Assembly: GCA_964291625.2 (NCBI GenBank)
Contig: OZ220090.1
Location: 64,001-128,000, forward strand
Reading direction: 5' to 3'
DNA length: 64,000 bases
DNA from: Candidatus Latescibacterota bacterium
GTDB taxonomy: Bacteria; Latescibacterota; UBA2968; UBA8231
Numbering within the stretch: the first letter of the stretch is position 1; every line of letters starts with the position of its first letter. A program made the translations under genes and the position numbers. Below the pieces are notes generated by a model. The model was given only the letters and a program-made list of their open reading frames with translations. It ran no database searches and was not told where the DNA came from. This document shows positions 1 through 64,000 of the stretch, one piece after another.

Positions 1-773
1 ACCTCAGGGAGTGGGACCAGTCCCTGGAGGCCTTCCAGGGCCTCGTGGACAGGTTCCCCGACGCCGAGGTGGCCGCCGAGGCGCTGATGCGCTCCGCCGA
101 GAGCGCCTTCAACCTGGGCCGCTTCGACGAGGTGGCCGCCCTCTACGGGCGGCTCCTGGAGAGCTATCCCGAGTCGCCCTTCAGCGACGACGCCATGTAC
201 AACCTCGCCTGGGCCCACTACGAGGCCAAGGACGAGGAGGCCTTCATCGCCGGCCTGGAGCGGCTGCTGAGCACCTACCCCGGCAGCGAGTTCGTCGCCG
301 ACGCCCGGTTCACCCTCGGCGACTACTACTTCAACAAGGAGGAGTACGAGAGGGCCCAGAGCGAGTACCAGGTCGTGCTCGCCGAGCACGGCGGCTCGGC
401 CATCGCCCGCGAGGTCCCCGAGGTTCTGCGCAAGGTCCGCGAGATCATCGCCTACAACGAGTACGAGCGGGCCATGGCGGTCTTCAGCGAGGGCCTGAGC
501 CTCGACAAGGAGGCCAGGGGGGACGAAGCCGTGCGCAAGTTCGAGGAGGCCGCCCCCCTCTTCGTAGCCCTCATGGAGAAGTACCCCGGCACCGAGGTCG
601 AGGTCGGCGCCCTGAGCAATCTCGGCATCTGCTACGAGTTCCTGCGCCGGTGGCAGGAGGCGGTGCAGACCTACGACAAGGTCATCGCCCTCTACGAGCA
701 GGAGAAGGCGAGCCAGGAGGCGTTCCAGTTCGCCAAGGGCCACCGCGACTGGATCGTCACCTCCCGGCTCTGA
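1..773 (+). CDS. TPR-repeat protein (BamD/YfiO/CpoB-like repeats), 5' partial
   Basis: Frame is open from the window start. Repeated helical units (YPESPFSDDAMYNLAW, YPGSEFVADARFTLGDYYF, YPGTEVEVGALSNLGICY). Confidence 0.8.
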   Translation, partial: LREWDQSLEAFQGLVDRFPDAEVAAEALMRSAESAFNLGRFDEVAALYGRLLESYPESPFSDDAMYNLAWAHYEAKDEEAFIAGLERLLSTYPGSEFVADARFTLGDYYFNKEEYERAQSEYQVVLAEHGGSAIAREVPEVLRKVREIIAYNEYERAMAVFSEGLSLDKEARGDEAVRKFEEAAPLFVALMEKYPGTEVEVGALSNLGICYEFLRRWQEAVQTYDKVIALYEQEKASQEAFQFAKGHRDWIVTSRL

Positions 774-795
774 TGAAGCAAGGAAAGGGTGAGAA

Positions 796-1584
796 ATGAA
801 CTCCCGGCGAAAGTCGATCTGTCGGATCCTGGTGTGCTGCGCCCCCCTGGCCGCGGCGGGGTGCATCATCTTCCCGCCCAAGATCCACTACAACTCCTAC
901 ATGGTCCCCGCCACCCAGGCCGGCGAGGTCTACCGCACCGAGGAGGACGGCTCCATCTCCTACGTCATGGAGGGGCTCCGCCTCAACGTGCGTTTCCTCA
1001 CCGACGCCGAGCTGAACGCCCTGCTGCCGGAGGACTCCGTCAAGGGGAAGTACTCCACGAACCCCTACACCTACGGCGACCACGTGGACGGCGACGTGGG
1101 CTACATCCCCGACCGCTTCACCACCTTCCGGGTCAGCGTCTTCAACCAGACCTTCGCCAAGGTGCAGCTCAACCCCATCGAGGTCGTCCTGCTCACCGAC
1201 CAGGGCGAGGAGCTGAACTCCTACGGCATTCCCTCCACCTCGCCCTTCAAGAGCTTCGAGCGCTACTACCGGGGCCTGAGAGGGCAGAGCGGCAACGAGT
1301 TCTACCGCTTCGAGGTGCGCATGGGGCACGTGCGCAGCCTCAACTACGCCGAGAGCCAGCCGATCTTCAAGGGCGAGAACTACAGCGGCCTCATCGCCTT
1401 CGACGCCCTCGACCGCGACGTGCGCCGCGTGCGCCTCGTGCTCAGGGAGTTCACCCTCAAGTTCGACGAGTTCGGCGTGCCCCTGGAGACGATCGACTGC
1501 CGCTTCGACTTCCGCCGCGAGATCGAGATGTGGGAGGTGGAGGAAGAGGACGAGACGCTGGTCAGCGACAGGGGCCAGTCCTGA
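796..1584 (+). CDS. Hypothetical lipoprotein
   Basis: Basic N-terminus, hydrophobic stretch and lipobox-like LAAAGC; host-like codon usage. Confidence 0.7.
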   Translation: MNSRRKSICRILVCCAPLAAAGCIIFPPKIHYNSYMVPATQAGEVYRTEEDGSISYVMEGLRLNVRFLTDAELNALLPEDSVKGKYSTNPYTYGDHVDGDVGYIPDRFTTFRVSVFNQTFAKVQLNPIEVVLLTDQGEELNSYGIPSTSPFKSFERYYRGLRGQSGNEFYRFEVRMGHVRSLNYAESQPIFKGENYSGLIAFDALDRDVRRVRLVLREFTLKFDEFGVPLETIDCRFDFRREIEMWEVEEEDETLVSDRGQS

Positions 1585-1593
1585 AGCCGCCCC

Positions 1594-2526
1594 GTGCCAG
1601 AGGCGACTAGGCCCTGCCGGCCGCTTCCCTCGCGGCCGGTCAAGCTGTTCCTGCTGCTCCTTCTTCTGTATCCGGTCTGCTCCCCGGCCGCCCAGCGGGG
1701 GGAGCGGATCCTGGTGATCCCCTTCGAGGACCACAGCGAGTTCCGCGGCACCTGGGACCTCCGGCAGGGGGTCCCGCAACTGCTGAGCGAGTTGCTGCGC
1801 GAGGGCGGCGCCTTCGAGGTCCTGCCCTTCGACACCCTCGCCGCTCCGGCCGCCGGGGCCGGGGGCGCCTCCAGGCTGGACCGGGCACTGCAGGCCGGCC
1901 GCGAGGCCGGCGCCGACCTGGTTCTCGGCGGCCGGATCCACCACTTCGCCATCAAGCGCTTCAACGTCGGCAGCCCCCTCGTGGGCGGGTTCACCTCCTA
2001 TTCCGTCCTCGTCGAGGTCGACGCCCGCCTGACGCGGGTCCTCACGGGGTCCCGCGACGGGGAGGAGGTCAGCGGCCGGGCGGAGGTCAAGGACAAGGAC
2101 CTGGGCCTGACCCTGCTGGGCCGGACCACCGAGACCGAGGCCGCCCTCGCCCGCCTCAACGAGGTCCCCTTCGGGGCGCCGGAGTTCCGCGAGACGATCG
2201 TCGGCGCCGCCACCCTCGACGCCCTCGGCCAGGTCGCCGGGGAGCTGTCGGCCCTGGTCGTGGTCTCGGCGGTGGAGGGGAAGGTCCTCAGCCTCGAGGA
2301 GGACGGGGGATTCGTGGACCTCGGCCTGGCCGACCGGGTCGAGGCCGGCTACCGGCTGGCCGTGCACTCCCGGCGGGACACGCAACGGGTGGGCACGGTG
2401 CAGATCGTCGAGGTCTTCGCGCCTCACCTGTCGAGGTTCCACACCCTCGAGGGCGGGGGGGCCATCGAGGCGGGGGATCTCCTTCGTTCCCCGCCTGAGG
2501 GCGACTCCTGGAGGGGAGATCGATGA
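1594..2526 (+). CDS. Secreted CsgG/TolB_N-like protein with FlgT-C-like beta domain
   Basis: Signal peptide; RILVIPFED, GADLVLGGRI and VEVDARL motifs; C-terminal VDLGLADRVEAGYRL resembles FlgT_C. Confidence 0.55.
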   Translation: MPEATRPCRPLPSRPVKLFLLLLLLYPVCSPAAQRGERILVIPFEDHSEFRGTWDLRQGVPQLLSELLREGGAFEVLPFDTLAAPAAGAGGASRLDRALQAGREAGADLVLGGRIHHFAIKRFNVGSPLVGGFTSYSVLVEVDARLTRVLTGSRDGEEVSGRAEVKDKDLGLTLLGRTTETEAALARLNEVPFGAPEFRETIVGAATLDALGQVAGELSALVVVSAVEGKVLSLEEDGGFVDLGLADRVEAGYRLAVHSRRDTQRVGTVQIVEVFAPHLSRFHTLEGGGAIEAGDLLRSPPEGDSWRGDR

Positions 2527-4361
2527 GCGCCGACGCGCGGGATCTCGAGCCGACCTGGGCCGATCGCACCGACGACGTCGACGCAAGGGTCGAGATGCTG
2601 CGGCGGGCGCTGCGCACGGGGAACCACGAGCTGGCCCTGGGCCTGGCCGCCTCCATCAAGGAGACCGTCGCCAACGAGCGCATGATGGGCGCCGACCCGG
2701 GCCCCGCCGCCCTGCCCGGCCACTGCTGGCAGCCGGCCGGGCGGCTGCCGGCGCCCTGGTCCCGATGGGCCGACGGCTGGGAGCTGTGGCAGAGCGTGCG
2801 CCTCAGGGAGACGATCGGCCAGCCGCGGCAGGCCGAGCCCCTGGATCTCCTCGTCGGCATGCCCGCGGAGAGGGTGGCCTCGCCGCAACGGGAGCTGCGG
2901 GTTGCACGGCTCGAGGACGGCCGGCCGTGCGAGGTCCGCAGCCAGGTCTACGGCGAGGTCCGCCGGGGGCCGAACTGGTTCGCCCACCTGGTCTTCGAGG
3001 CCGATGTCCCCGCCGCCGGCGAGGCCGTCTTCCTCGTCTTCTGCGGCAACCCGGCCGCCGAGCTGCCGGACTACCCGAGCCGCCTCGGCATCCGCGGCGA
3101 AGGGATCGGCCTGGAGATCGAGACCCCCCACTACGTGGCCACCCTCTCCCGGCAGATGGGTCAGCTGGAGTCCCTGACGCCCAGATGGCACCTGGGCGGG
3201 CTGCGGTTGTCCACCCACGGGGACGGCCACGGCGAGCCCCCCAACCTCGACTGGGCCCACGACTACACCACGGCCGGGGCTTTCCAGAAGATGCGGGTGA
3301 CGAACTGGGCCGAGTGCCCCCATTACGAAGTGGTGCGCGGTCCCTTGTGCGCCATCGTGCGGCGCTTCGGCTTTCCCCACAGCCCGGTGCATCCGCTGTT
3401 CACGCCCAGCCGCCTGTTCATGGACCTGACCTACACCTTCTACGCCGGCGTCCCCTGGTTCCTCAAGGACGGCCGCATGGAGGCGACGCGCGATTTCTGC
3501 GCCCACGTGGCCCGCGACGACGAGTGGTACTTCGGCGGCCGGCCCTTCGACGCCTCCCTGTGGATGGACAGGGAAGGCCGCGTCCACGAGGGCCCGGTGC
3601 CGCCGGAGCAGATCGACCACGTCTGGGGCGCCGGCTTCTACCATCGCCAGAGCCGGGACAGCATCTTCGCCATCTACCTGGACCATCGTCTCGAGGGATC
3701 GCCCGGCGCCGGACCGGAGGGCACGACCCCGGCGAGGCTCCATCAGCGCCTCGACATCACCCTCGACCATGCCAGGCCGGGCGAGCCGCCCCACGCCTCG
3801 GTCTGGTGCCGTCCCATGTTGCGCGACAGCGCCTGGCTGCAGGCCGGAACGGCCCTCGTGCAGCGCAACGCCTACCTGCTGGCGCCCTATCCCCGGCCGG
3901 GCGGCGCCGCGGGACTGGAAGCCCTGCGCCAACGCCTGCTGTCGCCGCTGGTGGCCGAAGCCGACGGGACGCCGCCGCCGGCCCCGGCCGGCGGGGCCTC
4001 GGAGGCGGCACAACCTCTGGCTCGGGTCGGCGAGCGCCCCGTGGACCGGCCGCGGAAACGCGCCCTCTGGGAGGCGATGGCGGAGGTTCGCGAGGACCAG
4101 CTGTACGCCGGCGCCGCCAGCCTGGTCGACATGGGCTACATCTACGACGTGCGCACACGCGGCGACGACGTGCGCGTGGTGATGACGATGCCCCACCGGG
4201 GGCGGCCGAAGTACGACTTTCTCGCCAAACCGCTGAGGGCGCGGCTGGAACAGCTGCCGGGCGTCGGCTCCGTCGTCGTCGAGCTGACCTGGGAGCCGCC
4301 GTGGACACCCAACCGCCTCACCGACGCCGGCCGCCGCCTGATGGGTCTGGCCGACGGCTGA
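2523..4361 (+). CDS. Large hypothetical protein with C-terminal DUF59/MIP18 (SufT-like) domain
   Basis: C-terminal SLVDMGYIYDV...VVVELTWEPPWTPNRLTDAGRRLMG is typical of DUF59; ATGA overlap with the upstream gene. Confidence 0.7.
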   Translation: MSADARDLEPTWADRTDDVDARVEMLRRALRTGNHELALGLAASIKETVANERMMGADPGPAALPGHCWQPAGRLPAPWSRWADGWELWQSVRLRETIGQPRQAEPLDLLVGMPAERVASPQRELRVARLEDGRPCEVRSQVYGEVRRGPNWFAHLVFEADVPAAGEAVFLVFCGNPAAELPDYPSRLGIRGEGIGLEIETPHYVATLSRQMGQLESLTPRWHLGGLRLSTHGDGHGEPPNLDWAHDYTTAGAFQKMRVTNWAECPHYEVVRGPLCAIVRRFGFPHSPVHPLFTPSRLFMDLTYTFYAGVPWFLKDGRMEATRDFCAHVARDDEWYFGGRPFDASLWMDREGRVHEGPVPPEQIDHVWGAGFYHRQSRDSIFAIYLDHRLEGSPGAGPEGTTPARLHQRLDITLDHARPGEPPHASVWCRPMLRDSAWLQAGTALVQRNAYLLAPYPRPGGAAGLEALRQRLLSPLVAEADGTPPPAPAGGASEAAQPLARVGERPVDRPRKRALWEAMAEVREDQLYAGAASLVDMGYIYDVRTRGDDVRVVMTMPHRGRPKYDFLAKPLRARLEQLPGVGSVVVELTWEPPWTPNRLTDAGRRLMGLADG

Positions 4362-4504
4362 CGAGCCGCAGGCGGCGCCGGCAAGCGTCTCGCCGAGGGT
4401 TGCCTGTCCCGCCCGGCGACGGGACGCGCAAATCGCGGCCGCAGCGGGCTGCACGGACGCCGGCGGGCCCATGCCCGGCACCCGTTTTCTGCTGGTGCGG
4501 CGTC

Positions 4505-4533
4505 TGGACCGGGGTCGGCCGGCGGGGTATATT
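4505..4533 (+). promoter_or_regulatory. Putative sigma70 promoter of the PspA-polyamine operon
   Basis: TGGACC (4505-4510), 17-nt spacer, TATATT (4528-4533) in the intergenic region before the J-domain gene. Confidence 0.45.
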
Positions 4534-4570
4534 CGCGAATCACCCCACGCCGCCATCACATTCGATTCGA

Positions 4571-4927
4571 GTGTCCGCAGATCTCCTCCGCCGACTCTTC
4601 CACCTCACCCGCGCCCGCGTCGGCTCCCGGTCGCCCCCGCCGTCCAACGGCGATGAACCGATTCACGACCGGCCGGGTGATCCCGGGCCGGCCACGCCGG
4701 TACCGGACGAGAAGCTGGCCGGGTACTACGCCAACCTCGAGATTCCCTACGGTTCGGATCTGGCCACCGTGCGCGCGGCCTGGAAGGACCTGATGAAGAA
4801 GTACCACCCCGACCTCCACGGCGCCGACCCCGAGAAGCAGCGGCTGGCCGGCGAGATCACCGCCAGACTGACACGAGCCTGTCAGGAGCTGGAGGCGGCC
4901 CTGGAGCGGGGCAACGGGAGAGGCTGA
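4571..4927 (+). CDS. Small DnaJ-domain protein
   Basis: YYANLEI...VRAAWKDLMKKYHPD (HPD motif). GTG start at 4571 chosen inside the long ORF 2765..4927. Confidence 0.8.
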   Translation: MSADLLRRLFHLTRARVGSRSPPPSNGDEPIHDRPGDPGPATPVPDEKLAGYYANLEIPYGSDLATVRAAWKDLMKKYHPDLHGADPEKQRLAGEITARLTRACQELEAALERGNGRG

Positions 4928-5000
4928 ACGCGGTGCGGCGCCAACCACGTCAAAGCCGGCGGTCCGTGGCCGCCGCAACCGAGCAGATTCGCGAGGGCCC

Positions 5001-5396
5001 ATGACAGATCACTTCGAGCGCGTCAAGGAGTACATACTGGAGCTGGGTTTCTCCATCGACGAGGAGATCCCCGAGGAAGAGATCGTCGTCATCAACGACG
5101 CGGAGCGCGGCATTCACGAGCTGGTCATCGACTGCGAGGACGACCTGGTCGTGCTGGAGCAGCTTATCCTCAAGTTCGAGGGGGAGGTGCCGGCGGCCGT
5201 CTACCGCCGCATCCTGCAGATGAACCGCAGCCTCGTCTTCGGCGCCTTCATCCTCAACGAGGACGGGAACCTCCTCCTCTACCGCAACACCCTGGCCCTC
5301 GACAACCTCGACCTGAACGAACTCGAGACGACCATCAACGCCCTCAGTCTGGGCCTGGCGGAAAACGGCGACGAGCTCCTCGGCTTCCTCGCCTGA
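5001..5396 (+). CDS. YbjN/CesT (type III chaperone-fold) protein
   Basis: 131-aa acidic protein with RRILQMNRSLVFGAF and LDLNELETTINAL; lies directly upstream of PspA, as yjfI does of yjfJ. Confidence 0.75.
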   Translation: MTDHFERVKEYILELGFSIDEEIPEEEIVVINDAERGIHELVIDCEDDLVVLEQLILKFEGEVPAAVYRRILQMNRSLVFGAFILNEDGNLLLYRNTLALDNLDLNELETTINALSLGLAENGDELLGFLA

Positions 5397-5441
5397 GCCG
5401 GCTCGCACCGAGTCTTTCACCACGACACAAGGAAGTCGGAA

Positions 5442-6149
5442 ATGGCTGGCATCTTCAATCGCCTCTTCAAAGCGGGTGAGGCCGAGGCCCACGCCCTCGT
5501 CGACAAGCTCGAGGACCCCATCAAGATGAGCGAGCAGGCCGTTCGCGACCTGCGCAAGGACCTGCAGGAGAGCCTCAGGAGCCTGGGCGAGGTCAAGTCG
5601 CTGGCGATTCGCATGGCCAAGGACGCCGAGGACGCCAAGCGCCTGGCCGGGGACTACGAGCGCAAGGCGATGCTGCTGCTGCAGCGGGGGCAGGCCGGCG
5701 AGGTCGACAACGCCGAGGCGGAGAGGCTCGCCATGGAGGCCCTGAGCCGCAAGGAGGAAGCGGCCGCCCGGGCGCTGCAGGCGACCGAGCAGGCCCAGCA
5801 GCAGCAGCAGATGGTGGACAGCCTCCAGAACAACGTCAATCAGCTCAAGTCGAAGGTCGCTTCCTACGAGAACGACCTGGTCATGCTCAAGGCCCGGGCG
5901 CGGACGGCCAATGCCACGCGCAAGATCAACCAGCGCCTGTCCAACGTCGACACCAACGGCACCGTGGCCCTCCTCGAGCGCATGAAGGAGAAGGTCTCCG
6001 AAGAGGAGGCCCTGGGGCAGGCCTACGGCGAGATGGCCGACGCGGGCGGCTCCGTGGACGAGGAGATCGACAAGGCCCTGGCCAGCGGCAGCCCGGGCAA
6101 GTCCCAGGACTCGCTGGCCGAGCTCAAGTCCAAGATGGGCATCAGCTGA
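5442..6149 (+). CDS. pspA: PspA/IM30 (ESCRT-III-like) family protein
   Basis: MAGIFNRL...LEDP N-terminus, long coiled coil, LKARA, ERMKEKV, C-terminal LAELKSKMG. Confidence 0.92.
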   Translation: MAGIFNRLFKAGEAEAHALVDKLEDPIKMSEQAVRDLRKDLQESLRSLGEVKSLAIRMAKDAEDAKRLAGDYERKAMLLLQRGQAGEVDNAEAERLAMEALSRKEEAAARALQATEQAQQQQQMVDSLQNNVNQLKSKVASYENDLVMLKARARTANATRKINQRLSNVDTNGTVALLERMKEKVSEEEALGQAYGEMADAGGSVDEEIDKALASGSPGKSQDSLAELKSKMGIS

Positions 6150-6195
6150 CGGGGGCCGCGCCAGCGGTTCCCTGCCACACAGAGTACCCCCACCC

Positions 6196-7875
6196 ATGCC
6201 GCAGGTGCCGCGCAGGAGCTTCCTCAAGTCGCTCCTGGCCGGCTCCGTGTGTCTGCCCTACGCCTGCGGCGAGCGCCCGCCGCCCCCCCATGGGGTCGAC
6301 GTGGAGGCCCGCTTCGTCGATGCCGTGCCGCCGGAGCGCGGCCACCTGCTGCTGCCCGCCGTCGAACCCGCGGAGTTCGCCGCCGCGGCCGAGACCAGCG
6401 TCGACGTGCTCGTCGTCGGCGGCGGCGTGTCGGGACTGGCGGCCTGCTGGAAGCTCCGGCAGGCCGGGGTGGAGCGCCTGCTCCTGGTGGAGCTCGCCGA
6501 CACTCTCGGCGGAAATGCCGTGGCCGGGCAGGCAGGCGACCTGGTATTCCCCTGGGGGGCCCACTACATCAACGTGCCGCCGGCAGAGGCGGACTGCGTC
6601 CACGAGGTGCTCTCCGATCTCGGCGTGATCCGCGGGTACGACGCCGCCGGCCGTCCCCTGGTGGACCCCGACCACCTGTTGCGCTGGCCCGCCGAGCGGT
6701 TGTGGGCGGACGGCAGCTGGGTCGAGGGGCTCGACCCCTTCGCCGACGCCGGGGAGGGGGAGATGGAGGAGCTGCGGGCCTTCGAGGACGACATGCTGCG
6801 CTGGACCTTGCACCGCGGGCGGGACGGCCGCCGGGCCTTCGCCATGCCCCTGGCCTACAGCACGGCCGAGGCCCGGGTGCGCCAGCTGGACGACCAGAGC
6901 ATGGCCCGCTACGTGGAGAGCCGCGGCTGGCGCAGCCGGCGCCTCGCGTGGCTCATCGATCAGGCCTGCAAGGACGACTACGGCAGCCTCGCCGCCGACG
7001 TCTCGGCCTGGGCCGGCATCCACTACTTCGCCTGCCGCTACTACGACTACCGCCTGAGGCAGGACTACCCCTCCGACACCTTGACCTGGCCCCAGGGCAA
7101 CCAGTTCCTCGCCGACGGCCTGGCGCGGGGGCTGACGGCCGGGGAGCGATGGCTGGCGACGGCCGTCGTCGGCCTCCGCGGTGGGGGAGCGACGGCCGAG
7201 GCCCTGTGCATCCACGCCCCCACGGGCCAGCGGCGGCGGGTCCGGGCCCGGTCCGTCGTCTACGCCGGCAAGCTGCACACGGCGGCGCGCGTCGTCGCCG
7301 ACCTGCCCGAGGCCCAGAGGCGGGCCATGGCCGGACCGGAATACGTTCCCTGGATCGTCGCCGCGGTGAGGCTGTCCGCCGAGCTGGGCGACGCGGGTCT
7401 GGCCTGGGACAACGTGGTGATGGGCAGCCCTTCCGTCGGCTACGTCTCGGCCCGCCATCAGACCTCGCCGGCCCCGGAGGACGGGGGGGAGGTCCTCGTT
7501 TACTACCTGCCCCTGGTCGGGGACCCGGCCGCCTCCCGGCAGGAGCTGCTGCGGAGCGATCCGCAGCCGTGGGCGCGAAGGGTGATGGCCGATCTGGTCC
7601 GCGTCCATCCGCAACTGCCCGGTCTGGTGGAAGGGATCGACATCTGCCGCTGGGGCCACGGCATGGTCCGTCCGGCGCCGGGCCTCATCTGGGGGCCCGA
7701 GAGCGATCTGCGGCGTCAGCCGTGGGGGACCGTGGCCTTCGCGTCCTGCGACGCCACCGGGCTGCCCCTCTTCGAGGAGTCCCTGTTCACCGGCATCGCC
7801 GCGGCCGAGCGCTGTCTCGACGTGCTCGACGCTCCCTACAAGACATCCCTCCACGGCCTGCCGGCCCATGGATGA
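6196..7875 (+). CDS. Tat-exported FAD-dependent oxidoreductase (amine oxidase-like)
   Basis: RRSFLK twin-arginine motif; VVGGGVSGL Rossmann motif; WGAHY, WGHGM and LPLFEE motifs. Confidence 0.85.
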   Translation: MPQVPRRSFLKSLLAGSVCLPYACGERPPPPHGVDVEARFVDAVPPERGHLLLPAVEPAEFAAAAETSVDVLVVGGGVSGLAACWKLRQAGVERLLLVELADTLGGNAVAGQAGDLVFPWGAHYINVPPAEADCVHEVLSDLGVIRGYDAAGRPLVDPDHLLRWPAERLWADGSWVEGLDPFADAGEGEMEELRAFEDDMLRWTLHRGRDGRRAFAMPLAYSTAEARVRQLDDQSMARYVESRGWRSRRLAWLIDQACKDDYGSLAADVSAWAGIHYFACRYYDYRLRQDYPSDTLTWPQGNQFLADGLARGLTAGERWLATAVVGLRGGGATAEALCIHAPTGQRRRVRARSVVYAGKLHTAARVVADLPEAQRRAMAGPEYVPWIVAAVRLSAELGDAGLAWDNVVMGSPSVGYVSARHQTSPAPEDGGEVLVYYLPLVGDPAASRQELLRSDPQPWARRVMADLVRVHPQLPGLVEGIDICRWGHGMVRPAPGLIWGPESDLRRQPWGTVAFASCDATGLPLFEESLFTGIAAAERCLDVLDAPYKTSLHGLPAHG

Positions 7876-9406
7876 GCCCGCCGCCGGCCGCGGCTCCTGG
7901 GGCCCGGCGCTGCTCCTGGCCGCCATCTTCACGGCGGCGGCCTGCGCCATCGTCTACGAGCTCCTCATCGGCAGCACCTCGGCCTACTTCCTCGGCGACA
8001 GTGTCGAGCAGTTCTCGGTCACCATCGGCCTCTTCCTCGCCTCCATGGGCCTGGGATCCTGGGTGTCGCGGGCCATCACGGAGCGCCTGCTGGAGCGCTT
8101 CATCGCCTTCGAGCTGTGGCTGGCGGCCGTCGGCGGATGCTCGGTTCCGGTCCTCTACCTCGCCTACCTGCACAGCGGCCAGTTCCGCTACGTCATGGTC
8201 CTCCTCATCGTCGCCGTGGGCGCCCTCGTCGGCCTGGAACTGCCGCTGCTGACCCGCATGCTCCAGCGCTACGGCGAGCTGCGCACGGTGCTGTCCAACG
8301 TCCTGCTCCTCGACTACCTGGGCTCCCTGCTGGCGGCGCTGCTCTTTCCCTTCCTGCTCCTGCCCCTGCTGGGCGCCTTCGACACCGCCCTGGCGGCGGG
8401 CCTCCTCAACGCCGGCGTCGGCCTCGCGCTGCTGGCCGGGTTCTGGTCCAGGCTCGGGCGAGGCGCGCGGGGCCGGCTCCTGGGCCTGGGGCTGGTCGTC
8501 ACCTGCGGCCTGGGTCTGGCCCTGGCGGCGGCCAACCCCCTCCGCCAGCAGCTGGAGAGCGATCTCTACACCGACCGGATCGTCCACAGCGAGCGCTCAC
8601 CGTACCAGCGGATCGTCCTCACCCAGTGGGGCGACGACGTCCGCCTCTACCTGGACCGCCACCTGCAGTTCTCCTCCGTCGACGAGTACCGCTACCACGA
8701 GTCCCTGGTGCACCCGGCCATGGCCCTGGCCCCCCACCGGCAGCGGGTGCTCGTCATCGGCGGCGGCGACGGGCTCTCGGTGAGGGAGGTGCTGCGCCAC
8801 CGCGGCGTGGAGCGGGTCGACCTGGTCGATCTGGATCCGGCGGTCATCGACCTGGCCCGGCGCGACCTGCGCCTCACGCGCCTCAACGACAACGCTCTCA
8901 GCCGGCCGGGAGTCCGTATCTTCTCGGAGGACGGTTTCTCCTTCCTCCAGCGGGCCCACGAGCCCTATGGCGTCATCATCATCGATCTGCCCGACCCCCG
9001 GGACGAGGCCCTCTCCAAGCTCTACTCGATCGAGGTCTACCGCCTGTGCGCCCGCCATCTCTCCCCGGGAGGGGTGGTGGTCACGCAGGCCTCGAGTCCT
9101 TACTATGCGAGGACAACGTTCTGGAGCATCGCCGCCACCATGGCCGAAGCCGGCTTGCGCGTCGTGCCCTACCACACACTCGTGCCGTCCTTCGGCGAGT
9201 GGGGGTTCGTCGCCGGCCTCAGCGGTCGTGGTGAGCCGCGGGACGTGACCTTCGACGTGGACGGCCTTCGATTCATGACTGCGGAGATCTTCCGGCAGAT
9301 GCTGATCTTCCCCGGCGACATGAGCCGGCCGGCGGAGGTCGTCGTCAACCGCCTCGACCGGCCGGTGCTGTCGAGGCAGTACCGGGAAGACTGGAGCCGC
9401 TGGTAG
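7868..9406 (+). CDS. speE: Polyamine aminopropyltransferase (spermidine synthase) with N-terminal membrane domain
   Basis: About 7 TM helices followed by SPYQRI, DEYRYHESLVHP, VLVIGGGDG, IIDLPDP and VPSFGEWGF. Confidence 0.92.
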   Translation: MDEPAAGRGSWGPALLLAAIFTAAACAIVYELLIGSTSAYFLGDSVEQFSVTIGLFLASMGLGSWVSRAITERLLERFIAFELWLAAVGGCSVPVLYLAYLHSGQFRYVMVLLIVAVGALVGLELPLLTRMLQRYGELRTVLSNVLLLDYLGSLLAALLFPFLLLPLLGAFDTALAAGLLNAGVGLALLAGFWSRLGRGARGRLLGLGLVVTCGLGLALAAANPLRQQLESDLYTDRIVHSERSPYQRIVLTQWGDDVRLYLDRHLQFSSVDEYRYHESLVHPAMALAPHRQRVLVIGGGDGLSVREVLRHRGVERVDLVDLDPAVIDLARRDLRLTRLNDNALSRPGVRIFSEDGFSFLQRAHEPYGVIIIDLPDPRDEALSKLYSIEVYRLCARHLSPGGVVVTQASSPYYARTTFWSIAATMAEAGLRVVPYHTLVPSFGEWGFVAGLSGRGEPRDVTFDVDGLRFMTAEIFRQMLIFPGDMSRPAEVVVNRLDRPVLSRQYREDWSRW

Positions 9407-9425
9407 GCGCGGTGAGGAGGATCCG

Positions 9426-9998
9426 ATGATCAGCCGGGTCAGGAAGTGGCTCGGGGGCCGGGACGCCGAGGACGACCACGCCGGTCTCGCCGACCTGCGG
9501 CTCGATTCCATGGGCCCGGGCGATCTCGTCGACCACGACCTGAAGACCTGGGAGGTCACCGGCCGGAGCGTCTACGACTACGACGGTTTCCCGGCCCGGG
9601 AGTGGCAGCTGACCTGCGGCGAGGAGGTGCGCTTTCTCGAGCGCTCCGAGGAGGACGGGCGGGTCGAATGGACGTTGACGCGCAGCATCCCCATCGGTGA
9701 GATTCAGGAAGACGTGGCCGCCGCCATCGCCGCCGATGAAGACCCGCCCCGGGTGATCCACTTCGAGAGCCGGCGCTACTCGGCCTCGGAGTCCACCGCC
9801 GGGGTGCAGTGGGACCTGGCCGGCGACGGCTCGAAGGCCGAGGGGTCCGCGCGCGAGTTCATCAACTGGAGCTACGAGGCCGAGGACGGACGCGTCCTGT
9901 TTCTCGTGCAGTGGGGTGAGCAGCGGTTCTCCGCCTACGAGGGGGAGAACGTCGAGGAGTACTCCTTCACCGACATCCTGCCTGGAGGTGAACGGTGA
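9426..9998 (+). CDS. DUF4178-like protein
   Basis: Acidic beta-rich protein (GDLVDHDLKTWEVTGR, REWQL); its position matches DUF4178 in speE/DUF350 operons; GGAGG RBS. Confidence 0.65.
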   Translation: MISRVRKWLGGRDAEDDHAGLADLRLDSMGPGDLVDHDLKTWEVTGRSVYDYDGFPAREWQLTCGEEVRFLERSEEDGRVEWTLTRSIPIGEIQEDVAAAIAADEDPPRVIHFESRRYSASESTAGVQWDLAGDGSKAEGSAREFINWSYEAEDGRVLFLVQWGEQRFSAYEGENVEEYSFTDILPGGER

Positions 9999-10735
9999 GG
10001 CAACCGAGGGGGATTCGCCCCCAGACCCGTGGAGTTCCGGCCCGCCGTGCGCTGATCGCCGGGGCCGCCCTGATCGCCGCCGCCGCCGCCGGATGCGGCC
10101 GGACCCCCGACCCCGTGGCGCAGACGGCCCGCGACCTCGAACGCTACCCGGAGTACGCCGTCATCATCGAGGACCTGAAGGTGGAGGACGGGTTCTTCCC
10201 CGACTACTTCCTCCGCCTGCGGCTCATGACGGCCAGCGGCCAGCGGGTCGCCGGGAAGGACACCCTGGTCTACGAGGACCGGGTCACGGACTGGCTGGAG
10301 GTGGAGGAGGAGGTCATGGCCCGCTACCAGCACTACCTGGGCATGGTGGTGGCCGGCAAGACCCTCGACGGCAAGCGCACCACGTCCCGCCAGGCCCACC
10401 CCCCGGGGTACCAGTACGTCGGCAACAGTCAGTACGGCACCTGGGGCGCCGGCGGGTTCTGGCAGTTTTACGGCCAGTACGCCTTCATGAGCGCCATGCT
10501 CGGCGGTTTCGGGGTGGGCCGCGGCGACTACGCCGACTACCGCCGCAACCGCGAGGTCGGCCGGCCTCACTTCGGCCCCACCCGCCAGGGGCGGCGGACC
10601 TTCGGCACCGCCGGGACGCAGACCCAGAAGACCCGTCCCGACTTCTACCAGCGCTACCGGCAGCGCTCCACCGGCGGCGGGCGCGGCTTCGCGACGCGGA
10701 CCTCCGGTGTCGGCGGCAGGCGCTTCGGCAAGTGA
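9995..10735 (+). CDS. Putative (Tat) lipoprotein with Gly/Arg-rich tail (YjfM/DUF1190 analogue)
   Basis: RRALIAGAALIAAAAAGC signal; PPGYQYVGN..YG.W..FWQFYGQY; RGG-rich C-terminus. Confidence 0.65.
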   Translation: MRQPRGIRPQTRGVPARRALIAGAALIAAAAAGCGRTPDPVAQTARDLERYPEYAVIIEDLKVEDGFFPDYFLRLRLMTASGQRVAGKDTLVYEDRVTDWLEVEEEVMARYQHYLGMVVAGKTLDGKRTTSRQAHPPGYQYVGNSQYGTWGAGGFWQFYGQYAFMSAMLGGFGVGRGDYADYRRNREVGRPHFGPTRQGRRTFGTAGTQTQKTRPDFYQRYRQRSTGGGRGFATRTSGVGGRRFGK

Positions 10736-10766
10736 CCCGATCTCGAAACTGAGAGGGAGGTAGCCA

Positions 10767-11612
10767 GTGGATTCCATGCTGATTCCCATGGGCCAGTCGG
10801 CCGTGTACCTGCTCGAGGCCTTCGTCCTGCTCGTCATCGCCAAGTGGGCGTACACCAGCTTCTACCGCCGCGTGCATCTGAAGGAGGAGCTCTTCGACAA
10901 GGGCAACGCCGCCCTCGCGGTGTCGACGGCGGGCTACCTCTTCGGCATCGTCATCGCTCTCGGAGGCGTCCTTCTGGGGCCCTCCGCGGGGTGGCAGGCG
11001 GACCTGACGGCGATCGCCCTCTACGGCCTCATGACCATCGCCATGATGCTGGCGGCCAGCTGGCTGTGCGAGAAGGTCCTGCTCTCCCGCTTCGACAACA
11101 CCAAGGAAGTCGTGGAGGACCAGAACCTGGGCACGGCCTTCGTCGAAGCCGGGGTCCACATCGCCAACGGCCTCATCCTCCTGGCCATCCAGCAGGGCGC
11201 CGGCCCCTGGTGGGCGGGCCTCGTGTTCTGGGCCCTGGCCCAGGCCGTGCTGCTGATCCTCGGGCGGATCTACGAGATGGCCACGCCCCACAGCGTCCAC
11301 GACGAGCTCGAGCGCGACAACGCCGCCGTGGGGCTCGCCCTCGCGGGAGCGCTGGTGGGGATGGGCAACATCATCAGCCTCGCCGTGGCCGGGGACTTCA
11401 CGGGCTGGACGGACGGCCTGACCACCTTTGGCGCCGATGCCGCCTTCGGCCTGGTCATCCTCCTCGTCATCCGGCGGCTGAGCTGCGCCCTGCTGGCACC
11501 AGGCGTCAGCCTGGCCGCCCAGCAGACGCAGGAGACGCCCCGCACCGGCGCCGGTCTGCTGGAGGCTTTCGGCTACGTGGGCGGCAGCATGCTGGTCGTC
11601 TGGGTGCTCTGA
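10767..11612 (+). CDS. DUF350 membrane protein (duplicated domain)
   Basis: Repeated EL...GN.A.A motifs (ELFDKGNAALA, EVVEDQNLGTA, ELERDNAAVG); about 8 TM helices. Confidence 0.85.
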   Translation: MDSMLIPMGQSAVYLLEAFVLLVIAKWAYTSFYRRVHLKEELFDKGNAALAVSTAGYLFGIVIALGGVLLGPSAGWQADLTAIALYGLMTIAMMLAASWLCEKVLLSRFDNTKEVVEDQNLGTAFVEAGVHIANGLILLAIQQGAGPWWAGLVFWALAQAVLLILGRIYEMATPHSVHDELERDNAAVGLALAGALVGMGNIISLAVAGDFTGWTDGLTTFGADAAFGLVILLVIRRLSCALLAPGVSLAAQQTQETPRTGAGLLEAFGYVGGSMLVVWVL

Positions 11613-11651
11613 CACCCGCCCCGGAAGAGACGCGCCCGACCCGAGATCGCC

Positions 11652-12695
11652 GTGCCCATCTGGCTGCCCCTCATGCGCGTCTGGCGGCGGGTCGTCCACC
11701 GCCATTCCCTGGCGTGGATCTCCCTGCTGTCGGCGTCGCTCATCGTCGTCGGCGGGGTGCTGTTCTCGTTGATAGAGGACCAGCCCCTCGGCGACGGACT
11801 GTGGTGGGCGGTGGTGACGACGACGACCGTGGGCTACGGGGACTACTCGCCGGTGACCGCCCAGGGCCGGGTGGTGGGCGCCTTTCTGATGGTGCTGGGC
11901 ATCGGCGTCCTCGGCGGTTTCACGGCGGAGCTGGCCACCTTCATCATCGAGCACCGGAGCCGTAAAGACAGGGGGATCAAGCCCGTGAAGACGGATGGAC
12001 ATATCCTGGTCTGCGGCTGGAACGAGACCGGCGAGGATCTGGTCCGCAACATCCTCGCCGACAGCCTGCGAGTGGAGGTCGTGGTCCTCGCCGAGCTTCC
12101 CGGTCACCCCTTGCCCGCCGAGGGCGGGGCCGGCCGCGTGAACTTCGTCCACGGGAGGGTGGAGGCGGAGGCCCTGGACCGCGCTTCCGCGCGGGACTGC
12201 TCGGGGGCGGTGATCCTGGGAGACCAGGAGATCGAGGACACGGCCGGCCGCGACGCCAAGACGCTGATCCGGGCGCTGACGATCAAGGAGTACGAGCCGG
12301 CCCTCCACGTCTGCATCCAGCTCTACGACCCCGGCTCCACCCGGCACGCCGACATCTCCCGGGCCGACGAGGTCGTGGTCGTGGGCGCCCTCTCCAGCGG
12401 GCTGCTCAGCCGCGCCGTCCTCGACCCGGGCAGCTCGCGGGCGATCTCGAGCCTGGTGCGCGCCGAGGAGCAGTGCGAGATCTACCTTGTCGAGGTCCCC
12501 CCCGACTGGCCGGGAAAGCGCTTCGGCGAGATGCTGCCGGTGGCCAAGGAGACCCTCGACGTGCTGCTCGTCGGCGTCGAATCGGCTTCAGGGGGCCTGG
12601 TGGTGAATCCCCCCGGCGACTACGCCTTTGCCGCCGGCGACCGGCTGGCCGTCATCTCCGAGGACCGCCCCGACATCCGGACCCTCCACGGATGA
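11652..12695 (+). CDS. 2-TM potassium channel with RCK/TrkA domains
   Basis: Selectivity filter TTTTVGYGD; HILVCGWN RCK start; TrkA-C-like NPPGDYAFAAGDRL. Confidence 0.92.
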   Translation: MPIWLPLMRVWRRVVHRHSLAWISLLSASLIVVGGVLFSLIEDQPLGDGLWWAVVTTTTVGYGDYSPVTAQGRVVGAFLMVLGIGVLGGFTAELATFIIEHRSRKDRGIKPVKTDGHILVCGWNETGEDLVRNILADSLRVEVVVLAELPGHPLPAEGGAGRVNFVHGRVEAEALDRASARDCSGAVILGDQEIEDTAGRDAKTLIRALTIKEYEPALHVCIQLYDPGSTRHADISRADEVVVVGALSSGLLSRAVLDPGSSRAISSLVRAEEQCEIYLVEVPPDWPGKRFGEMLPVAKETLDVLLVGVESASGGLVVNPPGDYAFAAGDRLAVISEDRPDIRTLHG

Positions 12696-13087
12696 GCCCG
12701 TCTCTCCCGGCACCCGTCGACACCGGGGTGAGATCCGCCCTGGGCCGCCATCTCCTGGTCGATCTCTACGGCTGCGCCCGGGGGCTGCTCGACGACGTGG
12801 ACCATGTCCGCCGGGGCCTGCTGGCCGCCGCCGAGGAGGCCGGCGCCACCGTGGTGGACGCACACTTCCACAGCTTCTCCCCATGCGGCGTCACCGGCAC
12901 CGTATCGATCCAGGAGAGCCATCTCTCCATCCACACCTGGCCGGAGCACCAGTACGCCGCCGTCGACATCTTCACCTGCGGCGACTCCATCGATCCCTGG
13001 CGCGCCTACGAGTCTCTCAAGACCGCCCTCGAGGCCGACCGGGGCTCCGCCATGGAGATCCGGCGGGGACGGCCCGACCTGTTGTAG
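12692..13087 (+). CDS. speD: S-adenosylmethionine decarboxylase proenzyme
   Basis: GRHLLVDLYGC, HSFSPCGVT, autocleavage motif ESHLSIHTWPE, AAVDIFTCG; ATGA overlap with the channel gene. Confidence 0.95.
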   Translation: MSPSLPAPVDTGVRSALGRHLLVDLYGCARGLLDDVDHVRRGLLAAAEEAGATVVDAHFHSFSPCGVTGTVSIQESHLSIHTWPEHQYAAVDIFTCGDSIDPWRAYESLKTALEADRGSAMEIRRGRPDLL

Positions 13088-13101
13088 CGGTCTGTTGCAG
13101 C

Positions 13102-13145
13102 CGGGCCAGATCGGCCCGACGGGCCGAGATTCCTCTCTTGGCCCG
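13102..13145 (+). terminator. Tandem GC-rich hairpins between speD and drmD (possible terminator)
   Basis: CGGGCC-agatc-GGCCCG (13102-13118) and CGGGCCGAGA-ttcctc-TCTTGGCCCG (13120-13145); no U-tract. Confidence 0.3.
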
Positions 13146-13175
13146 GATGTACTCTGATCCTTATATGTGCTCCCC

Positions 13176-16100
13176 ATGAGTCTACCCGAGAGACCCCCGA
13201 AACCGGGCGACCTGGTCCTCGTCCGCTCGCGCCGCTGGTTGGTCGAGGATGTGGTAACCAACGGGGCCGCATCCCCTCTCGTTCGCCTCGCCTGCGCTGA
13301 CGACGACGCCCAGGGCCAGGAGCTGGAGGTCTACTGGGACTACGAGATCGACCGCCTGATCCTCGAGGAGGAGGGCTGGGCCGACCTCGCGTCGAAGGGG
13401 TTCGACACGCCGCGGCACTTCGCCGCCTTCCTCCACACCCTGCGCTGGAACTGCGTCACGGCGACCGACCCGAACCTGTTCCAGTCTCCCTTCCGCGCCG
13501 GCATCAAGATCGACGCCTACCAGATGGAGCCCCTGCGCAAGGCCCTGCGCCTGCCCCGGGTGAACCTGTTCATCGCCGACGACACCGGGCTCGGGAAGAC
13601 GATCGAGGCCGGCCTGATCGCCCGGGAGCTGCTGTTGCGGAAGAAGGCGAAGACCATCGTGGTCTCGGCTCCCCCTTCGGTGCTCGAGCAGTGGAGGGGG
13701 GAGTTGGAGGAGCGCTTCGGACTGGTCTTTGAGGTCCTCGACCGGCGCTACCTGGCCCGGATTCGCCGCGAGCGGGGATTCGGCGTGAATCCGTGGCGGA
13801 CCCACAGTCGCTTCCTGGTCTCCCACAACCTGCTGGTCGATCCCACCTACGCCGACCCGATGCGGGAATGGCTGGGGGGGTTGCTGCCAGGGAGCCTGCT
13901 GATCCTCGACGAGGCCCACCACGCGGCACCTTCCAGCGGGGGCCGCTACGGCATCGAGACCAAGTTCACGCGCGCCGTCCGGGATCTATGCGCCCGCTTC
14001 GAACACCGGCTGTTCCTCTCTGCCACGCCCCACAACGGCCACTCCAACAGCTTCTCCACCCTGCTGGAGCTACTCGACCCCTACCGGTTCACACGGGGGG
14101 TGAAGATCCGCGGCAAGGGCGAGCTCGAAGAGGTGATGGTACGCCGCCTCAAGGAGGACATCCGCGAGATCCAAGGGGGCTTCCCCAGGCGGAGTGTCGA
14201 GAGGGTGGAGATCGACGACCTGCCGCCCGACGCCCCCGAGATCCTGCTCTCGGAGCTCCTCGATCAGTACCGCACCGTCCGGGAGGAGCGGCACGCGACG
14301 ACCTCGCAGAGGGCCCGGGCCGCAGCCGGGCTGCTCGTCGTCGGGTTGCAGCAACGGCTGCTCTCCTCCATCGAAGCATTTGCCCGAACCCTCAAGGTGC
14401 ATCGGCGCACCGTGCTGAAGCAGTGGGAACGAGAGCAGGAAGCCGCTGCCGAGATCCCGGAATCCGAAGATCAGGACAGCCTGCTGCGGACAGCCCCGGA
14501 CTCCGATGACGAGCGGGGCGAGTGGGAAGAGGATCAGCTCGAAGCCGAAGAGGAAGCCGAGGTCGAGGCGATGACGGTCGCGGCCGAAGAAGGAAGCGCG
14601 CGAGACGAGAGCACCGAGGTGTTGTGGCGCGGGGAGCAGGAACTCCTGGACCGCATGGAGAAGATCGCCGAGCAGTCGCGGTACCTGCCGGACGCCAAGG
14701 TGCGGCGGCTGATCGATTGGATTCGGGAGAGCCTCTGTCCCGGACTGCCTGCCCTTGGCGAGCGGGCGCAGGGTGAGCCGGCCTATTGGAACAATCGCCG
14801 GGTGCTGATCTTCACCGAGAACCGGGAGGGGACGAAGCGCTATCTGCGGACCATTCTGGAGGAAGCGATCGCAGGAACAGACCTGGCGGACGAGCGCATC
14901 GAGGTGATTGACGGCCTGGTCAGCTCGAAGAATCGGCGGGAGATCCAGAAGCGCTTCAACACCGATCCGGCCAAGGACCCGCTCCGCATTCTACTGGCGA
15001 CGGATGCTGCGCGAGAGGGTCTGAACTTCCAGGCCCACTGTACCGACCTGTTCCACTTTGACCTGCCTTGGAACCCGGGCCGGATCGAACAGCGGAACGG
15101 CCGCATCGACCGCAAGCTGCAGCCCGCCCCTGAGGTCCGGTGCCACTACTTCGTCCTGCCTCAGCGGGCCGAGGACCGCGTTCTGCAAGTCCTGGTCAAC
15201 AAGACCGAGAGGATCAAGCGGGAGTTGGGCAGCCTATCGAAGGTCATCGACGACGATGTCGAACGGCTCCTTCGAGGCGGCATCCGCCACGCGACCGCCG
15301 CCCAACTCGCCGAGGAGATCGAGAATGCCGATCTGGACGAGGAGCGGAAACGGGTTGCGGAAGAGGAGTTGGAGGGCGCCCGCGAGCGCCAGGAAGACCT
15401 GAAGGAGCAGATCGAGCGCTGCCAGTCACTGCTCCAGAACTCACGAGAATCGGTCCGCTTCGAAGAGGGTGCCTTCCGGGATGCGCTTTCCTGCTCGCTT
15501 GAGCTGCTGGGGACGGATCACCTGGAGGAGACTCGCGATCAGGAGGGGCGACAGGTCTGGAGATTCCCTGCTCTCGACCAGAGAGCGGAGACCGACGCCA
15601 GTTGGTCGGCCACGCTCGATACCTTGCGACAGCCAAGGAAGCCGGATCAGAAGGTGACCGAGTGGCGCCGGCAGGCGCCGATCCGTCCGGTCGTCTTCAA
15701 GGACCCCGGCGTTGTTACCGAGGACAGCGTGCACCTGCACCTGGAGCAGCGCGTGGCACAGCGGCTGCTGGCCCGGTTCCGGGCCCAGGGCTTCATCTAC
15801 CACGACTTGACGCGGGCCTGCCTGGCGCAAGCCCGGGACTCGGTACCGCGCGTGATCCTCCTCGGACGGCTCTCGCTGTACGGGCGAAATGCCGAACGCC
15901 TGCACGAGGAGCTGGTTCCGGTAGCAGCAAGATGGGTCGACGCCTCAGGGCGAAGAGGACCGCTCCGGGCGTACGCCCGGGAGACCGAGTTGCGCACGCT
16001 CGACCTGCTCGAAGAGGCCCTCACAGGTGACAGCGTGCGGGTGCCGAACAGGGCGATTCAGGACCGGCTTCTCGCAACTGCGGCGGAGGATATCGAGGAA

Positions 16101-16454
16101 CTGCTGCCCCAACTGGAACCGCGGGCCGAGGAGCTGGCCGGCATCGCCGTCGAGCGTCTGGCCGAGCGCGGAGCCCGCGAGGAGAAGGATCTGCGGGCGA
16201 CGCTGGAGCGCCAGCGTGACCGCGTGGTCGAGGAGTTAAACAGGTACGATCGCGGCTACGAGCAGATGACCCTGAACTTCAACCCCGAGGAGCGGCGGCA
16301 GGTCGAGGAGAACATGCGAGGGTGGCGCCTGCGTCTCGAACAGTTCGACCAGGACCTCGAAGCCGAACCCGCCCGCGTGCGCGAGTTCTACGAGGTGCGG
16401 GCCAGACGCGTCGAGCCGGTCGGCCTCGTCTACCTGTGGCCGGAGACCAACTGA
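13176..16454 (+). CDS. drmD: DISARM SNF2-like helicase DrmD
   Basis: IADDTGLGKT, DEAHH, LSATPHNG, TDAAREGLNFQ, EQRNGRIDR, C-terminal EPVGLVYLWP; first gene of the class I DISARM order. Confidence 0.92.
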   Translation: MSLPERPPKPGDLVLVRSRRWLVEDVVTNGAASPLVRLACADDDAQGQELEVYWDYEIDRLILEEEGWADLASKGFDTPRHFAAFLHTLRWNCVTATDPNLFQSPFRAGIKIDAYQMEPLRKALRLPRVNLFIADDTGLGKTIEAGLIARELLLRKKAKTIVVSAPPSVLEQWRGELEERFGLVFEVLDRRYLARIRRERGFGVNPWRTHSRFLVSHNLLVDPTYADPMREWLGGLLPGSLLILDEAHHAAPSSGGRYGIETKFTRAVRDLCARFEHRLFLSATPHNGHSNSFSTLLELLDPYRFTRGVKIRGKGELEEVMVRRLKEDIREIQGGFPRRSVERVEIDDLPPDAPEILLSELLDQYRTVREERHATTSQRARAAAGLLVVGLQQRLLSSIEAFARTLKVHRRTVLKQWEREQEAAAEIPESEDQDSLLRTAPDSDDERGEWEEDQLEAEEEAEVEAMTVAAEEGSARDESTEVLWRGEQELLDRMEKIAEQSRYLPDAKVRRLIDWIRESLCPGLPALGERAQGEPAYWNNRRVLIFTENREGTKRYLRTILEEAIAGTDLADERIEVIDGLVSSKNRREIQKRFNTDPAKDPLRILLATDAAREGLNFQAHCTDLFHFDLPWNPGRIEQRNGRIDRKLQPAPEVRCHYFVLPQRAEDRVLQVLVNKTERIKRELGSLSKVIDDDVERLLRGGIRHATAAQLAEEIENADLDEERKRVAEEELEGARERQEDLKEQIERCQSLLQNSRESVRFEEGAFRDALSCSLELLGTDHLEETRDQEGRQVWRFPALDQRAETDASWSATLDTLRQPRKPDQKVTEWRRQAPIRPVVFKDPGVVTEDSVHLHLEQRVAQRLLARFRAQGFIYHDLTRACLAQARDSVPRVILLGRLSLYGRNAERLHEELVPVAARWVDASGRRGPLRAYARETELRTLDLLEEALTGDSVRVPNRAIQDRLLATAAEDIEELLPQLEPRAEELAGIAVERLAERGAREEKDLRATLERQRDRVVEELNRYDRGYEQMTLNFNPEERRQVEENMRGWRLRLEQFDQDLEAEPARVREFYEVRARRVEPVGLVYLWPETN

Positions 16455-16456
16455 GC

Positions 16457-19400
16457 ATGGCCAAGGTGGACCCTCACGTTCTCAGGCACCTGGAATGGAT
16501 CGGCTTCGTCCAGCCGAGCGGCCTCGTCGTCTCCGCCCCCGCGCTGGTGCGCGCCGGCGCCATCCTCGACCGGCAGGACGCCGAAGGGCAGCGGCTGCTG
16601 CGCGATTGCGTCGAGGAGAGGGTTTTCCGCCCCGACAGCGAGCCGGAACCCTGGTTGCCGGACTTCGAGACCTTCGCCAGGACCGTCCTCGGATGGAACT
16701 TCTCGCCCAAGGGCTACGCTGGCGGCGAAGATCACCCCATCCCTGACGAGCTGAGGGTAACCGCCACGGACGGAGAAACCCTCGCCCCCGACTTCGCCGT
16801 CCTCGAACGGAACCCGGAGAAAGGGGAGTCCCGCTGGCAGCTCCTGGTCCAGGCCTTGGAACCGGGACAGGACTTCGACAAGGAGGTCAAAGGCTCCGGC
16901 TCCCTCGAAGCCTCCCCCCACAGCCGGATGGAGCGGCTTCTCCGGCGTGCCGAGGTGAAGGCCGGTCTGCTGTTCAACGGCCTGGCCATCCGGCTGATCT
17001 CGGCGCCCCGGGGCGAGAGCTCCGGCTGGATGGACTTCCGCGTGAAGGAGATGGCGCAGACCTCCGGCCGGCCGATATGCGCCGCCATGCGGCTCTTGTT
17101 GGGGCAGGGCCGCCTGTTGTCGCTGCCCACCCCGAAGCGGCTGGCGGCCCTGCTCACCGACAGCCGCAGGTTCCAGAACGAAGTCAGCGAGAGGCTCGCC
17201 GAGCAGGTACTGCACGCCCTTTACGAGATGCTGCGCGGACTCCAGGCGGCCCACGACGCCTCCAAGGGCGAGCTGCTGCGGCAGACCCTCGCGGAGAATC
17301 CCGACCGCGTCTACCACTCCCTGCTCACCGTGATCCTGCGGCTCGTCTTCCTGCTCTACGCCGAAGAGCGGGACATGCTCCCGAAGAACGAGACCTTCCA
17401 GCGCTACTACTCCCTCGTGGGACTCTACGAGCGCCTCCGGGAGGACGCCGCCCTGTACCCCGACACTATGGACCAGCGCTACGGGGCCTGGGCCCAGCTG
17501 CTGGTGCTGTTCCGCCTGATCCACGACGGCGCCAGGACCGGGGAGATGAGCCTGCCCAGGCGCCACGGCGTCCTCTTCGACCCGGACCGGTTCCCCTTCC
17601 TCGAAGGCCGCCCGGAGGTGGTGGCCCGCCAGATCCACGAGCGCATCGATCCGCCCCTGGTGCCCGACGGCACCATCTACCGCGCCCTGGAGAAGCTGCT
17701 GGTCCTCGACGGCGAGCGGTTATCCTACCGGGCCCTCGACGTGGAGCAGATCGGCTCGGTCTACGAGACCATGATGGGGTTCCGCCTGGAGACCGCGAGC
17801 GGAAGGTCGGTGGCGATCAAGGCGGCCAAGAAGCAGGGCGCGCCCACGGCCGTGGACCTGGACGCCCTGGCGGAGGAACCGGGGGCCCGGCGCGACACAT
17901 GGCTCCGGGACAGCATCGGCCGGAGACTCGGCGACAGAATCAGGAGGGAGGTGAAGGAAGCCGGGAGCGTGGAGGATCTGCACGCGGCCCTCATGCCGGT
18001 GATCGAGGCCGAGGCCACCCCCGACTTGGTACCGCAGGGAGCGATGTGCTTGCAGCCCAGCGAAGAGCGCCGCCGCTCCGGCTCGCACTACACCCCGCGC
18101 GAGCTGACGGAGCCGATCGTGCGCACGACCCTGGAGCCGATCCTGGCGCGGCTTCAGGGAGAGGACGGGAGGCCCCCGAGTCCTGAACAGATCCTCGACC
18201 TCAAGGTCTGCGACCCAGCCATGGGTTCGGGTGCCTTTCTGGTGGAGGCGTGCCGCCAACTCGGCGACGCCTTGGTGGAGGCTTGGCGCGCCCACGGGGA
18301 GGTGCCGGAGATCCCGGCCGACGAGGACGAGGGGATCTTCGCCCGCCGGCTGATCGCCCAGCGCTGCCTGTACGGAGTGGACCGGAACCCGATGGCGGTC
18401 GACCTCGCCAAGGTTTCGCTATGGCTGGCCACTCTCGCCAAGGACCACCCGCTGACATTCATCGACCACGCCCTGCGGCATGGGGACTCGCTGGTCGGGC
18501 TGTCGCAGCGCCAGATCGAGGACTTCCACTGGGAACCCGGCGCCGGCGAGGCCCGATGGGGGTTCGAGAGCACGGCGGTACAGGAGCACGTGAAGAAGGT
18601 GGCCGGGCTGCGGCAGCGGATCCGCGAGGCGGGGGAGGAGACCGCCGACTGGGAGCTGCGAGACCTGTGGGACGAGGCCCGGCACGAGTTGGGCGAGGTG
18701 CGGCTCTTCGGCGATTTGGTGACGGCCGCCTTCTTCGAGGGGGCCAAGTCGAAGCAGCGGCAGGCGAAGCTCCACGAGTACGACCAAGTGGTTTACGTAG
18801 GCAAGGCCGGGCAGTACCGGGATCGGCTGCAGGAGCAACGCCGCGCCGATCCGCCGCTGGCTCCCTTCCATTGGGAGGTAGAGTTCCCGGAGGTCTTCCA
18901 CCAGGAGAATCCGGGGTTCGACGCCATCGTGGGAAACCCGCCGTTCGCTGGCAAGAACACCGTGGCCAAGGCCAACGTTCCCCGCTATCTGGATTGGTTG
19001 AAGCAGGTCCACGAGGGAAGCCACGGCAACGCCGACCTCGTGGCCCACTTCTTCCGCCGGGCCTTCGATCACGCACGCAAGGACGGTACCTTCGGCCTGA
19101 TCGCCACCAACACCATCGCCCAGGGGGATACGCGCTCCACCGGGCTGCGCTGGATCTGCGAGAACGGTGGGGAGATCTACCAGGCGCGCAGGCGGGTCAA
19201 GTGGCCTGGGCTTGCCGCGGTGGTGGTGAGTGTGCTCCACGTTCACAGGGGGCCGTTCAGTGGAGCAAAACGACTCGATGACGAGGTGACGGATACGATC
19301 ACGGCCTTTCTCTTCAACGGCGGCGGCCACGAAGACCCTGAGCGCCTCAAGGCCAACACGGGCAAGAGTTATGTCGGCAGCTACGTTCTCGGGATGGGGT

Positions 19401-20479
19401 TCACCTTCGACGACACCAACAAGAACGGAGTCGCCTCATCGCTGGCCGAGATGCACCGACTCATCGAGCGAGATCCTCGGAATCAGGAGGTGATCTTCCC
19501 TTATATCGGAGGCGAGGAGGTGAACACCAGCCCGATCCATGCCCATCACCGCTACGTCATCAACTTCCGCCACTATCCCTTGCGCCGGGATGACCTGGGC
19601 AAACGATGGGCGACCGCGGACAAAAACCAGTGCCGAGAATGGCTGCGGCAGGGAATCGTGCCTCTCGACTATCCGTCACCGGTGGCGGAGGATTGGTCGG
19701 AGTTGCTGGCGATTGTTGAGGAGAGGGTAAAGCCAGATCGCGCCAAGCTCACGAAGAACGCCATTGGACGACAACGTGCCGCATTCTGGTGGCGGTACGG
19801 CTCGACAGCAAAGGAACTCTACGCTGCTGCCACAGACTTGAAGCGGGTTCTGGCGATCTCACGGGTCGGTCAGCAAGCGGCCTTCGCATTCCTGCCCACA
19901 GATACGGTCTACGCGGAGACAACCATTGTCTTCCCCCTCGACACCTACGCCGTCTTCTGTGCCCTCCAGGCCCGTCCTCACGAGATCTGGGCACGCTTCT
20001 TCGGGTCATCGATGAAGGATGACCTCCGCTACACCCCCTCCGACTGCTTCGAGACCTTCCCCTTCCCCCGCCGCTGGAGAACCCACCCAGCCCTCGAAGC
20101 CGCCGGCCAAGCCTACTACGACTTCCGCGCCAGCCTCATGGTCCGCAACGACGAAGGCCTGACCAAGACCTACAACCGCTTCCACGACCCTGACGAAGAC
20201 GACCCCGACATCGCCAAACTCCGCGAGCTGCACGCCGCAATGGACCGGGTCGTACTCGATGCGTATGGTTGGAAGGAGATCCCCACCCACTGCGAGTTCC
20301 TCCTCGACTACGAGATCGACGACGAAGAGGGGACCAAACGCAAGAAACCCTACCGCTACCGCTGGCCCGACGACACCCGGGACGACGTCCTTGCCCGCCT
20401 CCTCGAGCTGAACGCCCAGCGCCCCAAGCGGGAGAGCGGCACCAAACCGGCCTACTGGGACGATGAAACCGATGAGTAG
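16457..20479 (+). CDS. drmMI: DISARM N6-adenine DNA methyltransferase DrmMI (Eco57I/type IIG-like)
   Basis: GSHYTP, DPAMGSGAFL (SAM binding), GNPPF (catalytic), RYTPSDCFETFPFP; starts 2 nt after the drmD stop. Confidence 0.9.
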   Translation: MAKVDPHVLRHLEWIGFVQPSGLVVSAPALVRAGAILDRQDAEGQRLLRDCVEERVFRPDSEPEPWLPDFETFARTVLGWNFSPKGYAGGEDHPIPDELRVTATDGETLAPDFAVLERNPEKGESRWQLLVQALEPGQDFDKEVKGSGSLEASPHSRMERLLRRAEVKAGLLFNGLAIRLISAPRGESSGWMDFRVKEMAQTSGRPICAAMRLLLGQGRLLSLPTPKRLAALLTDSRRFQNEVSERLAEQVLHALYEMLRGLQAAHDASKGELLRQTLAENPDRVYHSLLTVILRLVFLLYAEERDMLPKNETFQRYYSLVGLYERLREDAALYPDTMDQRYGAWAQLLVLFRLIHDGARTGEMSLPRRHGVLFDPDRFPFLEGRPEVVARQIHERIDPPLVPDGTIYRALEKLLVLDGERLSYRALDVEQIGSVYETMMGFRLETASGRSVAIKAAKKQGAPTAVDLDALAEEPGARRDTWLRDSIGRRLGDRIRREVKEAGSVEDLHAALMPVIEAEATPDLVPQGAMCLQPSEERRRSGSHYTPRELTEPIVRTTLEPILARLQGEDGRPPSPEQILDLKVCDPAMGSGAFLVEACRQLGDALVEAWRAHGEVPEIPADEDEGIFARRLIAQRCLYGVDRNPMAVDLAKVSLWLATLAKDHPLTFIDHALRHGDSLVGLSQRQIEDFHWEPGAGEARWGFESTAVQEHVKKVAGLRQRIREAGEETADWELRDLWDEARHELGEVRLFGDLVTAAFFEGAKSKQRQAKLHEYDQVVYVGKAGQYRDRLQEQRRADPPLAPFHWEVEFPEVFHQENPGFDAIVGNPPFAGKNTVAKANVPRYLDWLKQVHEGSHGNADLVAHFFRRAFDHARKDGTFGLIATNTIAQGDTRSTGLRWICENGGEIYQARRRVKWPGLAAVVVSVLHVHRGPFSGAKRLDDEVTDTITAFLFNGGGHEDPERLKANTGKSYVGSYVLGMGFTFDDTNKNGVASSLAEMHRLIERDPRNQEVIFPYIGGEEVNTSPIHAHHRYVINFRHYPLRRDDLGKRWATADKNQCREWLRQGIVPLDYPSPVAEDWSELLAIVEERVKPDRAKLTKNAIGRQRAAFWWRYGSTAKELYAAATDLKRVLAISRVGQQAAFAFLPTDTVYAETTIVFPLDTYAVFCALQARPHEIWARFFGSSMKDDLRYTPSDCFETFPFPRRWRTHPALEAAGQAYYDFRASLMVRNDEGLTKTYNRFHDPDEDDPDIAKLRELHAAMDRVVLDAYGWKEIPTHCEFLLDYEIDDEEGTKRKKPYRYRWPDDTRDDVLARLLELNAQRPKRESGTKPAYWDDETDE

Positions 20480-20717
20480 GCCTCTGGGGAATCCCCCGGC
20501 CAAGAGGGCTAACTGGCCTTGCACCTTCTCGCGGAGGTCTGCGCCTCGCTGGGGTAGGCCGCGGCGATGGCCTCGCGGACTCCGGCCGCCGTGCTGGCCA
20601 CATGGCTTGGCTCTTGTCGGTCGGAGGAGTAGCGGGACACCGGCGAGGCTCAAGGGTTGCAGAGAGGTAGAATATGCCGACGGGGTGAGTGCAACCCACC
20701 CGGCGACACATCGCATG

Positions 20718-20884
20718 GACAGCGGCACTGAGGCATTCTGGGATTGATCTTCGTTGCGCATACGCAACGAGCGGAACACAATGGGTAGCTTTACGCGGCC
20801 GGGTTCTCCGGCAGGTCCCTTTCGTTCCCGGCGTTCTGCGTGGAGCGAAGGGCAGAATCCACAGAAGCCTCAGATGTCGCTGTC
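20718..20884 (+). ncRNA. Retron msr-msd ncRNA
   Basis: Terminal imperfect inverted repeats GACAGCGGCACTGAGGCATTCTGGGATT (20718-20745) / AATCCACAGAAGCCTCAGATGTCGCTGTC (20856-20884). Unpaired G20746 follows the 5' arm. Hairpins TCGTTGCG-cata-CGCAACGA (20751-20770), GCCGG-gttct-CCGGC (20798-20812) and an imperfect stem at 20817-20852. Ends 20 nt before the RT start. Confidence 0.8.
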
Positions 20885-20904
20885 TCGGAGTATGGAGTGG
20901 GCAT

Positions 20905-22569
20905 ATGACGAGGAACCTCAGGCGTCCAGATCCAGAGTTGCTTGAGTGCTTCTCCCGATTGGTGACGGCCCGGGATGTAGCAAGACTACTGGAAGTCAGC
21001 TATCCTGATCTGACATGGCATCTCTACAGACGTGGCATGTCAACGAATTACAGGTCCTTCGAGATCCAGAAGCGAGCGGGTGGGAGCAGGCGCATTGCAG
21101 CGCCCATCAGTCCTCTGAAGATCCTTCAGGCAAAGCTGGCGCATGTGCTTCAACTGGTCTATAGGGTGCGGAGGCCCGTACATGGGTTTGCTTTGGGAAG
21201 GAGCATCGTCTCGAATGCGAAGCATCATGTAGGAAAGTCATTCGTCCTGAACGTTGACCTGGAGCGCTTTTTCCCATCGATAAACTTCGGGCGCGTTCGA
21301 GGAATGCTCATGGCTACTCCGTACAATGTCCCCGAGAGAGCAGCGACGGTTCTCGCCCATATGTGCTGCTTCGAGAACGAGTTGCCCCAGGGTGCCCCGA
21401 CTTCACCAGTGGTCTCGAATATGGTTTGCGGAAAGTTGGACAGTGAATTGCATCGCCTCGCACGACGCAACAGGTGTGTGTATACCCGCTATGCAGACGA
21501 CCTGTCGTTCTCTCCGTGGAATCCCTCCGTGAGTCGGTTTCCCTCGGCACTGGCAAAGATTGACTTCATTGACAATAGGATGGATGTCCAACTTGGTGAT
21601 GGGTTGAAGGGTGTGATAGAAGATGCGGGGTTCAGAATCAATCTCAGTAAGGTGAGACTGATGCGGGGATCCAAGTCACAGATTGTGACGGGTCTACAAG
21701 TCAACTCACACGTAAACGTTCGCCAGCGTTGGCTTCGTGATTTGCGGGGTTTGCTTCATGCGTGGGAGAAGTATGGACTGCGGCGCGCTGAGGAGGTCTT
21801 CCACAGGAAGTACTGGCGGAAGCGGGCCAATGTGCGGAGCGGAGACAATGGTGGCCCCCCTTTGGACTACGTGGTTGCAGGCAAACTCGCCTTTCTTCGT
21901 CAGGTCCGAGGTCATAGGGATCCGCGATACCGCTGGCTGTGCAATTGGTACGATCGCCTTCGGGGGGAGAAGGAACGCTTCCGGTTCGTACCATGTCGCG
22001 AATCCGCCGATGCGGTGTGGGTGGTGGAGACAGAGGACAGGAAAGTTTGTCGCAACCGGCAAGGGACTGCTTTTCTGGTTGAGGATGTTGGTTTCGTGAC
22101 ATGCAATCACGTTGTAAAGGACGTGGAACGGATCTGGCTTTTCAGACCTGATAGTGAGAATAGTCGATTTGAGGCCGTGGTGGATAGGAGCGACTCTCAC
22201 CGCGACATTGCCTTGCTGTCTGCTGCTGGAGTGCCCCCGAGCGCATCACTATCGTTGGGTGATAGAAGTAGCGGCCAGGTTGGTGACCTGGTACAGATAC
22301 CCGGCTATCCGGATTATGCTCCTGGCGCTCAGCTGTCATCTCTGGAGGCAAGAGTCACCGAGGTGAGGGTTGAACTTTGCGTGGAGAAGATCCGGTTCGA
22401 GACAGCGATCCTGGCTGGGAGATCGGGAGCACCCGTGGTCGATGCCACTGGGGTCGTGATCGGGATTGCTGAGCGAGGGGCACCGGACGTCGACCAGGGC
22501 CAGGAGACAACGCGTCATAATGCAATCCATGTTCGCGAGCTGTTGGCCATGATTGCTGAGGGGGTTTAG
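20905..22569 (+). CDS. Retron reverse transcriptase fused to C-terminal trypsin-like serine protease (type XI-like retron)
   Basis: RT motifs KRAGGSRRIAAP, NAKHH (NAxxH), VDLERFFPSI, LPQGAPTSP, YTRYADD, QIVTG. Protease triad TCNHVV / RDIALL / GRSGAP. GGAG RBS before ATG 20905. Confidence 0.92.
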   Translation: MTRNLRRPDPELLECFSRLVTARDVARLLEVSYPDLTWHLYRRGMSTNYRSFEIQKRAGGSRRIAAPISPLKILQAKLAHVLQLVYRVRRPVHGFALGRSIVSNAKHHVGKSFVLNVDLERFFPSINFGRVRGMLMATPYNVPERAATVLAHMCCFENELPQGAPTSPVVSNMVCGKLDSELHRLARRNRCVYTRYADDLSFSPWNPSVSRFPSALAKIDFIDNRMDVQLGDGLKGVIEDAGFRINLSKVRLMRGSKSQIVTGLQVNSHVNVRQRWLRDLRGLLHAWEKYGLRRAEEVFHRKYWRKRANVRSGDNGGPPLDYVVAGKLAFLRQVRGHRDPRYRWLCNWYDRLRGEKERFRFVPCRESADAVWVVETEDRKVCRNRQGTAFLVEDVGFVTCNHVVKDVERIWLFRPDSENSRFEAVVDRSDSHRDIALLSAAGVPPSASLSLGDRSSGQVGDLVQIPGYPDYAPGAQLSSLEARVTEVRVELCVEKIRFETAILAGRSGAPVVDATGVVIGIAERGAPDVDQGQETTRHNAIHVRELLAMIAEGV

Positions 22570-22837
22570 GAAGACCCGAAGGTGAGACTGGGGGTGTGCA
22601 ATTGGGCCTGAGTGTAGAGCTCTATGTGGGGAATCCTGGCAGAGCCTTTTCGGGACGGGATTAGGTGCGGGCATAGAGTGGAGGCCGATTGCTGATGTCT
22701 CCGTTTGGTTGCCCTCCTGAGGAGTGGCTCCCCGAGCCCGGCCTTCTGGTGTCGACTCTGTGGACCCTGATTCTGTGACGGAGGGTTGACCCCCATTGGT
22801 AGGGCACTGGATGGGATGACTGCATGAAGAAGGTGAG

Positions 22838-23365
22838 ATGGTAGAGTACACGACAGGCAGTGTCCTTGAGGAGGAAGTGGAAGCCCTCGTCAACATCGTC
22901 AACTGCGTCGGCGTCATGGGCAGGGGGATCGCCCTTCAATTCAGACAGGCTTGGCCTGAGAACTTCAAGGCATATCAAGCCGCCTGCTGCAAGAAGGAAG
23001 TTCGGCCCGGGCGCATGTTCGTGTTCGACACGGGACAGTTCGTCTCCCCGCGCTATATCATCAACTTCCCGACCAAGCGACACTGGCGAGACAGGTCTAG
23101 AATCGAAGACATCGACGCGGGTCTGGAAGCGCTGGTTGCCGAAGTCCGGGCTCGGGGGATCGGCTCGATCGCTGTCCCTGCCTTGGGCGCCGGGCTCGGC
23201 GGACTCGAATGGGCAGATGTCCGGTGGCGGATCGATCGGGCAATGGATGCCCTTCCGGACGTAAGAGCGGTGGTCTTCGAGCCGCATGAGGCTGCTGAGG
23301 TCGTCGGTGGTCAGCAAGGGCCGAAGGTGCCAGGAGTGGCGGTGGGCGAGAGCAAGGATGGGTGA
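22838..23365 (+). CDS. DarG-type macrodomain (ADP-ribose glycohydrolase), macro domain only
   Basis: ALVNIVNCVGVMGRGIALQF, YIINFPTKRHW and SIAVPALGAGLGGLEW closely follow the DarG macrodomain; no DarG C-terminal domain. Confidence 0.85.
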   Translation: MVEYTTGSVLEEEVEALVNIVNCVGVMGRGIALQFRQAWPENFKAYQAACCKKEVRPGRMFVFDTGQFVSPRYIINFPTKRHWRDRSRIEDIDAGLEALVAEVRARGIGSIAVPALGAGLGGLEWADVRWRIDRAMDALPDVRAVVFEPHEAAEVVGGQQGPKVPGVAVGESKDG

Positions 23366-23368
23366 GAG

Positions 23369-24613
23369 ATGGCTGATCAAGACAGATGTGCAAGATCACC
23401 AGCGGAAGCCGACCCGAGAATCATCAGGCGGGTCGCCCTGCGAAATTACAGGAGCATCGCCGCCTGCAATGTCCAACTGACGCCGCTGACCATCCTGGTA
23501 GGCGCCAACGGAGCGGGCAAGAGCAACTTCCTCGACGCGCTACGCTTCACCGCCCAGGCCCTGCGGTTCTCCCTGGACCACGCTCTGCGCGAGAGAGGGG
23601 GGATCAACGAGGTCCGACGGCGGTCCCGCGGTCATCCGAATCACTTTGCCATACACCTTGATCTCCGGCTTCCGGAGACCACGGGCTGGTATGCCTTCGA
23701 AGTGGGCGCCCAGTCGAAGGGACGCTTTGTCGTAAGGCGGGAAGAGTGCATGGCCAAAGGGAGCGACAGCAACCGGTCAGAGTTCTTCAAGACAGAGAAC
23801 GGGCAGCCGGTCAGCACCTCCATGAGCCATCCGCCGGGGGCGGGAGATGACCGTCTCTACCTGATGCAGGTAGCCGGTTACCCGGCCTTCCGCCCGTTCT
23901 ACGAGGCCTTGGCGGGAATGGGCTTCTATAGCATCCACCCGGAACAGATCCGGGAACTTCAGTCGCCGGATCCGGGGGAGCTTCTCAGGCAGGACGGCAG
24001 CAATGTCGCCAGCGTACTGGCGAATTTGAAGGCGGGGGCCCCGGAAAGTGCGGAGCGGGTTTCCAAGTATCTGTCAAAGGTGGTTCCAGGCACCGTAGGC
24101 GTCGAGTCGAAGACGGTGGGCCCCAAGGTAACCGTGGAGTTTCGACAGCAGGTTGCAGGCGACCACAGTCCCTGGCGTTTCCTCGCCAACAACGTCTCCG
24201 ACGGTACGTTGAGGGTTTTCGGCGTGCTCATGGCCCTCTACCAGGTCGCTGGCATGGATTCGGGCAAGGCGAAGCTGATCGGGATCGAGGAGCCGGAGGG
24301 CTGTCTTCATCCAGCGGCAGGCGCGGTGCTCACCGACGTGCTGCGTGAGGCGAGCGACAAGACGCAGGTGATCGTCACCAGCCACAGTGCCGATCTGCTG
24401 GACCGGGATACGATCCCGTTGGAGTCCATCCTGGCGGTGGTCCATGAGCATGGAGAGACGCGGCTTGGTCCCCTCGACGAAGCAGGGCGGTCGGCCCTCC
24501 GAGAGCATCTGTTCACCGCCGGGGAGTTGCTTCGCATGGATCAGTTGACACCCGATCCGGCGCTCTCAAGGCCAACTCAGTTGAGCATGTTCGGCCGAGG
24601 CCGCGACATGTGA
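23369..24613 (+). CDS. AAA_15/AAA_21 ABC-type ATPase (OLD/AriA/PtuA-like)
   Basis: LRNYRSI, Walker A GANGAGKSN, VSDGT signature, Walker B IEEPE, H-loop TSHS. Confidence 0.88.
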   Translation: MADQDRCARSPAEADPRIIRRVALRNYRSIAACNVQLTPLTILVGANGAGKSNFLDALRFTAQALRFSLDHALRERGGINEVRRRSRGHPNHFAIHLDLRLPETTGWYAFEVGAQSKGRFVVRREECMAKGSDSNRSEFFKTENGQPVSTSMSHPPGAGDDRLYLMQVAGYPAFRPFYEALAGMGFYSIHPEQIRELQSPDPGELLRQDGSNVASVLANLKAGAPESAERVSKYLSKVVPGTVGVESKTVGPKVTVEFRQQVAGDHSPWRFLANNVSDGTLRVFGVLMALYQVAGMDSGKAKLIGIEEPEGCLHPAAGAVLTDVLREASDKTQVIVTSHSADLLDRDTIPLESILAVVHEHGETRLGPLDEAGRSALREHLFTAGELLRMDQLTPDPALSRPTQLSMFGRGRDM

Positions 24614-24614
24614 C

Positions 24615-25178
24615 ATGGCGAGAATCATCTCTATCGTTGAAGGGCACGCTGAGGTCGAGGCCGTCCCGGTCCTGATTCGAAGGATCAGCACGGCGATCTC
24701 CCCCTTGGACCCTCCGGAAGTTCTGAAACCAATCCGCGCGCCTCGCCAGCGAGTCCTCAAGGAGGGCCACCTGGAACGCTACCTGAGCCTGGCAGCGGAT
24801 CGCGTAGAGGAAGATGGCCGCATCCTGATTCTACTGGACGCGCACGAGGATTGCCCGGCGGAACTGGGTCCGAGCATTCTTCAGCGGGCCCAGGAGGCCA
24901 GACCGGACCGGAACATCCAGACCGTGCTGGCAAAGCACGAGTATGAGGCGTGGTTTGTCGCGGTGCTTGAGTCGATTGCAGGTACGCCGGACGTTCCGTC
25001 CCCGCAAGATCCAGAGTCGATTCAGGGAGCCAAGGAGTGGCTTCGGCGAACGTGTCCCCCGTACAGTCCGACAGCAGATCAAGCGTCGCTGACCGCGAGG
25101 TTCGACATGGAGTTGGCGCGCCAACGCTCACCCTCATTCGACAAGATGTGGCGCGCGGTGGTCGCGTTACTGCAATGA
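24615..25178 (+). CDS. DUF4276 TOPRIM-like protein
   Basis: IVEGHAE, LLDAHEDCP, EYEAWF, RSPSF; starts 1 nt after the ATPase stop. Confidence 0.78.
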   Translation: MARIISIVEGHAEVEAVPVLIRRISTAISPLDPPEVLKPIRAPRQRVLKEGHLERYLSLAADRVEEDGRILILLDAHEDCPAELGPSILQRAQEARPDRNIQTVLAKHEYEAWFVAVLESIAGTPDVPSPQDPESIQGAKEWLRRTCPPYSPTADQASLTARFDMELARQRSPSFDKMWRAVVALLQ

Positions 25179-25201
25179 GTCAGGATGACAGGGGAGGTCG
25201 C

Positions 25202-25480
25202 ATGAGCAGGAGATGGCCAGTCCAAGACGCCAAGATGCGATTCAGCGAACTCCTAGATGCAACTCTTGCCGAGGGGCCCCAGATCGTCACCAAGCGAGGT
25301 GTCGAGACCGCTGTGCTCCTTCCCATTGAGCAGTGGCGCAGGATGGAGCGCATGACCAGACCCAACCTGAAGGAACTCCTTCTTGTATCCGGAGCGCGCA
25401 CCGACAACCTCACTCCACCGCGCCAGCAGCGCCGCCGTCGGAACAGTGAGGATACGTCCTCGGTCGAAGTGGCGGAGTGA
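25202..25480 (+). CDS. Phd/YefM antitoxin (orphan)
   Basis: WPVQDAKMRFSELL...GPQIVTKRGVETAVLL; GGAGG RBS; no toxin ORF follows. Confidence 0.85.
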   Translation: MSRRWPVQDAKMRFSELLDATLAEGPQIVTKRGVETAVLLPIEQWRRMERMTRPNLKELLLVSGARTDNLTPPRQQRRRRNSEDTSSVEVAE

Positions 25481-25499
25481 GGCCCACTTTGGTGAATCC

Positions 25500-28400
25500 G
25501 TGACGGACAACCCCCAGAAGCGAAAGCCCGCCACCTCCGTCGAAGTGCGGGAGCGCCTGATCGAGGCACTCAATCTCGACTTGGTAGGTCCTTGGGTCGG
25601 CCACCCTCTGGCCGACGAGCGTCTGCCCGGGTGGATCCGGCCCTCGAACTGGTACCTGACCGGTTTCCTGATTCCCTCGGGGACCGCAGCCGGGCAGAGC
25701 GCCGACGCGGACGAGGAGGACGGCATGGATGTGGAAGTCCCGGAATCGGTGGGCCTTGCGGAGGAGTCCAATGAGGAGAGGAAGGCCGCCAAGAAAGGCT
25801 ACTTCCCCTCCTCCATGGGCCTGAGCTTCCTCGTGCCGAAGGAGGAAGATGCACTCGATGTCACCGTCTCTTGGGGCGACTACGAGCCGGAGGAGATCAA
25901 GGACGACGACAGGACCGTGTCGGTCTGGCAGCGCACCCCTCGTCTGGTTCGAATCCCCCTCGAACTCACCAGAGCCGACGACCCCGTTGTCAGAGAAGTC
26001 CCGGACTCCGGCGGACTCCGGCTCCATGTCGTCGAGCGCAAGGTCATCGCCCGGGACCTCGATGACCACATCCCCTCCGGTACGCGGTCGGTCTCGGTCT
26101 TCCTGGTCAACAACCGGCCCCCGGCGGATACCAGTGCCGACTGTGCCTATGTCTTTCAGCCGGAGCTGCGGGTACGCGGGGGACACCCCTTTGTCCCGCG
26201 TCCGGATCTGCGGGGAACCCGCGCCGATCAGTGGGACGACCAAGTCGCCGACCTCCACTACGCGGACACGCCCTCGTACGCTACCGGCCACGGCGTATCG
26301 GCCGATTGGGAGATTCTCGACGGCGACTGCCGACTGCTGCGGACGGCGTGGATCCCCCGTGCCGAGGTGGAGAAGACGGTCACCGCCGAGGTGCCGGGGG
26401 TCGAGCTGGCGATGGAGGCTCTCGGCTCCCTGCCCGACGGAACGGCCGCCGGGGTGGCCCTCGGGCCGCTCGTCGAGCAGTACCGCGGGTGGGTTCAGGC
26501 CCGGCTGCAGCATATAGAGGATCTGGAGGGCACGCGCCGGGACACAGCCGCGGAGCTGCTGCGGCTGGCTGGCCACGCGGCCGGGCGGATCGAGCGGGGC
26601 ATTGAGGTCCTGGCAGTAGACGAAGACGCTCTGGATGCCTTCCGGGTGGCCAACCGGGCGGTGGCCCGGGCCCTGCGCCAGCGCCTGGACATCGAGGAGC
26701 CGCGCTGGCGGCCTTTTCAGCTCGCCTTCATCCTGCTGAATCTCCCTGGGCTGGTGGACCCGGGCGACGGGGACCGCGAGATCGTGGACCTGCTGTTCTT
26801 CCCCACCGGTGGCGGCAAGACCGAGGCCTATCTCGGCCTTGCGGCCCTTGCCATGGTGCTGCGGAGACTTCGCCATCCGGAGGCCGGCGGGCGGTCCGGC
26901 GCCGGCGTAAGCGTGGTCATGCGCTACACCCTGCGCCTCCTGACGCTCGATCAACTCTCGCGGGCCTCGGGGCTGGTCTGTGCATTGGAGCTGGAACGCG
27001 CCGGGGCGGAAGGCCACTACGGGGAGTGGCCCTTCGAGATCGGGCTGTGGGTAGGGAAGGCGGCGACACCCAACCTTCTGGGGAAGAAAGGTGATGGGCG
27101 ATCGGATTCGGCGCGCACCAAGGTGACGCAGTACAAAGCAGACCCAAGAGGAAAGCCGTCTCCGGTCCCGCTGGAGAACTGCCCCTGGTGCGGCGAGCCC
27201 TTCGCACCGGAGTCGTTCGAGCTGCTGCCCGACCATGACCAGCCGCGCGAGCTGCGGATCGTGTGCATGAACTTCGAGTGTGACTTCAGCGGTGACCGTC
27301 CGTTGCCGATCCTGGCCGTGGACGAGCCGATCTACCGGCGGCTGCCGGCCTTCCTGATCGCCACGGTGGACAAGTTCGCGTCGCTGCCCTGGATGGGACC
27401 CTCCGGCGCCCTGCTGGGCGGGGCCGACCGGTATGACGGAAGCGGCTTCTACGGGGCCGTGGACACGGAGAGGGGAACCCGGCTCCCGGTCCCGCTGAGC
27501 CCCCCCGACCTGGTGATCCAGGACGAGTTGCACCTGATCTCCGGGCCCCTGGGAACGATGGCCGGACTCTACGAGGCGGCGATCGAAGCCCTGTGCGTAC
27601 ACGGCACCGGCGGGGAGGCTGTGCGTCCGAAGATCGTCGCATCCACGGCCACCGTCAGGCAAGCCAAGGACCAGATCCAGGCCCTCTTCGGCCGCTCGCT
27701 GACCCAGGTCTTCCCTGCCCCCGGTCCCGGCCGGCGCGACTCCTTCTTCGCCCGCACCGAATCGACCTCCAAGGTGCCCGGCCGGACCTACGTGGGCATC
27801 GCGGCCCAGGGGCGGAACCCCAAGGTGGTCATGCGCAGGGCCTGGCTGGCGCTCATGGGCGCAGCCCAGAAGGCATATGTCGAGGCGGGCGGCCGGCGCA
27901 ACGAGGAGAATCCGGCCGACCCGTACATGACCGTCCTGGGCTACTTCAACAGTCTCAAGGAGCTGGGCGGCGCCCGGCGCATTCTCGAAGAGGAGATCCG
28001 GAACACCATCAAGGGCTACGGCGCCCGCAAGCGGATCGGCGAGACGGCCGGGCTGTTCCGGGACCGCAGGAGTTTCTCCGAGGTGTTGGAGCTGACCTCG
28101 CGCGTCTCCACGGACAAGGTGGCCGAGGCCCGCCGCCGCCTGGAGTGCGGCTTCCACGAGAAGGACCGCGTCGACTGCGCCATCGCCACCAACATGATCT
28201 CCGTGGGACTGGACATCCCCCGCCTCGGCCTGATGGTTGTACTGGGGCAGCCCCTTCGCCACGACGAGTACATCCAGGCCACCAGCCGGATCGGCCGAGA
28301 CGACGACCGTCCGGGCTTGGTGGTGAGTCTGCTCAACATCCACAAGCCCCGGGACCGCTCTCACTACGAACGCTTCCGCCACTACCACGAGACATTCTAC

Positions 28401-28880
28401 CGCTCCGTCGAGGTCGGCAGCGTCACCCCATTCTCGGCGCGCGCCCTGGACCGGGGGTTCGCCGGAGCCCTCGTGGCCCTCGCCCGCCACGGGCGGGTGG
28501 AACTGACACCGGCCTTGGGCGTGAAGAGGATCGGCGAGTTTCGGGCGGAGTTGGAGCGCTTCCTGCTCGACGCCTTCCTCGAACGGGTGCGGCAGCAGCC
28601 GATCGAGGATGAGGAGGAGCGCGAGCAGTACCTGCGAAACGTGCAGAACCGCATCGTCGATCTGCTCGACTCGTGGACAAAGGTGATCGACGACTACCAG
28701 TCGGAAGGCGTGGATGTCCAGTATCAGCGCTACGACAACCCGAGGCTCCGGCCGCCACGGCCGCTGCTTCGCGAGATCCTGGACAAGGACTTCGAGACCG
28801 AGCACCACGCGAAGTTCCGCGCCAACCGTTCGCTGAGGGATGTCGAGCCCAACGTGAACCTCTTCCTGGCGGACCGATGA
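25500..28880 (+). CDS. drmA: DISARM helicase DrmA
   Basis: FFPTGGGKTEAY, RYTLRLLT, QDELH, ATNMISVGLDIPRLG, YIQATSRIGR, PRDRSHYE; GTG start at 25500 is inferred. Confidence 0.92.
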   Translation: MTDNPQKRKPATSVEVRERLIEALNLDLVGPWVGHPLADERLPGWIRPSNWYLTGFLIPSGTAAGQSADADEEDGMDVEVPESVGLAEESNEERKAAKKGYFPSSMGLSFLVPKEEDALDVTVSWGDYEPEEIKDDDRTVSVWQRTPRLVRIPLELTRADDPVVREVPDSGGLRLHVVERKVIARDLDDHIPSGTRSVSVFLVNNRPPADTSADCAYVFQPELRVRGGHPFVPRPDLRGTRADQWDDQVADLHYADTPSYATGHGVSADWEILDGDCRLLRTAWIPRAEVEKTVTAEVPGVELAMEALGSLPDGTAAGVALGPLVEQYRGWVQARLQHIEDLEGTRRDTAAELLRLAGHAAGRIERGIEVLAVDEDALDAFRVANRAVARALRQRLDIEEPRWRPFQLAFILLNLPGLVDPGDGDREIVDLLFFPTGGGKTEAYLGLAALAMVLRRLRHPEAGGRSGAGVSVVMRYTLRLLTLDQLSRASGLVCALELERAGAEGHYGEWPFEIGLWVGKAATPNLLGKKGDGRSDSARTKVTQYKADPRGKPSPVPLENCPWCGEPFAPESFELLPDHDQPRELRIVCMNFECDFSGDRPLPILAVDEPIYRRLPAFLIATVDKFASLPWMGPSGALLGGADRYDGSGFYGAVDTERGTRLPVPLSPPDLVIQDELHLISGPLGTMAGLYEAAIEALCVHGTGGEAVRPKIVASTATVRQAKDQIQALFGRSLTQVFPAPGPGRRDSFFARTESTSKVPGRTYVGIAAQGRNPKVVMRRAWLALMGAAQKAYVEAGGRRNEENPADPYMTVLGYFNSLKELGGARRILEEEIRNTIKGYGARKRIGETAGLFRDRRSFSEVLELTSRVSTDKVAEARRRLECGFHEKDRVDCAIATNMISVGLDIPRLGLMVVLGQPLRHDEYIQATSRIGRDDDRPGLVVSLLNIHKPRDRSHYERFRHYHETFYRSVEVGSVTPFSARALDRGFAGALVALARHGRVELTPALGVKRIGEFRAELERFLLDAFLERVRQQPIEDEEEREQYLRNVQNRIVDLLDSWTKVIDDYQSEGVDVQYQRYDNPRLRPPRPLLREILDKDFETEHHAKFRANRSLRDVEPNVNLFLADR

Positions 28881-30670
28881 ACCGGGCCCACGGACAGATC
28901 CGCAGCAGCCAGGTGATCACGAGCTACGGACCGGGGGCGCTGATCGATCTGCCCCACGACTCCGCGATCGTCGGAGGGTTGGATACCTGGCCGAGGACCG
29001 GCGATCTCGAAGAAATCCACGAGCCGAGACTGGAGCGCAAGGTCCGGAATCTGACCGGAGTGCCTGCGCCGAGGCTCTACGCGCCGCCACCGGAATCGAC
29101 CGACCCCAGCCAGCCGGTCCGGGGTATCGGCGCCCTCCGCTTTCCAGAGTGGTTCGTCGTGCAGGAAGGGGCAGGTGACGGGGAGAGGCGAGAGCAGTCG
29201 CGCCGGCTGGTGCACCGGAAGGGGTTGGACTCGAGAGGGCGATTCGACAGTCACGAGGTCGTTGCCACTCGCTTCGTCCGAGCCTGTCCAAACGGACATG
29301 TGGACGATCTTGACTGGCGGTACTTCGTGCATGAAGGGGCCGTCCCGTGCAAGCGGCAGTTGTGGCTGGACGAGCGCAGTACCGGGGGGGATCTGGGAGA
29401 CCTCGTCGTCCGGTGCGCATGCGGGAAGTCGAGGCCATTGTCCGAGGCGACGCAGTTGGAGATGAATCCCCTCGGTTCCTGCAAGGGGGCCAGGCCCTGG
29501 CTGGGGCGCAACGCCAACGAGGAATGCGGTCACCCGAGCCGGCTGCTGATCCGGACGGCGTCCAACGCCTGGTTCCCGCAGGTGGTCAGCGTGCTCTCCC
29601 TCCCGGATCGAGGAAGCGATGTCGAGCAGGTGGTGCGGGACCATTGGGACGACCTGTCCATCGTCGAGGATGCCGGAGACCTCCCGGTCGTGAAGAGGAA
29701 GCAGAAGATCTCCGAGGCCCTTGCGGTCTTCGACGATGAGGAAGTCCTGCAAGCCATCGGCGAGATCAGGACGGGAAGCAGCGAGGAACGGCCGGTGAAG
29801 CAGGTGGAGCTGGAAGCCATTCTCGCGGCGCCGGAGGGGCACGGCGACGATGTGCCGGTCGATCCCGACTTTCACGCCCGCCGGCTTCCCGAGGCGCTGT
29901 GGCGCCGCTCGGCGTTCTCCGAGGGGATCGCCGCGGTGATCCAGCTGCACCGTCTGCGGGAGGTGCGGGCCCTGACCGGGTTCTCCCGTTTCGAAGCGGT
30001 GATGCCGGACATCGACGGCGAGCACGACACCGACGTGGAGCTCGCGCAGCTGGCCGTGGAACCGCAGTGGTTTCCCGCCGCCGAGAACCGGGGCGAGGGG
30101 ATCTTCCTGCAGCTCTGCTCGCGGGCCATGCGGCTGTGGCTCTCGAGAGCTGCGGTCCATGAACGGCTGCAGCAGTTGGAGAGCGGCCATCAGCGCTGGA
30201 TGGAAGAGCGGCAGTCGACGAGGCCCTTTCCGGGAGGTCCCTATGTGCTTCTGCACACCCTCTCTCACCTGCTGATCCAGTCCCTGGCGATGCGTTGCGG
30301 ATACCCCGCCAGCTCGATCCGCGAACGGGTCTACGTCGGCGGCGGGGCCGAGAGCTTCGGCCTGTTGCTCTACACCGCGACCCCGGACGCGGAAGGAACC
30401 CTCGGCGGATTGGTCCAGCAGGGCCGGCACATCGAGGACCACCTGCTGCAGGCCCTTCGCATGAGCGAGCTGTGCTCCAACGACCCGATCTGCGCCCACC
30501 ACGCGCCGGGCGGGAGCATCGAGGGCCGACTGCTTCACGGCGCGGCCTGCCATGGATGCGCCCTCGTGGCCGAGACCTCCTGCGAGATGCGCAACGACTA
30601 TCTCGACCGCGCCCTCGTCGTGCCGGTCATGGGAGTGCCGGGCGCCGCTTTCTTCAAGCCGCCCGGGTGA
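28877..30670 (+). CDS. drmB: DISARM DrmB (DUF1998)
   Basis: RSSQVITSYGPGA, RFVRACPNGH, LLHTLSHLL, EGTLGGLV, CSNDPIC, AACHGC Zn motif; ATGA coupling to drmA. Confidence 0.92.
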   Translation: MNRAHGQIRSSQVITSYGPGALIDLPHDSAIVGGLDTWPRTGDLEEIHEPRLERKVRNLTGVPAPRLYAPPPESTDPSQPVRGIGALRFPEWFVVQEGAGDGERREQSRRLVHRKGLDSRGRFDSHEVVATRFVRACPNGHVDDLDWRYFVHEGAVPCKRQLWLDERSTGGDLGDLVVRCACGKSRPLSEATQLEMNPLGSCKGARPWLGRNANEECGHPSRLLIRTASNAWFPQVVSVLSLPDRGSDVEQVVRDHWDDLSIVEDAGDLPVVKRKQKISEALAVFDDEEVLQAIGEIRTGSSEERPVKQVELEAILAAPEGHGDDVPVDPDFHARRLPEALWRRSAFSEGIAAVIQLHRLREVRALTGFSRFEAVMPDIDGEHDTDVELAQLAVEPQWFPAAENRGEGIFLQLCSRAMRLWLSRAAVHERLQQLESGHQRWMEERQSTRPFPGGPYVLLHTLSHLLIQSLAMRCGYPASSIRERVYVGGGAESFGLLLYTATPDAEGTLGGLVQQGRHIEDHLLQALRMSELCSNDPICAHHAPGGSIEGRLLHGAACHGCALVAETSCEMRNDYLDRALVVPVMGVPGAAFFKPPG

Positions 30671-30691
30671 CGGAGTCGCTGTTCCAGCTGC
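30575..30691 (+). repeat. Direct repeat copy 1 (drmB 3' end + drmC 5' start)
   Basis: Aligns by eye to 31031-31141 with 10 mismatches and one 6-nt indel. Confidence 0.9.
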
Positions 30692-30742
30692 ATTCTATAT
30701 TCTCTCGAAAGGCGTTGCCCCCCTCGATGGAGTACAACCACG

Positions 30743-30973
30743 ATGACAAAGCTCCTGGAAGAGGCGTTCAGGAGAGCTTCTGAGCTGCCCGAAGATCGAC
30801 AGGACTTCCTCGGCCGCATGTTGCTCCAGGTCGTCGGCGAGGAGGGAACCCTCTCCAGGTTGACGGACGAGCAGGTCGCTGAGGTGAGAGGGGCCCTGGC
30901 CCGGGCCGAAGCGGGGGAATTCGCCTCCGACGAAGCGGTGAAGGAACTGTCTACATCGTGGTCTACCGGGTGA
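30743..30973 (+). CDS. Small ParD-like/addiction-module antitoxin, probably with altered C-terminus
   Basis: MTKLLEEAF..ASELPEDRQD; LTDEQVAEVRGALARAEAGEFASDEAV; GGAG RBS. Confidence 0.6.
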   Translation: MTKLLEEAFRRASELPEDRQDFLGRMLLQVVGEEGTLSRLTDEQVAEVRGALARAEAGEFASDEAVKELSTSWSTG

Positions 30974-31026
30974 CGGAAGAAGATGTCCATGTCCTGGGCG
31001 TCTTCCATGGCGCTCGAGACCGGTAA
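30952..31026 (+). pseudogene. ParE/RelE toxin C-terminal remnant
   Basis: Translates YIVVYRVTEEDVHVLGVFHGARDR*, the typical ParE C-terminus; the N-terminal part and start codon are missing. Confidence 0.75.
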
Positions 31027-31030
31027 CCTC

Positions 31031-31141
31031 ACCTCCTGCGAGATGCGCAACGACTACCGCGCCCTCGTCCTGCCGGTCATGGGAGTACCGGGCACGGCCT
31101 TCTTCGGGCCGCCCGGGTGACGGAGGCCCTGTTCCGGCTGC
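31031..31141 (+). repeat. Direct repeat copy 2 (drmB-end remnant + functional drmC start)
   Basis: Second copy of 30575-30691. Confidence 0.9.
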
Positions 31142-31899
31142 CGGCCCACGTGCGCCGCGGCCTGGCGAGCGCACTGGAGTCGGGCATGCTGCCGGTTCCC
31201 TGCACATCTGCTGCCGTCGGCTCGATCCTCAACCTTCGCGAGGGCGCCCGGGATGTGGTCGCAGTAGTGGAGCAGTTGCGCACTACTGGGCTTGACCAGA
31301 AAGCGGCCGCTGCCTGGATCCGAACGGTCGAAGAGGTTGTGGCCGGGGTGCCTGCACCCGACCTGGTCTGGTCGGGTCCGGAAGTGCCAGGTCTGCACGC
31401 AAGGGACACCCGGCGGGTCTATGAGGAACTGCTGGGGCAGGCGGCCCGATCCCTGTGGGCCTCGACCTTCGCGTACTTCGACGGACAGAAAGCCTTCGAG
31501 GTGCTGGCACGGCGGATGGACGAGGTGGGCAGCCTGCAGGTGAAGCTGCTGCTCAACATCCAGCGAGGCGGCGGGGATACCACGGCGCCGGAACATCTCG
31601 TGCGGCGGTTCGCGGAGCGCTTCTGGCGGGAGGACTGGCCGGGGGCGCGGCGTCCCGAGGTGTTCTACGATCCCAGATCCCTCGACCTGGACGGTCCGTC
31701 GGGGGTGCTGCACGCCAAGGCGGTGGTCGCCGATGACGAGGCGGTGTTCATCACCTCCGCAAACCTGACCGAGGCCGCGTTGGACCGGAACATCGAGATG
31801 GGACTGGTACTGCGCGACCGCGCCCTGGCCGCGAGCGTGACCCGACACTTCCGGGGGCTGATCGAGCGGGGACTGCTGCGGGCCCTGCCGCAGGAGTGA
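31117..31899 (+). CDS. drmC: DISARM phospholipase D-like nuclease DrmC
   Basis: LVWSGP, HKD motif LHAKAVVAD, ITSANLT, NIEMG. Confidence 0.92.
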   Translation: MTEALFRLPAHVRRGLASALESGMLPVPCTSAAVGSILNLREGARDVVAVVEQLRTTGLDQKAAAAWIRTVEEVVAGVPAPDLVWSGPEVPGLHARDTRRVYEELLGQAARSLWASTFAYFDGQKAFEVLARRMDEVGSLQVKLLLNIQRGGGDTTAPEHLVRRFAERFWREDWPGARRPEVFYDPRSLDLDGPSGVLHAKAVVADDEAVFITSANLTEAALDRNIEMGLVLRDRALAASVTRHFRGLIERGLLRALPQE

Positions 31900-33629
31900 T
31901 CGAGGTGCAGCACCGCCCTTCCTGCCTCCCCCTGGCCCTCCTCCTCACCCTCACCGCCCCCTCCGCCGACGGGCAGGTCACCTTCGTCGACGCCACCGAC
32001 CAGGCCGGCGTCGGCTTCCACTACACCCACGGCGGCACCGGCCGCAAGCACTTCATCGAGACCATGGGGCCGGGGTGCGCCTTCCTCGACTACGACGGCG
32101 ACGGCCGCCTCGACATCTACGCCGTCAACGGCCACGCCCTGGACGGGGCCGAGCCGGCCGAGGCCAACGAGCTCTACCGCAACCTCGGGGACGGCACCTT
32201 CCGCGAGGTCGGCCGCGAGACCGGCGCCGCCGACCGGGGTTACGGCGTGGGGGTCACCGCCGCCGACTACGACAACGACGGCGACGCCGACATCTACCTC
32301 ACCAACTACGGCCCCAACGTCCTCCTGGGGGGCCGGGGGGACGGGACCTTCGCCGACCACACCACTCGAGCCGGGGTGGGGGACTCCTTGTGGGGCACGG
32401 GGTGCGCCTTCCTCGACTACGACAACGACGGCCTCCTCGACCTCTACGTGGCCAACTACGTGGAGTACTCCCTCGACGCCGAGGGCCGGGACCTGACGCC
32501 CTACTTCCTCGCCGCCCCGGGCCAGGAGCCGGCGGTCGACCTGCGGGCGTATCCCAGCCCGGAGAATTTCCCCGGCTCCCCCGACGTCCTCTACCGCAAT
32601 GCGGGGGACGGCACCTTCGCCGACGTCACCGCCGCAGCCGGGGTCCTCAACCCGGCGGGCAAGGGCATGGGCATCGTCTGCTCCGACTACGACGGCGACG
32701 GCCACGTGGACATCTTCGTGGCCAACGACCAGACCGCCAACTTCCTCTACCGCAACGGCGGCGACGGCACCTTCACCGACGTGGCCCTGCTCTCCGGGGT
32801 AGGGTACAGCGGCGACGGACGGCCGGAAGCGAGCATGGGCGCCGACTTCGGGGACTACGACAACGACGGCCTCCTCGACCTCGTGGTCCCCAACTTCCAC
32901 CGCGAGCCCACCAGCCTCTACCGCAACGAGGGGGAGGGCCTGTTCTCGTGGGAGTCGATGCGGTCGGGTATCGGGCGCCCGTCGCTGGCCTGGGTCGGCT
33001 GGGGGACCGCCTTCCTCGACTACGACAACGACGGCTTCCTCGACGTCTTCGTCGCCAACGGCCACACCCTGGACAACATCGATCGCTTCGACGCCTCCTC
33101 CTCGTACCCGCAGCCGGACCAGCTCTTCCGCAACACCGGGAAGGGCCGCTTCGAGGATGTCTCCGCCGCCTCGGGGGAGGCCCTCGCCGCGGCCAAGGTG
33201 AGCCGGGGAGCGGCCTTCGGCGATTATGACGACGACGGCGATACGGATATCTTCGTGGTCCATTCCACGGGCCGCGCCGCTCTGCTGCGGAACGAGGGAG
33301 GCAACGAGGGCCGCTGGCTCCAGGTCCGGACGGTGGGCCGGCGCGCCAACCGCGACGGCGTGGGGGCCCGCATCGAGGTCCTGTCCGGGGACCTGCGGCA
33401 GGTCCGGGAGATACGCACCGGCTCCGGCCTCTACAGCCAGAACGACCCGCGGGCCTGCTTCGGCCTGGGGGAGAGGGAGCGGGTGGACGCGCTGGAGGTT
33501 CGGTGGCCGGGAGGAGGCGTGGACCGCGTGGAAGAGATCGCCGCCAACCAGATGGTCGTGGTGGCGGAAGGCGTCGGGATCGTGGACGGACCGGAAGATC
33601 CGCCGGCGGCGGGCGGGAGGGCCGAGTGA
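31896..33629 (+). CDS. CRTAC1/ASPIC-UnbV FG-GAP repeat protein
   Basis: Multiple DYDNDGxxD repeats; C-terminal NRDGVGARI, FGLG, EVRWPGG; signal-peptide-like N-terminus. Confidence 0.9.
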   Translation: MIEVQHRPSCLPLALLLTLTAPSADGQVTFVDATDQAGVGFHYTHGGTGRKHFIETMGPGCAFLDYDGDGRLDIYAVNGHALDGAEPAEANELYRNLGDGTFREVGRETGAADRGYGVGVTAADYDNDGDADIYLTNYGPNVLLGGRGDGTFADHTTRAGVGDSLWGTGCAFLDYDNDGLLDLYVANYVEYSLDAEGRDLTPYFLAAPGQEPAVDLRAYPSPENFPGSPDVLYRNAGDGTFADVTAAAGVLNPAGKGMGIVCSDYDGDGHVDIFVANDQTANFLYRNGGDGTFTDVALLSGVGYSGDGRPEASMGADFGDYDNDGLLDLVVPNFHREPTSLYRNEGEGLFSWESMRSGIGRPSLAWVGWGTAFLDYDNDGFLDVFVANGHTLDNIDRFDASSSYPQPDQLFRNTGKGRFEDVSAASGEALAAAKVSRGAAFGDYDDDGDTDIFVVHSTGRAALLRNEGGNEGRWLQVRTVGRRANRDGVGARIEVLSGDLRQVREIRTGSGLYSQNDPRACFGLGERERVDALEVRWPGGGVDRVEEIAANQMVVVAEGVGIVDGPEDPPAAGGRAE

Positions 33630-33667
33630 GAGCCACAGGGAGTCTGCAAAAGAGGAGCGCAGAGATC

Positions 33668-34944
33668 ATGAGCAGGGGCGGGGTGCTGGTCGGGTTGGTT
33701 CTTCTGTCGGCGGGGCAGGGCCTCGGCGAGGTGACCCTCTCCCTCGGGGAGCGGGACGGGCAGCCGATCTACGTCTTCGAGAACGAGTACCTGCGCAGCG
33801 AGATCGCCCACACGCGCGGCCGCTCTCCCCTGAGCTACTTCGACAAGATCTCGGGGGTGGAGCAGCTGCGGCAACTCGAGCCCCTCGACCGCAACCACGG
33901 CCGCCACTACTCCCACGGCGGCGTCGCCGAGTGCGTCCCCTGGACCGGGGGAGCGCCGTACATGGGCTACCTGTGGACCCAGCCCTGGGAGATGACGGCG
34001 CGCACCCACGACCGCCGCGCCGTGCTGGTGGGGGAGATGACCTTCCCCTACCCGGACCCGGTCACCGGCCGGTTGTGCGAGCTGCGGTTCGAGAAGCGCA
34101 TGACCGCGTACGAGGGCTCCACGCGCCTGAAGATGGACTACCGCATCACCAACGTGGGCGAGCGCCGGGCCCGCTTCCAGCACTGCGTCCACGGCAGCCC
34201 CTGCGTCGGCGGCGAGTGCGACGAGGGCGACTACTTCTACGCCCGGGGAGCCGCTGCTGGGTCGTCTGGAGCGGCCTCCTGCCGCAGTACGAGATCCCCG
34301 ACGAGTCGTGGCACGACTGGCCCATCCCCGAGGCCGTCGACTTCCGCCCCGGAGGGGAGGGCGGCCTGCAGCTCTTCGTGCCGGCCTCGTGGGGCGTCGT
34401 GGGCGACGACAAGACGCGGGAGGTGATGGCCATGGTCAGCTCCCCCGTGATCGCCGGCGGCGAGGAGATCCCCGTGTACATGGGCTACACCCGGGGGAAG
34501 GAGAGCTACTACCTCGAGCCCTCGATCACGAAGCACATCTCCAACCAGGCCGAGCGCTGGGAGCGGGAGGGATACTCCGTCGACCTGGAGAGGGGCGAGG
34601 CCTGCGTCTACACGGTGGACATGGCCATGTTCCACGGGATCAGCCAGGAGCAGGTGCGATCCGTGCACGCCCTCACGGGGGACTACGTGCTGCTGGAGGA
34701 ACCGCGCCTGGCGTCGAGGGCCGGCAAGGCGGCCGTGGAGATCGCCCTCGGCGTCTCCGGTGACGGGCGGGTCGTCCTGCGGCCGGTGGAGGGGGGGGAG
34801 GCGCTCCTCGAGCGGGACCTCCGCCCCGGAAAGGTGGCCCGCATCTCGGAGAAGGTCCCCCTGCCGGAAGGCGCGGGAGAGGTGGTCCTGCTGCTTCAGA
34901 ACGCCGCCGGTGAGCAGCTCCTGGCCCGGGGAGGCGGGGAATGA
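33668..34944 (+). pseudogene. Secreted hypothetical protein (mutarotase-like fold?) split by a single-base frameshift near 34241-34248
   Basis: The coding frame (…GDYFYA) switches to the frame reading PGSRCWVVWSG… at gcccgggg; one extra C restores a single ORF. Confidence 0.65.
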
Positions 34945-35954
34945 CCGCTCCGAAGCTGAGATCGCGGAACTACCCCCCCGAGCACGGGATCCTGGTGCCC
35001 GTGGAGCACCAGGGCCGGGTGATCCGCGACCTGCTGGCCACCACGGCCATGCGGCCCTCGGACGCCGACTACCTGGCCGGGCTCCTCCTGACCAACGACA
35101 CCCGCTCCCTCTACAGCCACGGCAGCCGCCAGCTGCGCCACTACCTGCAGAACCTGAACAACGGCAACGTCAACCCCGAGCCCGACGTCCGGGTGATCGC
35201 CGGCGACGGCGCCACCGCCGTGGTCGACGGCGACGGCGGCCTGGGGTACCTGGCCTGCCGCGTCGGCATGGAGCAGGTCCTGGAGCGCACCCGGTCCCTG
35301 GGCGTGGGCGCCTGCTCCACGGGCAACCACTTCCACATCGGCTCGGCCGGGATCTGGTCGCGCCTGGCGGTGGAACGGGGCTACGTCGGCATGGCCATGT
35401 CCGCCCACCGCAACTCCCTCGATCCCGGGAGCACGGTCGCGGGGGTGATGAGCTCCTCGCCCTTGAGCATCGGCTTTCCCGCGGGGGACCAGCCGCCCTT
35501 CATCCTCGACATGGGGGGCGTCATCCTCCCGGGCCGGCAGGACCTGATGGAGGAGTTGCCCCACAGCTTCTTCAAGGCCATGGGCGTCTCGGCGGCGGTG
35601 CAGGTCTTCGCCGGCATCCTCGCCGGCATCTACCGGACGAGCGTGGCTCCCCCCGAGTCGAGGTGGGTGGCCAACCAGGGCGCATTCCTGTGCGCCTGGG
35701 ACGTGCGGCGCTTCATGGACCTCGGGGAGTTCACGGTGGAGATGGACCGCTTCATCGGCGAGGCGAGGGCCATGCAGCCCCTGCCCGGCCTCGACCGCGC
35801 CGAGCTCCCGGGGGGAATGGAGTGGCAGTGGGAGAAGGAGAACCGCGAGCGGGGCATCCCCCTCGGGGACGCGCACCGCCAGGAGCTGGAGGAGCTGGCC
35901 GGGGAGGCCGGCGTCGACTGCGGCTACGGACAATACGAGGAGACGAGATTCTGA
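34941..35954 (+). CDS. Ldh_2 family (malate/L-lactate/ureidoglycolate-type) oxidoreductase
   Basis: SHG, VVDGDGGLG, GNHFHIG, PFILDM, ELPGGME. Confidence 0.85.
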   Translation: MTAPKLRSRNYPPEHGILVPVEHQGRVIRDLLATTAMRPSDADYLAGLLLTNDTRSLYSHGSRQLRHYLQNLNNGNVNPEPDVRVIAGDGATAVVDGDGGLGYLACRVGMEQVLERTRSLGVGACSTGNHFHIGSAGIWSRLAVERGYVGMAMSAHRNSLDPGSTVAGVMSSSPLSIGFPAGDQPPFILDMGGVILPGRQDLMEELPHSFFKAMGVSAAVQVFAGILAGIYRTSVAPPESRWVANQGAFLCAWDVRRFMDLGEFTVEMDRFIGEARAMQPLPGLDRAELPGGMEWQWEKENRERGIPLGDAHRQELEELAGEAGVDCGYGQYEETRF

Positions 35955-37240
35955 TGACGGACTCATGGCGTACCGGGATCTACCTGACCCCGGGTGTCAT
36001 CACCGGGCACCCCGACTACGTGAGGCGGCTGCAGGACGAGATCGGCCTCGACACGGTGATCATCCCCTTCACCGGCGAGCTGCCGCCGGAGATCGAGGCC
36101 CTCAGCCCCTACAGCAGCCGCACCCCGGACGACGCCGAGCTGGACGGCCTGGTGCTGCGCCACTTCGACGGCCGTCCCATCGACCCCCGGGAGTACCCCC
36201 AGGCCGCCGGCTACGGGCCCGCCGTCCACGCTCCGGGGGACGACGCCGGCTTCCGGGCGGTGGTCGACCAGCTGAAGGGGGCCGGCCTCGAGGTCTGGAC
36301 CTACGGCGGCGCCTGGACGATCCGGCGCCTCATGTACTGTCCCTCCCAGGAGGGGACGCGGCGCTGGTTCGAGGCGGTCTACGTGCACTGGGCGACGCAG
36401 TACGGCCTCGACGCCCTCGACAACACCCACTCCCGCTACCCCATGGGCAGCTTCCCCCTCGGCCTCTTCGGCTGCACATGCTCCTCTTGCGCCGCCGCCG
36501 CCGCCGAGCTGGGCTACGACATGGACCGCATGGTGGCGGATCTGATGGACGCCCGCCGGGGGCTGAACCAGCTCGACGGCGCCCGTCTCGGGGAGGTGAC
36601 CCGCCTCGGCTTCGGGTTCTTCGACGTGGTCCACGCTCTGGGGATCAAATCGGGCGTCCTCGACTGGGTCCGCTTCCGCTGCGACCTGCTCACCCGCAGC
36701 CTGGCCCGCTTCCGGTCGGTGGTGAAGGCGGCGGCGCCGGGGGTCGCCTTCGGCACCGACACCTATCCCAGCTCCATGGCGCTCACCGCCGGCCACGACC
36801 ACCGCCGCTGGGGGCAGATGGCCGACTTCGCCAGCCCCCTGGTCTCCCACATCTCCGCCTTCGTCTGCAACACCTTCATCGAGTGGGCCCGCTTCCTCCA
36901 GGAGGAGGTGCCGGGCCTGACGGAGGAGGACGCCCTGCAGGTCGTCTACCGCTTCAACGGCTACGACGGCATGGGCCTGCCTGAGACGATCGCCGCCTTT
37001 CGCCACGAGGAGGCGGGCACCCTCGCCTACCGCATCCCCGTGGCCGACCTCGTGCTGCGGGACCTGACCAAGGCGAAGCTCTACCTGCCGCCCGAGATGC
37101 CCTCCTACCCGATCATCCACGGCGAGGGCTGGCCGCGGGAGGCGATCGACCGCATCGTCGACGAGGCCCGCCGCCTCGGCCACAACGGCATCATGTGGCA
37201 GGGCACGCAAGAGTTGATGGAGTACGACTTCAACGGCTGA
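35954..37240 (+). CDS. Hypothetical protein (possible glycoside hydrolase-like TIM barrel)
   Basis: Host-like codon usage; YCPS, FGCTCSSC, WVRFRC pattern; TGATG coupling. Confidence 0.6.
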   Translation: MTDSWRTGIYLTPGVITGHPDYVRRLQDEIGLDTVIIPFTGELPPEIEALSPYSSRTPDDAELDGLVLRHFDGRPIDPREYPQAAGYGPAVHAPGDDAGFRAVVDQLKGAGLEVWTYGGAWTIRRLMYCPSQEGTRRWFEAVYVHWATQYGLDALDNTHSRYPMGSFPLGLFGCTCSSCAAAAAELGYDMDRMVADLMDARRGLNQLDGARLGEVTRLGFGFFDVVHALGIKSGVLDWVRFRCDLLTRSLARFRSVVKAAAPGVAFGTDTYPSSMALTAGHDHRRWGQMADFASPLVSHISAFVCNTFIEWARFLQEEVPGLTEEDALQVVYRFNGYDGMGLPETIAAFRHEEAGTLAYRIPVADLVLRDLTKAKLYLPPEMPSYPIIHGEGWPREAIDRIVDEARRLGHNGIMWQGTQELMEYDFNG

Positions 37241-37257
37241 CAGGAGGAGGAGGAAGG

Positions 37258-38229
37258 ATGTTCATCCAGGACCAGCTCAACCACGCGGCCGTGAACGACG
37301 ACAACCTGGCCTACTACAAGGCCATCGGCGTCGACTACCTCACCGTCAACCCGCCGCCCTTCGCCGCCGGCCACCACGGGCCCATGTCCACGCGGGACGA
37401 GATGGCGGAGTACCTGGGCGGCGTGCGCCGCCTCGCCGAGTCCCACGGCCTGAAGTTCACCAACATCGCCTTCGTCGGGCCTGACGAGATCACCCTGGCG
37501 CGGCCGGACCGGGACGAGAAGATCGACCAGTGGATCGAGGCCCTGCGGGCCATGGGCGACGCCGGGGTCCCGACCCTGGGCTACAACTTCAAGCCCATCG
37601 GCAACTTCCGCACCACCTCGGCCACCGGCCGCGGCGGCTCGAAGTACAGCACCTTCGACTACGACGAGTGGCAGCGCACCAAGGGGGAGTGGCCGGACAA
37701 GCAGATCGACGAGGCCTCCATGTGGGCCAACATCCAGTACTTCCTCGAACGCATCGTCCCCGAGGCCGAGGCCTGCGGCGTCCGCCTCGCCCTGCACCCG
37801 GACGACCCGCCGATCCCGGAGGCGATGGGCGGCGCCATGCGCATCGTCTCCACCCTCGACCAGTACGAGCGCATCTTCGGCATGGCGCCGAGCGACGCCA
37901 ACGCCATGCTCTTCTGCCAGGGCTGCGTCACCGAGATGGGCGTCGACGTGTACGACGCCATCCGCCGCATCGGCTCCCAGGGCAAGATCGTCTACGTCCA
38001 CTTCCGCAACGTCAAGGGATCGGGCCACTACTTCGAGGAGGTCTTCATCGACGAGGGCGACGTGGACATGCTCAAGGCGATGCAGGTCTACAAGGAGATC
38101 GGCTTTCAGGGCCCCTTCATGATGGACCACACCCCCTCGATCCCCGGCCAGCACGGGGGCCTGGCGGGCCACGCCCTGGCGGCCGGCTACATGAGGGCGG
38201 CGATCCAGGCGGTCTACGGGACCCGATGA
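37258..38229 (+). CDS. uxuA: Mannonate dehydratase family (UxuA)
   Basis: YNFKP, YFLERIVPEAE, LALHPDDPP, FCQG, YVHFRNV, FIDEGDVDM, DHTP; strong GGAGG RBS. Confidence 0.88.
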   Translation: MFIQDQLNHAAVNDDNLAYYKAIGVDYLTVNPPPFAAGHHGPMSTRDEMAEYLGGVRRLAESHGLKFTNIAFVGPDEITLARPDRDEKIDQWIEALRAMGDAGVPTLGYNFKPIGNFRTTSATGRGGSKYSTFDYDEWQRTKGEWPDKQIDEASMWANIQYFLERIVPEAEACGVRLALHPDDPPIPEAMGGAMRIVSTLDQYERIFGMAPSDANAMLFCQGCVTEMGVDVYDAIRRIGSQGKIVYVHFRNVKGSGHYFEEVFIDEGDVDMLKAMQVYKEIGFQGPFMMDHTPSIPGQHGGLAGHALAAGYMRAAIQAVYGTR

Positions 38230-38307
38230 AGCCGGGCCGTGTGACCGTTCCTGGCAAGCCGGGAGACGATCTGACCCCGGGCACTTGGAACAGCAGGAAA
38301 CAGAGCT
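38226..38307 (+). pseudogene. HicA toxin C-terminal remnant
   Basis: Translates KPGRVTVPGKPGDDLTPGTWNSRKQ, matching the HicA C-terminal half; the N-terminal GSH catalytic region is absent. Confidence 0.72.
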
Positions 38308-38532
38308 ATGAAATACACCGTCGTAATTGAGAGGACCCCCAACAACTACGCAGCCTACGTGCCCGACCTTCCCGGATGCGTGGCTACCGCCGGCACCCGT
38401 GGAGAGGTGTTGAAGGAAATCCGCGAGGCTATGGAGTTCCACATCGAAGGCATGCGTGAAGACGGCGAACTCGTACCGGAGCCTCAGACTACGGCGGCAG
38501 TGGTGGATGCTACCGTCGCGGTATCGGGCTGA
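38308..38532 (+). CDS. hicB: HicB-like antitoxin
   Basis: MKYTVVIE...YAAYVPDLPGCVATAGT..E...IREAMEFHIEG...PEP. Confidence 0.9.
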   Translation: MKYTVVIERTPNNYAAYVPDLPGCVATAGTRGEVLKEIREAMEFHIEGMREDGELVPEPQTTAAVVDATVAVSG

Positions 38533-38561
38533 TGAGCTTTCGGGATGGGGGAGGTGGGTGA

Positions 38562-38792
<231 letters not shown>

Positions 38793-38892
38793 GATTGCCC
38801 ATGCGGGTCAGGTCGGAACACTCACGGGTTCGAATCAGGGAATGACCCATGACATGGAATCGGGCCACTGCAGGATAGCCAGGTCGGCGGCT

Positions 38893-39474
38893 TCAGGGCG
38901 CTGCGCCGCCCGCCTTGACCCGGCCCCAGCCGGAGAGTTCCACCGCGGTCACCCGGCCGCCGCCGACGAGGACCTCCACCTCGTGGAAGACGATCGTTCC
39001 CAGGGCCACCAGCTCGATGTTGTCGGCCCGCGTGCCGGGAGGGAAGCGGACCTCGGTCCACGCATCGGTCACCCTGGAGTGGTTGGCCGCGGAAGCGGTC
39101 CGCGTGCCCTCGGGCTCGCGGAGGGTGCCGGTCTCGTCGAGACGGCCACCCACGTAGGCGCGGATCTCGTAGTCGTTGCCGATGGCGCCGACGTAGACGC
39201 GCACCGACTCCAGGAGCAGGGGCTCCTCCCACTCGAAGACCAGGATACCCCCGCCATGCCAGAGGAAGCCCCGGGCCTTCGGATTCCCTTCAGGCGTCTC
39301 GCCGTCCACCAGCGCGGCGAGATCCCCCTTCCAGGTGTTCCAGGTGGTGGCCCGGGTCACGGCGTCGGGGGCGGCGTTGCGGTCCCCGGTCAGGGCGGGG
39401 GAGGCCAGCACCAGCCAGAGCGCGGCCAGCGTCAGCACGGCGGTTCGCGTTTCCAGGAGAGATGAGGATGTCAC
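38893..39474 (-). CDS. Secreted hypothetical protein (discoidin-like) with C-terminal TAVE..SWGxVK-type motif; start uncertain (GTG 39438 possible)
   Basis: Hydrophobic signal; LVDG..; C-terminal VTAVELSGWGRVK. Confidence 0.6.
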   Translation of the reverse strand: MTSSSLLETRTAVLTLAALWLVLASPALTGDRNAAPDAVTRATTWNTWKGDLAALVDGETPEGNPKARGFLWHGGGILVFEWEEPLLLESVRVYVGAIGNDYEIRAYVGGRLDETGTLREPEGTRTASAANHSRVTDAWTEVRFPPGTRADNIELVALGTIVFHEVEVLVGGGRVTAVELSGWGRVKAGGAAP

Positions 39475-41660
39475 GACGGAAGAAGAGGACCCTCGCCGCG
39501 GTCTCCCTGCTGATCGCGGCCCTGGCGGTCTGGGACATCCATGTCCACCGCGCCACCATCTGGTTCGTCGGGCCGGCCGGCGCCGCCCTCGGCGAGGACG
39601 AGCCGGTGCGGGTCGAGGGTCTGCCGATCATCCGGCCCAACACCATCACCCTGGGCGAGGGCCATCCCACGGTGGCCGTCGCCGCCTCCATCGACGGCGA
39701 GCTGCCCGAGCCCGCGGCCCTCGACGCGGCCCTGAGCTACGAGCAGGTCGACGCCGTGGTCAGCCGCGCCCTGGACCTGGACCGGTCGGGCCGCTCGATC
39801 CGCGACGTCATCGGCGCCGATGACGAGGTGCTGATCAAGGTGAACAACATCACCAACCGGGGCAATCCCAACTCCTCCTACCACGCGCGGGGCTTCGAGC
39901 ACCCGGGGCAGATCACCGACCTGCGGGCGGTGAAGAGCGTCATCGCCTACCTCGTGCGGCACGTGGGGCCCGAGAGGATCACCATCGTCGAGGGCGGCTC
40001 CCAGTCGCCCCGCAAGGGCGCTCCCGGGTTCCCCACCAACGCCACCAACGACAGCTGGTCGGTCACCTATCCGGAGTTCGACGGCCTCTCCTACGAGAAG
40101 ATCCTGGAGGAGTTCGCCGCCATGGAGGTGGCCACCGTCGTCGACACGGCCGATCTCAACTACGCCCCCTTCAGCCGCCGGTACGTGCCCGGCGGCGCCT
40201 TCCAGCGGCTGGGCGTGACCCGCCTGAACTACCCCAACGCCCAGCAGGGCTTCCACGTGGCCGGCACGGGCCGCTTCCGCGACGCCCCGCTCACGGTGCC
40301 CACGATCCTCCTCGAGGCGGACAAGGTGATCTCCCTGCCGGCCATGAAGACCCACGTCTACGGCCCGACCCTGGGCATCAAGAACTTCGTGGGCGCCCTC
40401 TCGCCCCGGGGGCGCGGCACCAGCAGCCTCTCCAAGGGGGAGCTGTTCCAGTTCAACCCGGAGCACGGCCAGGTCGACATCTACACCTTCCACCCGGCGG
40501 ACTACACGATCATCCAGGGGTTCTGGGGCACCGAGGGGGACGGGCCCCAGGACGGCGTCAACACCCAGCACAACGTCGTCGTCGCCGGCGCCGACCCGGT
40601 GGCCACCGAGGCGGTGGGCAGCGTCGCCATGGGGTACAACCCGCTCGATCTCGAGCTGCTCTACCTGGCGGCGATCAAGGGCTTCGGCACCTTCGACCTG
40701 GACCGGATCGAGGTGGTGGGACGGCCCGTGGAGAGCATCGAGCGCAACTACATCAAGTCCCGCATCCACACCCTCGGGGCCCGCCATCCCCCCTTCTACG
40801 GCCGCGGCATCCGCCGCTGGCTGGTGGCCGGACCCTTCCCGGGGGCCGACCTCGACGCCGCCCACCTGCCGGACGAGGCCGGCCTGCGGCCCGTGGAGGG
40901 CCAGGCGGCCCTCGACCGCACCTGGACCCGGGTGGAGCACCTGGGCTACTCGGCCGAGATCCTCGACCTGGGGCAGGTCAACGGCGAGGACGAGGACGCC
41001 GCCCACTACGCTTTCACCCTGGTCCACGCCGAGCGGGACATGGAGGGGTTCCTGGCCCTCGGCTACGGCGATCTCGTGCCGAAGGGGCAGGGCGGCGGCG
41101 ACGTGGCTCGGGTCTGGCTCAACGGGGAGGTGGTCCACGACGGCAGCGAGCGCCGCGGCTTCCGCCTCGCCGACAGGACCTTCCCGCCGGTCGCCGTCCA
41201 CCTGCGGCAGGGCGAGAACCGGCTGCTGTTCAAGGTCGGAAACTTCGAGCGGGACGCGTGGCTGGCGGCGCACCTCGTGGACGAGGACGGGGACCGGCTC
41301 TTCGGCATCGAGTACTCCTTGACCGGGGAGACTCCCACCGCCGTGGACGAGGATTCGGGGACACCGGAAGTCCTTCCGGCCCAGCCGGTTCTGCTGGCGA
41401 ACTACCCCAATCCCTTCAATCCGGCCACCCGCATCCGCTTCGTCATGCCCGGCGAGGCCCGGGTCCGCCTGGAGGTCTACGATCTCGCCGGACAGCGAGT
41501 GCGCCGGCTGATGGACCGGACCGTGGCAGCGGGGCGCTACGAGGTCGTCTGGGACGGGCGGGACGCCTCCGGCTTCAACGCCGCCAGCGGCGTCTACCAC
41601 GCCGTGCTGCGCGACGACGGCGGCCGGCGCTGGTCCCGGGCGATGACCCTGATCCGATGA
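39462..41660 (+). CDS. DUF362-domain secreted protein with FlgD-Ig/T9SS-like C-terminal domain
   Basis: VLIKVN, ADKVISLPAMKTH, TLGIKN, EGDGP, AGADPVA; C-terminal NYPNPFNPAT...VWDGRD..ASGVY. Confidence 0.8.
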   Translation: MRMSRRKKRTLAAVSLLIAALAVWDIHVHRATIWFVGPAGAALGEDEPVRVEGLPIIRPNTITLGEGHPTVAVAASIDGELPEPAALDAALSYEQVDAVVSRALDLDRSGRSIRDVIGADDEVLIKVNNITNRGNPNSSYHARGFEHPGQITDLRAVKSVIAYLVRHVGPERITIVEGGSQSPRKGAPGFPTNATNDSWSVTYPEFDGLSYEKILEEFAAMEVATVVDTADLNYAPFSRRYVPGGAFQRLGVTRLNYPNAQQGFHVAGTGRFRDAPLTVPTILLEADKVISLPAMKTHVYGPTLGIKNFVGALSPRGRGTSSLSKGELFQFNPEHGQVDIYTFHPADYTIIQGFWGTEGDGPQDGVNTQHNVVVAGADPVATEAVGSVAMGYNPLDLELLYLAAIKGFGTFDLDRIEVVGRPVESIERNYIKSRIHTLGARHPPFYGRGIRRWLVAGPFPGADLDAAHLPDEAGLRPVEGQAALDRTWTRVEHLGYSAEILDLGQVNGEDEDAAHYAFTLVHAERDMEGFLALGYGDLVPKGQGGGDVARVWLNGEVVHDGSERRGFRLADRTFPPVAVHLRQGENRLLFKVGNFERDAWLAAHLVDEDGDRLFGIEYSLTGETPTAVDEDSGTPEVLPAQPVLLANYPNPFNPATRIRFVMPGEARVRLEVYDLAGQRVRRLMDRTVAAGRYEVVWDGRDASGFNAASGVYHAVLRDDGGRRWSRAMTLIR

Positions 41661-43627
41661 GCCAGGGCGCCGCCCAGGCGCCGACACGCGCCCCGCCCCG
41701 CCGCCTGAGGACCCTGGCCCTCGGCCTGGCCGGCTGCCTGTGCATCGGCCTCGGCACCCAGTTCGGGGAGATGATCACCGGTGGGTCGCGGATGGCCAGC
41801 GGCTTCACCACCGGGGCCGCCCTGGTCCTGCTCTTCCTGATCGCCGGCGGGCTCAACCCGGCCCTGAAGCTCCTGCGCCCGGCCTGGGCCCTGCGGCGCG
41901 GCGAGCTGATGGTGGCCCACGGCATGATGATGGTCGCCTGCGCCCTGCCCACGACCGGGCTGGTCGCCTATCACCTGCCGATCCTGATCCTCGCCTTCTA
42001 CTACGCCACCCCGGAGAACGAGTGGGCCGAGGTGATCCACCCCCACGTCCCGGAGTGGATGGCGCCGCGGGACCCCGGGGCGATCCGCTACTTCTTCGAG
42101 GGGTTGCCCGAAGGGGAGGCGATCCCCTGGGACGCCTGGGTCCTGCCCCTGGCCTGCTGGGCCGCCTTCTTCGCCGCCCTCTACCTCGTGATGATCTCGG
42201 TGGCCGTCATCCTGCGCCGCCAGTGGATGGAGGCGGAGCACCTCGTCTACCCGGTGGCCCAGGTGCCCCTGGCCATGTCCCGCGACGAGCCGGGCTCGGC
42301 GGTCAATCCCTTCTTCAAGAGCTGGCTCATGTGGCTGGGCTTCGCCCTGCCCGTGCTGCTCACGACGACCGAGGCCCTGCACCAGTACGACCCCTCCTTC
42401 CCGTCGGCCCGGGGCCTCCTCTACCCCGGCACCAGCCTGCCGATCCTGAGGAACACCACGTCCATCGGCTTCCTCCTCAGCTTCCCGATCCTCGGGTTCT
42501 CGTACCTGGTCCGCCTGGACATCGCCTTCGGCCTGTGGTTCTTCAACCTCCTGGCCAAGCTCCTGCTGGGGGTCTTCCGGGTCACGGGGATCCACAGCAC
42601 CGAGCACCTCGACTTCGCCGCCAACTCGCCGATCCTGGCGCACCAGGGGATGGGGGCGATGATCGTCCTTTGCCTCGGGGGTCTGTGGGTCGCCCGCGGC
42701 CACCTGAAGGGCGTGCTGCGCGCGGCCCTCGGCCGGCGGGAGGGGGGGACGGACGACAGCGGCGAGATCATGTCGTACCGCGCCGCCGTGTTCGCCTGCC
42801 TGGGCGGCTCCGCCTTCATGCTCCTCTTCCTGCGCGCCGGCGGCTTGCCCCTGTGGGCGGGGGCGACGATGCTGCTCGTCGCCTTCGTCCTCTTCGTCGG
42901 CATCACCCGGATCGTCGTCGAGGGGGGGATGGCCTCGTGCCGGGCGCCGCTGATCGCCCCCAACTTCGTCGTCTCGGGGATGGGGGCCGGCGCCGTGGGG
43001 GCGCCGGGCCTGACGACCTTGGTCTACACCTACTCCTGGACCGGCGACATCCGCACCTTCGTCATGGCCTCCGCGGCCCACGCCCTCAAGCTCCTCGACG
43101 AGGTGCGGGAAGCCGGCGGGCGCCGCTGGGTCTTCTGGTGCCTGGCCGCGGCCGTGGCGGTGACCACCTCGGCCTCGTGCTGGATCATGCTGAGGCTGGC
43201 CTACGAGCACGGGGGGACCAACCTCAACGCCGGCTACTTCCAGCACATCACCATGATTCCCATCCGCTACCTCGACTTCTACCTCAAGAACCCGGCGCCC
43301 CCCAACTGGGACGGCTGGATGCACACCGGCCTCGGCGCCGGGGTGATGGCCGTGCTCATGTTCGTGCGCCAGCGCTTCCTGTGGTGGCCCCTGCACCCCC
43401 TGGGGCTGCCGATCAGCGCCACCCGGATCATGGACCTGGTCTGGTTCAGCGTCTTCCTGGCCTGGCTCGCCAAGCTGACGATCCTCCGCTACGGGGGCCC
43501 GCGGCTGTTCCTGCGGCTGCGCCCCTTCTTCCTGGGCATGATCCTCGGGCAGTTCGTGGTGGCGGGTCTGTGGATCGTCATCGACTACCTTACCGGCATG
43601 AGAGACAACATGGTCTTCGTCATCTGA
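41657..43627 (+). CDS. DUF6785/DUF6784 polytopic membrane protein (putative transporter)
   Basis: YYATPENEW, RRQW..E.L.YP, WWPLHPLG, LRYGG, PFFLG; many TM helices. Confidence 0.75.
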   Translation: MSQGAAQAPTRAPPRRLRTLALGLAGCLCIGLGTQFGEMITGGSRMASGFTTGAALVLLFLIAGGLNPALKLLRPAWALRRGELMVAHGMMMVACALPTTGLVAYHLPILILAFYYATPENEWAEVIHPHVPEWMAPRDPGAIRYFFEGLPEGEAIPWDAWVLPLACWAAFFAALYLVMISVAVILRRQWMEAEHLVYPVAQVPLAMSRDEPGSAVNPFFKSWLMWLGFALPVLLTTTEALHQYDPSFPSARGLLYPGTSLPILRNTTSIGFLLSFPILGFSYLVRLDIAFGLWFFNLLAKLLLGVFRVTGIHSTEHLDFAANSPILAHQGMGAMIVLCLGGLWVARGHLKGVLRAALGRREGGTDDSGEIMSYRAAVFACLGGSAFMLLFLRAGGLPLWAGATMLLVAFVLFVGITRIVVEGGMASCRAPLIAPNFVVSGMGAGAVGAPGLTTLVYTYSWTGDIRTFVMASAAHALKLLDEVREAGGRRWVFWCLAAAVAVTTSASCWIMLRLAYEHGGTNLNAGYFQHITMIPIRYLDFYLKNPAPPNWDGWMHTGLGAGVMAVLMFVRQRFLWWPLHPLGLPISATRIMDLVWFSVFLAWLAKLTILRYGGPRLFLRLRPFFLGMILGQFVVAGLWIVIDYLTGMRDNMVFVI

Positions 43628-43639
43628 CGGGGGAGGGAG

Positions 43640-44410
43640 ATGGAGCGGATCGACTTCCAGAGCTGGATGCCCGGGGCCTTCGACGGGAAGCCCTTCGGCC
43701 CGGGGGACCTCGAGGCGTTGCAGGAGGAGGCCGCCGTCGGGCGCTGCGTCGTCATGCCCGAGGCGGAGGACCGGCCCGACAACGACGGCCTGGCCGCCCG
43801 CATCCGGGGCCGGGCCCGCATGGTCGGCTGCGCCAGCGTGAATCCGCGGCTCGGGGCGCAGGCGGTGGAGGAGCTGGAGCGGGCCGTCGTCGAGCTGGGG
43901 TTCCGGGGGCTGCGCCTGTTCCCGGCGGACCACGGCTATCCCGTGGACGGCGGGGAGGTGGATCCCGTGCTGGACAAGGCTCGCGAGCTTGGGATCCCCG
44001 TCACCGTGGACGGATGCCGCGAGAACTGCGAGCCCGCCCGGATCGCCGCCGGGGCCGCCAGGTTCCCGGAGGTGCCCTTCATCGTCGACGTGGGGTTCCG
44101 CCCGAGCGCGCCCCCGGCGTCGATGCAGGTGCCCCTGCCTCCCGAGGGCCGCATCGCCGAGACCGCCCGCGAGACGCCCAACCTCTACCTGGGGCTCACC
44201 GCCATGGCGGCGGTGGAGCTCTACTGCATCAAACGGCTCATGGGGGTCTGCGGGCCGGAGAAGCTGGTCTTCGGCTCCAACGCTCCCTGGGGCCTGCCCC
44301 GGCTGGCGGTGCGCGGCTTCGAGATGGTCCGCCTGCCCCGCCGCCAGGAGGAGGCGGTCCTGGGCGGCACCCTCGCCGCCCTCTACGGGATCTCCGGAGA
44401 GGAGGGCTGA
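43640..44410 (+). CDS. Amidohydrolase_2-fold protein, metal ligands degenerate
   Basis: ELERAV.ELGFRGLRL.P and KLVFGSN; lacks HxH and the other His ligands. Confidence 0.75.
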   Translation: MERIDFQSWMPGAFDGKPFGPGDLEALQEEAAVGRCVVMPEAEDRPDNDGLAARIRGRARMVGCASVNPRLGAQAVEELERAVVELGFRGLRLFPADHGYPVDGGEVDPVLDKARELGIPVTVDGCRENCEPARIAAGAARFPEVPFIVDVGFRPSAPPASMQVPLPPEGRIAETARETPNLYLGLTAMAAVELYCIKRLMGVCGPEKLVFGSNAPWGLPRLAVRGFEMVRLPRRQEEAVLGGTLAALYGISGEEG

Positions 44411-44411
44411 C

Positions 44412-45158
44412 GTGAGGATCTTCGACTGCGAGGCCTACCTGCCCAACAGCGGCAATCCCTATCTCTGCGGCGACTCCTTCGAGCCGGCGGACCTGATCCG
44501 CATCGTGGACGAGGTCGACACCGAGGCCGTCCTGACCATCCCCGCCCCCGAGGCGCCCCTGGAGGGCTCGGGATGGGAGCCGACGAACAACCGCACCCTG
44601 AGGTGGGCCATGGACGAGTACCCCGGCCGCCTCCTCGGCTGCTGCGTCGTCAGGCCCGCCGACGGCCAGGCGGCCGTGGACGAGTTCGTGATGACCGTGA
44701 AGGAGTGGGGGTTCTCGGGGCTGAAGTACGCCCCGGGCCTGGAGGGCACGGCGGCGGACCTGGCACGGGCCGCCGAGGAGATGGAGGTCCCCGTCACCAT
44801 CCACACCAACGGATCGGCTGTGCTCTACGAGCGCATCGCCGCCCTGGCCCGCCGCCATCCCCGCCTGGAGATGGTCCTGGAGCACATGGGGTACCGCTTC
44901 AACGTGGACCTGGCCATCGACCTGGCCCGCCGCTTCGGGAACGTCCACCTCGCGCCCACGGTGACCGCCGCGGCGGAGCCTCTCGCCGTGCGCAAGGCGA
45001 TCGACGAGGTCGGGGCGGAACGGGTCGTCTTCGGCTCCAACGCGCCCTGGGTGGCCCCCGTCCTCGGCGTCGAGGGGATCCGCAGCCTGGAGCTGGGCGC
45101 GGCGGCGGAGGAGCTGATCTTCCGCGAGAACTTCCGGAGGATCTACCGGCTGCCCTGA
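44412..45158 (+). CDS. Amidohydrolase_2 family protein
   Basis: GFSGLKY, PVTIHT, LEHMG, RVVFGSNAP, IFRENFRRIY; GTG start. Confidence 0.8.
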   Translation: MRIFDCEAYLPNSGNPYLCGDSFEPADLIRIVDEVDTEAVLTIPAPEAPLEGSGWEPTNNRTLRWAMDEYPGRLLGCCVVRPADGQAAVDEFVMTVKEWGFSGLKYAPGLEGTAADLARAAEEMEVPVTIHTNGSAVLYERIAALARRHPRLEMVLEHMGYRFNVDLAIDLARRFGNVHLAPTVTAAAEPLAVRKAIDEVGAERVVFGSNAPWVAPVLGVEGIRSLELGAAAEELIFRENFRRIYRLP

Positions 45159-45228
45159 GGCCGCTCCGGCCTCGACGAAGCGGCATCCGCCCCGGCGCCC
45201 CGGAAGAAGCGGCTCCCCGGACCGGCCC

Positions 45229-46581
45229 TCACGGAGCGCAGCCGCCCACCGCCGCGAGCTGGCCCTCGACAAACGCCTCGGCCCGCTCGTTCTCGGCCTC
45301 CGGGTCGCAGATCCCGCGCAACTCCGCCTCCAGGCCGCGGGCGACGCCGCCCTCGGCCTCGTAGCGGTCCTCCAGCTCGCCCGGGTCGTCGACCACGTGG
45401 AAGAGCTGGTGCGGGGCCTTCACGTGGTGGATCAGCTTCCAGGGCCCGCGGCGGATCATGTAGCTGCTGGCCCGGGTGCCGTGGCCGTGGTACTCGCTGA
45501 AGACGGCGCGCGTGTCGTCGTGGTCGCGGACCGTCTGCAGCGGCTGGCCGTGGCGGTCGCCGGGCATGGGGACCCCGGCGCTGGCGAAGAGGCTCGCCTG
45601 CAGGTCCATCAGGCTCACCGGGGTGCTCACGCGGCCCCGGCCGTCGAAGTCCGGCCCCGCCGCGATCAGCGGCACCCGCGCCGAGTCCTCGTAGAGCGAG
45701 CACTTCCACCACATGCCGAAGCGGCCGAGCATCTCCCCGTGGTCCGAGCAGTAAACCAGGTTCGTCGTCTCCCGGAGGCCGGCGGTCTCGACGGCTGCCC
45801 TCAGTCGGCCGAGTTGCTGGTCGACCCAGTCCACGCACGCCAGGTAGCCCCGCCGCAGGCCCCTCCTCTGGGCCTCCCTGAACCCGTCGGTCTGGAAGTG
45901 GGCCCGCAGGTCGGCCGCCCGCGGGTGCCGGCCCGTGGGGTGCTCCGGACCGGGCTCGGGCAGGTCGTCGCAGCCGGAGTACTTCTCCCACAGCTCAGGC
46001 GTGGCCACGTGGGGGAAGTGGGGCGGGCCGACGCTGACGAACAGGACCCAGGGCCGGTCCAGGTTCGGGGCCGTGTCCCGGAGCCAGTCGAGGGCGGCGC
46101 CGACGACCCGTCCGGGCCGCTCGAAAGCGTCCGGCTTCCCGCCGTAGCCGTCGGCCCTCTGGCGGGCCCCCGCGCGGATCACCAGCGGGTTCCGGCGGCA
46201 TTCCCGATCCCCTGGCGGGCGGTGGTCCGAGGGGTGGACCACTTCGCTGTAGCCCAGCTCCTCCACCGGCCGCCACAGGTGCGCCTTGCCCATGTGCACG
46301 GTGTGCACGCCGTGTTGCCGCAGAATGCTCCCGAAGCTGGTCAGCCCGGCCGGCAGGTTGACGTTGCAGTTGTTGTAGCAGCGGCTCTCATGGACGTAGC
46401 GCCCGCTGTGGAAGGCGGACCTCGCCGGCAGGCACAGGGGCGAGGGGGTGTAGGCGTGCTCGAAGAGGGCTCCCTCCTCGGCCAGGGCCCGCATGTGCGG
46501 CGTCTCGACAACACCGTGTCCGTAGGGCTCGCTGAAGAGCGGGTTGTGCTCGTCGGACATGAAGACGACGGTGTTGGCCAT
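45229..46581 (-). CDS. Sulfatase (choline-sulfatase-like)
   Basis: MSDEH, CLPAR (CxPxR), GKAH, PHFP, SDHGEM, KCSLYE. Confidence 0.92.
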   Translation of the reverse strand: MANTVVFMSDEHNPLFSEPYGHGVVETPHMRALAEEGALFEHAYTPSPLCLPARSAFHSGRYVHESRCYNNCNVNLPAGLTSFGSILRQHGVHTVHMGKAHLWRPVEELGYSEVVHPSDHRPPGDRECRRNPLVIRAGARQRADGYGGKPDAFERPGRVVGAALDWLRDTAPNLDRPWVLFVSVGPPHFPHVATPELWEKYSGCDDLPEPGPEHPTGRHPRAADLRAHFQTDGFREAQRRGLRRGYLACVDWVDQQLGRLRAAVETAGLRETTNLVYCSDHGEMLGRFGMWWKCSLYEDSARVPLIAAGPDFDGRGRVSTPVSLMDLQASLFASAGVPMPGDRHGQPLQTVRDHDDTRAVFSEYHGHGTRASSYMIRRGPWKLIHHVKAPHQLFHVVDDPGELEDRYEAEGGVARGLEAELRGICDPEAENERAEAFVEGQLAAVGGCAP

Positions 46582-46622
46582 GGCTGGACAGCCGCGCAGC
46601 GCGGCTCGTGTGGCGGGCGCGC

Positions 46623-47621
46623 CTAGTCGAGCCCCAGCAGCCGGGCGGCGTTGTCGTGGAAGACGTCCTCCACCTGGCGGTCCGTGAGCCCCACCGCCTG
46701 GCACGCCCACTTCAGCGACCGCAGGTGCTCCAGGATGATGAGCACCGGCCGGATGGTGGTGTGCTTCTCCTGCCACACCGGGGCGTCGTCGTAGAGCCAC
46801 AGGAAGGTGTCGGCCACGGGCACGCTGCGGCCGTGCTGGTGGCTGGCGGGTCCGAAGTCGGTGCCCATCATGAAGCGCTCGTGGCCGATGATCCTGAGGA
46901 TCGCCACGTGGGCCATGGCGTCGCAGTTGGCGCTGGAGTCGAAGTAGAGGTTGTCCAGGCCCCGCAGCGCCGGCAGGCCGTCGAAGTTGTGGGCCGGCTG
47001 GAAGCCCCGGGCCGAGTGGGCCAGGACCAGCCTCATGTCCGGGTAGGTCTCGCAGTAGTGGCGGATCCAGTGCTGGTTGCCCGGGTCGGCGGCGGCCCGG
47101 CTCTTGACCATGTGGAGGGTGATGATCCAGCCCTCCTCGTGGGCCACCCGCACCAGCTCCTCCGGCAGGTAGGCGGGGATGTCGGCCTCCCAGGTCGGCC
47201 TGGTGCGCGAGAAGGTGTGGTAGCACTTCAGGCCCCGCAGTCCGAGGCGCTTCCCCTGCTCCCGCACCCACTCCGGGTCGTCGCCGGGCCGGATCAGGAA
47301 GGCCCCCGCGAACCGGGGCCGGCCGGCGATCGTGTCCGAGACCCACTCGGACTGCAGCAGGGAGGTCTCGGGATCCCGGAGCGCCACCGTCGGCAGGATC
47401 CAGGCGCCCACCTCCCGCCCCGGGAAGACCGGCTCGATCAGCTTCAGGTACTCGTCGCAGCCCACGTCCTCCGGGAACCCGGGGGGCGTCATGGCCCGGT
47501 TCGATTCCCGGCTCCACAGGTGGCAGTGCATGTCGAAGACGCGCTCCGGGAGGAAGGCGGCCAGCTCGCGCTCGAAGAACTCCTGGTCGTGCTCCTGGAA
47601 GGACGCTAGGGGGTCCAGCAT
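46623..47621 (-). CDS. Amidohydrolase_2 family protein
   Basis: FDMHCH, GLKCYH, ITLHM, LAHSARGF, MGTDFG, NAARL. Confidence 0.88.
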   Translation of the reverse strand: MLDPLASFQEHDQEFFERELAAFLPERVFDMHCHLWSRESNRAMTPPGFPEDVGCDEYLKLIEPVFPGREVGAWILPTVALRDPETSLLQSEWVSDTIAGRPRFAGAFLIRPGDDPEWVREQGKRLGLRGLKCYHTFSRTRPTWEADIPAYLPEELVRVAHEEGWIITLHMVKSRAAADPGNQHWIRHYCETYPDMRLVLAHSARGFQPAHNFDGLPALRGLDNLYFDSSANCDAMAHVAILRIIGHERFMMGTDFGPASHQHGRSVPVADTFLWLYDDAPVWQEKHTTIRPVLIILEHLRSLKWACQAVGLTDRQVEDVFHDNAARLLGLD

Positions 47622-47866
47622 GGGGGGGCGGCTCCGGAGATGTGGTGGTGGGCGGGGCGCAAGGCTAAGGGCGGGCAGGGGCTCCCGCAAAGCCGGTCCC
47701 GCCGCGGCTGTCGGGGGCTTGGGTTCGCGCCATCCGCCCCGGCGCCGCTTGCGGACGCGGGCCTCGGCTCCGGGAGCCGCTCCGGGCGCGCCAGCTCCGG
47801 CCCCGGGCTTCGGGCGCCCGGTCTGCGCTACGCTGCCCCTACCCTCGTGCGGGTGGTCATATGCTA

Positions 47867-50800
47867 CTACCGCACCAGGACGAACTTGCGGGCCCACACC
47901 TTCTCGGCGGTGACCAGCCGGTAGAGGTAGACGCCGCTGGCCAGGGGACGTCCCCGGTCGTCGCGGCCGTCCCAGTGCAGGCGGTGAGGGCCGGCCTCGT
48001 GGTGGCCCCGGCTCAGGACCGCCACCCGCTGGCCGTTCAGGGCGAACACCTCCAGCCGCGCCGGCCCCGGCTGCAGCAGGAACCAGCTGATGACGGTCCC
48101 GCTGTTGAAGGGGTTGGGCCAGTTCTGCTGCAGTTGCGGGCCATCGGGCAGACCGATCATCTCCCGGGCCAGGGCCAGCAGCCTGGCCCGCGCCGGCTGG
48201 CCGAAGCTCTCGGCGAAGAGGAAGAAGTCGGCGAAGTCGACCGTGCCGCTGGCGTCGAGGTCGAAGCGGGGGTCGCTGCCGCCGAAGGCCTCTGCGAAGA
48301 GGAAGAAGTCGGAGAAGCCGACCTCGCCGTCGCCGTCGAAGTCAAGGCTCGCCTTGGCGGTAACGGTGAAGGTCACCGGCTCCAGGTCGCCCACGGTGAC
48401 CTCCACGGTGTTCGATCCGGGAGCCAGGCCCAGGGTCAGGGTGGTGGCCGCCCGGCCTCGGGCATCGGTGGTGACCGTCTCGACCGAGACCGTCCCTCCG
48501 CCGCCGGTGACCGCGAAGGTGACCTGTGCGCCAGCGAAGGGATCGCCGATCTCGTCCCTCACTTCAACGATCAGCTTTCCTGGAAGGAGGGCACCGGGTT
48601 CGCCCTCCTGGTCGTCCCCCGAGACGATCCCCAGTGTATGGGGTGTCGGGGTGAGGTCCCACAGCAGCCCCGTGCCGTCCCCGGATCCGGAGGCAAGGGT
48701 AGTGCCGTCGCGGGAAAAGGTCAGGTGATGGACCCCCGCGATGTGTCCCTCGAGAGTGAGGGCTCTCTTCCAGGTTTCCGTGTCATACAGCACCACGGTT
48801 CCGTCCTGGGGTCCGGCGGCGAGGGTGCCACCGTCGGGGGAGAAGGCCAGGGAGTACACCTCCCGGTGCCCCCCAAGCGTGGCGATCTCCTTCCGGGAAC
48901 TCACCTCCCACAGCCTGACCTCGCCGTCGCTGTTCCAGGATCCGGTGGCGAGCGTGGCGCCATCGGCAGAGAAGGCCACGACGGCGACGTATCCCGTATG
49001 GTGGAAAGTGGCGATCTCCTGCCTGGTACCTACCTCCCAAAGCCGGGCGGTCTCATCCCAGGCGCCGCTGGCGAGGATGGCGCCATCGGGGGAGAAGGCC
49101 ACGGAACTGACGGGACCCGTATGCCCTGCCAACAGGGCGATGCTCTCGCCCTCGGCCACGTCCCACAGCCGGATGTTCTCCCAGTATCCAGCGGCGAGGA
49201 CGGAGCCATCCGGGGAGAACGCCACGGACTGAACGTCCCTGTCAGCTCCCTGAAGAGTGGAGATGGCTCGCATACTGGCCACATCCCACAGCGTGACTCT
49301 CTCCCGCTCTCCGACTGCGAGGATGGTGCCGTCAGGCGAGAAGGCCAGCCCGTACGCCCTCTTGCTCTCGAGAGTGGCCGCATCCCGGCCCGTCCTGACG
49401 TCCACCAGCCGTGTCGAGTTCACCGAGGCGATAGCCACGGTTCCGCCATCGGGGGACAGGGCCAGGGCCCCCGATGCATGCCCCGGAATCCGGCCGGCAC
49501 TCCCTGTCTCGATCTCCCACAGCCGGATGTCATCCCACGATACCGACGCAAGGGTGCGACCGTCGGGGGAGAACGCCACGGCCTCGACCGAAGTTGAAAG
49601 ATCAAAGGTGGCCGCAACCCCTCCCGTGGCGGCGTCCCACACGCGGGCCGTCCTGTCGTAGGAGCCGCTGGCGAGGGTGGACCCGTCGGACGAGAAGGCC
49701 AGGGAGCTGATCCTGCCCGTATGCCCCGCCAGGGTGGCTCTCTCCCGGCCCTGGTCGATGTCCCACAGCTTGAGCGTGCTCCCCGACCCGATGGCGAGGG
49801 TGGCGCCGTCGGGCGACAGGGCCACGGAGAAGACCTCCGTCCCATCGTCGAGTGCGGGTGCCGAATGAGTCATGACGAGGTTCCCCGAGGCCACGTCCCA
49901 CAGCATGACCGCGTTCCTCCCCGTCAGGGTGAGGGTGGTGCCGTCCGGCGAGAAGGCCAGGGACCCGGAGGCGTCAGCGGCTGCACTCCACAACTCGCGC
50001 CCGTCGGCGACATCCAACAGCTTGAGCGCACTCCACGACCCGATGGCGAGAGTGGCGCCATCCGGCGAGAAGGCCACGGAATGGACCTCACCCCCATGTC
50101 CGTAGAGAGTCGTGCTCTCGCCGCGGGACACGTCCCAAAGCACCACGCGGCCGTCCCGGGATCCGGCGGCGACGGTGCCGTCGGGCGAGATGGCCGCGGA
50201 GGTGATCCAGGCACCCGGCAGCAGGTCGATGGCACGGGCCGTGGCCGCGTCGTACAGCCAGGTACCGATGCTGGCGGCCACGGCGAGACGCCGGCCGTCG
50301 GGCGAGAACGCAGCAGGTACACCACCGGCAATCCCGCCTCGGCCCAGGCGAACCGACGCCCGGTCCGGCAGATGCCACTTGTGGGGATCGCCCTCCCCGA
50401 CGGCGGGATCGGTCCGTTCAAGGGCGACGAGGCGGAAGGTCACGGGATCGGCCTTGAGCAGTCTCGCCTCGATGGTGATTGGCCCCGGCACTGAGCCAAG
50501 GGTGAGCAGGGCCACGGCCCGGCCGTTGGCATCGGTCTCGATGGTCTCAATGGTGAACCTGCCATCCAGCCGGCCATCGCCCTGGGTGACGGCAAACGTG
50601 ACAGGTGCGCCCGCAATCGCCTCTCCATACTGGTCCCGCACCTCCACCACCAGCGGATTCCCGAGAGGCGCGCCGGGAGGTCCTTCCTGTCCGCCGCCCG
50701 AGATCTCCACCAGCTCATGGGGACGGGGCCGCTGCCACTCGGAGGCATCCCACACCTCGACCGCCTTCCATGTTCCGGTGGCGAGGGTTTCGCCGTCGGG

Positions 50801-52699
50801 GGAGAAGGCCACGGCCTGGACCCAGTCCCTGTGCGCGAGGGAGTCGATCCGGACCCTCGTGCCCACGTCCCAGAGCTTGACGAGGGCTCCGGAGGCGCAG
50901 GCGAGGGTGGCCCCGTCCGGTGAGAAGGCGATGGCGCTGCCGCCCCGGGTATTCTCGATGGTTGCGATGGTCCGACGTGTCGACACATCCCAGAGCCTGA
51001 CCAGGCCGTCCCACCCCGACTGGGAGGCGAGGGTGGCGCCGTCGGGCGAGAATGCCACGGCACCGACCCAGCGTGTATGGCCCTCGAGGACGGCGGTACG
51101 CTCTCCGGCCACCGGATCCCAGAGAGTGACCGCCTCCTCCGAGGTGGAGGCCAGGCTTGTCCCATCGGGCGAGAAAGCGATGGCCGTCACGTGGGACTCA
51201 TGGTCGAGGTCGGCGTATTTCGTCCCAGTGGCCGCGTCCCACAGCCGGACGGTGTCGTCCCCGGACACGACGGCCAGGCTCTCCCCGTCGGGTGGGGAGA
51301 AGGCGACGGACCTGAACCGCCGGTTCCCGGGTCCTGCCCCCAGTGTGGCGGTATGGGTGCCGGTGGCCACTTCCCACAGCTTGACCATGCCATCGTGCTC
51401 GGAGGCAAGGGTGGCCCCGTCCGGCGAGATCGCCACGGCCCCGGGCCGAGACGAAGGTCCGAAACTGGCGATCGTCTTCCGGGTCCCCGGATCCCACAGC
51501 TTGACCACGGTGTCACCGCCCGCCGAGGCAAGAGAGCCACCGGGCGCGAAGGCCAGGGAGACGACGTGCCCGGGCTCTTCGAGGGTGGCGGCATGACGTT
51601 CGGAGAGCTGGAAGAGGGAGAATCCGATGCGGCTTGTCCTGCCGGCCGTGTCGACGGCCCGGAAGCGCAGCCAATGCACGATGGGATCGGCGAGACTCGA
51701 GTTGGCCTTGGACGGGATGAGTCCGTCGTAGTCGAACTCGACGACCGCCGAGGGCTCGCCCGCAAAGGAGCGGCACTCCTTCACCTCGGCGCCGCCCGCG
51801 GCGAAGTGAGGCAGCTCCGTCGTTGCGTAGAGGACGACCTGGTGAAGTCCTGTCGAGCTGTCGACCTCGAGGCGGATCGGGGTGCTCGTCGAACCGGCCC
51901 CATAGCCGCGAGGGGAGATCAGATCGACCGACGTCGGAGATGCTCCCTGAGCTGGCTCGACCTCCGGGTTGAGATAGGGATGAACGGTCAGGTACTCGGC
52001 GGCACAGGCCGACAGCCGCGCCCGGTCACCCGCACCGTACGACATGATGTACTCGCTGTCTCTGAAGTCGTGCTCCAGGTCGAAGGCATGGCCGAGCTCA
52101 TGGGCCAGGGTTCTCCAGGAGAACCCGCCGGGGACCAGCACCGTGGTGCCCCCGGTACCCCTCCAGGTGACGCCCCCGGCTCCTCCACTGAAATAGGGCA
52201 CCGTGTTCGCACTGAGGTCGAGGACCACGACTTCGATCGGATGTCGTCCCAGGGTTCGCCAGATCTCCCCCCGGGTCCCGGAACGCTCCAGATAGTGAGC
52301 GTCCCCATGTTCGCCATCCACCCGGTGAACCAGCGGTTCACCCTGGTCGTCGGTCTCGAAGCGGAAGCTCAGGTTCCCATGGCCGTGCCGCTCCATCTCT
52401 TCCGCGTAGAAGCTCTGGATCTGCCGGGCCGTGGCCTTCAGTCTGTCTACGAGCTCCGCACGAAAGGGACGGTCGTCGGGAAGGAAGTAGATCATCCGCA
52501 GGGTGCGAGGGTCCCCGGCATTCAAAGCCGCCGCCTTGGCCGCCGGGGGGCCTGGCTCTACCCGGGAGTCGATCACCCGGCAGAAGGGAACATCCTCTGA
52601 ATCTGAAGGATGGGTGGAGGCACCGGCAGGCGGTATCGCGGCGAGGTCGAGGCCGGCGAAGGCGAGTGAGCATAACCCGCGGATCAGCAGCTTGCCCAT
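47867..52699 (-). CDS. Secreted multidomain protein: zincin metalloprotease + WD40 repeats + Big_1-like Ig domains + EF-hand/dockerin + FlgD-Ig/T9SS-like tail
   Basis: HELGHAFDLEH plus YIMSY; many AFSPDG..LA..WD repeats; ISGGGQEG/VSGDDQEG Ig units; DFDGDGEVGFSDF; NWPNPFN...WDGRD. Confidence 0.85.
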   Translation of the reverse strand: MGKLLIRGLCSLAFAGLDLAAIPPAGASTHPSDSEDVPFCRVIDSRVEPGPPAAKAAALNAGDPRTLRMIYFLPDDRPFRAELVDRLKATARQIQSFYAEEMERHGHGNLSFRFETDDQGEPLVHRVDGEHGDAHYLERSGTRGEIWRTLGRHPIEVVVLDLSANTVPYFSGGAGGVTWRGTGGTTVLVPGGFSWRTLAHELGHAFDLEHDFRDSEYIMSYGAGDRARLSACAAEYLTVHPYLNPEVEPAQGASPTSVDLISPRGYGAGSTSTPIRLEVDSSTGLHQVVLYATTELPHFAAGGAEVKECRSFAGEPSAVVEFDYDGLIPSKANSSLADPIVHWLRFRAVDTAGRTSRIGFSLFQLSERHAATLEEPGHVVSLAFAPGGSLASAGGDTVVKLWDPGTRKTIASFGPSSRPGAVAISPDGATLASEHDGMVKLWEVATGTHTATLGAGPGNRRFRSVAFSPPDGESLAVVSGDDTVRLWDAATGTKYADLDHESHVTAIAFSPDGTSLASTSEEAVTLWDPVAGERTAVLEGHTRWVGAVAFSPDGATLASQSGWDGLVRLWDVSTRRTIATIENTRGGSAIAFSPDGATLACASGALVKLWDVGTRVRIDSLAHRDWVQAVAFSPDGETLATGTWKAVEVWDASEWQRPRPHELVEISGGGQEGPPGAPLGNPLVVEVRDQYGEAIAGAPVTFAVTQGDGRLDGRFTIETIETDANGRAVALLTLGSVPGPITIEARLLKADPVTFRLVALERTDPAVGEGDPHKWHLPDRASVRLGRGGIAGGVPAAFSPDGRRLAVAASIGTWLYDAATARAIDLLPGAWITSAAISPDGTVAAGSRDGRVVLWDVSRGESTTLYGHGGEVHSVAFSPDGATLAIGSWSALKLLDVADGRELWSAAADASGSLAFSPDGTTLTLTGRNAVMLWDVASGNLVMTHSAPALDDGTEVFSVALSPDGATLAIGSGSTLKLWDIDQGRERATLAGHTGRISSLAFSSDGSTLASGSYDRTARVWDAATGGVAATFDLSTSVEAVAFSPDGRTLASVSWDDIRLWEIETGSAGRIPGHASGALALSPDGGTVAIASVNSTRLVDVRTGRDAATLESKRAYGLAFSPDGTILAVGERERVTLWDVASMRAISTLQGADRDVQSVAFSPDGSVLAAGYWENIRLWDVAEGESIALLAGHTGPVSSVAFSPDGAILASGAWDETARLWEVGTRQEIATFHHTGYVAVVAFSADGATLATGSWNSDGEVRLWEVSSRKEIATLGGHREVYSLAFSPDGGTLAAGPQDGTVVLYDTETWKRALTLEGHIAGVHHLTFSRDGTTLASGSGDGTGLLWDLTPTPHTLGIVSGDDQEGEPGALLPGKLIVEVRDEIGDPFAGAQVTFAVTGGGGTVSVETVTTDARGRAATTLTLGLAPGSNTVEVTVGDLEPVTFTVTAKASLDFDGDGEVGFSDFFLFAEAFGGSDPRFDLDASGTVDFADFFLFAESFGQPARARLLALAREMIGLPDGPQLQQNWPNPFNSGTVISWFLLQPGPARLEVFALNGQRVAVLSRGHHEAGPHRLHWDGRDDRGRPLASGVYLYRLVTAEKVWARKFVLVR

Positions 52700-52890
52700 C
52701 TTGCGCTTCGTGTCGGGTCTCCGGGTTCGGCGGTCGTCGGGTGGGAGATGGGGCAGCATAGAGGCGCACAAGCCGGGAAGTCAACGGCCAACGGCGCGGC
52801 CGTCTTCTCCTGGTTCGGTCCTCGTCCAAGGATGGGCCGTCGCCAGCAGCGCCGGACACCCTCGTGCCGCCGTCGTGGTGAGTGCGTGAC

Positions 52891-54081
52891 TCACCCCGCC
52901 CGCGACGGGATCGTCCGCAACAGCGCCAGGAACCCGCCCGCCAGCGACACCGCCGCCGCCAGGTGGAAGACGGCGTCCAGGCCGGCCGCCTGCGCCAGGT
53001 ACCCCGAAGCCGCGGGTCCCGCGAACATGCCGAAGGCGTAGATCGCCTGGTAGACGCCCATCCCGGTGGCCCGGTCCTCGGGGGCGATCGCGCGCAGGCT
53101 GAGGGCGATGAGCACCGTGTTGGCCACCCCGCGGCCGAGGCCGCCCAGTCCCTGCAGCGCCGTGAGGGTCCACACCGACGCGGTGAAGGGAACGAGGGCC
53201 ATGCTCAGGGCCACGAGCACCGACGCCAGGAAGAGGGCGGCGCGGTTGCCCCAGCCATTGACGAGGCGCGTCGTCGCCATGGTCCCGAGGACCTGGGTGA
53301 AGAGCATGGCCGTGGTCACGTAGCCGACCTGGGCGTCGCTGGCGCCGATGCGCTCGGCGTGGAGAGGAACGAAGCCGTAGCTGCCCCCGAAGGTGACGAA
53401 CTGGGCGAGGATGCCGATGCCGCCGGCGAGCAGCAGCAGCCGGGTGCGCGCCACCCGCACGAAGACCGCCGCCGAGTAGGAGCCCGTGCGCCGCGATGCC
53501 GGCTCCCGGGCGGCGAGCATCAGCACCGCGCCCGCGGCGCCGGTGGCGGCGGCGGCGTAGAAGGCGGTGCCGGTCCCGAGGTGCTCGGAGATCAGCCCGC
53601 CGGCGAAGGTGGCTGCGAGCAGGCCGGTGGTGTTGATCGTCATCAGGCGCGAGAGGGCGTGGAGGGTGCGGTTGGGCGGGTAGTAGGAGGAGTAGAGGAC
53701 GCTGATCGCCACCCATCCCGCGGCGCCGACGCCGACCACCGTCCGTGCCGCGAACAGGCTCCACGGATCGGGCGACAGGGCCAGGCCCACGGCGCCGGCG
53801 GCCGAGCACGCCAGGGCCCCGGCGGCGAAGGGTTTGCGGCGCCCCAGCAAGTCGGCGGCGACGCCGATGGGGATGCGCAGGAGCAGCTGGGCGATGGCGT
53901 ACGAGGCGACCACGAGACCGACCATCGACAGGCTGGACCCCAGCTCCTCGGCGTGCAGGGGCAGGACCGGTACGTAGAGATAGAGGGCCAGCCAGAAGGC
54001 GAAGGTCCCGGCCCCGACCAGAATCACCGACCGTCGGTCGACGGGCGGATGCCGGTCCTGGCCGGCTGTGGACGCTGCCAT
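52891..54081 (-). CDS. MFS transporter
   Basis: Motif A GVAADLLGRRK; about 12 TM helices. Confidence 0.9.
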   Translation of the reverse strand: MAASTAGQDRHPPVDRRSVILVGAGTFAFWLALYLYVPVLPLHAEELGSSLSMVGLVVASYAIAQLLLRIPIGVAADLLGRRKPFAAGALACSAAGAVGLALSPDPWSLFAARTVVGVGAAGWVAISVLYSSYYPPNRTLHALSRLMTINTTGLLAATFAGGLISEHLGTGTAFYAAAATGAAGAVLMLAAREPASRRTGSYSAAVFVRVARTRLLLLAGGIGILAQFVTFGGSYGFVPLHAERIGASDAQVGYVTTAMLFTQVLGTMATTRLVNGWGNRAALFLASVLVALSMALVPFTASVWTLTALQGLGGLGRGVANTVLIALSLRAIAPEDRATGMGVYQAIYAFGMFAGPAASGYLAQAAGLDAVFHLAAAVSLAGGFLALLRTIPSRAG

Positions 54082-54115
54082 TCTCCTGGGTCCGGTGGGT
54101 CGGGGGCCCGTCGGC

Positions 54116-55213
54116 TCAGTCCGGCAGCCGGTGCTCGTTCACGACGGCCGCGTCCAACTCGATCCCCAGGCCCGGCTTTGCGTTCACCGCCAGGCGCCCC
54201 CCGACGATCCTCTCGGCCGGCTGGATCAGCTCCTCCCGCCACGGCGCCTCGCCCCAGGCGTACTCGAGGATCAGGAACTCCGGGTGGGCGGCCATGGCCT
54301 GCGCCGAGGCGGCGGTGACCACCGGTCCGAAGGGGCCGTGAGGCGCCGTCGGGATCCCCCGGGCGGCGGCCATGGCGGCCACCTGGTGCAGCTCGGAGAT
54401 GCCGCCGACGATGGTGACGTCGGGCATGGCCGCGTCGAGGGCCCGGCGCTCCAGGACCTCCCACCAGCCGCGGCGGAGGGCGCGGCTCTCGCCGCCGGCC
54501 ACCGGCATCCCGCAGGCGGCCTTCACGCTCCGGTAGCCCTCGAAGTCGTCCTGGGGCAACGGCTCCTCGAACCAGAACAGGTCCAGGTCGCCCAGCGCCT
54601 CGGCGACCTCGAGGGCCCCCTTCGTCGTGAAGCGGGAGTGGCAGTCGACGAGCACGTCGACGCCGGGGCCGACGGCGTCGCGGACGGCCCGCAGGCACTC
54701 GATGCCGTCGCGGCCGGCCTCGGTGCTGTCGAGAGCGGAGGGCAGGTGATCGAAGGGGGCCAGCTTGACCGCGTCGTGGCCGTCGCCAACGGCGGCCGCC
54801 GCATTGCGTGCGAAGGCCTCGGGCGACCGGTCTCCCCGGGTGGCGCGGTTGATGTTGGCGTAGACGTGGATCTCCTGCCGGCAGGCGCCGCCGAGCAGGG
54901 CGTGCACCGGCGCCTGCAGGGACTTGCCGAGCAGGTCCCACAGGGCCTGCTCCAGGCCGCTGAGGGCGCGCCCCCCCGCGGCGTCCAGCTCGGCGGGGCG
55001 GAAGCTCTCCACCAGTTGCCGCACACGGCGCGGATCCCGGCCGACGAGGGAGCCGGCCATCTCCCGCGCCAGGGGCAGGTGACCCGAGCGCCGCACCGAC
55101 GGGTTCAGCTCGCCGAGGCCGCTCAGGCCGTCATCGGTGTGGACCTGCGCGAAGGTCCAGTCCACGTGCGATGCAACGCGGACCGTGTGGAACTCGACGT
55201 GTTCGATTCGCAT
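54116..55213 (-). CDS. Mandelate racemase/muconate lactonizing enolase family (DgoD-like acid-sugar dehydratase)
   Basis: GLGE, EQALWDLLGK, LLGG, VDCH, WFEEP, AGGE, APH, PGLGIE. Confidence 0.88.
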   Translation of the reverse strand: MRIEHVEFHTVRVASHVDWTFAQVHTDDGLSGLGELNPSVRRSGHLPLAREMAGSLVGRDPRRVRQLVESFRPAELDAAGGRALSGLEQALWDLLGKSLQAPVHALLGGACRQEIHVYANINRATRGDRSPEAFARNAAAAVGDGHDAVKLAPFDHLPSALDSTEAGRDGIECLRAVRDAVGPGVDVLVDCHSRFTTKGALEVAEALGDLDLFWFEEPLPQDDFEGYRSVKAACGMPVAGGESRALRRGWWEVLERRALDAAMPDVTIVGGISELHQVAAMAAARGIPTAPHGPFGPVVTAASAQAMAAHPEFLILEYAWGEAPWREELIQPAERIVGGRLAVNAKPGLGIELDAAVVNEHRLPD

Positions 55214-55220
55214 GGCTCTC

Positions 55221-57191
55221 TCAGTACACGGGGATCACGTTGCCCACCTTGCCGGTGAAGCCGTCGACGATGAGCCACAGGCCGCCGGAGACGATCTGCC
55301 CCAGGGCCATCCCCAGGAACAGGGGGCGGCCGCGGGCATAGGTGCGGGCCCCGCCGAAGCGCAGGACCAGGACCTTGAAGGCCCAGGCGAGGAAGACCGG
55401 GAACCAGAGGCGCTGCATGGCCCAGCCCATGCCCACGGGGTAGCCGATCGGATGCAGGGGCCACCAGGGGAGCTGCTGGCGGGCCAGGAAGAGCAGGCCC
55501 ATGACCGTGGCGCCGGCGCCCGTGTGGACCCATCCCTCGGTGCTGAACTGCACGGGAGCGACCAGCTGCTTGGCGGCGAAGTCCGCAGGCCTCGTGGCGA
55601 AGCTCTTGAAGTACTGGGAGTGCAGGTTGATGCCCCCGTGCTGGTGGGCCAGATCCAGCAGGAACCAGCAGGAGACGACCAGGGCCGCCGCCATGGCCAG
55701 GGCCACGGCCCCGGAGATGCGCCGCCGGTGGGGGCCGGTGTCGCTGCTCAGACGCAGGCCGTTGGCCAGGGGGGCGGTCATGAAGACCAGGAAGTCGCCG
55801 GTCCAGATGTAGGAGTAGCCGAGGGCCACCAGGCCCGTCGGACCCAGGGCCGGGGCGCCGACGCCGGAGAGCACGAAGCCGGCGGGGATCATGGCCGGCG
55901 TCACCGTGGGCAGGCCGGCCTCGGCGATGACCCGCGCCAGGCCGATGAAGAGCACCAGGGCGCAGACCACCACCAGCGGCACCACCAGGGGAGGCAGCCC
56001 CGAGCGCCACAGCCACAGGGACATGATCGCCACCCCCGCCGCCAGTCCGAGCAGGGCGGCGCGGTAGGAGAGGATCTCGGCCGAGTCGTCCACCTCGGGG
56101 GCCCGGCCGAAGGCCTTGGCCAGGACCTGGCGGAGATGGCCCCGCGCCGTCCACAGTCCGAAGAGGACGAGAACGGCGAGGGCCCCGGTCATCTCGTGGC
56201 CCACTCCCGGCTGGCTCCAGTCGCCCACCGACTGCTCGTACCCGCCGATGCCGAGGAGATGGAAGAGCCGGTCCTGGACGCGGTGCAGCAGGAAGAAGAA
56301 CCACAGGCCCATGGAGACGGACGACCCGATGAGGTAGGAGAACCCGAGGATCAGGAAGTTCACCGACAGGTCCAGGGGAATGCCGAAGACGACGACGCTC
56401 CCCGACATCCGGAGGGAAGGGAAGACGGCGCTGTACTTCGACAGGCCGTTGGTCAGGTTGATGAGGAGGGGGACCGACATGCCGATCCAGGTGAGCGGGT
56501 TGGTGAAGAACGGCGGCAGCCAGCGGCGGCCGGCGCCCTCGAGCATGGCCAGGGGCACCTGGGCCATGGGGAAGGCGAGGCGCTCGCGGTCAACCCACTG
56601 GCGGCGCAGCAGCACCATGGCGCACAGTTGCGCCAGGTAGAGGCCGAGGTAGAACACGGCCCACGACGCCAGGGCGGGCAGCCAGGCCTCCCAGAGCACG
56701 GCGCCGCCGCCCTCGAAGAACAGCTGCGCCGCCTCGGCGTCGGTGACCACCATCCACTCCGGCAGGTGGGGGTGGACCAGCTCTTCCCATCGATTCTCCG
56801 GCGTGGCGTAGTAGTCGTGGCCGCTGATCATGGGCAGCAGCATGCCCATCACCCCGCGCGTGGGGATGGCGGAGGCCACCATCATCATGAAGAACACGAC
56901 GATCAGCTCGCCGCGGCGCAGGGCCCAGCCGGCGCTCAGGCGGCGCAGCAGCGGCTGCACGAAGAGCAGCAGCAGGAAGAGGGCGAAGAAGGCGGCGGGC
57001 GTGGCCGAGCTCAGCCCCAGGCGGCTGCCGCGGATCAGCATGCTGCCGTAGGGCACGCAGACGGCGATGAGCACGCAGAAGGCGAGACCGATGAGGATGC
57101 TGCGGAAGGTGACCGCCGGACCGGTGCCGGCGGCGGTGTCCCCGCGCCGCGCGAGGTGGGCGCGGTACTCGGGGGGCAGGATGCGTCTCAC
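55221..57191 (-). CDS. DUF6785/DUF6784 polytopic membrane protein (paralogue of 41657-43627)
   Basis: YYATPENRW, RRQW..ERL.FP, WWPLHPIG, LRFGG; GTG start inferred. Confidence 0.75.
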   Translation of the reverse strand: MRRILPPEYRAHLARRGDTAAGTGPAVTFRSILIGLAFCVLIAVCVPYGSMLIRGSRLGLSSATPAAFFALFLLLLFVQPLLRRLSAGWALRRGELIVVFFMMMVASAIPTRGVMGMLLPMISGHDYYATPENRWEELVHPHLPEWMVVTDAEAAQLFFEGGGAVLWEAWLPALASWAVFYLGLYLAQLCAMVLLRRQWVDRERLAFPMAQVPLAMLEGAGRRWLPPFFTNPLTWIGMSVPLLINLTNGLSKYSAVFPSLRMSGSVVVFGIPLDLSVNFLILGFSYLIGSSVSMGLWFFFLLHRVQDRLFHLLGIGGYEQSVGDWSQPGVGHEMTGALAVLVLFGLWTARGHLRQVLAKAFGRAPEVDDSAEILSYRAALLGLAAGVAIMSLWLWRSGLPPLVVPLVVVCALVLFIGLARVIAEAGLPTVTPAMIPAGFVLSGVGAPALGPTGLVALGYSYIWTGDFLVFMTAPLANGLRLSSDTGPHRRRISGAVALAMAAALVVSCWFLLDLAHQHGGINLHSQYFKSFATRPADFAAKQLVAPVQFSTEGWVHTGAGATVMGLLFLARQQLPWWPLHPIGYPVGMGWAMQRLWFPVFLAWAFKVLVLRFGGARTYARGRPLFLGMALGQIVSGGLWLIVDGFTGKVGNVIPVY

Positions 57192-57455
57192 CCGGGCGGA
57201 AGATAGCGGCCCCGGAGGGGCTGCCCAAAGGCGGAGCCGCCTGCCGGCGGCAGCCGGGCCGCGTGCCCACCGGTCGGAAGGCCGGCGGCTCGATCCTGCG
57301 GCACCCCGTCCCGGAGCAGGTCGGGAGGGCCGGGAGGCCCCCGATCCACCCCTGGCTCCGTGATCCCGGCGCCGGGGGCGAACCGGCACACATCGACCCG
57401 GATCGTGTCGGAGGCTCGCGGGTTGGCGGGCCCCTCGACAGCCTGGAGCCTCTCC

Positions 57456-58754
57456 TCAGAGGCCTCGATCCGCGGCCTCGGCGGCGCTTTGCGCCTCCCG
57501 GCCGGACCAGCCGCCGCCGGCGCCGGGCTCGTGGAGGTCGCCGGGGATAGGCAGCACCTCCACGCCTTCGCCCTCCCCCTCGTCGAGGATGCGGAAGCGG
57601 CGGGCCACCACCTCGGCGCCGAACGGTCCGAAGCGGTTGGGGAAGCCCTGGTGGTCGCCGACCATGAAGACGCTGTCGTCGGGCAGGACGCAGGCCGAGG
57701 GGTAGTAGGCGAGGGGATCGGCCTGGAAGCCCCGGTCGGCAGCGGGCGTGACCCAGGTCTCGCCGCAGTCGCGGCTGTAGAGGACCTGGCCGTTGCCGCC
57801 GGGGCCACTGCAGGTTATCAGCACCACGGTCCCGTCCGAGAGCACCAGCAGGTCGCCCTTCTTCACGGCGTTCGGATGGGGCCGGCCCTCGGGCACGGGC
57901 AGATCCAGCAGCGGCCGCGGCGCCGACCAGGTGCGGCCGTCGTCGGCGCTCGTCGTCCACAGCCCCCAGGGGCGGGAGGCGGTGGCCAGGCGTCCGTCGG
58001 GCAGCCGCGCCAGGTGGCCCTCCTCCATATCCCGCTCCGGGTCGCCGAAGATCGACCGGGTCTCCCAGGTGGCGCCGCCGTCGCCGGAGTGCAGCAGGGC
58101 CATCACCCAGCGGGTCTCGGCCGCTCCCGGCACCGCGTGGCCGTCGACCAGCATCCACAGCCCGCCGTCGGAGGCCTCGGAGAGCGAGCAGGGGTGCTCC
58201 AGCCGCGTCAGGAAGGGTCCGCTGGTGCGGCCCCTCTCCTCCCAGGACTCGCCGCCGTCGCGGCTGCGGAAGACGGCGATCTGTTCGGGGAAGGTGCGGT
58301 CCATGCGCCGCAGGAACTCCACCGGGTCGGAGGGCAGCCGCCCGGCCCAGTACCATCCCGTCTGGATCAGCGCCCCCATGTACAAGGTGCCGTCGCCGTG
58401 CTGGAAGAGGGCCCCGGGGGCATAGGCGTCGGGCACGTCGGCCAGCACCCGGGGGCGCGACCAGGTGGCGCCGTCGTCGCGGCTGCGGGTCCACAGGATG
58501 CGGCCCCCCGTGGGCGCCTCCCAGGTGCCGCCGCCCTCGAACTGGGACTCCATGTACTCGGCGTGTTCCGGCGGCAGCTCGGGCCGCGGGTTGACCCACG
58601 AGGCGTGCCAGTACCCGGCGCTGAAGGCGACGAACAGCGTGCCGTCCCGCAGCCGGCAGATGCGCGGCCAGCCGCAAAAACCCCCGAAGCCGGGGAAGGG
58701 GTCCGGGGCGTTGACCGCGGGGGAGACGACGATCTTGCGGAGTTCGGATGTCAT
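57456..58754 (-). CDS. BNR/Asp-box (sialidase-like) protein
   Basis: Asp-boxes SRDDGATW, SRDGGESW, SGDGGATW, SADDGRTW, SRDCGETW. Confidence 0.85.
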   Translation of the reverse strand: MTSELRKIVVSPAVNAPDPFPGFGGFCGWPRICRLRDGTLFVAFSAGYWHASWVNPRPELPPEHAEYMESQFEGGGTWEAPTGGRILWTRSRDDGATWSRPRVLADVPDAYAPGALFQHGDGTLYMGALIQTGWYWAGRLPSDPVEFLRRMDRTFPEQIAVFRSRDGGESWEERGRTSGPFLTRLEHPCSLSEASDGGLWMLVDGHAVPGAAETRWVMALLHSGDGGATWETRSIFGDPERDMEEGHLARLPDGRLATASRPWGLWTTSADDGRTWSAPRPLLDLPVPEGRPHPNAVKKGDLLVLSDGTVVLITCSGPGGNGQVLYSRDCGETWVTPAADRGFQADPLAYYPSACVLPDDSVFMVGDHQGFPNRFGPFGAEVVARRFRILDEGEGEGVEVLPIPGDLHEPGAGGGWSGREAQSAAEAADRGL

Positions 58755-58759
58755 GGGGA

Positions 58760-59050
58760 TCAGTCCGGCGGGAAAGGGAGACCGAGCTCCTTGACGAGGG
58801 AATCCAGTTCGGCCGGGGAGGTCCGACCCCGGCGGGAACGATGCAGGGCCGACAGCAGCCGCGCGGAGTTCTTCGGAGAGCGCAGGAGGTACACGGTCTC
58901 CTGAAGACTCCGCAGTTCCTCCGCCGGGACCAGGGCCATGGCCTCGTGGCCCCGTCGTTCGAGAATGGCCGGCTCCCGGCTCTGCTCCACGTCGTCCCAG
59001 ATCTCGGCCAGTCTCGCCCTCGCCTGGCTGCAGGGTATTCTCACGCCCAT
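58760..59050 (-). CDS. Phd/YefM antitoxin (orphan)
   Basis: SQARARLA..D.V....P...RRG...L..ETVYLLRSPKN..RL; AGGAG RBS; no YoeB/Txe follows. Confidence 0.88.
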   Translation of the reverse strand: MGVRIPCSQARARLAEIWDDVEQSREPAILERRGHEAMALVPAEELRSLQETVYLLRSPKNSARLLSALHRSRRGRTSPAELDSLVKELGLPFPPD

Positions 59051-59098
59051 GGCTTCGCTCCTTGCACTGCACAGGGATACAACCCTCGTCACACATGG

Positions 59099-60013
59099 TC
59101 AATCACCGCGACGCGGCAACCGGCGTCCCTCCCGCCGCCGCAGCTCGCCCAGCCGCCGGCCCAGCTTCTCCACCTCCTCCTCGATGAGGCGGATCTCGTC
59201 GCCGACGCTGATCTCGCCGTCGCGCTCGAGATGGCGCCGCCGCTCCTCGGCCTCCTTCTCGGCCTCGGCCTCGGACATGGAGTTGATGATCACGCCGATG
59301 AACAGGTTGAGCATGATCATGGTGCCGAACATCACGAAGGAGACGAAGAACGCGGCCCCGAGGAAGTACCGGCCCTGCGAGGCTTCGCGCAGGTGGGCCT
59401 GGGCCAAGTCGGCGTACCCCGGGTAGGCGTCGCTGCCGTACATCTGGATGTACATCACGTCGGTCCAGTCCTCCAGGGTCACCACCCGGAAGAGGGTCAG
59501 CAGCGACGTGGACAGGTCCTGGAAGTGGACGGGGTCGTTGCCGCGGAAAAGGAAGATTCCCATCACCGCGTACACGTAGAACAGGACCGCGAGCAGCAGG
59601 CCCACGTAGCCCAGGGAGGGGATCGACTTCAGCAGCGAGCTGACCAGCAGCTGCAGCCGCGGCACGGCCGTCACCAGCCGCAGGGCCCGCAGCACCCGCG
59701 CCAGGCGCAGCACCGCCGCGTACTGGCCTCCCACCGGCAGCAGGCAGACGACGACGATGAGAAAGTCGAAGACGTTCCAGGGGTCGGCGAAGTAGCGGTA
59801 CCAGCGCCGGCCGTGGCGCCCGATCTTGAGGGCCGCCTCGAGGGCGAAGATCCCCAGGACCACCCTGTCGAGGGCGTGCAGCAGCGAGCCGTGGGAGGCC
59901 ACCAGGTCCCGCGAGGTCTCCAGCCCCACCAGCGCTGCCGCCAGGACGATGACGGCCAGGACCCCGTGCTGGAAGGGGTCGGAGTCCACGAACCGGCCGA
60001 GTCGCTCGGTCAT
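59099..60013 (-). CDS. Prokaryotic voltage-gated cation channel (BacNav family)
   Basis: WNVFDF, S4 RLARVLRALRL, filter TLEDWTD, NLFIGVI, coiled-coil tail. Confidence 0.92.
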   Translation of the reverse strand: MTERLGRFVDSDPFQHGVLAVIVLAAALVGLETSRDLVASHGSLLHALDRVVLGIFALEAALKIGRHGRRWYRYFADPWNVFDFLIVVVCLLPVGGQYAAVLRLARVLRALRLVTAVPRLQLLVSSLLKSIPSLGYVGLLLAVLFYVYAVMGIFLFRGNDPVHFQDLSTSLLTLFRVVTLEDWTDVMYIQMYGSDAYPGYADLAQAHLREASQGRYFLGAAFFVSFVMFGTMIMLNLFIGVIINSMSEAEAEKEAEERRRHLERDGEISVGDEIRLIEEEVEKLGRRLGELRRREGRRLPRRGD

Positions 60014-60027
60014 CGGGTATGGGCGCT

Positions 60028-63000
60028 CTATGAAGGACGATTGGTCAGCGTTCGAAGTTGCGACAGGCCTTGGCGTGCGATCAGCTGCACGTCCTTCTGT
60101 CCTGCAAGGAGCTCCGCTTCACGCGTGAAGCCGGCGGCGTTCGTCACGACTATCGGCCGCGCGTCGCCCCGAATCGCATCGTCGTACACGGGGACTGAAT
60201 ACAGCACTTCCTCGACCGCTGCCGGGCCGCATTTGGCGTCAGGCTGGGTGTGCTTGCACTGCACCAGGATGGTGTGCTGCTCACCGCCCCCATCGAAGAA
60301 CGCCAATCCGTCAGCTCCGCGGTCTCCGCTTCGAGGCGTCTTGCGCGTGTCGTAGCCAGCCTCGGCAAGCTCTCCGAGCACCCACTCTTCGAAGGCCTCG
60401 GGTTCCATTATGTCGATCCTCTTCATCGGTACGTCAGACGGCGCATCGCTGCCCTGCGCCTGTGTCACGGTGGTTCGGTAGAGCTCACCCATGTCCTCCC
60501 TTGTAGCCGCGGTTGGAGCAAGCACACGGCGGTTCATCTCCCGCTTTCCTTCTATCAGGCTTTCGAGTTTCACGTCAAAGCTGTAATCGCCGAAGCGCGG
60601 GTGTCGAGCAATAGGCAGGTACACGTGCACGGGCCGGCTCTGGCCGATCCGAAAGACCCGGTCGGTGCACTGATCCTCGACCGCTGGGTTCCACCAGCGC
60701 GACAAGTGGATTACATGGTTGGCAGCCGTCAGGGTCAGGCCGACCCCGCCGGCGCGCGGCGACAGGATCATTACGTCGAAGCCAGTCCGGTCTTGGAACG
60801 TATCGACGCGAGCCTTGCGGGTTTCTCCGGCCACCGTGCCGTTTATGACCAGCACGTCCTCCGCCAGCGAGAATCGGCGTCTAAGCGTCCCCACTAGGAA
60901 GTCTTGCATCCAGCGCGCCTCGACAAAAACCAGCGCTTTCTCGCCGCACTCAGCGATCTCATGCAGAATCCTGAACGTCTCGGACAGCCGCGCAGACCCC
61001 TGGATGTACTTGTCGATGTCAAGTTCGTCTGGAGACGCCGGGTGCAGCGAGATGCTTCGAAGGCGATGGAGCGTCTGGAGCATGTTGCCGCCCAGTTCTG
61101 GTCCGCCTCCAATCACGATCTCCGCATACGCTTCGGCCTGCTCCTGTGGCATCTCCACGACGCGCCGGTGCACCTCCTTCTCCGGCAACTCCGGCACGTG
61201 GTCCTCCTTGAGCCGCCGCAGCATCAGGGGCAGTGCGGTATTAGTCCGACTCGTCAATGTGCTGTGCAGGTCTGCAAGCGCTGAGTCACCGTCAGTCTTA
61301 CTCTCGTACTTCCGGCTGAAATCCTTCAGGGTTCCGAACATCCCCGGTTCGGCCCGATCGAGCATCGACCAGATGTCCGCCGGCCGATTCTCCACAGGGG
61401 TGCCGGTCATCATCAGAGCGAAGTCGATGTTCATGGCAAGTGCGGCATCGGTCACGCGGGCGCCCGGGTTCTTGATCTTCTGGGCTTCGTCAAAGATGCC
61501 GGCGCGCCAACGGATGCGGCCGAAACTGTGCTGATAGTCGCGAAGGGTTTCATAGGTCGTGAGCACCCAGTCCGCGTCCTCCAGGGCCTGTAGGTCCAAT
61601 AGCGGTTGACCGCCCGGAAGTTCGCCGCGTCCGGAGGCGCCCTTTCTGAGATGACGTAAGGCACTCCCATGTGCTTCGACCACGCGACCCAGTCCGGCAC
61701 CCGACAGGTGTCTATCGTGTTCGTCCTTCCAATTCTTGAGCAGGCCCGTGGGAGCCACCACGAGCAGTGGCTGATGCGGAAGGTCCTCGGCTTCTACGTG
61801 CCTCTTCAGGGAAGACAGAAAGGCCAGTGCTTCCAGCGTCTTGCCGAGTCCCATGTCGTCGGCGAGCAGAGCGCCCCAGTTGCCGGCCTCCCAGTGTGCT
61901 TGCAGCCAGGTCAAGCCCTTCTGTTGATGCGGTAGGGGATTGGTCCGTAGGTCGGGGGCTGTGCCCGAGACGCCGGGCGTACGTTGTTTCCGCTCGCGAT
62001 GGAACCCTAGGTCATCCAAGTTGTCGATGACAAGCAGGACCTGATCCTTGGATTCGGGCTTGGGTTTGCACGGTCCACCACCTCCGCCGCCGCCGCCGCC
62101 GCTTGGGGGATCGATCGCCCGAATCTCCTCAAGGGACCCAATGGTCTCGGAGTTCGCGGGAATCTCGATCTCCCCTTGCGTGCTGATCCTGACCTTGACG
62201 GTCGATTCCCCGCGCTGGACCGCTGCCCTGACATGATCGAGCACGGGTTCCAATTCCTCAGGCGGGATGGCCACGCGCTGTCCGCCGATGAGGATCCCGA
62301 ATTCCTCGGGTGGCATCCACGGTTCCTTCGCCTGCTTAATCCAGGGGAGGACCTTGTCGGCCCAGATGCCGACACCCTTGACCCGCTCGCTCAAGCCCTC
62401 GTCGCTGAAGATGCTGTCGAGTTCGACATAGTTGCTGTCGTCGTCGAAGGCGCCGCGCAGGTACCCTGAGACGTTTCGCAGGAAGTCGCGCCGCTCGTCG
62501 GGTGTCCCGTCCTGGGCGCGCCGGACCACCGTAAGAGCCCGTTCGACCTCCGGCGTCAGGACGACGTAGGTGCCACCTCCGGAGGCGTACCGATGCTTCA
62601 CGCCGGACAGGCCGCGAAAACGCCGGGCAAACTCTCTCTGGCGGGCAGGCGGCATCCCAGGAGCGAATACCTGTTCCTCTTCACCTGCTTCGGTCGCCCG
62701 CGTCTCCTGCCGGCCGACGACCGGGTCGAAGTCGGGCTCTGCCTTGTCATTGAGGAACGGATGAATCTCGAAGCTCGAGGCCACGGAGATTCTCAGGGAA
62801 CGCAGGTTGTCATCGCCGACAACGGTGTCGGCAGGCAGCATCTCCGCGATCCGTCCCCACCGGAGCATACGCGACTCGATGTCCGACTCTTCCGCCCGGT
62901 TGAACCTGTCAATGGCGTCGGCGATGGAGTAGAGCGGATCGAGCAGCACGAAGTCCTCGCCAGCGACGCTCAGCCATGCGCCTTGGCGCTGAACCCGGAG

Positions 63001-63336
63001 GACGCGCCGGCCCTTACGGATATAGCCGCAGCGGACCTCGAAGTCGGGGTCCTGAATGGCGCCGTTCGCTACCACCTCGAGTGCGAATGGGGCAGCATCG
63101 GGCAGACCGACATATCGCAGTTCGTCCGAAGTCAGTTCGGCAACGCTCTTCCAGGAGACGCACAGGGCACTGCCATCGTCACACTCGGTCGCGCCGCCGT
63201 CGTCACGTAGTCGGCTCAGCACACCGGCCCCGGAGGGTCCTCGCAACGTCCACTCGCCAACGGGGAGGGCGCGATCCCCGTGGATCCGGACGATCAAGCC
63301 AGCCGACTTCGAGTCAAATACAAAGTCGTTCGACAT
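60028..63336 (-). CDS. zorD: SNF2 helicase with C-terminal Mrr-type nuclease (ZorD, Zorya type I)
   Basis: LLADDMGLGKT, DEAQKIKN, TGTPVEN, WWNPAVEDQCTDR; C-terminal DRGADG...VQCKH; GGAG RBS before ATG 63336. Confidence 0.8.
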   Translation of the reverse strand: MSNDFVFDSKSAGLIVRIHGDRALPVGEWTLRGPSGAGVLSRLRDDGGATECDDGSALCVSWKSVAELTSDELRYVGLPDAAPFALEVVANGAIQDPDFEVRCGYIRKGRRVLRVQRQGAWLSVAGEDFVLLDPLYSIADAIDRFNRAEESDIESRMLRWGRIAEMLPADTVVGDDNLRSLRISVASSFEIHPFLNDKAEPDFDPVVGRQETRATEAGEEEQVFAPGMPPARQREFARRFRGLSGVKHRYASGGGTYVVLTPEVERALTVVRRAQDGTPDERRDFLRNVSGYLRGAFDDDSNYVELDSIFSDEGLSERVKGVGIWADKVLPWIKQAKEPWMPPEEFGILIGGQRVAIPPEELEPVLDHVRAAVQRGESTVKVRISTQGEIEIPANSETIGSLEEIRAIDPPSGGGGGGGGGPCKPKPESKDQVLLVIDNLDDLGFHRERKQRTPGVSGTAPDLRTNPLPHQQKGLTWLQAHWEAGNWGALLADDMGLGKTLEALAFLSSLKRHVEAEDLPHQPLLVVAPTGLLKNWKDEHDRHLSGAGLGRVVEAHGSALRHLRKGASGRGELPGGQPLLDLQALEDADWVLTTYETLRDYQHSFGRIRWRAGIFDEAQKIKNPGARVTDAALAMNIDFALMMTGTPVENRPADIWSMLDRAEPGMFGTLKDFSRKYESKTDGDSALADLHSTLTSRTNTALPLMLRRLKEDHVPELPEKEVHRRVVEMPQEQAEAYAEIVIGGGPELGGNMLQTLHRLRSISLHPASPDELDIDKYIQGSARLSETFRILHEIAECGEKALVFVEARWMQDFLVGTLRRRFSLAEDVLVINGTVAGETRKARVDTFQDRTGFDVMILSPRAGGVGLTLTAANHVIHLSRWWNPAVEDQCTDRVFRIGQSRPVHVYLPIARHPRFGDYSFDVKLESLIEGKREMNRRVLAPTAATREDMGELYRTTVTQAQGSDAPSDVPMKRIDIMEPEAFEEWVLGELAEAGYDTRKTPRSGDRGADGLAFFDGGGEQHTILVQCKHTQPDAKCGPAAVEEVLYSVPVYDDAIRGDARPIVVTNAAGFTREAELLAGQKDVQLIARQGLSQLRTLTNRPS

Positions 63337-63454
63337 GGCTATGCTCCATGGTGTCGGCTCATGGGCCCGGGAATCTGAACCCCGAGTCTTCCTGGCTTGA
63401 GCCGCACGGCATCCTGGCGGCAGGATCGGAGGATCAAGCCTATGGGCGGACGCC

Positions 63455-64000
63455 TCAGGTCGAGGACTTACCCCATATGACACGAGAACGCAGACGCGCG
63501 ATCGTCGAGTCCAGACGATCGAGCACCGTGTTCATCCGCGTCCCATGGCCCGGCACTCCGTGGTCCGCTGTGTAAGCCCCCCATGCCTGCGAGCTCGCAT
63601 CCATGAAGGCCCGCAGGTCCACCCGAAGCTTGCGGGCGGCCAAAACGGACCCCCGAACCTCCCGCAACTCCTGAAGGGCTGCTGCGGCGCCGCCCCCGGT
63701 CGTCGGCTTGGGTCGGTCCGCCAGTTCCTGACCGGAGACACCCTGCGGGATGCGGCGAACCGGCACGTCCTTGTGGATCGTCTCTGTCAGGTCGGTCTGC
63801 GACGGGCCACCATGGATGTTCGGCGCGGCGGCCTGACTATGGGCTCCCCGGGCCGAGAGTGTGTAGCGCGGATGGTGGTCGGTCTGCCCTTCCTGCAGCC
63901 TGTCCGGAAAGTACTTGGCGCGACTGATCTCGACGCCGGTGTTGTCTCGAAGCCAGTGGGCGATCCAGTCCTGCCAGCGGCCCTCGGAGCTGCCGTCGTG
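63455..64000 (-). CDS. zorC: Probable ZorC (EH-signature) C-terminal part, 5' partial
   Basis: Frame is open from 64000 to the stop at 63455; begins HDGSSEGRWQDWIAHWLRDNTG, resembling the ZorC C-terminal HxG..WQ...TG motif; lies upstream of zorD. Confidence 0.6.
   Translation of the reverse strand, partial: HDGSSEGRWQDWIAHWLRDNTGVEISRAKYFPDRLQEGQTDHHPRYTLSARGAHSQAAAPNIHGGPSQTDLTETIHKDVPVRRIPQGVSGQELADRPKPTTGGGAAAALQELREVRGSVLAARKLRVDLRAFMDASSQAWGAYTADHGVPGHGTRMNTVLDRLDSTIARLRSRVIWGKSST

Follow-up and report, generated by a model that had tools for sequence, protein, structure and literature searches.

The closest described relatives of the locus analysed here are the type XI retrons, which share its single-gene architecture, its motifs and its catalytic triad; at the level of the protein, no difference from them is apparent. 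The available text of Mestre et al. lists type XI without a recognisable ncRNA, and two surveys (2020, 2026) state, in the parts available, that the canonical protease-fused form has no ncRNA model. In contrast to the type XI retrons of Mestre et al., a conserved ncRNA is evident here, and it is common to relatives of the locus. Location inside a DISARM operon is a further difference from type XI retrons and is particular to the locus in the window (the whole 64-kb stretch of DNA analysed). Our search of the literature found no experimental study of the defence function of type XI retrons, and we know of no trigger and no protease substrate for this type.

The closest solved structure is that of retron Eco2, or Ec67 (type I-C, RT-TOPRIM; PDB 9i2f, 9lm3, 9s1f; PMC12916289), likewise a single protein from the same RT clade with a C-terminally fused effector, and Eco2 is hence the best mechanistic template for the locus. 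As described for this system (PMC12916289), Eco2 msDNA keeps the TOPRIM domain caged; DenB, a nuclease of the phage, degrades this msDNA, and the molecules cleaved are tRNAs. The effector in the window is an HtrA-like protease and not a TOPRIM RNase, so its targets must be proteins. Type XII retrons (RT-TIR) provide the second-best PADLOC match (394 bits) and include genes preceded by matches to the same ncRNA model, the covariance model R1 described below, but their fused effector is a different one.

Defence genes embedded in DISARM have also been described already (Payne et al., bioRxiv 10.1101/2024.01.29.577857). The systems in the available text of that preprint represent the same phenomenon, with genes nested on the same strand in a multi-gene system, and its families HEC-01, PDC-M11, PDC-M50 and PDC-S28 recur in the cargo found here and in orthologous loci. 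Its main text, as available, mentions retrons 0 times and reports that HEC-01 gave no protection in the assays (bioRxiv 10.1101/2024.01.29.577857); as compared with that work, the slot is here traced across seven loci with their breakpoints. Both DISARM embedding and type XI retrons are already published. In related bacteria other defence genes occupy the slot, and hence the retron exemplifies known kinds well without being a new system; the locus alone reveals no new kind of system. With one gene and one RNA, it does constitute a compact 2.2-kb test article, and the existence of seven DISARM loci with differing cargo in one slot makes the dependence of embedded modules on their host system directly testable.

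A retron RT-protease in a class 1 DISARM operon

The window carries a complete class 1 DISARM system (drmD, drmMI, drmA, drmB and drmC, all on the plus strand, 13167-31899). The SNF2-type helicase gene of class 1 DISARM, drmD (13167..16454), matches PADLOC DrmD (PDLC02621; E=0, 1017.8 bits, profile 11-1036/1040) and Pfam SNF2-rel_dom and Helicase_C, and the N6-adenine methyltransferase gene drmMI (16322..20479) matches PADLOC DrmMI (PDLC02643; E=0, 1305 bits) and Pfam Eco57I, MmeI_Mtase and N6_Mtase; the GTG listed as its start probably lies too far upstream, as the first matches to the profiles come near residue 50. The remaining genes are drmA (25383..28880; PADLOC DrmA PDLC02575, E 7.2e-267), with 85-86% amino acid identity to four same-family genomes, the DUF1998/MZB gene drmB (28673..30670; PADLOC DrmB, E 2.4e-83; Pfam MZB) and the PLD nuclease gene drmC (31117..31899; PADLOC DrmC PDLC02587, E 4.2e-79; Pfam PLDc_2). 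The retron lies between drmMI and drmA on the same strand, nested in the operon as the initial annotation had proposed.

Its gene (20905..22569, plus strand) encodes a 554-aa fusion of a type XI retron RT with an HtrA-like serine protease, identified by Pfam, PADLOC, alignment, AlphaFold2 and Foldseek. The open reading frame spans 20689-22569 on the plus strand, and the N-terminus obtained from the in-frame ATG at 20905 lines up with the N-termini of homologues in the alignment. The RT (residues ~1-295) is followed by a helical linker (~296-355) and by the protease (~360-554), with Pfam RVT_1 covering residues 54-265 (E 3.3e-15) and Trypsin_2 residues 387-521 (E 1.4e-17). Both PADLOC RT-Protease_XI profiles match over their full length (E 3.9e-162, at profile positions 4-509 of 510, and E 5.5e-161), and the ranking runs from RT-Protease_XI (538.7 bits) through RT-TIR_XII (394) and RT-Toprim_I-C (331) to XIII (251), and this ranking, together with the nearest solved chains, places the RT in the clade of types I-C, XI and XII and closest to type XI, the RT tree itself being free of typed reference retron RTs. 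The type XI identity put forward in the initial annotation is thus also that of the top PADLOC profile, matched from end to end.

In an alignment of 30 sequences, the invariant residues include N104, A105 and H108 of NAxxH, Y196, D198 and D199 of YADD, and V261 and T262 of VTG, while A197 and G263 are conserved in at least 90%; NAxxH, YADD and VTG are the names used for these motifs in the retron literature. The protease triad H402/D434/S507 is invariant in the same alignment and aligns to the His/Asp/Ser motifs of DegP-like and HtrA2 chains. Both the three RT motifs and the intact triad of a trypsin domain had been noticed beforehand, and both hold across the homologues, with the protease being of the HtrA type. 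An AlphaFold2 model of the fusion (pLDDT 90, pTM 0.72) has retron Eco2 as its nearest solved fold in Foldseek (E 2e-28, 32-34% identity over 336-365 columns), the overlap comprising the RT and the subsequent helices, and its C-terminal domain matches DegP/DegS/HtrA folds with a TM to target of 0.72-0.77. By sequence, the nearest solved chain is again that of retron Ec67/Eco2 (E 3.9e-49). A trimer of the protease domain (residues 358-554), predicted as a complex without control runs, scored 0.00, which speaks neither for nor against such an assembly.

Full-length relatives of the protein are found at 88% and 71% identity, and there is a further relative at 81% (P0002-P0004); a search for related loci, with the fusion protein against genome contigs and with the four closest proteins against metagenome contigs, returned none. 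Interspersed among the protease-fused RTs of the RT tree are RT-TIR and further clade 8 RTs, and the window RT belongs to a four-member clade (support 0.79) with the RTs of loci L026, L015 and L120. L026, from another phylum, harbours a type XI retron directly downstream of drmC, with an RT 40% identical to that of the window; this retron lies outside the operon, beside a tyrosine integrase gene. L015 adjoins a ribonucleotide reductase gene and L120 a type I RM system. The ORF upstream in L015 was considered as DrmC and discarded (BLASTP E 11), being the C-terminus of ribonucleotide reductase with a TSCPD domain.

The upstream ncRNA and its family

The 20 nt preceding the RT start separate it from a 167-nt, msr-msd-like retron ncRNA (20718..20884, plus strand), delineated by its fold, its inverted repeats, the covariance model R1 and conserved motifs. 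Its a1 arm (20718-20745) is directly followed by the candidate branching G (20746) and by an msr hairpin (20751-20770) with a perfect 8-bp stem (20751-20758 with 20763-20770) and a 4-nt loop. Beyond these lie, on the same strand, a conserved GCTTTACGCGG (20788-20798), a small hairpin (20798-20812), an msd-like hairpin (20817-20852), a conserved AGAAT (20854-20858) and the a2 arm (20856-20884). An outer repeat (20718-20727 with 20875-20884; 10 nt, 90% complementary) and an inner one (20728-20745 with 20856-20873; 18 nt, 72% complementary) together form an imperfect closing stem of 28/29 nt. The element had been outlined in the same terms, as 167 nt closed by imperfect inverted repeats of about 28 nt, with a perfect 8-bp hairpin and further stems. 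It had also been said to contain an unpaired G after the 5' arm: the position after the arm stands, and G20746 is unpaired in the centroid structure, but the MFE structure pairs it within a weak helix.

The RNA fold of 20718-20884, a check suggested in the initial annotation, reaches -88.7 kcal/mol, against -57.7 +/- 4.3 in 200 shuffles (z -7.15; 0/200 as good). Under an ungapped inverted-repeat score, 15 of 40 shuffles score as high as the window's own arms, because these carry a bulge, and the ncRNA claim is hence carried by the folding z-score and by the family comparison. Minus-strand DNA of the putative msd (20775-20855) folds indistinguishably from shuffles (z -0.62), and an Rfam scan of 20300-23500 at E<=10 yielded four chance-level matches, all far below gathering scores. 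In the family consensus, the G at the putative priming position is preceded by a conserved AUU (ATTG), and we infer that G20746 acts as the branch point. The differences listed for ~90% identical contigs over 20700-20841 amount to five substitutions and one insertion, which, on our reading of the fold, spare the stems and fall in loops or in the apical part of the msd-like hairpin.

Model R1, derived from 13 loci, was searched against 1.83 Mb of locus sequence on both strands. At E<=0.01 it returned 29 matches, of which 13 are the seeds and 16 are new (a smaller search gave 31), every one of them on the RT strand and ending between -7 and +119 nt from the start of the RT ORF (-7 to +34 nt in 22 of 25 loci). 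The covariance model of homologues proposed beforehand thus recovers 16-18 further copies, each upstream of a related RT. The window ncRNA (86.5 bits, E 7e-16, over 20731-20870) is among the top scores, together with those of L103 and L019, and it is the sole match in the 5.9-Mb home genome. Seeded here, R1 recognises ncRNAs upstream of protease-, TIR- and Schlafen-fused as well as unfused RTs of the same clade: it is found upstream of RT-TIR genes (L044, L039, L031, L030, L109), of one RT-Schlafen gene (L017), of seven RT-only genes and of ten RTs with C-terminal extensions of no assigned family.

The window element is thus a member of a conserved RNA family. In the model-fitted alignment of 31 R1 matches, 81.6% of cells pair, as opposed to 61.5 +/- 1.3 in shuffles (0/500), the share of paired cells falls to 39-57% when the partners are slid, and 21 of 22 pairs present changes on both sides. 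The msr hairpin alone is 89% paired in a plain MAFFT alignment, with 5/7 pairs compensatory. On the alignment made independently of the model, pairing in the a1/a2 helix is only 57.4%, and its covariation score of 0.357 is matched at a slide of -1 (0.350); the strong a1/a2 numbers therefore come from the structure-fitted alignment, and the weak ungapped register on MAFFT is due to bulges and internal loops that differ between loci. In the 285 nt preceding the RT, 23 of 32 RT-protease loci have a best long inverted repeat that no more than two of 40 shuffles match, and in all 23 its end falls at -59 to +14 relative to the RT start. The conservation of repeats in homologous loci, which the initial annotation had anticipated, holds for these 23, but the same span contains no convincing inverted repeat in the other nine. 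Two other groups of ncRNA sequences upstream of RT-protease genes escape R1.

A variable slot between drmMI and drmA

The GC content is 0.54-0.57 across 20800-22399, 0.60-0.715 in drmD/drmMI (13200-20399; 0.635-0.703 up to 19199) and 0.645-0.715 in drmA/drmB (25600-30799), bearing out an early impression that the segment is less GC-rich than its flanks. Orthologous DISARM loci align with the window up to 20475 and again from 22677, inside a gene fragment, and the low-GC retron module between these points (~20476-22676, 2.2 kb) takes the place of cargo still present in relatives. The module is bracketed by a 10-bp direct repeat, TGGGGAATCC (20485..20494 and 22627..22636, plus strand), which has exactly two copies in the window, just inside both homology breakpoints. 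A leader (20480..20717, plus strand) extends from the drmMI stop to the ncRNA; for 20476-20720, the 75 other family genomes contain only two 45-nt matches. A scan for promoters and terminators at the module, with a consensus that may not apply to this phylum, found none. The drmMI-retron junction recurs in ~90% identical contigs from runs X4 and X6, in which 7 nt replace 20529-20597, a joint that skips 69 nt; this comparison is without cover at 22388-22648, and the contigs of X2 and X3 cover just drmMI and a small part of the RT.

The nested segment extends beyond the retron and includes genes absent from the initial annotation: a fragment of a DUF6575 gene, a truncated DarG and the HEC-01A/B pair. 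The fragment is a 108-nt remnant of a DUF6575-family cargo gene (22677..22784, plus strand; blastn 78-80% to L187 8529-8638 and L190 10526-10635), whose counterparts in L187 and L190 lie inside intact ORFs with Pfam DUF6575. It is followed by a 175-aa DarG (22838..23365, plus strand) reduced to its macro domain (Pfam Macro, E 8e-24; PADLOC DarG, E 1.3e-73, profile 1-152 of 329), with 82-83% nucleotide identity to the cargo of genomes G103 and G104. DarT is absent among the scanned ORFs of the window, and this, together with the truncation of DarG, leaves a remnant and not a DarTG system. The HEC-01 (Hma-embedded candidate 01) pair, on the other hand, is complete, with abutting genes (24613/24615): HEC-01A (23369..24613, plus strand; PADLOC HEC-01A PDLC04178, E 3.1e-155) encodes an ABC-type ATPase (Pfam AAA_21/AAA_15) with 78% nucleotide identity to G103 and G104, and HEC-01B (24615..25178, plus strand; PADLOC HEC-01B, E 7.1e-67) a TOPRIM-like DUF4276 protein (Pfam DUF4276, E 1.9e-12). 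As the decay of the neighbouring cargo indicates, the slot tolerates dead genes.

Orthologous DISARM loci are present in G103, G104, G105, G108 and G143, with DrmA 72-86% identical, and in all of them the drmMI-drmA gap is occupied by 3.7-9 kb of differing, low-GC cargo (0.51-0.57) that includes PDC-M11, PDC-M50/ThsB-TIR, Gabija, DarTG, HEC-01 and PDC-S28. In G168, which belongs to another phylum, the gap contains SIR2-APAZ and a short pAgo. Hence, in six out of six other DISARM loci examined the gap measures 3.7-10.8 kb and carries unrelated, mutually different cargo, and in none of the six does it carry a retron. Neither the RT nor DrmA was found in same-genus genomes (0/9). In this DISARM lineage, the drmMI-drmA gap is a variable slot for unrelated defence modules.

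Functional reading and its alternatives

Since the gap is a variable slot for unrelated modules, the retron is best read as autonomous and co-resident with DISARM. We therefore interpret 20718-22569, with a probability of roughly 0.7, as an intact canonical type XI retron, horizontally acquired as a 2.2-kb module in the DISARM slot and working as an autonomous, second-layer abortive-infection system, and not as a DISARM part or guard. Domain identity, catalytic motifs, the structure and conservation of the ncRNA, genomic context and slot variability are shown by the present analysis. How msDNA would be made and branched at the G, how the protease would be caged, what would trigger it and what it would cut are suggested by the analogy with retron Eco2. 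The RT would prime on the 2'-OH of G20746 and would copy the msd part into msDNA, presumably starting beside the conserved AGAAU just 5' of a2. The resulting msDNA-RNA scaffold might then hold the fused protease inactive until the msDNA was cut, modified or bound through some phage activity and the protease thereby released, whereupon the protease would cleave host (or phage) proteins and so stop the infection.

The initial annotation favoured a guard or backup for DISARM, that is, a retron functionally coupled to its host system, whose protease would fire once DISARM was disabled or evaded by a phage. Several observations are consistent with such a coupling: the retron sits inside the operon on the same strand with no terminator called, L026 places a type XI retron directly downstream of drmC in another phylum, and the two RTs share a four-member clade. 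The X4 and X6 contigs also cross the same drmMI-retron junction, although they may represent the same island in close relatives and thus lend no independent support. A precedent exists in PrrC, likewise an abortive-infection module nested in a restriction-type operon (type I RM, EcoprrI) and the model for a guard. PrrC is physically coupled to its RM partner. It is also almost exclusively embedded in type I RM, according to the available text of the Payne et al. preprint, whereas type XI retrons mostly are not embedded in DISARM: no DISARM gene adjoins 30 of the 31 other RT-protease loci within the flanks examined, many of which are short. The one exception, L026, has its retron outside the operon and next to an integrase gene, the remaining clade members have other neighbours (L015, L120), and all six other DISARM gaps are filled with unrelated systems. 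Added to a low-GC replacement with sharp breakpoints, this distribution does not support a guard, which we consider unlikely. A more elaborate proposal, in which the gap would be a dedicated cassette-exchange site, with modules swapped via short direct repeats (TGGGGAATCC) and wired to DISARM failure once lodged, the msDNA sensing anti-DISARM or anti-restriction activity and the protease cleaving a host or DISARM component, appears decidedly improbable.

An autonomous retron must also be set against the notion of an inactive relic in a decaying cargo array, no longer making msDNA or defending. The degraded state of the flanking cargo (the DUF6575 fragment and the truncated DarG without DarT) and the failure to find a promoter-like site upstream would fit a relic, but the 554-aa frame is open and retains all residues invariant in 30 homologues, the ncRNA is top-scoring in its family, full-length relatives persist at 88% and 71% protein identity, and the differences listed for the ~90% identical contigs spare the stems on our reading; such a relic is, in our opinion, improbable. 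The upstream structure, for its part, might be a cis-regulatory leader of the RT-protease mRNA, exerting translational or attenuation control, and not an msr-msd template. This structure lies right against the start codon, its a2 arm reaches into the ribosome-binding region or first codons in many loci, and no Rfam family, retron msr included, matches the element. An overlap of a2 with the RT start is usual in retrons. We nonetheless hold a leader to be very improbable, given that the element has the layout of a retron ncRNA (a long a1/a2 stem with a conserved G directly behind a1, then msr hairpins and, after these, a hairpin that is longer and variable) and that every test applied to the protein (PADLOC, nearest solved chain and fold) identifies it as a retron RT. 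Also at odds with a leader, the available text of Khan et al. (bioRxiv 10.1101/2024.01.25.577267) reports validated ncRNAs and RT-DNA for type XI retrons of clade 8.

An intact type XI retron and its protein

The segment 20718-22569 is a genuine, intact retron of type XI whose ncRNA is conserved, and its host site, a DISARM slot for embedded cargo, is of a type described before; both are of known kinds and do not constitute a new kind of system. The RT-protease gene lies in a forward-strand ORF (20689-22569) in which an in-frame ATG at 20905 opens a 554-aa protein whose N-terminus lines up with those of its homologues in the alignment. Pfam places RVT_1 at residues 54-265 (E 3.3e-15) and Trypsin_2 at 387-521 (E 1.4e-17), and both PADLOC RT-Protease_XI profiles are matched over their full length (E 3.9e-162 and 5.5e-161) and outscore RT-TIR_XII (394 bits) and RT-Toprim_I-C (331 bits), which upholds the type XI assignment of the initial annotation. 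The motifs and catalytic triad reported there were all found: in an alignment of 30 homologues, NAxxH (N104, A105, H108), YADD (196-199) and VTG (261-263), together with H402, D434, S507 and the surrounding G-x-S-G-x-P, are invariant or at least 90% conserved, and the triad falls on the corresponding His, Asp and Ser motifs when DegP-like and HtrA2 chains are aligned with it. An AlphaFold2 model (pLDDT 90, pTM 0.72) has retron Eco2 as its best Foldseek match (E 2e-28, 32-34% identity, 336-365 columns), and its C-terminal domain resembles DegP, DegQ, DegS and HtrA proteases (TM to target 0.72-0.77). Eco2/Ec67 is also the closest solved chain by sequence search (E 3.9e-49).

The 167-nt element upstream of the RT (20718-20884) is closed by a 28/29-nt imperfect stem (20718-20727/20875-20884 and 20728-20745/20856-20873) and contains a perfect 8-bp hairpin (20751-20758/20763-20770), so that both structures first read by eye were recovered. 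Its predicted fold, at -88.7 kcal/mol, is far more stable than those of shuffled sequences (-57.7 +/- 4.3, z -7.15), and no Rfam family matches it. The supposedly unpaired G20746, directly 3' of the 5' arm, is indeed so in the centroid structure but paired in the MFE. The lower GC content of the segment is likewise real, at 0.54-0.57 in the RT gene, whereas the DISARM genes on either side mostly have 0.64-0.71.

Eco2 is the closest characterised system to this retron. A trimeric RT-TOPRIM/msDNA complex cages the Eco2 nuclease, and degradation of the msDNA by the phage endonuclease DenB frees TOPRIM to cut tRNAs (PMC12916289). By analogy, the RT would prime at G20746 and copy the msd-like hairpin region, the msDNA-RNA scaffold would keep the HtrA-like protease inactive, and phage activity on the msDNA could free the protease and lead to abortive infection. 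Mestre et al. 2020, who defined the type and found no ncRNA for it, put forward peptide cleavage by type XI retrons merely as a hypothesis (PMC7736814). According to Toro 2026, types XI and XII have no covariance model; that work proposes candidate ncRNAs for just two XI-like lineages, both without a protease, and is silent on DISARM (PMC13712802). Khan et al. 2024 report validated ncRNAs of clade 8 type XI retrons (bioRxiv 10.1101/2024.01.25.577267), and that set may already include ncRNAs of the family described here.

One ncRNA-RT chassis with differing effectors

A 30-sequence protein profile was used to fetch 31 RT-protease loci besides that of the window (32 in total). For each locus, the top-scoring long inverted repeat within 285 nt upstream of the RT was scored without gaps against 40 dinucleotide shuffles: no more than 2 shuffles matched it in 23 of the 32 loci, and none did in 18. 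In those 23 loci the 3' arm stops at -59 to +14 relative to the RT start. Conservation of the inverted repeats in homologous loci held for these 23 and did not reach significance, under the ungapped score, in 9 loci; for the window, 15/40 shuffles did as well. The sequence of the arms varies from locus to locus, as do the bulges within a1/a2. Three sequence groups are visible in the upstream element, and that of the window is marked by ATTG immediately 3' of a1, a hairpin with consensus GTTGTTGATCCTGCGAC, a common GCTTTA.GCGC motif and AAGG.AGAAT immediately 5' of a2.

Thirteen loci of this group served to build a covariance model (R1), which was searched against both strands of 173 sources (1.83 Mb). 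At E<=0.01 it returned 29 matches (31 in a smaller search), comprising the 13 seeds and 16 non-seed loci, all on the RT strand and with ends at -7 to +119 nt relative to the start of the RT ORF; the 5.9-Mb home genome holds a single match. Three of the 15 weaker matches (E 0.01-1) do not directly precede an RT, and two of these (L128 and L103:4203) are on the opposite strand. The third (L044 7584-7700, E 0.13) lies some 200 nt before the main ncRNA match of an RT-TIR locus and may represent a decayed or tandem copy of the ncRNA. In the model-fitted alignment, which is biased towards structure, 81.6% of cells pair (shuffles 61.5 +/- 1.3, 0/500; slid partners 39-57%) and 21 of 22 pairs vary on both sides. 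Under plain MAFFT alignment the msr hairpin remains convincing (89% paired, compensatory changes in 5/7 pairs) and the a1/a2 register is unconvincing, being 57% paired with a covariation score equal to that of a -1 slide.

The 23 ORFs scanned 3' of new R1 matches comprise five RT-TIR genes (L044, L039, L031, L030, L109), one RT-Schlafen gene (L017), seven RT-only genes (353-375 aa) and ten RTs (447-595 aa) that have an unassigned C-terminal extension, two of them cut off by the contig end; L008-L010, L012, L013, L098 and L113 are among the loci of the R1 family. Since R1 precedes TIR-fused, Schlafen-fused, unfused and other RTs, a single ncRNA-RT chassis bears differing, swapped effectors. In a FastTree phylogeny of 162 RT domains, whose deep nodes are weak (0.04-0.3), protease-fused RTs are interleaved with TIR-fused and unfused RTs in at least three separate places, which suggests that the protease was gained or lost repeatedly. 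The window's RT pairs with that of L015 (support 0.94), and then with L026 and L120 (0.79).

The DISARM cargo slot and its tenants

All genes of a class 1 DISARM (drmD, drmMI, drmA, drmB, drmC) are present in the operon, and the retron is nested in it, as originally noted; it lies between drmMI and drmA, followed by a 108-nt DUF6575-family fragment, a DarG macro domain and HEC-01A/B. The truncated DarG gene (22838-23365) is an orphan that keeps only profile positions 1-152 of 329 and lacks a neighbouring DarT; it shows 82-83% nucleotide identity to cargo in genomes G103 and G104. DrmA orthologues reach 85-86% identity in four same-family genomes and 72-73% in two more, and none was found in 9 same-genus genomes. 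The drmMI-drmA cargo of the five loci fetched for comparison (G103, G104, G105, G108, G143) spans 3.7-9 kb in 5/5, is low in GC (0.51-0.57) and differs in content. G103 carries PDC-M11A/B, DUF6575, an AAA_22 protein, a ThsB-like TIR protein and HEC-01; G104 adds to this set PDC-M50A, a DarG fragment and a duplicated drmA 5' piece; G105 carries PDC-M50A with a TIR protein, Gabija, DUF6575 and a pentapeptide-repeat protein; G108, PDC-M11A/B, a full DarT-DarG pair and PDC-M50A; and G143, a PDC-S28 helicase. The duplicated piece in G104 (L190 6428-6775, 78% identity to drmA residues 40-155), upstream of HEC-01, is a sign of recombination at the right edge of the slot.

The initial annotation had cast the retron as a guard or abortive-infection backup for DISARM. 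None of these five gaps holds an RT-protease, and all six other DISARM loci examined (L187-L191 and L195) have differing, unrelated defence cargo in the slot (Gabija, DarTG, PDC-M11, PDC-M50/TIR, HEC-01, PDC-S28, SIR2-APAZ with short pAgo), which is filled even across phyla. Conversely, 30 of the 31 other RT-protease loci lack DISARM genes in the flanks examined, many of which are short. The one exception, L026 (a MAG from another phylum), has drmA-drmB-drmC followed by ncRNA and RT on the same strand and a tyrosine integrase gene after the retron; its drmMI lies 10.8 kb upstream of drmA, across a gap with SIR2-APAZ, short pAgo and four unassigned genes. We therefore read the slot as generic and the retron as one interchangeable tenant; a guard wired to DISARM is possible but not favoured. 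A PADLOC scan of 134 ORFs flanking 29 RT-protease loci (E<=1e-10, many flanks short) gave type II RM (L103), type I RM (L120), SIR2-pAgo (L131, L062), PDC-S01 (L015), PDC-M68B (L122), PDC-S09 (L095), matches to the C3a212 family (L107) and HTH_VI (L042) and a weak SNF2 fragment (L125), with no match in the remaining, often short-flanked loci; a lineage-specific liking of the retron for restriction-type neighbours is conceivable beside the interchangeable-tenant reading. The arrangement was not found described in literature on retrons embedded in DISARM and on retron RT-proteases, covered partly by title, and Payne et al., who describe defence genes embedded in DISARM, do not mention retrons in their main text (bioRxiv 10.1101/2024.01.29.577857).

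In L131 and L062, a pair of SIR2-APAZ and short pAgo lies a few kb or less away from the type XI retron; in G168 (L195) such a pair occupies the DISARM gap, with the retron about 8 kb away. The retron-then-HEC-01 order of the window recurs only in L116 among the 31 other loci (5938-9430), where a HEC-01-type ATPase gene and a DUF4276-like gene begin no more than 57 nt after a distant RT-protease (35% identity).

Borders of the retron module

Nucleotide homology to the fetched DISARM loci stops at 20475 and restarts at 22677-22784, 22826-23298 and 23410-25178; therefore, a retron module of about 2.2 kb replaces cargo still present in G103 and G104. The 10-mer TGGGGAATCC has exactly two copies in the 64-kb window (20485-20494 and 22627-22636), near both module ends and just inside the homology breakpoints, and this direct repeat may be a scar of recombination or a duplicated target site; no recombinase is encoded within the module. 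The drmMI-retron junction is present in at least one close relative, because contigs from sequencing runs X4 and X6 (~90% identical) start in the 3' end of drmMI, cross 20476 and extend through leader and ncRNA into the RT. These contigs have 7 nt in place of 20529-20597. This 69-nt, GC-rich piece of the leader has 45-nt matches (83-84%) in the family genomes G147 and G102, and may be a small repeat element.
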